Of a stretch of 27,585 nt of DNA, positions 1 to 27,585 are shown in pieces. Each line of letters begins with the position of its first letter. Positions within the stretch are counted from its first letter, which is position 1. The position numbers and the translations under genes were made by a program. The notes under the pieces were generated by a model that saw only the letters and a list, made by a program, of their open reading frames with translations, made no database searches and had not been told where the DNA came from. This DNA is from a bacterium (GTDB taxonomy: Bacteria > Krumholzibacteriota > Krumholzibacteriia > G020349025), in the NCBI GenBank assembly GCA_031362565.1, contig JANLSU010000046.1:1-27585 (forward strand). The letters run 5' to 3'.

Positions 1-1
1 C

Positions 2-1162
2 AAGACGCTCACCGGCTGCGGCGTCAATGCGAAGCCGGTGAGCGTCTTGCCGGCGATTCCCGGCAACTCCGTCGGCAGCGCCTGGGGTGATGTGGACAAC
101 GATGGGGACCAAGATCTCTTGGTCGCCAACGACAACGGCGAAAGCGAAACGCTGTACCTGAACAACGGCCCACCCACCTACACGTTTACACGCGTCACCA
201 GCGGACCACTCGTGTCGAGCGGTGGTTCCTCGTTCGGGTGTTCGTTTGCGGATGTGGATGGCGATGGCGATCTCGATGCTTTCGTCGCCAATCGCCTCAA
301 TCAGAATGATGCGCTGTATCGCAACGATGGACCGGCGGGCGCGTGGCTCGCATTGCGGCTCCAAGGAACGGTGTCCAACCGGTCGGCGACCGGTGCCCGG
401 GTGCGCGTGCTGGCGCGCATCGGCGGTGTGCCGCGCTGGCAAACTCAACAGGTCCTGCCGCTCTCGGGATATAATAGTCAGAATCTCGAGCTGCACTTCG
501 GGCTCGGGGATGCGGCCCAGGCCGATAGCATCGACATTCGTTGGCCGAGTGGACTGCGTCAAAGACTTGCGACGGTCGCCGCGGGCCAAAGGCTCAACGT
601 TGTCGAACCGGCCACGACACCCGTCGCAGCGTCTCTTGTGTTCGCTCGAGCCACCGCCGAAGGCGTCGAGATCCAGTGGGAGCTTGGGGAGGCTCCTACC
701 GGCGATCTCGCGCTCGAACGCCGGAACGCAACGGACGCATGGCGCCGGTGCGACGGGCTCGCACTCGAGGGACGCCGCGTACGGGTCGTCGACCGGGACG
801 TGCGGGCCGGCGAACACTACGGATACCGCCTGCGGATGAACGGCGCGGGCGGCGCGCAGATTCTGGCCGAGATCTGGATTGACGCAGTAAGCCCGCGGGC
901 GTTCGATCTCCGCCTCGCGTCGGCGTCACCGGTGTCCAAGGATCCGAGCTTGGCGCTCTTTTTGCCCCGCTCGGGCGCCGTGTCGTTGCAGGTTGTGGAT
1001 GCTCGGGGCCGGGTGCGAGTGACGCGGCTGCTTTCAGGACTCGAGGGAGGTGTGCACACTGTTCATGTGCCGGAGCTTCAGAACTTGGGAACCGGGATCT
1101 ACTGGGTGCGCGCCTCTTTCGCTGGCGCCCAACGCGCGGTGCGCGTCGTTCTCGTGCACTGA
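2..1162 (+). CDS. FG-GAP repeat / ASPIC-UnbV (CRTAC1-like) secreted protein with C-terminal sorting-like domain, 5'-truncated
   Basis: Frame is open from position 2. It has FG-GAP motifs (WGDVDNDGDQDLLVAN, FADVDGDGDLDAFVAN), the ASPIC/UnbV signature (SNRSATGARV...GYNSQN..LHFGLG...I.IRWPSG) and a tail ending GIYWVRA...RVVLVH. Confidence 0.9.
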   Translation, partial: KTLTGCGVNAKPVSVLPAIPGNSVGSAWGDVDNDGDQDLLVANDNGESETLYLNNGPPTYTFTRVTSGPLVSSGGSSFGCSFADVDGDGDLDAFVANRLNQNDALYRNDGPAGAWLALRLQGTVSNRSATGARVRVLARIGGVPRWQTQQVLPLSGYNSQNLELHFGLGDAAQADSIDIRWPSGLRQRLATVAAGQRLNVVEPATTPVAASLVFARATAEGVEIQWELGEAPTGDLALERRNATDAWRRCDGLALEGRRVRVVDRDVRAGEHYGYRLRMNGAGGAQILAEIWIDAVSPRAFDLRLASASPVSKDPSLALFLPRSGAVSLQVVDARGRVRVTRLLSGLEGGVHTVHVPELQNLGTGIYWVRASFAGAQRAVRVVLVH

Positions 1163-1183
1163 CGCGCGCGCGAAACGGCAGCG

Positions 1184-2308
1184 ATGACGGGCCCGGCGCG
1201 GGCCCGGGGCCCCGGCCGCAGGCTCCTCCTGGCGCTCGGATGGATCGCCGCTTGGGGGCTTCTGGGGCTGTTTTTCGGCAGCCAAACGCTGCTCTATGCG
1301 CGCTACTCGGGCCGCCATCCGAATCCCGCCGACGTGTTGCTGGTGCCATGCACCGAGATGCTCCTGTGGGCGCCGCTCTCGGCGGTCGCCCTGTGGTTCG
1401 CGCGCCAGCGCCCGTTCGAACGCCGGCACATCGGCCGTGCCCTCGCCTTCCACGTGCCGGCGGCGCTCGCGCTCTCGAGCGTGCAAGCGGTGGCGACGGG
1501 TTGCGTGTTCTGGGCCCTCGGGTTGTTCGCCAAAGCGCCGTTGCCGGTACCGCGGCTGCTTCTCGGCCTCATGGTCGGCAAGTTGAGCGCCAACATCGTG
1601 ACGTATGCCGCCGTGGTCACCGGCTTCCTGGCGCTCGATACCCGGCGCCGGCTCCACGAGCGCGAGTTGCGTGCGTCGCAGCTCGAGGCGCGCCTGGCGG
1701 ATGCGCGATTGGATGTGCTGCGCATGCAGCTGCAGCCGCACTTTCTCTTCAACACGCTGCACGCCATCTCGACCCTCATGCATCGCGACGTCGAGGCGGC
1801 GGACCGCATGCTGGTGCGCCTTTCGGACCTTTTGCGCCTGTCGATGGAGCACGACGACGCACGCGACATCCCGCTGTCGCGCGAAATGCAATTCCTCGAC
1901 GCGTATGTCCAAATTCAGCAGGTGCGTTTTGGGGAGCGGTTGCGCGTCCGTACAGAGATCGAGCCACGGGCTCTCGATGGACGGGTGCCGACATTGCTGT
2001 TGCAACCGCTGGTCGAGAATGCCATCCAGCACGGCATCAGCCATCGGGCGGCGGGTGGTGCGATCGAGATCACGGCGCGGGTCGTGGAGGGCTGTCTCAT
2101 CCTCGAGATCGGCGATGACGGGCCGGGGTGGAACGGCGCGCCGCGGGCGGGCGGGCGCGGACTCGCGAACACCCGCGCCCGGATCGAGCAGATGGCACCG
2201 GGCGCCGCACGCTTCGAATGCGTCGAGCGCCCGGGTGGCGGGGCGCTCGTCCGCGTCACAATTCCGTTCGTGACCGGCAGCGGCGTGGCGGGGGGCGGCG
2301 CACCATGA
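1184..2308 (+). CDS. LytS/YehU-family membrane sensor histidine kinase
   Basis: N-terminal hydrophobic helices, the His_kinase motif LRMQLQPHFLFNTLHAI, and HATPase motifs LLQPLVENAIQHG and DDGPG...GRGL. Confidence 0.95.
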   Translation: MTGPARARGPGRRLLLALGWIAAWGLLGLFFGSQTLLYARYSGRHPNPADVLLVPCTEMLLWAPLSAVALWFARQRPFERRHIGRALAFHVPAALALSSVQAVATGCVFWALGLFAKAPLPVPRLLLGLMVGKLSANIVTYAAVVTGFLALDTRRRLHERELRASQLEARLADARLDVLRMQLQPHFLFNTLHAISTLMHRDVEAADRMLVRLSDLLRLSMEHDDARDIPLSREMQFLDAYVQIQQVRFGERLRVRTEIEPRALDGRVPTLLLQPLVENAIQHGISHRAAGGAIEITARVVEGCLILEIGDDGPGWNGAPRAGGRGLANTRARIEQMAPGAARFECVERPGGGALVRVTIPFVTGSGVAGGGAP

Positions 2309-3069
2309 GTCTGCGCGTTCTCATCGTCGATGACGAGGCGTTGGCGCGGGAGAAGCTCCGCACGCTGCTGGCATCGGAGCCGGACGTGGTGCTCGTGGGC
2401 GAATGCGCCGATGGGCTCGAAGCGCTGGCTTGGATCGAACGCGATCCGCCCGACTTGATGTTTCTCGACGTGCAGATGCCCGAACTCAACGGCTTCGAGG
2501 TCTTGGACGCAATCGGCACACCGCGCGTCCCAGCGGTCGTATTCGTGACGGCGTATGACCAATACGCGCTGCGTGCTTTCGAGGTGCACGCGCTCGACTA
2601 CCTGCTCAAGCCGTTCGACCGTGAGCGCTTCCAGCAGGCTCTCGCCCGCGCCCGGTCCGGCGTCACCGCCGGCGGCCAAGGGCTCGAGCAGAGCGTGCGC
2701 GCCTTGCTCGACGACCTGCGACAGGCACGCGCCCACGCCCAGCGTCTCATCGTCAAGAGCGGCGGGCGCGTTTTTTTCGTGCCTGTCGCCGAGATCGATT
2801 GGGTGCAGGCAGCCGGCAACTACGTCGAGTTGCATGCCGGGACCGAGAGGCATCTCTGGCGCGAAACAATGCAGAGCCTCGTCGCCAGGCTCGACCCGGA
2901 GCACTTCGTACGCATCCACCGCTCGGTGCTCGTCAACATGCGCCAGGTGCGCCACGTCGACATTGGCGAGTCGGGCGAATACGCCGTGACGCTCCAGAGC
3001 GGCCGCACCTTGCCGGTGGGCCGCGCCTTCCGGCGCGCCTTCCGAGCCCGCATCGACAAGGTGGGTTGA
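2305..3069 (+). CDS. LytTR-family DNA-binding response regulator
   Basis: ATG at 2305 overlaps the kinase stop (ATGA). Receiver motifs VDDE, FLDVQMP and DYLLKP are followed by LytTR motifs AAGNYVELH and FVRIHRS. Confidence 0.95.
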   Translation: MSLRVLIVDDEALAREKLRTLLASEPDVVLVGECADGLEALAWIERDPPDLMFLDVQMPELNGFEVLDAIGTPRVPAVVFVTAYDQYALRAFEVHALDYLLKPFDRERFQQALARARSGVTAGGQGLEQSVRALLDDLRQARAHAQRLIVKSGGRVFFVPVAEIDWVQAAGNYVELHAGTERHLWRETMQSLVARLDPEHFVRIHRSVLVNMRQVRHVDIGESGEYAVTLQSGRTLPVGRAFRRAFRARIDKVG

Positions 3070-3071
3070 AC

Positions 3072-3779
3072 TCAGCGCTTGCCGGCGCTCCGCATGAGCG
3101 CCTTGAAAGACGCGGGCAGCGGCGTTTCGATCGTCATCGGCGTGCCGTCGAAGGGGTGCCGGAAGCTGATCGACTTGGCATGCAGCGCGAGGCGCGCCGC
3201 GGCGCGATCCTCCGTACCGTATTTCGTGTCGCCAACGACCGCATGCCCGATTTCGGCCAGATGAACCCGGATCTGGTGCTTGCGGCCCGTCAACAGATCG
3301 ACTTCGAGCAGGGCGTAGCGTTTCGACTGCTCGAGAACCCGGTACGAGGTTTTCGCCAACCGCCCCTCGCGCGTGTCGCTGGTGGAATACACGACATGCG
3401 CCTGATTTTCGGCCAAGTAACTCGAGATTGTCTCCGACGTCTTTTCACAGGTGCCATGCACGACCGCGAAGTACTTTTTGCGCGTGCTCGGCCATTCTCC
3501 CTGCAAACGGAACTTTGCATCTTCGGTCTTGGCGAACAACAGCACGCCGGAAGTGTCGCGGTCCAGCCGGTGAACGATGAAGATGCGCTTACGGGACTTG
3601 CCCTGGCCTTTGCGCACGTAGTCCGTGAGAATAAAATAGGCGGTGTGCGTCTTGTCGGTGTTGGTACCCATCGACAACAGCCCCGGCGGCTTGTCGACCA
3701 CCAGAATGTCGCGATCCTCGTGCAGGATCACGAGTCCCTTGGGCAGCATCCCGGCGCTGCGTCCCGACTGCCCGTGCAT
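3072..3779 (-). CDS. RluA-family RNA pseudouridine synthase
   Basis: Motifs VVDKPPGL, catalytic HRLDRDTSG, TGRKHQIRVH and LHA. The start at 3779 was chosen because GGAGG precedes it. Confidence 0.93.
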   Translation of the reverse strand: MHGQSGRSAGMLPKGLVILHEDRDILVVDKPPGLLSMGTNTDKTHTAYFILTDYVRKGQGKSRKRIFIVHRLDRDTSGVLLFAKTEDAKFRLQGEWPSTRKKYFAVVHGTCEKTSETISSYLAENQAHVVYSTSDTREGRLAKTSYRVLEQSKRYALLEVDLLTGRKHQIRVHLAEIGHAVVGDTKYGTEDRAAARLALHAKSISFRHPFDGTPMTIETPLPASFKALMRSAGKR

Positions 3780-3914
3780 CCCGTATCCTCCATCTTGCAG
3801 CGCACGGACCCGGTTCCAAAGACCGACTGGTGGGCGCGTGACCACTGCAGCATACTCCACGCCCATGACCCTTCCAACCCGTGGTGGGTCGGTGTGCCGG
3901 CAGCGGAGCGTTAA

Positions 3915-4643
3915 ATGTTGGCGAAGCGTAGCCTTCGATTCTTGAGGTTCGTCGCCGCGTTGCGGGCGCCGGCTGCGGTTGCATGCGTTCTGTACTGGCT
4001 TGCTGCTCTGCCGGCCGCGGCGCTGCAAGCTCGAGCGGCGGACACAAAAGCTCCCGTGGAGCCAACCAAGCTACGGCCGCGCGTCGCAGCACCGACCTGA
4101 AGCGGCTGACCGGGTGAAGGAGCGCCGCTCCGGGGGAGCGGCTTGCATACACAGTGGGCGCTGTCGCTGCGTTACGTCGACACGGAACTCGAGCGGCCAC
4201 GCTGGCGTTCCACCATCAGCTATCGCGTCCTCTCGAGTCTTCAGGTCGGGCTCGAGTACAACCCGGCCGCCGGCGAGGTTGGGCCGATTGCGACCTGGTT
4301 CTTGCTGCAGGAGGCAGGGCTCCGTCCGGCTGCTTTCCTCGGTACGAGTTCGGACCGCATTGGCTCGCCAAAGGGCAAGCAGTCGTACTATCTCACCGTG
4401 GCAAAAAACCTCGACCCGGTTCCGGTCTCGATCTATGGAAGCCTCAACTACTCGGAGTGGGATGCAGGATTCAATTTCCCATTCGGGGCGAATTTCGAAA
4501 TTTATCCAGGCATCACGGCGCAACTCATGTACGACGGCCATCGGACGCACCTTCTCGGGATGTACTCGGCGCAGCGGTTCAGTATCACACTGATTGATGC
4601 TTGGCTGGAGCGCTTTGGAATTGCCGCCTCGGTTGGCTTCTGA
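3915..4643 (+). CDS. Predicted exported selenoprotein with a UxxU motif and a beta-barrel-like C-terminal domain (242 aa with UGA readthrough)
   Basis: GGAG precedes the ATG and the N-terminus looks like a signal peptide. In-frame TGAs at 4098-4100 and 4107-4109 read P-T-U-S-G-U-P, the frame then stays open to 4643, and a SECIS-like hairpin lies at 4124-4142. The C-terminal part has amphipathic beta-strand patterns and ends in Phe (SVGF). Confidence 0.75.
4124..4142 (+). promoter_or_regulatory. Putative bacterial SECIS element
   Basis: Perfect 8-bp stem GCCGCTCC/GGAGCGGC with a GGG loop. The loop begins 22 nt after the second TGA and 31 nt after the first. Confidence 0.7.
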
Positions 4644-4656
4644 AAGGACCTGCTGA

Positions 4657-5322
4657 ATGAAAACCGTCATTGGGGTCGCCTTGGGTCTGGCGCTTTGGGC
4701 TGGATTGCCGGGCGGGGTAGCGCGCGCCGAAGCCGCCGAAAAAGCGGTTTGCATCGTCTGCAAGGTGACCGAAGGATCGAACACGGCCGAGGCCGTGAAA
4801 GCAGTTCGGGTGCGTGATGATGTTCGCTACGCCTTTTGCGCCGAGAAGTGCGCTAAGGAGTTCGACGCCGACCCGGCGGCATACCTGCCGCCGAAGTTCC
4901 CACGACCGGCACCAAATCTTGCGGTTACAAGCCTTGCCGGGGATTTGCTCAAATGGGAAACCTTCAAGGGCCGGGTGGTGCTCCTCGACTTCTGGGCCAC
5001 GTGGTGTGCGCCGTGCCGCAAATCCATGCCGGAGCTCGAGGTACTGCACCAGAAGTACGCCGGCCGCGGTTTCTCCGTCCTCGGTGTCTCCATCGATGAA
5101 GACGGAGCGGAAAAGGTCCGGAAGTTCATTGCCGCGAAAAAGTTCACCTACCCAATTGGAATTGATTCCGCAGCCGAGTCGACCTGGGAGCGCTTCCACA
5201 TCAAGGCGATTCCGGCCGCCTTCCTAGTCGACCAGCAGGGCCAGGTCGTCGCGCAGTGGACCGGAACGCCGGTCGACATTCGTGAGGTGGAAGCGAAGCT
5301 CGGTGCACTGCTCGAGCCATAA
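4657..5322 (+). CDS. Exported YHS/TRASH-domain + TlpA-like (thioredoxin-fold) disulfide reductase fusion
   Basis: Signal peptide ending near ARA-E, a YHS-like segment (CIVC...YAFCAEKCAKEFDADPAAY) and the TlpA motif LLDFWATWCAPC followed by IP. AGGA lies upstream of the ATG. Confidence 0.9.
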   Translation: MKTVIGVALGLALWAGLPGGVARAEAAEKAVCIVCKVTEGSNTAEAVKAVRVRDDVRYAFCAEKCAKEFDADPAAYLPPKFPRPAPNLAVTSLAGDLLKWETFKGRVVLLDFWATWCAPCRKSMPELEVLHQKYAGRGFSVLGVSIDEDGAEKVRKFIAAKKFTYPIGIDSAAESTWERFHIKAIPAAFLVDQQGQVVAQWTGTPVDIREVEAKLGALLEP

Positions 5323-5346
5323 GCGCCGCGGCCGAGCGCCGCTGTC

Positions 5347-5667
5347 TCAAACCCGTACGAGCTTCACCGCGGTTCCATAGGCCAGGACTTCGGTGACGCC
5401 GGACGCGAACTCCGTCGCATCGTAGCGCGCGGCGATGATGGCATCGGCGCCGCGCTCCTCGGCGTGCTTCATCATTCGATTGAACGCATCGTCGCGGGCT
5501 CGTTCGCAGACCTGCGCGTAGGCCTCGATATTCCCGCCGACGATTTGCTTCAGCCCACCGAGAAACCCCTGCGCGATGCTGGGCGATCGAACGACGATGC
5601 CGCGCACGACACCCAGGTACTGCCCCACCGTGAACCCATCGACCGCGTTGCCGGTCGTGATGACCAT
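5347..5667 (-). CDS. ybjQ: YbjQ/UPF0145 family putative heavy-metal-binding protein
   Basis: 106 aa with family motifs YLGVVRG, IVGG..EAY, AR..A..RM, GADAII and EVLAYGTAVK. GGAG lies upstream. Confidence 0.92.
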   Translation of the reverse strand: MVITTGNAVDGFTVGQYLGVVRGIVVRSPSIAQGFLGGLKQIVGGNIEAYAQVCERARDDAFNRMMKHAEERGADAIIAARYDATEFASGVTEVLAYGTAVKLVRV

Positions 5668-5715
5668 GAATGCCCTCCAGCGAATGAGAACTCACACGGC
5701 CGACCATGATACAAC

Positions 5716-5747
5716 GCTTCGAGGCCCGGACGGCCGGGCCTCGAAGC
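5716..5747 (-). terminator. GC-rich hairpin, likely terminator or stabiliser downstream of the di-heme gene
   Basis: Perfect 14-bp stem GCTTCGAGGCCCGG/CCGGGCCTCGAAGC with a 4-nt loop, about 30 nt after the stop at 5777. The U-tract is weak. Confidence 0.55.
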
Positions 5748-5776
5748 AGGTTGCCATGGGTCGCCACGCCGGTGCT

Positions 5777-7075
5777 TCAGATAAAGTTCAGGAACGCCAA
5801 GAGCGCTGCACGCTGCGGACCCGGCAGTGCCAGGAAGGCATCACGCGCCCGTGAAGCTTCGCCGTCATGGGCGGCGATAGCAGCACTGATGGTCGCGGCC
5901 CGGCCGTCATGCAAGTACGGCGCGCTGACGCGCAGTCCCCACAGTGGCGCGGTTCGCATCTCGCGGGCTTCGGCGCGGCCTTGGACGATGCCGTCACCGA
6001 GCGCCCCCATGTCATGGAGCAAGAGATCGGTGAACGGGAAGAACCGCTTGCCCGATAGAGCTGCGACACCGGGGACGAAGCCCGTGATGAGCGCCGGTTG
6101 GTGGCAACTCGCACATTTCGACGCCACGAAGGTGCGTGTCCCGCGGAGCACTTCCGCGGTCGGCGCGCCTGCCAAGGGCGGCGGCGCCAGCAGCCGCATG
6201 AAGTCGTTGAATGCCTCGACGCCGTCACTGATGCCGTTGTTGTTGGCGTCCTCGTCGTCGATTGCCGTCCCGGGGATACCGTCATCACAGACGATGGGAC
6301 CGCCCTGCGGTGCATTCTCCACCGGGAAGAGGTTGTTGGTGATTCCCATCTCGTTCAGGTAGGCATCGCCCGAGAACACGAACACCGATGGCACTTGTGC
6401 TTTCCAGCCAAAACGGCCGATCTCGGACCGTTGGGTGGCGGGACTGACGACGATGTTGAGCCGCCCGGAGATGCCGTCGCGGTCGCGATCGGTGGGATCG
6501 GCAAGTTGCCGCAACAACCAGCCCGGGACAGCATCCAGCAGCCCCAAACCAAAGAGCGGCGTGGTTTGCCGGCCGGCAACGACATTGGCGGCGGCGGGCA
6601 CTTGTTCGCCGGGCTGCGAGCACGCGCCGTTCGTAATCCCCTTGATTTGAATCAGCGAGCCGCCCAATCGCGCCGAGGGGTCGAACGTGCCGTCGGCGTT
6701 GCGCTTTCCGAAGCGCGTTTCGACAAGAGTGCCGGCGCCCCCGATGCTGCCCTGCACGTGGCACACCGCGCAGCCGGCTTCATTGAAGACGGGACCCAAT
6801 CCTTCGTCCGGTGTCTCGATGCTTTCGAATTCTTCCTTGCCCGCCTCGAAGCGCGCGACCAGCGCCGCCGGGAGACCGGGAAGGGGCGCGCCGAAATTCA
6901 CGGCGGAGGGCTCGCCGACGGCTTTCTCACACGCATCGGCGAGCGAAGCCTCATCTGTTGCTACGGGAGCCGGGTTGTTGGGTGTGGGCTCAGGAGAGAC
7001 TCCGTCGCGGACGCATCCCCCGCAGAACACCGCCACCACCACGACCATGACCCCGTAAGCCATGACGCGAACCAT
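5777..7075 (-). CDS. Di-heme oxidoreductase (DHOR-family) c-type cytochrome, probable lipoprotein
   Basis: Two CxxCH motifs (CAVCH, CASCH) plus family motifs GLGPVFN, GRFGWKA, TDLLLHDMG, RTAPLWG and YLHDGRA. AAGGAGG precedes the ATG at 7075, and FCGGC resembles a lipobox. Confidence 0.9.
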   Translation of the reverse strand: MVRVMAYGVMVVVVAVFCGGCVRDGVSPEPTPNNPAPVATDEASLADACEKAVGEPSAVNFGAPLPGLPAALVARFEAGKEEFESIETPDEGLGPVFNEAGCAVCHVQGSIGGAGTLVETRFGKRNADGTFDPSARLGGSLIQIKGITNGACSQPGEQVPAAANVVAGRQTTPLFGLGLLDAVPGWLLRQLADPTDRDRDGISGRLNIVVSPATQRSEIGRFGWKAQVPSVFVFSGDAYLNEMGITNNLFPVENAPQGGPIVCDDGIPGTAIDDEDANNNGISDGVEAFNDFMRLLAPPPLAGAPTAEVLRGTRTFVASKCASCHQPALITGFVPGVAALSGKRFFPFTDLLLHDMGALGDGIVQGRAEAREMRTAPLWGLRVSAPYLHDGRAATISAAIAAHDGEASRARDAFLALPGPQRAALLAFLNFI

Positions 7076-7111
7076 GACGACCTCCTTCGCAACTGGCATG
7101 CAAAGGCGCGC

Positions 7112-7127
7112 TGCATGGCGCGTACCA
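7112..7127 (-). promoter_or_regulatory. Putative sigma-54 (-24/-12) promoter of the di-heme gene
   Basis: Minus strand reads TGGTACG-CGCC-ATGCA, with correct GG-N10-GC spacing and 2 mismatches to TGGCACG-N4-TTGCA. It ends 36 nt before the ATG. Confidence 0.55.
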
Positions 7128-7317
7128 CGCACGCGTGCAGGACATGTTCGAGGTCATGAGCCCGCGCATGGCGCGCATTGAACATCACGCCGCACGCGCA
7201 CGACGTCACACTTGCGAAGTGAGTGGCGTGCGAAACCGTGCACATTGGCGGGCGAGGCTTGCAACTTGAGGCTCGTTCGTGAGCGAGCCGAGGCAGGGTC
7301 GAAGCGATTCGGCGCGA

Positions 7318-7356
7318 ACTCGACCGGGGGTTCGGAGGGGAGGGCCCCGGTCGAGT
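7318..7356 (-). terminator. Hairpin downstream of the Spy-like lipoprotein gene
   Basis: 12-bp inverted repeat ACTCGACCGGGG...CCCCGGTCGAGT just after the stop at 7372. There is no clear U-tract. Confidence 0.4.
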
Positions 7357-7371
7357 CGCGCGCTCGCAAAG

Positions 7372-8403
7372 CTACGGACGGCAGCCGTGGAACAGCCGGC
7401 GCAAGAACCTCAACTGGTTGAAGAGGGTAGCTTGCTCCGGTGTCAGAGTGGCGGCGATCGCGTCGGACGCATTTTTTTGAATCTGCGCCAGTGCGGCCTC
7501 CGCCTGCTGCGGGGTGACCGATGCGTCTTGCAAGTTCGTCAGCACGGCTTGGATCGAGGGCTTGGTGTTGGTCAGAATCGTCGTGATGTCGGCGGCCTGC
7601 GTGTCGCTCAGGTCGAGAATGCGATCCAGGATGTTCACCCGCCGGGTGACGCCCGCGTCGAAGGACGCCAGTTGCGCCGTCAGGCGGGCCACGAGACGGT
7701 CACGCCTGGCCTGTTGCAACTGGGTGTACTGGTCGGCGGTCAGAATGCTCTGGAGCGTCGTTTCGAACGTCGCCTGAGCGGCGACGACGCCAGCTTCGAA
7801 CTGTTCTTGGGTCAGTGTACCGGCCCGGAACTGGGCCACGAGGGACTCGACCGATTCATGCAGGGTGCGCTGCGCGGCGTGGATTTGTTGCAGCTGCGCG
7901 GGCGTCAGGCCCAGGTCGGGGAGCCCGCCCCGGGGTGGACGGTGCCCGCCGTGCCCCATGCCGCCATCCCGTCCGGGTCCGCCCGAGCGGGCCAAGAGCG
8001 GTTCCTCGAGTCCCGGGACGTCGATCCGGCCGGCCTCGAAGGCCCGCAGGTTCGAAACGAGCCGCAGGGTCTGCGGTGGCTCGAGCACCGAAACACCGAC
8101 CGCCACGAACTCGAAGACCGGCGGTTCGCCGGTCAGGTTGCCGCCCGCGGACCATTGGACTTCGTCGCGCTGCCACGAGGCGTGGGCCGGAGCGAGCGCG
8201 GCCGCCTGCTGGCTCGTGAGATTCACGCCGGCCTGCAGGTCGCCGAGCGCTGGGACTGCCGGATTGGACGTCGAGGGCACGGTCGCCGGTTGGGTCGAGG
8301 ACTGCATACAGCCCGCCGCCATCCACAGGACGGCGCCGAGAAGTGCCGCGGCGAGGGCGCGCTCTGGCGCACACGGGCGGCCCGGTTTCGATACGTTGTT
8401 CAC
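7372..8403 (-). CDS. Lipoprotein with Spy/CpxP-like LTXXQ helical repeats
   Basis: GGAGG precedes a GTG start and AAGC is a lipobox. LTxxQ-type motifs recur (NLTSQQ, LGLTPAQ, ILTADQ, LDLSDTQ, TLTPEQ), with a Gly/His-rich linker GGMGHGGHRPP. Confidence 0.7.
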   Translation of the reverse strand: MNNVSKPGRPCAPERALAAALLGAVLWMAAGCMQSSTQPATVPSTSNPAVPALGDLQAGVNLTSQQAAALAPAHASWQRDEVQWSAGGNLTGEPPVFEFVAVGVSVLEPPQTLRLVSNLRAFEAGRIDVPGLEEPLLARSGGPGRDGGMGHGGHRPPRGGLPDLGLTPAQLQQIHAAQRTLHESVESLVAQFRAGTLTQEQFEAGVVAAQATFETTLQSILTADQYTQLQQARRDRLVARLTAQLASFDAGVTRRVNILDRILDLSDTQAADITTILTNTKPSIQAVLTNLQDASVTPQQAEAALAQIQKNASDAIAATLTPEQATLFNQLRFLRRLFHGCRP

Positions 8404-8764
8404 TTGCTGCCTCCGCTTCGAGAACCCACGCTGCGGCGTTGCGTGGCGCCCCCATGATTTGGGTCGAACTCAGCACCATGCGGTGCAATTGGCAGTCCAA
8501 AGGAACGATGCGCCGCTTGGTTCGACGAACTGGCGGCCGGCTAACGCCTTGTGGACTGAGGCCGCGGATCGGGGTGGGCCGAACGGCTGCGCGGGTGTCC
8601 CCGGCGGGACAGCGGCGCCTTGGATGGGACAGTTGAACCTTCGCGCCCCTCGGCGGCCGGCGCGTGGAAATCCCTTTCGCCTCTGCCGCCAAGGCCCTAG
8701 ACTCACCTTCATCGCTCTAGATCGCGCAGTTCTCTGCGACACTATTTCACCGAGGGAGAAGCCC

Positions 8765-9241
8765 ATGAAGTGGACTGCGATTTCCTCGCGGTTTCCGCTT
8801 TCCGCAGCCCTGACCGCCCTTGCGGTCACCGCCTGCGGTAGTGTGATGCTGCTCGGCACCAAATCCTTTGCGTGCGACGCCCACGCGTCCACCGTTACCC
8901 CTCAGCCCCAGGCCGCCGCGGCAGCCGTTCCGGCCCCGCAGCCGACCACAACCGCGATGGACGCCGGCATGCGCGCCTACATCGACCCGGATACCGGGCT
9001 TCTGACGAGCATCCGTCCAGAAGGCTTGCCCGCGGAAGTCGAGGCCGATAAGCAGCCGGAGCCGGAACTGTTCGAAGTGCGGTTGCCGGACGGCTCGTAC
9101 ATGATGGACCTCAAGGGGACCCATCAGGAGTACGTCACGATCCAGCTCGACCCGAACGGTAACAAGGTCATGCAGTGCGTCCAGGATCCCAAGGCCGCGC
9201 TGCCCGCGCCGGCACCCGCCCCACAACGCGAGGACCGGTGA
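8765..9241 (+). CDS. Small secreted protein upstream of the PA-domain peptidase (post-PEP-CTERM-1-like motif)
   Basis: GGGAG precedes the ATG at 8765 and there is a signal peptide. Motif GMRAYIDPDTGLL...LPDGS...DPNG....CV. The stop abuts the next gene. Confidence 0.75.
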   Translation: MKWTAISSRFPLSAALTALAVTACGSVMLLGTKSFACDAHASTVTPQPQAAAAAVPAPQPTTTAMDAGMRAYIDPDTGLLTSIRPEGLPAEVEADKQPEPELFEVRLPDGSYMMDLKGTHQEYVTIQLDPNGNKVMQCVQDPKAALPAPAPAPQREDR

Positions 9242-9246
9242 GCCAC

Positions 9247-11223
9247 ATGACATTCAAGAAACACAACCGCGGCCTCGTGGCGTGCATGGCGCTTGGCATG
9301 CTCCTCGCGATTACGGCCAGCAACGCCTTCGCAACGGCCGTCATCACCATCGTCAACAACAACGCCGCCGGCGTGGGATTCAATGACCCGGCGCCGCGCG
9401 CACCGGTCGGTGGAAACCCGGGCGTCACACTCGGTGCTCAGCGCCTGTTCATTTTCCAGTACGGCGCAAACATCTGGGGGAACATCCTCACCAGCTCCGT
9501 GCCGATTCTGGTTCGGTCGCAGTTCGCGGCACAGACTTGCACTGCGACGAGTGCGGTGTTGGGCAGCACCGGTGCACTCACGATCCATCGTGATTTCGCC
9601 GGCGCACCGTTCACGGGAACTTGGTACCAGCAGTCGTTGGCCAACAAGCTGTTTGGTTCCGACTTGTCAGCGGCGAACCCCGACATGACGTCGACCTTCA
9701 ACTCGAACATCGACCTCGGTTGCTTCGGCCCTGGCTTGCTGTGGTACTACGGCACGGATGGACTCGAAGGCACGAACATCGAGCTTCTGCCGGTCATCAT
9801 GCACGAACTCGGGCACGGCCTCGGGTTCGCGAGCACGACGAACGGCAGCACGGGCGTGTTGAACGGCGGCTTCCCGGGCGCCTATGACCATTTCCTGATG
9901 GACAACGTCTCCGGGTTGCATTGGGACGTGATGACGAACGCCCAGCGCGCGGCGAACGCCATCAGCATCAATCACCTGGTGTGGGACGGGGCCCGTGGCA
10001 AGGCCGAAGCGGCCGCCTTCCTCGGTCCACGCCCGCAGCTCAAGATCAACTCGCCGGGCGTGATCGCCGGCAGCTACGATGTGCAGACGGCGACGTTCGG
10101 AGCGGCGCTGACGCTGGGCGGATTCACCGGCAACATCGTTCAGGTCGACGACGGCGTCGCCCCGAACGAAGACGCATGTGAGCCGATCATCAACGGTGCG
10201 GCAGTGTTCAGCAACATCGCGTTGATCGACCGTGGCACGTGCACGTTCGTGCTCAAGGCACTCGCGGCTCAGGCCGCCGGCGCCACCGGCATGATCGTCG
10301 TCAACAACGTTCCGACCGGCCTGCCCGGCATGGGCGGCACGGATCCGTCGATCACGATTCCCTGCATCGGCATTTCGCAGGCCGACGGCAACGCCATCAA
10401 GGCGCAGCTCGGCGGTGGCGTCAACTGCACGATGTTGTTGGACCCGGCCAAGAAGGCGGGCGCCGACAATACGGGCCATCCGTTCATGTACGCACCGAGC
10501 CCGTTTGCCAGCGGTTCGTCGGTTTCGCACTGGGACATCAGTGCGTCGCCGAATGCGCTCATGGAGCCGGCCATCAACAACGACCTGCATGACACCGTCG
10601 ACATCACGCACGGTTTGTTCGTCGACATCGGCTGGTTCCCGGAGACGGTGCCGGTCACGCTCGATGAATTCGCGGCGTTGGGCCAGGCAGACGGCGTGCT
10701 CGTCCGCTGGCACTTCTCGGATCTCACCGATGTCGGTTCGATCACGCTCGAACGCGCCGTCGATGTGAACGGGCCGTTCGCCCCGCAGCAGACCGAACTC
10801 GGCCAGGAAGGCGCGGTCACGACCGCCCTCGATACGAGTGCCGAGCCGGGCGTGACCTACTACTACCACCTGCGCATCACGGACCGCCGTGGCCAGGGGT
10901 CGGTCGTGGGCACCACGTACGGACAGCGTTTGAGCGAGTCCATGCGCGTCAGTCTGATGAGCCCGAATCCGAACCCGGTTGTGAACGGCGTCACGGCGCT
11001 GCGCTACCGGATCGGCCAGGCGGGTCATGTCAAGCTGACCATCACCGACGTGAGTGGCCGCCAGGTTCGCTTGCTGCAAGACGAAGCGGTGCGCGCCGGC
11101 GAACACCTGATGCAGTGGGACGGTAAGAACAGCCAAGGCAGCGCAGTTGCCGCCGGCGTGTACTTCGTCCGCCTGCAGTCGACGATGGGCGCGAAGACGC
11201 AACGCGTGACGGTCGTCCGCTAA
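9247..11223 (+). CDS. Secreted zinc metallopeptidase with PA (protease-associated) domain and C-terminal FlgD-Ig/sorting-like domain
   Basis: Signal peptide ending AFA, the zincin motif HELGHGLGF, a PA domain (IALIDRGTCTFVLKALAAQAAGA), GSSVSHWD, and a tail PNPNP...WDGKN..G..VAAGVYFVRL. An alternative GTG start is at 9238. Confidence 0.9.
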   Translation: MTFKKHNRGLVACMALGMLLAITASNAFATAVITIVNNNAAGVGFNDPAPRAPVGGNPGVTLGAQRLFIFQYGANIWGNILTSSVPILVRSQFAAQTCTATSAVLGSTGALTIHRDFAGAPFTGTWYQQSLANKLFGSDLSAANPDMTSTFNSNIDLGCFGPGLLWYYGTDGLEGTNIELLPVIMHELGHGLGFASTTNGSTGVLNGGFPGAYDHFLMDNVSGLHWDVMTNAQRAANAISINHLVWDGARGKAEAAAFLGPRPQLKINSPGVIAGSYDVQTATFGAALTLGGFTGNIVQVDDGVAPNEDACEPIINGAAVFSNIALIDRGTCTFVLKALAAQAAGATGMIVVNNVPTGLPGMGGTDPSITIPCIGISQADGNAIKAQLGGGVNCTMLLDPAKKAGADNTGHPFMYAPSPFASGSSVSHWDISASPNALMEPAINNDLHDTVDITHGLFVDIGWFPETVPVTLDEFAALGQADGVLVRWHFSDLTDVGSITLERAVDVNGPFAPQQTELGQEGAVTTALDTSAEPGVTYYYHLRITDRRGQGSVVGTTYGQRLSESMRVSLMSPNPNPVVNGVTALRYRIGQAGHVKLTITDVSGRQVRLLQDEAVRAGEHLMQWDGKNSQGSAVAAGVYFVRLQSTMGAKTQRVTVVR

Positions 11224-11249
11224 GACGTTCCGCAAGGTTCGAAGTCAGT

Positions 11250-11292
11250 GAAGAAGCGCCGGGTCGCGAGATCCGGCGCTTCTTCTTGCTTT
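11250..11292 (+). terminator. Rho-independent terminator
   Basis: GAAGAAGCGCCGGGTC-GCGA-GATCCGGCGCTTCTTC followed by TTGCTTT, 26 nt after the stop at 11223. Confidence 0.8.
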
Positions 11293-11341
11293 CAGCGCGA
11301 TCCCAATCCCGCGACACCTTGAGCGATTGCTGGAGCGTGGG

Positions 11342-11463
11342 GTCTTCGGAGGTGTGGGACCCCCGCCCACTCAGACAGAACGGGCCGCGCCGCGCGCTTC
11401 GCGCGCAATATTAGATGCGCGAGCCCGTTAACTCGCGGTCGGGGGTCCCACACCTCCGAAGAC
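11342..11463. repeat. 122-bp palindromic element with 24-bp perfect terminal inverted repeats (REPIN/MITE-like)
   Basis: GTCTTCGGAGGTGTGGGACCCCCG (11342-11365) has its exact reverse complement at 11440-11463. An internal pair AACGGGC/GCCCGTT is also present. Confidence 0.8.
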
Positions 11464-11556
11464 GTGCTCCGACTCGGAGTCGGACTCGGCCCCACATCCG
11501 GACCGCCGCACTCTGACTCTCAGTCAGACTTCGGTTCTAGCCAGCCCGACAAAGCC

Positions 11557-12065
11557 GACTAACGTCGGCGCTGGGCCTTGAGCATGAGACGGATAACGTC
11601 GGGACAGTCACCCTTGGATCTGGCTCAGGCTTAGCGCGAACTGTGTTCGGCTGAAACACGGCCTGCGTAGCCACATCCGGGTGGTCCACCACAGGACACG
11701 TCGAGAAGGCGACCGTTCACCCCTTTAGTTCTTCGTGGTACGGCGGAGAAGTGTCTATGGCGTTGACACGCGCCATCACGCCGCTTCGGGCAGCCATACC
11801 GGTTCGACAGCGCGGAGCAATCGCCCCGGTGCGGAATCCCCGCTCGAAAACGTCTGCGCTGACTGGTTCGCGCGACGGATCACGTCGGGACAGTGATCTT
11901 TGGAATTGGTGCTCCCGGAAGCACGATCTGCCGCCTTGAGAAAACGTCTGCGCTGAAGCGAGTCGCAGGACGGATTACGTCGGGACAGTCGTCTTTGCAT
12001 TTTGTGGACCGTTGGGGCGCGATCTGGCGCCTTGGCGAACGTCTGCGCCGAAGCGAGTCGCGGGC
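11557..12065. repeat. Imperfect ~95-bp non-coding direct repeats (three longer copies plus one partial)
   Basis: AACGTC(T/G)GCGC(T/C)G occurs at 11561, 11849, 11943 and 12038. GACGGATnACGTCGGGACAGT occurs at 11588, 11874 and 11969. Confidence 0.8.
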
Positions 12066-12347
12066 GAATGAGGTGGCAGCGCAGAACACCTCGCAGCAGA
12101 GGGTCTTGAGCAAGGCCGGCGGTCTGATTTTCAAATAACACATTGGCGCTCGCGGGCGCCGATGTCGGGCGGTCGAGTGAGTCCTCGCAAGAGACGCGCC
12201 ACACGTGCGGCGCGCGAGAAGTGGCCCTAGAGGCGGATCCTTTGACTGCGGCCGTGCGGCATCGTCAACGGGCGTGACTGAAAGCCGTCGATGAGGTTCA
12301 CACGGCTCCGGTCTAACGAAGCCTCGTTGGGCCGCGAGGGGCCGTGG

Positions 12348-12376
12348 TTGACAAATAACTACAGCGTAGTTACGAT
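12348..12376 (+). promoter_or_regulatory. Sigma-70 promoter with overlapping palindromic operator for brnTA
   Basis: TTGACA (12348-12353), a 17-nt spacer, then TACGAT (12371-12376). The inverted repeat TAACTAC-agc-GTAGTTA spans 12356-12372. Confidence 0.8.
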
Positions 12377-12382
12377 GTACGC

Positions 12383-12679
12383 ATGAGAGGGCTACGGTTT
12401 GAGTGGGACTCAAGCAAGGCCGCGGCGAACCGCCGGAAGCACAGGGTATCGTTTCTGGAGGCGCAGACCGTCTTTTACGATGAGTCCGCGCGATTGATCG
12501 ACGACCCTGATCACTCCGATGACGAGCCGCGCCTTGTCCTGCTCGGGTTGAGCTTTTCTGGGCGCGTTGTGGTGGTTCACCACACGTATCGTAGCCGTGG
12601 ACGCATCATTCGGGTTGTCTCGGCACGCAAGGCGACACGCGTGGAACGCTCCGAGTACGATCACTGGCGGAGACCATGA
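12383..12679 (+). CDS. brnT: BrnT-family toxin (type II toxin-antitoxin)
   Basis: Motifs FEWD..KAAAN.RKH.VSF.EA..VF.D, DPDHS..E.R and IIRVVSARKAT. Confidence 0.93.
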   Translation: MRGLRFEWDSSKAAANRRKHRVSFLEAQTVFYDESARLIDDPDHSDDEPRLVLLGLSFSGRVVVVHHTYRSRGRIIRVVSARKATRVERSEYDHWRRP

Positions 12680-12888
12680 GAAAACAGTACGATTTTTCGA
12701 AATCGCGTCCGAACCCGTATTCGAAGCAGCTGAAGAAGCAGGTCACGATTCGTCTCGATGCCGAAACCATCGGCTATTTCAAGGCATTGGCCGTCGAGAT
12801 GGGGGTCCCATATCAAACGCTAATCAATTTGTACCTGCGAGACTGCGCCGCATCGAGGCGACGCCTGAGGTGGAGTAAGGCGGCCTAG
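12676..12888 (+). CDS. brnA: BrnA-family antitoxin (ribbon-helix-helix)
   Basis: ATGA overlap with the toxin gene. Sequence MRKQYDFS...NPY...LKKQVTIRLD...YFK......GVPYQTLINLYLRDC. Confidence 0.92.
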   Translation: MRKQYDFSKSRPNPYSKQLKKQVTIRLDAETIGYFKALAVEMGVPYQTLINLYLRDCAASRRRLRWSKAA

Positions 12889-13239
12889 GCAGCGCAAGCC
12901 CAAGAGCGCGTGGCGCGCGGTGGAACGACCTCGGTGCGGCATCCGTGCCGCGGTGGTGCAGAACGCCACGCGCGACGAGAGGTCTCGCCGGTTCGTTTGT
13001 CCAATTTTCAAACAACTCACCGGCGCTCGCAGGCGCCGATACTTCTGATGGCCGGCGTTAGCGGCGGGCTCGATGCCCCTTCGGTCGATTGACTCGACGC
13101 AATAGACGGGCCACAAGAGACGCTCGCCAAAAGGGCCTTGGCGCCGGGCTGCTTCAAGACCGCGCCATTGGGCATTCGTCAACGAGAGGGACTGACGGCT
13201 GTCGGCGATGTTGGCAGTGATGCGCACGGCGGACGCGGG

Positions 13240-13272
13240 GGCGGCGGACGCGATTCGAACGCGGCCGCCGCC
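13240..13272 (-). terminator. GC-rich hairpin after CARDB paralog A
   Basis: GGCGGCGGACGCG-ATTCGAA-CGCGGCCGCCGCC with one mismatch, about 25 nt past the stop at 13297. There is no U-tract. Confidence 0.35.
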
Positions 13273-13296
13273 GTTCACTTCTCGAGTGGCCGCGGG

Positions 13297-16200
13297 CTAC
13301 CGGATCAGAATGACGCGGCGCGTCTGCTGAAAGGCACCGCTCACGAAGCGACAGAAGTAGACCCCGGCGGGGACGCGCCTGCCCGTCGTGTCGCGGGCAT
13401 CCCAGGCGGCGGCGTGCCGGCCCTGTCCTTCCAAACCGTGGCGCAGTGTGGCGACCCGCCGTCCAGCGGCGTCGAACACGCCCAGATCCACTTGGCGCGA
13501 CTGGGGCAGCGAGAACTCGAACGCGGCGCCTGGCCGGAACGGGTTCGGGCGCACGGGATGCAGCTGCAGAGCGAAAAGCGCCGTGCGGTCATACAGCCAT
13601 GACAAGAGGCCGACAGCTTCCTCGCGGCCGCCTGCAAACCTGCCGACGATCTGGTATTCGAGATGCACCCCGGGCTCGGCGGTGCGGTCCAAGACCTCGT
13701 AGCGGCCCGAGTGCGCCGACGACAGCGCCGGCACGGCATCCGGCAAGCGCATCCACGCCACCTCACCGGCGCGGCGCCGTTCGAGGCGGAAGGACTCGAC
13801 GCTCGGCTCGGCGCGCCAGTGCAAGAGCACGCCATCCGTCACGGACTCGGCGCCAAGGTCGCTCACCGTCACGGGCGCCGAGGGGACGACGAACCATGGC
13901 AGTGTTCCGGTTGCCGTGTTGTTCGAGAGATCCGTGTCCTCCGGAGCAACGTTCAACAATCGAAACCGCAGTCCGACGTTTGCCGACGGCACCTGCCAAA
14001 AGACGGTCAGTGCGTTCGGGAAGTAGAGGGGACCGGCCGGCACTCGCAGCGTCACACTCGTGATCGGCAGGTAGCCCGTTTCACTCAGCCACTCGGCGAG
14101 CAGGGAACATGTCGACTCGACGTCGTTCTGGTTGTACACCCCGACCTCGATCAACACCGGTTCGCCGGCGGATGGATTGGTGGGTGTAATGTGAATCGAA
14201 CTCGAGTAGATCGCTAGGTCACTTGGGCCGCCCGACGCGCCGCGGTGCGTACAGTTGTTCGTCTCGTCCGATTCAAAGATCCGGTTGTTTGGATCCGCAC
14301 ACGCCTCCAACTGTTGCGCGCCAAGCGGTTCGGTCACGACCCACGGCGTCGTGCACTGTACGGTGTTCGAAGCGCCGGGCAAGATGTCGCCCATCGACAA
14401 ATCGCAGAGCGTCACGTGGTCGAGCTGCAGGCGTGCCTCGACGTCGCGGGCCCGTCCGGTTCCATGGTTCGCGACTTGCACGTCGACAGCCCGTACGGTG
14501 TCGCCCACCTGCGGGGTGAATCCGGGTGGGAAATGGATCGTCGGGACGAGATCGATGGTCACGATGCAACCGACGTTCAGGTCCTGTGCAAAGGCGTTAT
14601 CGGTCTCGTCGGACTCCGGCCAGGCGTTCTGCGGGTCGATGACCGCCGCCACATGGTACAACCCGTCCGTAAACGTGTGTGTGACGTGCACCGGCGCGAT
14701 CACCCCACCGCAGGTGCTTCCACCCCGCACGTTCGCCGCCACGGCGGTGCCGATCACAGCCCCGCCGTGCGACTCGTCGCGAAAATCGACCTGCACCGAA
14801 TCGCAGTCGAACAAGCCATCATTGAGAACGACGGCACGAATGTCGACCGGGGTGTCGGGACAGGGCGCGCAGGCAGAGAACATCGAGTTCGGGTTCGGGC
14901 ACCGCGTAATGACCTGCGGCCGCAGATTCCAGGGCAGCACCCGGAACGCGCTGTTGTCCAGCGTATCGGGCTCCGCTTGACCGGCGGGATCGATGGCTAC
15001 CGTGACAACATGGGGCGCGAAATCCGCCGCCCACACACCCGGCGATGTCGCCAGCACCCTGCTCCCCGGGTGCAATGGACCGATCGGCACGGCCACGCCG
15101 CCGATCACACTGTCGTCGACCGTAAACCGGACGTTCACGGGGAGCGTCGCATCACCTGGGCCCGAGTTCGAGATCCAGGACTGGAACTGCAGTTCCTCGC
15201 CGAGCGCCGGGGCCGCATTCGTCACGTGAATATCGCAGGACTCGACGTGGAAGTTGGGCCGCGGTGGTAGCGGCGGCACGTCGCAGTGCCCAACACAAAG
15301 ACTTGCCGTGAGAGTGTTGTTGCCTGCCTCACAGTCGGTGCCGGCAACGTGCTCGGGATCCAACACGAAGTCCAGTTCGTGGCATGTCAGCTCGAATGCT
15401 TCGGCAAAGGACACTTCCGCCGCCGCACCGGGTGCGAGCGCGTCTAGCGCCGCCGTCGCAATCTCCCCGCCATCGGAGTGGCAGGCAACGCGCGCCGACG
15501 ACGACGCCACACAGCCACGGTTCACGACCCGGATCGTGAATGGAACGTTCGTCGACGAGCAAAACGGACTCGCCGTGAACTGTGCCCGCTCGAGCGCCAG
15601 ATCCAAGCAGCCCGGCGGCACCACGACACTGGCGGCCGCGGCATTATCGTCCTTGCGGAATTCACGCCGCGCATTGTCCGGGTCGATCTGCGCCGTAAAG
15701 GAACGCAAACCACTACCGGACACCGGCACCTCGAGAGGATCGAGCGCTACCGTCGCACCTGGTGCGAGCGCGCCAAGCGCCAACTCGCCCGCAAGCTCCA
15801 CCCCATCGGCCAGCAAGCGCACCGTCGTCGCCTCCGACGTCCGGTCCCCCTGATTCGTCACCGACCACGTAATCGCCGCCACCGTCGCGGGACAGCCCGC
15901 ACCCAGCGCGGCCTCGAGATGCAGAGCCAAGTTCGCCAAGTGCGGTGGCTGCTGCCCCAGAATCGATGTCACCTGCACGCTGACGATCGACGAGTCGGTG
16001 CGGGCGCCATCGCGCACCACGAACGACAACCGGTAGGAGCCCAGCACCGCCGGCGGCGTGAAGCCGGCGCGGAAATTACCCGCCGCATCGGTGCGCGTCG
16101 TTTGTGAAGCATCCCAGGACGGTGCACACACAACCTGGGCGCCGCTCACCACGGCGTGCGGCATTGCCCCAACAGAATAGGCGGCATTGCCGTTCATCAT

Positions 16201-17550
16201 AAACGGCGCCACCGGCGGCACGGTGATCGACGGTGGTAAACCGCTCAACACCAGGACTGCGGAGCTGCCGACCGACACCGCGTGGCTTGCGACGTTGTCC
16301 GTCTCATCGCTCTCGGGAATCGTATTGCCGGGATCGACGCGCACGCGCACCGGCTGGAAACCCGGGTCCGTGAAGCGCCAACTGCAGGCCACCTCGGTCG
16401 TGGAACGAGGTCCCATCGAAGCCAGAGTGCGCTCGGCGATGATCAGTCCAAACACATTTTCGATGCGGACCCGGACGTCGTGTGCCGAACGATCGGATCG
16501 GTTCTCGATGCGGGCCACGATTGCGGTCATGGTATTGACCGGCGGATCGCCGGGCACGACGCGAATATCCTCCGCATGCACGACGAGATTGGGCCACTCG
16601 CCGGTCACGAAGAGTGAATCATGCCAGGCCGTCGCGCTGCCCGGCACCGCGGCACCGTGCGCGTCCACGGCGGCGAATCGATAGTGGTAGCGGCCGCCCG
16701 GCGGCGCGCCGAGGGCCACGTCATAGCGGTACTCCTTGCCGTTCGTAAGGGTGGAATCCTGGTCCGCGGACGACATCGTGAACGCGCCCTCGCCCGGATC
16801 CAGCGCGTCACCATCGGCATTGGCGTCCAGTTCGAGGCGTGGCGATCCCGCCGCCGGCACGAGCCCGTCGGAATTCGCAAAGACGACGCGGAAATGGAAC
16901 AGGTCGCCGGGCTGGCCCTGGTGTGGCTCGACCCCGCGGTTGCCGTTGTAACCGGGCAGTTGGGAGTAGTCGAGATCCTGTGGCGCCCGCTGCTCCAGTC
17001 GGAAATGCCCTCCCACCGCCTCGACTTTGGAATACTCCGGAAGATTGCAGCGCGTGAAAATCGGCGTCGCAAAGTTGGGGTTCGTAGGTGGATTGCCGCC
17101 GACAACGATCAAATCATGTGGCGCCACGACCGAGGTCGCGATCACCACCGCGGTATAGAGAAGAACCTGCCCTTCCGTTGCGCCGGTGCAAAACGAAAAG
17201 GCGATGTTGGCGCGCTGGGCGCCGTTCACAACCCGAAATGGATCGCCAAGCGTGATCACGGCCGCCGGGTTCGCTGCCACGAACACCTGCCAACCGTCCG
17301 GGAACCCACTAACGCTGAATTCGGCGCCGGTAATGCCGTCGGCCGTTTCGCCGTCCAGCGTGGCGATGATGTACAGCGTGCGCGGCACGCCGATCGCGAA
17401 CGTGGCACTCGTTCGCGTCCCAGAGAGATCCGAGTAGAGTCCAATCGTGCCGTTTGCTTCGAGCGCCGTCGCCACCGTCGCACCCGGGCCAACACCGAAC
17501 GCCAACGCCGCCAGCGCTACACCCACTGCAAACTGTCTAGCAAGGATCAT
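13297..17550 (-). CDS. Large secreted CARDB-repeat protein with FlgD-Ig/sorting-like C-terminus (paralog A, 1417 aa)
   Basis: GGAGG precedes the ATG at 17550 and there is a signal peptide. About 7 CARDB-like units carry DP.N...E.DE.(D/N)N motifs. The tail reads PNPF...WDARD..GRRVPAGVYFCRF. Confidence 0.88.
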   Translation of the reverse strand: MILARQFAVGVALAALAFGVGPGATVATALEANGTIGLYSDLSGTRTSATFAIGVPRTLYIIATLDGETADGITGAEFSVSGFPDGWQVFVAANPAAVITLGDPFRVVNGAQRANIAFSFCTGATEGQVLLYTAVVIATSVVAPHDLIVVGGNPPTNPNFATPIFTRCNLPEYSKVEAVGGHFRLEQRAPQDLDYSQLPGYNGNRGVEPHQGQPGDLFHFRVVFANSDGLVPAAGSPRLELDANADGDALDPGEGAFTMSSADQDSTLTNGKEYRYDVALGAPPGGRYHYRFAAVDAHGAAVPGSATAWHDSLFVTGEWPNLVVHAEDIRVVPGDPPVNTMTAIVARIENRSDRSAHDVRVRIENVFGLIIAERTLASMGPRSTTEVACSWRFTDPGFQPVRVRVDPGNTIPESDETDNVASHAVSVGSSAVLVLSGLPPSITVPPVAPFMMNGNAAYSVGAMPHAVVSGAQVVCAPSWDASQTTRTDAAGNFRAGFTPPAVLGSYRLSFVVRDGARTDSSIVSVQVTSILGQQPPHLANLALHLEAALGAGCPATVAAITWSVTNQGDRTSEATTVRLLADGVELAGELALGALAPGATVALDPLEVPVSGSGLRSFTAQIDPDNARREFRKDDNAAAASVVVPPGCLDLALERAQFTASPFCSSTNVPFTIRVVNRGCVASSSARVACHSDGGEIATAALDALAPGAAAEVSFAEAFELTCHELDFVLDPEHVAGTDCEAGNNTLTASLCVGHCDVPPLPPRPNFHVESCDIHVTNAAPALGEELQFQSWISNSGPGDATLPVNVRFTVDDSVIGGVAVPIGPLHPGSRVLATSPGVWAADFAPHVVTVAIDPAGQAEPDTLDNSAFRVLPWNLRPQVITRCPNPNSMFSACAPCPDTPVDIRAVVLNDGLFDCDSVQVDFRDESHGGAVIGTAVAANVRGGSTCGGVIAPVHVTHTFTDGLYHVAAVIDPQNAWPESDETDNAFAQDLNVGCIVTIDLVPTIHFPPGFTPQVGDTVRAVDVQVANHGTGRARDVEARLQLDHVTLCDLSMGDILPGASNTVQCTTPWVVTEPLGAQQLEACADPNNRIFESDETNNCTHRGASGGPSDLAIYSSSIHITPTNPSAGEPVLIEVGVYNQNDVESTCSLLAEWLSETGYLPITSVTLRVPAGPLYFPNALTVFWQVPSANVGLRFRLLNVAPEDTDLSNNTATGTLPWFVVPSAPVTVSDLGAESVTDGVLLHWRAEPSVESFRLERRRAGEVAWMRLPDAVPALSSAHSGRYEVLDRTAEPGVHLEYQIVGRFAGGREEAVGLLSWLYDRTALFALQLHPVRPNPFRPGAAFEFSLPQSRQVDLGVFDAAGRRVATLRHGLEGQGRHAAAWDARDTTGRRVPAGVYFCRFVSGAFQQTRRVILIR

Positions 17551-17581
17551 ACTGGCCTCCAATGGCTCTCTCGATCACGCG

Positions 17582-20500
17582 CTAACGCATGAGCACCACG
17601 CGGCGCGTTTGCTGGAATGAACCAGCGACAAACCGGCAGAAGTAGACTCCCGCTGGGACCCGTCGACCGGTCGCATCGCAACCATCCCACGCCACCGTGT
17701 GGCGGCCCGCCGGCTCCGGACCATGGCGCAAGGCCGCAACGCGCCGTCCCGCGGTATCGAAGACGCACAGATCGATGCTGCGCGCGCCCGGCAGCGAGAA
17801 CTCGAACGCGCCTCCCGGGCGGAACGGGTTGGGACGCACCGGGTGCAATTGCAGGGCGAACAGGCCGGCGCGGTCGTAGGTCCACGACAGGAGGCCGACG
17901 GCTTCTTCCCTGCCGCCCGCGAAGCGTCCGATGAGCCGGTATTCGACATGCGCCCCGGGCTCGGCGGTGTCATCCAGAACTTCGTAACGCGCCGTGTTCG
18001 AGACCGATCGGGCCGGCACGGCGTCCGGCAGGCGAGTCCATGCCATGTCACCGGCGCGACGGCGCTCGAGCGCAAAGGACTCGACGCTCGGTTCCGCACG
18101 CCAATGCAGCAGCACGCCATCCGGCGTCGACTCGGCGCCGAGATCGCTCACCGTGACCGGCGTGTTGTTGGGAATGAACCACGGCAGCGTACCGTACACG
18201 ACGTTGTCCCCGGTGGACTGATCCGCCGGGCACATGTTCAGCAGCTGAAAACGCAGCGAGAGACTTGCGAACGGCGTCGTCCACACGATCCGCGCCGCAT
18301 TCACAAGGTGGATGGGTCCGGGCGGCACGCGCAGCGGCACGCTCCCGACCGGCAAGTAGACCCCGCCGATCGCTGCGGTCGTCCACTCGACCGTCAGCAG
18401 ACACGTCGTCTCGACATTGTTGAAGTTGTAGACATCGACGTCGATCACAACCGGCTGGCCGGCCGCCGGATTCGTCGGCGTGATGCGAATCGCAAACGGA
18501 GAGAGTCCCACATCGCTCGGGCCACCGGGCCCGACGCCGGCGGTGGCGCAATTGTTGCTTTCATTTGTTTCGCCGATGCGGCCGTTCGGATCGGCGCACG
18601 CCTGTAACTGCTGCGAGCAGAGCGGCGCCGCGACCACCCATGGCGTCGTGCACCGCACCGTACTCGAACCGCCAGCCGCAAGATTGCCCATCTGCAGGTC
18701 GCAGAGCGTCACCTGATTGAGCTGCAGCCGCGCCTCGACACCGAAAGCGCTGCCGGTTCCGTTGTTCGTCACTTGCACATCGACGGCCCGCACGGTGTCA
18801 CCCACCTGCGGCGTGAATCCGGGCAAGAAATGGATCGCTGACACGAGATCGACCGTCAGTGCGCACCCCACCTGCAGATCCTGGGTGTAGACGTTGTCGG
18901 CCTCGTTGGTCTCACTCCAGGCGTTGTGCGGATCGACGACGGCGGCCACGCGGTAGAGGCCGGCCGGGAACGCTTGTGTGATGTGAACCGGCGCAACCGT
19001 AGCCGCGCAGGCATTTCCGCCTCGCACATCGACCGCAAAGGCAGTGCCGATCAGCGCACCGCCCTGCAACTCGTCGCGGAAGTCGACCCGTACAGAGTCG
19101 CAATCGAGCAGGCCGTCGTTGACTACGACAGCCCGAATATCGATGTCCGTGCCGGCGCACGGCCCACAGGACGAGAACATCGCCGTTGCATCCGGACAGC
19201 GCGCGATCGCCTGGGGATGCAAATTCCACGGCAGGATGCGCGTGGCGACGAGATCAAAGGCGTCATTCGGCGGTTGAGCCGGCACCGTAACGGTCACCGT
19301 CAAAAGATGCGGGGCGAAATTCGCCGCCCACAGGCCCGGCGACGTCGCGAGGACCCGGTCCCCTGCCTGCAGCGGGCCAATAGGGATAGCGCCGCCGCCG
19401 ATCACGACGCCATCGACGTCGAACCGCACGCTGACCGGCTGGGTTGCGTTCCCCGGCCCGATGTTCGAAATCCAAGCCTGGAACCGTACCTGTTCACCGA
19501 GCGCTGGGTGCGAGTTGGTGATTTGCAGGTCGCAAGATTCGACACGGAAGGTGGGCGACGGCAACACCCCGCAGTCGGTGACACAAAGACTCGCGGTGAG
19601 GTCGTTGCTGCGGGTGTCGCAGTCCGTGCCGGCTGCGCCCTCGGGGTCGAGGCCGAATTCCAGTTCTTGGCAGGAAGCGCCGAACGGTCGCGAGAAAGAC
19701 ACCTCCATCGTTGCGCCCGGTGCGAGGGCGCCGAGCGCACTCGTTGCGATCTCCACTCCACCGACGCGGCACGCGACGCGCGCCGGCGCCGACGCGACAC
19801 AGCCGCGGTTCACCACCCGGGCCCCCCAAAGGACTGAAGCGGAGGCACAGAACGGGCTCGACGTAATGAAACGCGCCTGATCAAGCGCCAAATCAAGGCA
19901 ACCGGGCGGTACCACGACACTCGCGGCCGCCGCGTTGTCATCCTTACGAAATTCATGCAGCGCATTGCTTGGATCGACATGCGCCGTAAAGGAATGCAGG
20001 CCGGAGCCCGAGACTGGGACCTGAACCGGGGCGAGTACGACAGTCGCGCTGGGTGCGACGGCACCCAGTGCAATCTGGCTCGCAACCGCCACCCCGTCGG
20101 ACAGCAATCGCACCGTTGTAGGAACCGATGCCCGGTCCCCACGATTCGTAACCGACCACGAAATCGCCGTCGTCGTCGCCGGACATCCAGCGCCCAGCGC
20201 GGCGCCAACACTCAGGACCAAATTGGCGAGATGGGGCGCCTGCTGGCCCGCGAACGGTGACACTTGCACGCTCACAATCGACGAATCGGTGCGGGCACCG
20301 TCGCGCACCACGAATGACAAACGATAGGTACCCGGAACAGCAGGCGGCGTAAACGCGGCGTGAAATTCGCCCGCGGCATTGGTATAGGTTGTTTGCGAGG
20401 CTTCCCAGGAGGGCGAGCACACTACTCGGGCGCCACTCACTACGGAAGGCGGCAGCGCCCCAACCGTGTAGGCCGCGTTGCCGTTGAGCGTAAAAGGCGC

Positions 20501-21823
20501 CACCGGCGGCACCGGAACGTTCGGCGGCAACCCGCCGATCATGATGATCCCAGAGCCGGCGACATAGATCGCATGCGTTGCGACATTGTCGGTCTCGTCG
20601 CTCTCCAGAATCGCATTCCCCGGATCGACGCGAACTCGCACGGGCTGGAAACCCGCGTCCGCGAAACGCCAAGTGCCGGCGACTTCGGTCACGGATCGCG
20701 GCCCCATCGTCGAGAGCAGGCGCTCGACGATCGTCTGCCCGAAGACGTTCTCGATCCGAACCGTAACGCCGTTCACCTGACGGTCGGATCGATTCTCGAC
20801 CCGCGCCACGATCCCGGCGACGGCATTCGCACTTGGATTGAAGGGCAGAATGCGGATGCCCTCGGCATGCACGACGAGATTGGCGAGTTCACCGCTGACG
20901 AAGAGCGAATCGTGCCACGCCGTCGCAACGCCCGGCACGGCGGCACCATGGGCGTCCGTGGCGGTGAACCGGTAGTGGTAGCGGCCGCTCGGCGGCGCCC
21001 CGAGGGCGACGTCATAGCGGTACTCCTTGCCGTTCGTCAGAGTCGAATCCTGGTCCGCGGACAAGAGTGTGAACGCACCCTCGCCCGAGTCCGACGCGTC
21101 GCCATCGCCATTGCCGTCCAACTCGAGCCGCGGCGATCCCGCCGCCGGCAAGAGGCCGTCAGAGGTCGAATAGATGGCGCGGAAGTGGAACATGTCACCC
21201 GGCAGGCCCTGGTGCGGCTGGACTCCACGCCGCCCGTCATAGCCGGGCAACTGCGAATAGTCGAGATCCTGCGGGGCGCGCACGTCGAGATGGAAACTCC
21301 CCCCGAGAGCTTCCACCTTGGAAAACTCCGGAGAATCGCAGCGCGTAAAGAAGGGCATCGGAAAGGTGGCATTGCTCGGTGGGTTTCCCCCGAGCACGAT
21401 CAGATCGCGCGGCGCCACGACCGACTGCGCAATGACGACCGCAGTGTAGAGGAGAACGTGCCCGCCGGTTCCAGGGGCGCAATTCGCGAAAGCGATATTG
21501 GCGCGCCGAGCGCCTCCGGAAACGCGAAACGGATCGCCGAGCACGACGTTGGCTGACGGGTTGGGCGTCAAAAAGACGAGCCAGTCGTCCGGCATCCCGT
21601 CGACGCGGAATTCGGCGCCCGTAATGCCTCCGGCCGTTTGACCGTCGAGCGTCGCGACGATGTAGATGGTGCGCGGCACACCAATCGAGAAACTGCCGCT
21701 CGTCTGGGTGGCGGAGAGGTCGGCGTAGACCCCGATGGTGCCGTTTGTGCCCTGCGCGGCAACCGTGCCGGTGCTAAGAGCCACGGCGGCGATGACTGCT
21801 GCAACCGATTGCATCAATTTCAT
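17582..21823 (-). CDS. Large secreted CARDB-repeat protein with FlgD-Ig/sorting-like C-terminus (paralog B, 1413 aa)
   Basis: GGAGG precedes the ATG at 21823 (MKLMQSVAAV..., a signal peptide). The protein is colinear with paralog A over its full length. Confidence 0.88.
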   Translation of the reverse strand: MKLMQSVAAVIAAVALSTGTVAAQGTNGTIGVYADLSATQTSGSFSIGVPRTIYIVATLDGQTAGGITGAEFRVDGMPDDWLVFLTPNPSANVVLGDPFRVSGGARRANIAFANCAPGTGGHVLLYTAVVIAQSVVAPRDLIVLGGNPPSNATFPMPFFTRCDSPEFSKVEALGGSFHLDVRAPQDLDYSQLPGYDGRRGVQPHQGLPGDMFHFRAIYSTSDGLLPAAGSPRLELDGNGDGDASDSGEGAFTLLSADQDSTLTNGKEYRYDVALGAPPSGRYHYRFTATDAHGAAVPGVATAWHDSLFVSGELANLVVHAEGIRILPFNPSANAVAGIVARVENRSDRQVNGVTVRIENVFGQTIVERLLSTMGPRSVTEVAGTWRFADAGFQPVRVRVDPGNAILESDETDNVATHAIYVAGSGIIMIGGLPPNVPVPPVAPFTLNGNAAYTVGALPPSVVSGARVVCSPSWEASQTTYTNAAGEFHAAFTPPAVPGTYRLSFVVRDGARTDSSIVSVQVSPFAGQQAPHLANLVLSVGAALGAGCPATTTAISWSVTNRGDRASVPTTVRLLSDGVAVASQIALGAVAPSATVVLAPVQVPVSGSGLHSFTAHVDPSNALHEFRKDDNAAAASVVVPPGCLDLALDQARFITSSPFCASASVLWGARVVNRGCVASAPARVACRVGGVEIATSALGALAPGATMEVSFSRPFGASCQELEFGLDPEGAAGTDCDTRSNDLTASLCVTDCGVLPSPTFRVESCDLQITNSHPALGEQVRFQAWISNIGPGNATQPVSVRFDVDGVVIGGGAIPIGPLQAGDRVLATSPGLWAANFAPHLLTVTVTVPAQPPNDAFDLVATRILPWNLHPQAIARCPDATAMFSSCGPCAGTDIDIRAVVVNDGLLDCDSVRVDFRDELQGGALIGTAFAVDVRGGNACAATVAPVHITQAFPAGLYRVAAVVDPHNAWSETNEADNVYTQDLQVGCALTVDLVSAIHFLPGFTPQVGDTVRAVDVQVTNNGTGSAFGVEARLQLNQVTLCDLQMGNLAAGGSSTVRCTTPWVVAAPLCSQQLQACADPNGRIGETNESNNCATAGVGPGGPSDVGLSPFAIRITPTNPAAGQPVVIDVDVYNFNNVETTCLLTVEWTTAAIGGVYLPVGSVPLRVPPGPIHLVNAARIVWTTPFASLSLRFQLLNMCPADQSTGDNVVYGTLPWFIPNNTPVTVSDLGAESTPDGVLLHWRAEPSVESFALERRRAGDMAWTRLPDAVPARSVSNTARYEVLDDTAEPGAHVEYRLIGRFAGGREEAVGLLSWTYDRAGLFALQLHPVRPNPFRPGGAFEFSLPGARSIDLCVFDTAGRRVAALRHGPEPAGRHTVAWDGCDATGRRVPAGVYFCRFVAGSFQQTRRVVLMR

Positions 21824-21907
21824 GGCGGCCTCCAAGGCCAAATCCGGCGCGTCAAGAGCCAAAGCCTGCGCGCAGGCCCACGTCGAAAGGGTCCTTGGTG
21901 TGCTGGA

Positions 21908-21936
21908 AGTGTAACGCGGACGCCGCGGAGGGTCAA
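21908..21936 (-). promoter_or_regulatory. Putative sigma-70 promoter for the CARDB gene pair
   Basis: Minus strand reads TTGACC, a 17-nt spacer, then TACACT, about 85 nt before the ATG at 21823. Confidence 0.6.
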
Positions 21937-22020
21937 GCGAGTCGACCCCTGGCAGGTGGAGCAAGGCGCCGGGTATCCTCCAGAGTCCGGCCGCGGACCC
22001 CCCTTGGAGAGGATGTACGC

Positions 22021-22443
22021 ATGATCGCCGGCGTCGAGATACGCCCGTTGCGCAGGATCGAAGACGCGCGTGGGTGGTTCGTGAAAATCTTGCAGCAGCG
22101 CCACTTACAGGGACTGCCCTTTGGCGAGGTCTACCTCTCGGTGGGAGCGCCCGGCGAAACCCGGGCCAATCACTTTCACGAGCGCACGACGGAGTGGTTT
22201 TCTCCGGTGAGCGGCCGCGGCACCCTCTACATGGCCGAGACCGCCGGCACGGCGCGGATGAGCGTCCGCATGGACGTCGCAGCACCCGTTTCGGTGCGCG
22301 TACCGCCGCGTGTCGCGCACTCGCTGGTCGCCGACCCGGATGCCGATTTGGCGGTGCTGGCGGTGGCCGACGTGGAATACGACCCGCAGGACACCGATAC
22401 CTTCCCGGTCGAGTTCGAGCGCATTCGTGGCGGACCGGCGTGA
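22021..22443 (+). CDS. Cupin-fold sugar-nucleotide isomerase/epimerase-like protein (WxcM/FdtA/RmlC-like)
   Basis: GGAGAGGA precedes the ATG. Motifs EDARGWF, PGETRANHFH..TTEWF and VPPRVAHSL. Confidence 0.8.
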   Translation: MIAGVEIRPLRRIEDARGWFVKILQQRHLQGLPFGEVYLSVGAPGETRANHFHERTTEWFSPVSGRGTLYMAETAGTARMSVRMDVAAPVSVRVPPRVAHSLVADPDADLAVLAVADVEYDPQDTDTFPVEFERIRGGPA

Positions 22444-23693
22444 GCGTACCGCAGCCGACAACGCCGGGCCAGCCTGTGGCGGCCAAACGTCGCCTGCGCA
22501 TCCTCATGGTGAGCCCCTATTGGGATCCGGTGACGGGCGGCGGCGAACGCGTGCTCAAACGGAGCGCGATGGCGCTTCGCGACCGCGGCCATCACGTCGA
22601 TATCCTGACCCTCAATACCGACGAGCGAATGCGCGGCATCTGGCGCCGCGAGGACCTCGTCTGGGAAGGACTGCGCGTCGTGAAGTGGCCGGCCTGGAGC
22701 CTCATCCCGGCGACCATGCACGGCTTCGACTTGTTCGTGCACAAGGTGCAGAATCATCTCTTCCCGTGGAAGTACGTCGTCAAGTACTGGTACGGGCCCG
22801 GCTTCGCGCGCCTTGCCGAGGGCTATGACGTAATCCAACTCCACAACGACATCGAACTGGGGTTCTTCTGGCTGTTGCGCAACGTGCGGACACCCAAGGT
22901 CGTCTGGTGCCACACACTCGACGTCACCTACCGGTTTCACTACCGGGAGCACCGCGTGACGCGGGACGTGTTCCGCCACGCCGGCGACTTCTATCTAACC
23001 GGCTGCACATCGACGATTGCATCCTTGCGCGCGTTGGAAGTGCCTACAGAGCGCATTGGCACCGTGCACTATGGGGTCGACGAGGTGACGTTCCATCCGG
23101 AGTCCGGCTTGAAGGAGCCGCGGACGATCCTGTTCGTGGGCGCATTGCAGGAGCACAAGGGCGCGCTCGTGCTGCTGCAAGCGTTGCAGCATTTGAAGAA
23201 ACCGGCACGGGTCGTCTTGCTGACGATCTCGCGCGACCCAGCGTATGGCGAGGCGTTTGCGAAAGCGCTCGCGGCCGAGGAAGCGCGTGGCTTCCACAAG
23301 ATCGAGCACTTGCCCGATTTGCGCGACCAGGGGCGCCTGGTCCGCGCCTACCAATCGGCGACCGTCTTCGCCACTCCGTCCTTGGAATCGGTCTTCGAAC
23401 TGGTGAACCTGGAAGCACTCGCCTGCGGCACGCCGGTCGTGGCATCGCGCGTCGGCGGCTTCCCGGACTTGATCCGGGATGGTGAGAACGGCTTTCTGGT
23501 GCCGCCGGGTGATCCGAAGGCGCTGGCCGAGCGGTTGGACTTCGTTTTGGATGATGCGGCGCTGGCGCGGCGCTTGGGAGAGGAAGGGCGCGCGACGATT
23601 CTGCGGGACTTTACTTGGACGCGGGTCGGGGAGAAGCTGGAGGCGTGCTATGCGGCGCTTCCGTCCTCTCCAGCAACAGCTCGACGACCTTGA
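22440..23693 (+). CDS. Glycosyltransferase family 4 (GT-B fold)
   Basis: GTG start overlaps the cupin stop (GTGA). Motifs LRILMVSPY..P..GGGE, ILFVGAL..HKG and PS..ESVFELVNLEALACGTPVVASRVGG. Confidence 0.93.
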   Translation: MSVPQPTTPGQPVAAKRRLRILMVSPYWDPVTGGGERVLKRSAMALRDRGHHVDILTLNTDERMRGIWRREDLVWEGLRVVKWPAWSLIPATMHGFDLFVHKVQNHLFPWKYVVKYWYGPGFARLAEGYDVIQLHNDIELGFFWLLRNVRTPKVVWCHTLDVTYRFHYREHRVTRDVFRHAGDFYLTGCTSTIASLRALEVPTERIGTVHYGVDEVTFHPESGLKEPRTILFVGALQEHKGALVLLQALQHLKKPARVVLLTISRDPAYGEAFAKALAAEEARGFHKIEHLPDLRDQGRLVRAYQSATVFATPSLESVFELVNLEALACGTPVVASRVGGFPDLIRDGENGFLVPPGDPKALAERLDFVLDDAALARRLGEEGRATILRDFTWTRVGEKLEACYAALPSSPATARRP

Positions 23694-24466
23694 AGTTCGT
23701 GAGCGCCCAGTTGACCGCCTGGCGCAACCCTGGAGGACGAACCATCGCGCCGAGCACCGCGTGTTGGGTAATGCGCGGATGCTCTCCGGCAACCAACCGC
23801 GACTGGAACCCGCGGCGCTCGAAGGTGTCGCGCACCTCTTGGATTGGTCGATAGAACGTGTGTTCTAAACTGTAGTCGTAGTAGCGTTGCACCTTGTCGC
23901 GTAGGCTTTCCTCCACCCACTTTGGTTCGACGCCAGCCGCGACGTAGGCCCGCATGACCAGACGCCGCAGCCGATTCTTGGGCAGCCAATGGATGAACGG
24001 CATGTTCAGGTGCTGTTCTACCACCCCGCGTCGGGCCGGGAATACGTGCAGACCACAGCTCGGAGTGGCAGTGAGGCGGCGGAACTCCCGGGCTACGGCA
24101 TCCAGATCAACCACGTGCTCCAGCACCGTTTCTGAGAACAAGAAATCAATGCTCGCGTCGGGGACGTCGAGCCGCCCGTCACTCGATCACATGCAAGCAA
24201 GACGCGTCGCCGGGCGTGCTTGCCTCAACAAAATAACGGCGGCCGTTTTCGATGGATTCGGCGTCGATGTCGGCACCCGCCGCATTGTAACCAAGCTGAC
24301 GTAGACGAACGACGGCTTGGCCACGCCCGCATCCCCAATCGAGAACGCGTATATCGTTTTTCGCGCGTCCGTAGCGACGACCAAAGAGTTCCAGATAGCG
24401 CACGAATTCGCTGTTCAGGTGATAGTTGGCGACATCGCGATCGGTCAACGGCCTGAACACTGTCAT
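23611..24466 (-). pseudogene. Class I SAM-dependent methyltransferase split by a frameshift near 24180-24189
   Basis: The N-terminal half has motif I (VLDWGCGRG) and stops at TGA 24179-24181. The +1 frame continues SDGRLDVPDASIDFLFSETVLEHVVDL to the stop at 23611. Confidence 0.75.
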
Positions 24467-24643
24467 GCTGCACCCCCGATGAGTATCCGTTCGGTGAATG
24501 TGCCTGATTGTGCGTGTGCGCTCCCGCCCGGAGAGTAGATCGCCTCGCTGACCGCTTTGCAAGCCCCCACCCTTCGATCCGACGCGTGCCCGTCATCAAG
24601 GCGGTCGAGGCTGTGCTAGGGTATTGTGGGGTTCGTTTTTCCA

Positions 24644-25726
24644 ATGCGAGCAAGGCTCATGGTCCGTGATCCGCGCGTTTTCCATGACCGGAATCGTCGC
24701 ATCGTCCGCGACGTTGCAAGAGCGGGTGCACTGATGCTGCTCGTACTTGCGGGGCTCGAGGTTCTTCTGCGCACCTGCATGTATAGCCCTGGAATCACAT
24801 ACGTCGTTGACGCGGAACTGGGCAAAGTGCCGGGCGCCGGCACGGTCGTCGTATGGGGTACCGAAGGGCACGGCGTGACTCACTACGTCGCCAATGGCGA
24901 AATCGCAACTCCCTACAGCGATGGGGCGAGTGTCGTGGTGCTTGGAGATTCGCACACTGAGGCATTCCAGGTGGACGACAACCAGAAATTCGTCTCGATT
25001 GCAGAACAATTGCTGCGGCAGCGTGGCCTGAAGATGGATCTGCACAATCTGGGCGCTTCTGGCGCGACGCTGGCAGACTACGCCTACATCGCGCCGTTCG
25101 TACACAGGCGATACGATCCCACCTTGGTCGTGGTGCAGATCGAGCAGAGCGATTTTGGCGACGAAGGGTTCGATCAGCGGCGGGTGAACCATTTCATCCT
25201 GCAGAACAACGCATTGCAGCTGGTCCACATACCGCTCTTGGACAGCGGGCCGACAGCCGGCCGGTGGCTGAGACGGTCGTTGGCCTTGGTGAACTATGGA
25301 TACTTCCGCTACGAGCAGATTCACACGCGACAGGCTAGCTCCGATGCCCGCGGAGAGCACTCGATTGACGCACATAGCGCGCGGCCGGATCAAACACCGG
25401 GCATTGCGTCGCTCGAGCTGCAGGCCCTCCGGGACGCCTATGCCGGCGTGCCGGTGATCGTGCTCGTGCTTCCAGAAGTGCCGAAGATTTCCAATCATCA
25501 GATCGTCCGCGAGGACCGCGACTATGTCGCCCTGGTCCAGACCGTGCTAGGCGTCGCCAACTGGAGTGTCCTTGACCCGGCGAATGGATTTCGCGACCTG
25601 GCCGCTCAGGGCAGACTACCCCGCGGATTCGCTAATACACTGCCTGGCGAGGGCCACCTCAATACCAACGGACACGCAGTGGTTGGGGCCAGCCTGGCGG
25701 CGCGAATCGAGAGTATGACACGATGA
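24644..25726 (+). CDS. Membrane-anchored SGNH-hydrolase-like protein (AlgJ/AlgX/PatB-like O-acyltransferase partner)
   Basis: N-terminal TM segment, motifs VVLGDSHT, NLGASG and GEGHLNTNGH, and a stop overlapping the MBOAT start (ATGA). The start is uncertain (24626, 24644 or 24659). Confidence 0.75.
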   Translation: MRARLMVRDPRVFHDRNRRIVRDVARAGALMLLVLAGLEVLLRTCMYSPGITYVVDAELGKVPGAGTVVVWGTEGHGVTHYVANGEIATPYSDGASVVVLGDSHTEAFQVDDNQKFVSIAEQLLRQRGLKMDLHNLGASGATLADYAYIAPFVHRRYDPTLVVVQIEQSDFGDEGFDQRRVNHFILQNNALQLVHIPLLDSGPTAGRWLRRSLALVNYGYFRYEQIHTRQASSDARGEHSIDAHSARPDQTPGIASLELQALRDAYAGVPVIVLVLPEVPKISNHQIVREDRDYVALVQTVLGVANWSVLDPANGFRDLAAQGRLPRGFANTLPGEGHLNTNGHAVVGASLAARIESMTR

Positions 25727-27123
25727 GTTTCGTAACCTTTGAATTCGCGTTGTTGCTGGCCAGTGTCCTGACCTTACTGGCACTGGTTCGGTCGACTTTG
25801 GGCCGCAAGTTGATCTTGTTGGCTGCCAGTTGTTTTTTCTACGCGTACTGGGATTGGCGTTTCCTGGGCCTCTTGGCCACTGTTACAGTCGTGGACTACT
25901 ACGTCTCCAAGTTCTTGTTCGCGACGCAGTCCGCACGCACACGACGCTGGTTGTTGGTCATCAGCCTTGTCACCAATCTTGGTTTTCTGGGTTTTTTCAA
26001 ATATTTCGGCTTTTTCGTCGACAGCCTCAACGCGTTGCTGGTTCCGCTTGGGTGGCACTTGGGAACTCTGAGCATCATCTTGCCGATCGGCATTTCATTT
26101 TATACTTTCGAGACACTCAGCTACGTGATTGATATCTATCGTGGCGACGCTCGACCCGCACGGTCCATGCTGGACTATGCCATTTTCATCACGTTCTTCC
26201 CACGCCTGGTGGCCGGACCGATCATGCGTCCCCACCAATTCCTCCCGCAGTTGGAACACGGGATCCAATTGAACTGGGCGAATCTAGCAGGGGGAGCCCA
26301 ACTGTTCGTGCGCGGCGCATTCAAGAAGATGGTTGTGGCGGACAACATGGCGATCATGGCCGATCAGGTGTATGCGGCACCCCACCTGTTTTCGTCCGGC
26401 ACAGTCTGGCTGGGCGTGCTGGCGTATTCCATCCAGATTCTCTTCGACTTTTCGGGGTACACCGACATGGCACTCGGCGTTGGGCGGATGCTGGGATTCC
26501 ACCTGCCCCAGAACTTCAACATGCCTTACACAGCCCAGTCCATCACGGAATTCTGGCAGCGCTGGCATATGTCGTTGTCCAGCTGGCTGCGGGACTATGT
26601 GTACATCGCATTCGGTGGTAACCGGCGCGGGCAATTCAGGACATATGTCAATTTGATGGCGACGATGCTGCTTGGCGGGCTATGGCACGGGGCAAGTTGG
26701 AATTTCGTGGTATGGGGTGGGTTGCAGGGAGCGTTCCTGGCGTTGGAGCGAGGGTTCTACGGTGGGCGGCCCACAAATGGTCCCTGGAAATCGCCTTTGA
26801 CCTGGGCGAAGGCAACCGCGGTATTTGTATTGGTGACCGTCACGTGGGTGTTCTTCCGATCGCCGTCTTTTGACGCAACCGGGGTGGTCTTGCGGAAGCT
26901 GTTCTTTGTGGATCCCGCCGGGCTAGTGTGGCCCTATACCTGGGCGTTGCTGGCGGTGCCGCTTGTCGTGTTGGGCGGATTTGTAACCCGAACGTTCGCG
27001 CTCGGATTACCGGCGCACGCAACCCGCTCGAGTTATGCGGTTCCACTGATCATCACCGAAGCGCTATTGGTGTGCTTTCTATCGCCGCTGAACGTTTCGC
27101 CGTTCATCTATTTTCAGTTCTAG
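25723..27123 (+). CDS. MBOAT-family O-acyltransferase (AlgI/PatA/DltB-like)
   Basis: Motifs LPIGISFYTF, FFPRLVAGPI, DFSGYTDMA, EFWQRWHMSLSSWLRDYVYI, catalytic GLWHGA and terminal FIYFQF. Confidence 0.95.
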   Translation: MSFVTFEFALLLASVLTLLALVRSTLGRKLILLAASCFFYAYWDWRFLGLLATVTVVDYYVSKFLFATQSARTRRWLLVISLVTNLGFLGFFKYFGFFVDSLNALLVPLGWHLGTLSIILPIGISFYTFETLSYVIDIYRGDARPARSMLDYAIFITFFPRLVAGPIMRPHQFLPQLEHGIQLNWANLAGGAQLFVRGAFKKMVVADNMAIMADQVYAAPHLFSSGTVWLGVLAYSIQILFDFSGYTDMALGVGRMLGFHLPQNFNMPYTAQSITEFWQRWHMSLSSWLRDYVYIAFGGNRRGQFRTYVNLMATMLLGGLWHGASWNFVVWGGLQGAFLALERGFYGGRPTNGPWKSPLTWAKATAVFVLVTVTWVFFRSPSFDATGVVLRKLFFVDPAGLVWPYTWALLAVPLVVLGGFVTRTFALGLPAHATRSSYAVPLIITEALLVCFLSPLNVSPFIYFQF

Positions 27124-27135
27124 CACTAGCTGACC

Positions 27136-27585
27136 TCAGACGGTGCGAGCCACAGCCGCATTCTTGACCATCACAAACGTCGGGATGACGCATGCGCGAT
27201 CCACCACGCTCATTGCAACGAAGTCGCGATGCACTCTTACGGTGGCAGGATCGCACGTCACTGAAAAATCTTCCAGTAATCGCATCCCGGACCGCTCGAA
27301 CATCGATAGCCAGCGGGACCGGGGGATGCGGCTGAAATACTGCACCCGGTTCCGGAAGAACAGATGCCAGGTGCGTTCAGAGTACCGCAGATAGTTCTTG
27401 TTATGCACTGCACGATCGTAGTGCGCCAGGTGGTCGTCGAGACCCAATTGGTGGACCTGAAACCCGCCCGGCCGCAACACCCGCCCCATGTTGTCGACAT
27501 GGCGCTCGACAATATCCTCGTCGATGTGCTCCAGAACGTGGAAGCTGCACACGAGTTGCTGGGATGCGTCGGCAATCGAATCCAG
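27136..27585 (-). CDS. Class I SAM-dependent methyltransferase, 5'-truncated by the window end
   Basis: The frame is open to 27585 and reads LDSIADASQQLVCSFHVLEHI...MGRVLRPGG..VH. Confidence 0.75.
   Translation of the reverse strand: MDSIADASQQLVCSFHVLEHIDEDIVERHVDNMGRVLRPGGFQVHQLGLDDHLAHYDRAVHNKNYLRYSERTWHLFFRNRVQYFSRIPRSRWLSMFERSGMRLLEDFSVTCDPATVRVHRDFVAMSVVDRACVIPTFVMVKNAAVARTV

Follow-up and report, generated by a model that had tools for sequence, protein, structure and literature searches.

A single exported selenoprotein of 242 residues, with two selenocysteine (Sec) residues and a 12-stranded outer-membrane barrel, is very likely encoded at positions 3915-4643 (forward strand) of the analysed window, that is, the entire 27,585-nucleotide stretch (contig JANLSU010000046.1) from a bacterium of the Krumholzibacteriota. 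In the program-made list of open reading frames (ORFs), this region appears as two ORFs that share one frame, the first of 61 amino acids (3915-4100) and the second, TTG-initiated, of 166 amino acids (4143-4643). Once TGA is read through, 3915-4640 is a single open frame of 242 codons that begins with an ATG (3915-3917) and contains two in-frame TGA codons, at 4098-4100 (codon 62) and 4107-4109 (codon 65), in the context ACC TGA AGC GGC TGA CCG. A Shine-Dalgarno-like GGAG, as read from the sequence, lies at 3905-3908, with a 6 nt spacer to the ATG, and the true stop is the TGA at 4641-4643, 3' of which no SECIS-like hairpin was called. Re-reading of 3905-4643 confirmed the original prediction that one frame, complete with a ribosome-binding site and an ATG, is joined across the two TGA codons. 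An assembly error was rejected for the TGA pair because a separately assembled Logan contig (word depth ~10) shows 0 differences from the window over 3850-4700, which gives the two codons the sequence support on which the prediction depended; the run behind this contig may be the source sample, so it does not count as an independent sample.

Both TGA codons are kept in all 85 related copies (84 loci with at least 8 differently labelled phyla; two gene copies occur at L041 only). A survey of the same phylum detected the gene in 24 of the 208 genomes, all 24 with '2 TGA' inside the match. Because TGA occupies both positions in every one of the 85 copies and in every gene-holding genome of the phylum, the pair is not a product of chance. 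The records are labelled as Eisenbacteria (21), Poribacteria (19), Acidobacteriota classes (9), Latescibacteria (3), 'Cytophagia' (3) and six others with one each, and 19 are unlabelled. In alignment A1, the residues flanking both TGA codons are conserved in frame on either side, with the consensus P-T-U-x-[G/A]-U-P-G-E-G, where the motif itself is USGU in 63 copies, USAU in 14, UAGU in 5 and UVGU in 3. The family comprises 671 protein clusters at E≤0.001, and 171 relatives were found among species-representative genomes. As would be expected of Sec positions, the distant relatives have Cys at both: the UGA-equivalent site of the Cys homologues, which are continuous proteins, reads C-A-G-C-A-G-E-A, and the cysteines of CAGC have TGC/TGT codons in 8 metagenome loci as well as in 8 of the 18 fetched representatives. 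In a quick tree, a branch with an SH-aLRT of 92 has the Sec rows to one side of it, and the Cys rows group together as a clade (100). The two UGA codons are accordingly marked in our annotation as predicted Sec residues 62 and 65, each aligned with a Cys codon in the 8 Cys-form loci.

A SECIS-like hairpin is located 3' of both UGA codons, at 4124-4142. In the window, 4124-4131 pairs with 4135-4142 to form an 8-bp stem, with a conserved core of 7 bp (4125-4131 with 4135-4141), and the apical loop is a G-rich triloop, GGG (4132-4134), 22 nt from the second UGA and 31 nt from the first. The bacterial SECIS (bSECIS) rules given in the legend to Fig. 2 of PMC13188914 specify a loop of 3-9 nt, a stem of 4-16 bp, a G in the first two loop positions, a distance of 16-37 nt from the UGA and an MFE (minimum free energy) of at most -7.5; the hairpin, with an MFE of -20.9, agrees with this consensus in loop, stem, G position, spacing and MFE. 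Only comparative evidence counts for the hairpin because, when folded by itself, it does not stand out from shuffled sequences (z = -0.22; 73 of the 200 shuffles fold at least as well). Across the alignment, pairing is maintained in 94.8% of the 672 cells, compared with 37-69% in slid controls, and RNAalifold recovers the same 7-bp stem. Both-sided changes occur in 4 of the 8 pairs, including a change from C-G to U-A that consists of two synonymous changes (CTC to CTT together with GGG to GGA) and is found in 21 sequences; the covariation score was matched by none of the 500 shuffles. All 7 pairs are in register in 82 of the 85 Sec copies, whereas the 6 distinct Cys forms retain only 3-5 of the 7. 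The independent covariation events are few, given that the covarying sequences belong mostly to one clade (Poribacteria), and the conserved peptide A-P-L-R-G-S-G could account for part of the stem conservation. Across the whole window, there was no Rfam match at the gathering score.

The genome encodes the Sec machinery that the original prediction presupposed, namely, selA (403 bits), selB (350 bits), selD (384 bits, itself with one in-frame TGA) and a tRNA-Sec with the anticodon UCA. SelA is so common in the phylum (200 of 208 genomes, all 24 gene holders among them) that co-occurrence says little. It is highly probable, and the most secure element of our reading, that both UGA codons are decoded as Sec by the SelA, SelB, SelD and tRNA-Sec of this genome under the direction of the single hairpin at 4124-4142. 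We infer the service of both codons by one hairpin from the spacing, which lies within the permitted distance in each case; for UXXU hydrogenases, the use of one SECIS for two UGA codons is raised in PMC13582414 as just a possibility.

If the TGA codons were real stops, the region would encode a 61-residue secreted peptide and a separate 166-residue protein, or else would be a pseudogene. This is how gene callers annotate it, and they truncate the family nearly everywhere: as originally anticipated, the gene is split, with 119 of the 120 listed database proteins beginning 3' of the second TGA and the remaining one containing W at both TGA codons, and in the window, a TTG is available at 4143. 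However, there is no conserved start beyond the TGA codons, as the codon aligned to this TTG is usable as a start in only 18 of the 85 copies and the nearest in-frame start after the second UGA lies anywhere from 6 to 65 codons downstream. Moreover, the barrel would be left without an export signal, all 85 copies, from different phyla, keep the frame, both TGA codons and the peptide between and around them, the hairpin is specific to the Sec forms, and the Cys homologues are continuous, all of which makes genuine termination very improbable. The chances of a variant code, with TGA a sense codon throughout and the motif read as W-x-x-W or G-x-x-G, are smaller still and practically negligible: P0055 and P0209 are indeed translated with W at the TGA codons, which seems best explained by a gene caller's choice of table 4 for short contigs, but TGA serves as the normal stop for 7 of the 12 Pfam-supported genes in the window and terminates 51 of the 85 family copies (17 end with TAA and 17 with TAG). 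Recoding of the UGA codons as Cys or another residue, via a second tRNA-Sec-like UCA tRNA comparable to tRNA-ReC, a tRNA described as decoding SECIS-linked UGA as Cys, is improbable as well, if less extremely so. The genome does contain a second RF01852 match (C70:109509-109606; 52.6 bits, cut-off 47) with the anticodon loop CUUCAAA, and tRNA-ReC-like genes are described as enriched in genomes with UXXU hydrogenases (PMC13582414). Against such recoding, ARAGORN makes no call for this second gene, whose acceptor stem is mismatched, the genome has the canonical tRNA-Sec and the full selABD set, and TGC would suffice for Cys, as it does in the Cys clade.

The predicted selenoprotein begins with a signal peptide, encoded together with the start codon at 3915-4037 (residues 1-41; cleavage site inferred), in which a basic N-terminal end is followed by a hydrophobic core and A-R-A ahead of the likely cleavage site. 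A signal-peptide-like start is found upstream, in frame, in 76 of the 85 copies by a crude home-made rule, which favours the N-terminal signal peptide proposed at the outset. Next comes an arm (4038-4154) that in the window carries the motif (R-P-x-x-x-A-P-T)-U-S-G-U-P-G-E-G-A-P-L-R-G-S-G, conserved in alignments A1 and A3, and then the predicted barrel domain (4155-4640), with the C-terminus ...SVGF. The AlphaFold2 model (pLDDT 89.3, pTM 0.83) is an all-beta barrel in which DSSP delineates 12-13 strands, and the UxxU motif sits on the N-terminal arm, which is modelled with moderate confidence (pLDDT 66-75). The terminal aromatic residue of the window protein (...VGF) is shared by the A3 consensus (GF). 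The closest structural match is FapF (Z 17.4, rmsd 2.4 over 169 residues, model residues 13-201), with further matches to KdgM (Z 15.9), NanC (Z 14.0), the COG4313 channel 4RL8 (Z 14.0) and autotransporter barrels (Z 13-14.6, alignment starting at model residues 21-23); overall, the matches show an rmsd of 2.4-3.1 over 150-169 residues at Z 13-17, with sequence identity of 4-15%. AlphaFold2, Foldseek and VIA-align thus agree with the original view of an outer-membrane-barrel-like rather than thioredoxin-like protein, and we consider it very likely, on the basis of the model, that residues ~81-242 form a 12-stranded outer-membrane barrel after removal of the signal peptide. A thioredoxin fold around the UxxU motif was rejected given the predicted all-beta barrel and the lack of a thioredoxin-family HMM match.

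Sequence searches did not connect the protein to a described family, as had been predicted. The readthrough protein has no match at E≤1 among the models of Pfam and NCBIfam (release 20.0), including NF041115 and, within Pfam, KdgM, Phenol_MetA_deg (COG4313), DUF5777 and DUF3570, and the A3 profile has 0 matches at E≤1 among PDB sequences. P0059, a relative that UniRef names DUF3570, likewise has no Pfam match at E≤1, and the distant relative P0149 touches DUF5777 (E 0.029, 14 bits, under the cut-off of 23.1). In a protein-atlas search with P0143, a natural Cys-form relative, every cluster returned was either unnamed or labelled 'putative outer membrane beta-barrel', and the clusters share no Pfam family.

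Like FapF (5O65), KdgM/NanC (4FQE, 2WJQ), 4RL8 and the autotransporters NalP, EstA and Hbp, the window protein combines a predicted 12-strand fold with an aromatic C-terminus, and its N-terminal segment aligns, in the model, with what is the lumen plug or the linker in FapF and in the autotransporters. It differs from FapF, KdgM/NanC and the autotransporters in its low sequence identity to them and in belonging to no Pfam family. In none of the FapF, KdgM/NanC, 4RL8 or autotransporter entries do we know of an N-terminal segment that bears a Sec or Cys pair. Selenoprotein L, to which the protein was originally compared, is eukaryotic, with a thioredoxin fold, a SECIS in the 3'-UTR and a presumed diselenide at its UxxU motif; the comparison holds for the motif and fails for the fold and the decoding signal, in which the two proteins are unrelated. 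Among bacterial selenoproteins, the UxxU entries catalogued in PMC13188914 include a Prx-like thiol:disulfide oxidoreductase (PF00578), the HMA-type metal-binding NF041115 and the FmdB family TIGR02605, and UXXU Group 4 [NiFeSe] hydrogenases are described in PMC13582414. Our protein resembles catalogued bacterial UxxU selenoproteins in having two UGA codons spaced as in CxxC, homologues with Cys and a SECIS-like hairpin with an apical-loop G 3' of both codons, such that one SECIS probably serves both. In contrast, it does not match their models, and its motif lies on the arm of a predicted outer-membrane barrel rather than in a thioredoxin, ferredoxin-like HMA, zinc-ribbon or hydrogenase fold. 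The 2026 catalogue also contains Sec-containing outer-membrane barrels, namely, the GSU2204/MtrB-PioB-family protein (NF041027) and a TonB-dependent receptor with an FCYXU motif (NF049945), but these are much larger, have a single Sec, and their models are not matched by the window protein.

A partner gene (4657-5322, same strand) begins 13 nt past the barrel stop and encodes, according to Pfam and NCBIfam, a signal peptide, a YHS/TRASH-like domain with four cysteines (C32, C35, C61, C65) and a TlpA/ResA-like thioredoxin domain with WCAPC. These cysteines are invariant in alignment A5. The partner's matches to NF047696 (87 bits) and NF002854 (97 bits) are both under the respective cut-offs, as is its Pfam YHS match (22.6 against 30.3 bits), and it also matches the AhpC/TSA, Redoxin and GSHPx models. 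At 58 of the 84 loci, the barrel gene is directly followed by a co-oriented YHS plus thioredoxin gene; YHS was identified in 53 of 56 partners and thioredoxin families in 56 of 56. The partner is absent nearby in 23 of the 84 loci, 19 of these labelled Poribacteria and the others being L097, L048, L068 and L035, the last of which is a record that ends 237 nt downstream of the gene. In the 3 Poribacteria genomes queried for the partner, only the thioredoxin domain was matched, the YHS part being uncovered. Among the Cys forms, the barrel carries the YHS domains as an N-terminal fusion (P0153, P0167, P0165; L108, L111-L113), with a YHS-less thioredoxin gene following in L111, L112 and L113, and L109 has a separate YHS gene ahead of the barrel. 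A Pfam scan of 61 proteins from 14 Sec loci revealed nothing conserved besides the partner, and no cop, cus, mer, sco or oxidase genes adjoin the pair in these 14 loci or in 6 Cys-form loci (27 proteins). The window also has a di-haem peroxidase-like gene (DHOR) nearby, with none seen in the 14 other loci scanned.

The retention of the four-Cys YHS/TRASH module with the barrel in three gene arrangements points to metal handling. We propose that SelB-type decoding from the hairpin at 4124-4142 would insert Sec at both UGA codons and that the barrel would then reside in the outer membrane, with the U-S-G-U-bearing arm of ~40 residues at its periplasmic mouth or inside its lumen. This placement, suggested by the plug or linker found in FapF and in autotransporter barrels, is tentative. 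The Sec pair would cycle between diselenide and diselenol and would be kept reduced by the co-transcribed periplasmic YHS plus TlpA-like thioredoxin protein, a role for the partner that we regard as slightly favoured. In the reduced state, the pair could bind a soft metal, with Cu(I) the most probable, and exchange it with the four-Cys YHS/TRASH domain. TlpA is known to reduce the copper-binding cysteines of CoxB and ScoI ahead of metallation (PMC7558416), and the Bradyrhizobium TlpA system resembles ours in that a TlpA/ResA-like thioredoxin is encoded beside a [C/U]xx[C/U] protein; by analogy, the pair would be reduced in both cases so that metal can bind. Unlike in the TlpA/ScoI/CoxB system, the partner has an extra YHS/TRASH domain, the putative substrate is a selenol-bearing outer-membrane barrel, and no cox or sco genes are nearby. 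That the barrel and its partner form a metal-handling unit spanning the outer membrane and periplasm is conceivable, if somewhat doubtful. The full proposal, in which a Sec pair at the mouth or in the lumen of an outer-membrane channel, with one SECIS for both UGA codons, serves as a selenolate filter for metal or as a diselenide gate and is reset by a dedicated periplasmic YHS-thioredoxin protein, is speculative and, taken as a whole, rather unlikely; if true, a soft metal such as Cu(I) would here have its first route across the outer membrane that depends on selenium.

The same selenoprotein and barrel could instead use the Sec pair as a redox catalyst, either an envelope peroxidase or a diselenide-exchange centre, recycled by the TlpA-like thioredoxin, in which case the YHS domain would be structural or regulatory. 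Such a function would be in keeping with the predominance of redox enzymes, with Sec in CxxC-like motifs, among the bacterial selenoproteins catalogued in PMC13188914 and PMC9312934, with the peroxidase- and redoxin-type models matched by the partner, with the DHOR gene in the window, and with ScsA, an envelope CxxC protein that is encoded with TlpA-like reductases and linked to peroxide tolerance (PMC10907172). However, the four-Cys module stays with the barrel in all three gene arrangements, a membrane barrel would be an unusual scaffold for a peroxidase, and DHOR does not recur in the other scanned loci. We regard catalysis of this kind as fairly unlikely.

Regardless of the function of the Sec pair, this is a widespread selenoprotein family that is missing from the selenoprotein lists checked (Pfam, NCBIfam and the table of the 2026 selenoproteome review). 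Below its first rows, the latter table (PMC13188914) has no entry for the family, and no description of it was found in the literature on UxxU, on outer-membrane or diselenide selenoproteins, or on YHS, TlpA and copper. Neither Eisenbacteria nor Poribacteria is named in the results of the selenoprotein, outer-membrane, diselenide and YHS literature search. The catalogue of bacterial selenoproteins thereby gains a new family, with labels from at least 8 phyla and from soil, sediment and sponge bacteria, that would place selenium chemistry on a new outer-membrane scaffold in lineages on which hardly any experimental work exists. The family also offers a natural test case for whether one bacterial SECIS can serve two UGA codons 9 nt apart. 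For annotation, the fix consists in joining the signal-peptide ORF to the barrel ORF and in using a U-tolerant HMM.

Within the limits of computation, positions 3915–4643 (+ strand) encode a recoded, exported protein with two selenocysteine (Sec) residues and a predicted 12-stranded barrel. The 61-aa and 166-aa ORFs of the original prediction are both present in the ORF listing of the window and share one frame, and translation of the window yields one continuous ORF (3915–4640, +) if TGA is read through. The ATG start at 3915 (+) is preceded by GGAG at 3905–3908, 6 bases upstream; TGA codons 62 (4098–4100, +; UGA1) and 65 (4107–4109, +; UGA2) lie in the context ACC TGA AGC GGC TGA CCG, and the final stop is TGA as well (4641–4643, +). 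TGA is an ordinary stop here, found at the end of 7 of the 12 Pfam-supported genes in the window and of 51 of the 85 family copies. The two internal TGAs are not an artefact of a single assembler: a Logan contig (word depth about 10) is identical over 3850–4700, with 0 differences, although the run it comes from is possibly that of the source sample and does not add an independent one.

Both TGAs are conserved in the related copies, which speaks for the original prediction. A scan of species-representative genomes gave 171 relatives, of which the best 80 were taken; the window itself and 3 more loci bring the set to 84 loci with 85 copies (L041 carries two in tandem, at L041:2837-3379 and L041:4025-4567 on one Eisenbacteria-labelled contig). 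All 85 copies contain TGA-x-[G/A]-TGA followed by P-G-E-G, with the motif reading USGU in 63, USAU in 14, UAGU in 5 and UVGU in 3. Two DNA patterns served to locate these loci, a Cys-coded motif and GTSSDRIGS; the TGA loci were reachable only via the latter, and the set was therefore not chosen for TGA. The 80 loci are labelled Eisenbacteria (21), Poribacteria (19), Acidobacteriota classes (9), Latescibacteria (3) and ‘Cytophagia’ (3), six other labels occur once each, and 19 loci are without a label. A six-frame search with stop readthrough gave matches in 5 of 40 relatives and in 24 of the 208 genomes of the phylum (the window's genome included), with two TGAs in 5/5 and 24/24, respectively.

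Gene callers split this gene, as originally predicted. When the readthrough product was used as query in a word-indexed protein search, 671 proteins came up at E ≤ 0.001; among the 120 listed, 119 begin after UGA2, are 138–166 aa long and cover 57–69% of the query. Only P0055 (218 aa) starts earlier, with a clear signal peptide, and its sequence includes APTWSGWPGEGAPLKGSG, in which the motif is unchanged but for W at the two TGA positions. P0209 is a second database entry in which both TGAs are translated as Trp (WSGW); these readings apparently reflect a gene caller's choice of translation table 4 on short contigs. By a crude ad hoc rule, 76 of the 85 copies have a start codon 5′ of UGA1 and an N-terminus that is first basic, then hydrophobic; most of the other 9 also seem hydrophobic there, and one runs off its contig. 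The codon at the position of TTG 4143 is a possible start codon in no more than 18 of the 85 copies, and the first in-frame start 3′ of UGA2 lies anywhere between 6 and 65 codons away, so that gene callers pick many different lengths. Judged from these patterns, 3915–4643 is one gene rather than two.

Cysteine occupies both TGA positions in other homologues. Among representatives of 50%-identity clusters, an exhaustive search returned 158 proteins at E ≤ 0.001, and of the 18 fetched, 8 (P0136, P0143, P0148, P0152, P0207, P0153, P0165, P0167) carry ‘...(A)PTCAGCAGEA...’ at the aligned place. W is found at TGA positions in two more, P0209 and P0129; the latter reads P-A-C-V-G-W-P-G-E-G in the protein sequence, and may be a mixed CxxU form with the TGA translated as W. 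The motif is absent from the more distant of the 18 proteins. When metagenomes were scanned with the Cys forms as queries, 9 loci emerged, 8 of them with TGC or TGT at both positions. In a quick IQ-TREE search of 59 rows (two of every three locus rows omitted, 28 Sec rows retained; midpoint root for drawing only), a branch with SH-aLRT 92 sets the Sec rows apart, the four Cys rows form a clade (SH-aLRT 100), and the proteins lacking the motif fall outside. This topology is compatible with, but does not demonstrate, a single Cys/Sec switch.

A SECIS-like hairpin lies 3′ of both UGAs, with the stem at 4124–4131 pairing with 4135–4142 (+) and the apical loop GGG at 4132–4134 (+); the MFE and centroid structures agree. 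In the alignment of 84 sequences, 94.8% of the 672 cells of the 8-pair helix are paired, compared with 37–69% in slid-register controls, and RNAalifold independently recovers the same 7-bp core stem. Changes on both sides affect 4 pairs in 30 cells, mostly in rows from one clade, with a covariation score reached by 0 of 500 shuffles. Compensation is most often from C-G to U-A (21 sequences), by a pair of synonymous substitutions (Leu CTC>CTT, Gly GGG>GGA), and C-G to G-C, in three sequences, comes with Leu>Val and Ser>Thr; the stem doubles as code for a conserved peptide. Among the 85 Sec copies, 7/7 in-register pairs are retained in 82, 6/7 in 2 and 4/7 in 1, and six distinct Cys forms have only 3–5 of 7. 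In the first copy of L041, the outer stem pair is broken (…GAGCGAG). The single-sequence folding energy (z −0.22) is not unusual for this G+C-rich DNA. The bacterial SECIS consensus, as given in one figure legend, specifies a loop of 3–9 nt, a stem of 4–16 bp, G in the first two loop positions, a UGA-to-loop distance of 16–37 nt and MFE ≤ −7.5 kcal/mol (PMC13188914, Fig. 2 legend). The hairpin agrees with every one of these published values, with spacings of 22 nt from UGA2 and 31 nt from UGA1, which puts both codons in range of one hairpin. In print, the sharing of a SECIS by two UGAs is only a proposal, made for UXXU hydrogenases (PMC13582414).

The Sec machinery is present in the genome: SelA (403.5 bits), SelB (350.4 bits, over the cut-off), SelD (383.6 bits) and a tRNA-Sec with anticodon UCA (78.8 bits), the same tRNA being called by ARAGORN. 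The selD gene (G000:C6:945-1859; L016) contains one in-frame TGA, and SelD is probably itself a selenoprotein here. SelA is found in 200 of the 208 genomes of the phylum, including 24/24 carriers of the gene, so co-occurrence does not discriminate. There is also a second, weaker tRNA-Sec-like gene (G000:C70:109509-109606; L018:1501-1598), with 52.6 bits against RF01852 (cut-off 47), anticodon loop CUUCAAA (UCA) and no ARAGORN call, which could be a UGA decoder of the allo-tRNA or tRNA-ReC-like kind.

The predicted outer-membrane-barrel-like domain is borne out by structural modelling. The AlphaFold2 model of the mature protein (4038–4640, 201 aa; alignment of 114 rows) has mean pLDDT 89.3 and pTM 0.83, with twelve to thirteen strands, the first from residue 40; the N-terminal arm (the first 40 mature residues, U at 21 and 24) has pLDDT 66–75. 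A profile search against PDB sequences gave no match. The top Foldseek matches are 12-stranded outer-membrane barrels, namely, FapF, designed transmembrane barrels, NanC, KdgM and OEP21, and VIA-align gave FapF (Z 17.4, rmsd 2.4 Å over 169 aligned, model residues 13–201), KdgM (15.9), VhGalP (14.9), EstA (14.6), the COG4313 channel 4RL8 and NanC (14.0 each), and NalP and Hbp (about 13.5, from model residues 21–23). The likeness to COG4313 is confined to the fold. FapF has a plug within the barrel lumen. The FapF and autotransporter alignments start within the arm, which suggests that the model may put the arm in the lumen, like the plug or linker of these proteins.

Thirteen bases 3′ of the barrel gene lies a partner gene (4657–5322, +) encoding a signal peptide, a 4-Cys segment and a thioredoxin domain, TlpA/ResA-like with WCAPC (Pfam, NCBIfam). 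C32, C35, C61 and C65 are invariant in 56 sequences. Of the partner proteins, 53 of 56 match YHS at E ≤ 0.001 and 56 of 56 match thioredoxin families; the YHS match of the window's partner is under the Pfam cut-off (22.6 vs 30.3 bits). The partner is directly 3′ on the same strand in 58 of the 84 loci, follows the second tandem copy in L041 and lies upstream of the barrel gene in L091. In the Cys clade, 1–3 YHS/TRASH domains are fused to the barrel N-terminus (P0153, P0167, P0165; L108, L111, L112, L113). In L111, L112 and L113, unlike L108, the gene directly 3′ encodes a thioredoxin (about 160 aa) that lacks YHS; L109 has a YHS/TRASH gene of its own ahead of the barrel. The three modules stay together in three arrangements, which argues that they work as a unit. 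Two observations speak against an obligatory partnership: a neighbouring partner is absent in 23 of 84 loci (19 Poribacteria-labelled, L097, L048, L068 and L035, the last of which stops 237 nt downstream), and in three Poribacteria genomes the partner query had thioredoxin-domain matches only (query residues 70 onward), with the YHS part uncovered. The Poribacteria copies (USAU or USGU; L050, L055, L069 and others), without a YHS-thioredoxin neighbour, are flanked by a GFO/IDH/MocA oxidoreductase gene and pairs of long sigma-70-domain proteins. In L094 (92–988), a Sec-form barrel has a YHS-like segment (…FEKDPHKYLE…) fused in frame upstream of UxxU, an architecture found elsewhere only in Cys forms.

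We infer that the Sec pair would cycle between diselenide and diselenol, with the TlpA-like partner as the putative reductant. The analogy is with TlpA, which reduces the Cys residues that bind copper in CoxB and ScoI, prior to metallation (PMC7558416); the partner might act likewise on the Sec pair. Once reduced, the Sec pair could bind a soft metal and exchange it with the YHS/TRASH domain. Envelope redox defence is the main rival to metal handling. In the loci scanned, no further neighbour was conserved, and cop, cus, mer, sco and cox genes were not seen.

The protein matches no described family in the sources compared, in line with the original prediction: Pfam and NCBIfam 20.0 scans gave no family at E ≤ 1, and literature searches found no description of this family, the 2026 review table of the prokaryotic selenoproteome being compared in passages below its first rows. 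In those passages, every family has a model accession, UxxU occurs in three families only (Prx-like oxidoreductases, HMA-type NF041115 and FmdB), and the outer-membrane selenoproteins are an MtrB/PioB-family barrel and the FCYXU TonB-dependent receptor (PMC13188914).

Upstream of the gene, a LytS-type histidine kinase and a LytTR response regulator (1184–3069, +) are followed by a divergent RluA-type pseudouridine synthase (3072 to about 3779, −). On the opposite strand downstream lie a YbjQ_1 ‘putative heavy-metal-binding’ protein (5347–5667, −; E 2e-31) and a di-haem oxidoreductase/peroxidase, DHOR (5777–7132, −; E 8e-54), neither seen beside the family in the other loci scanned. Two adjacent giant proteins of 1421 and 1641 aa (13300–17562 and 17585–22507, both −) contain CARDB repeats and a C-terminal FlgD_ig domain, which is shared by a PA-domain protein (9175–11220) and may be a sorting tag.
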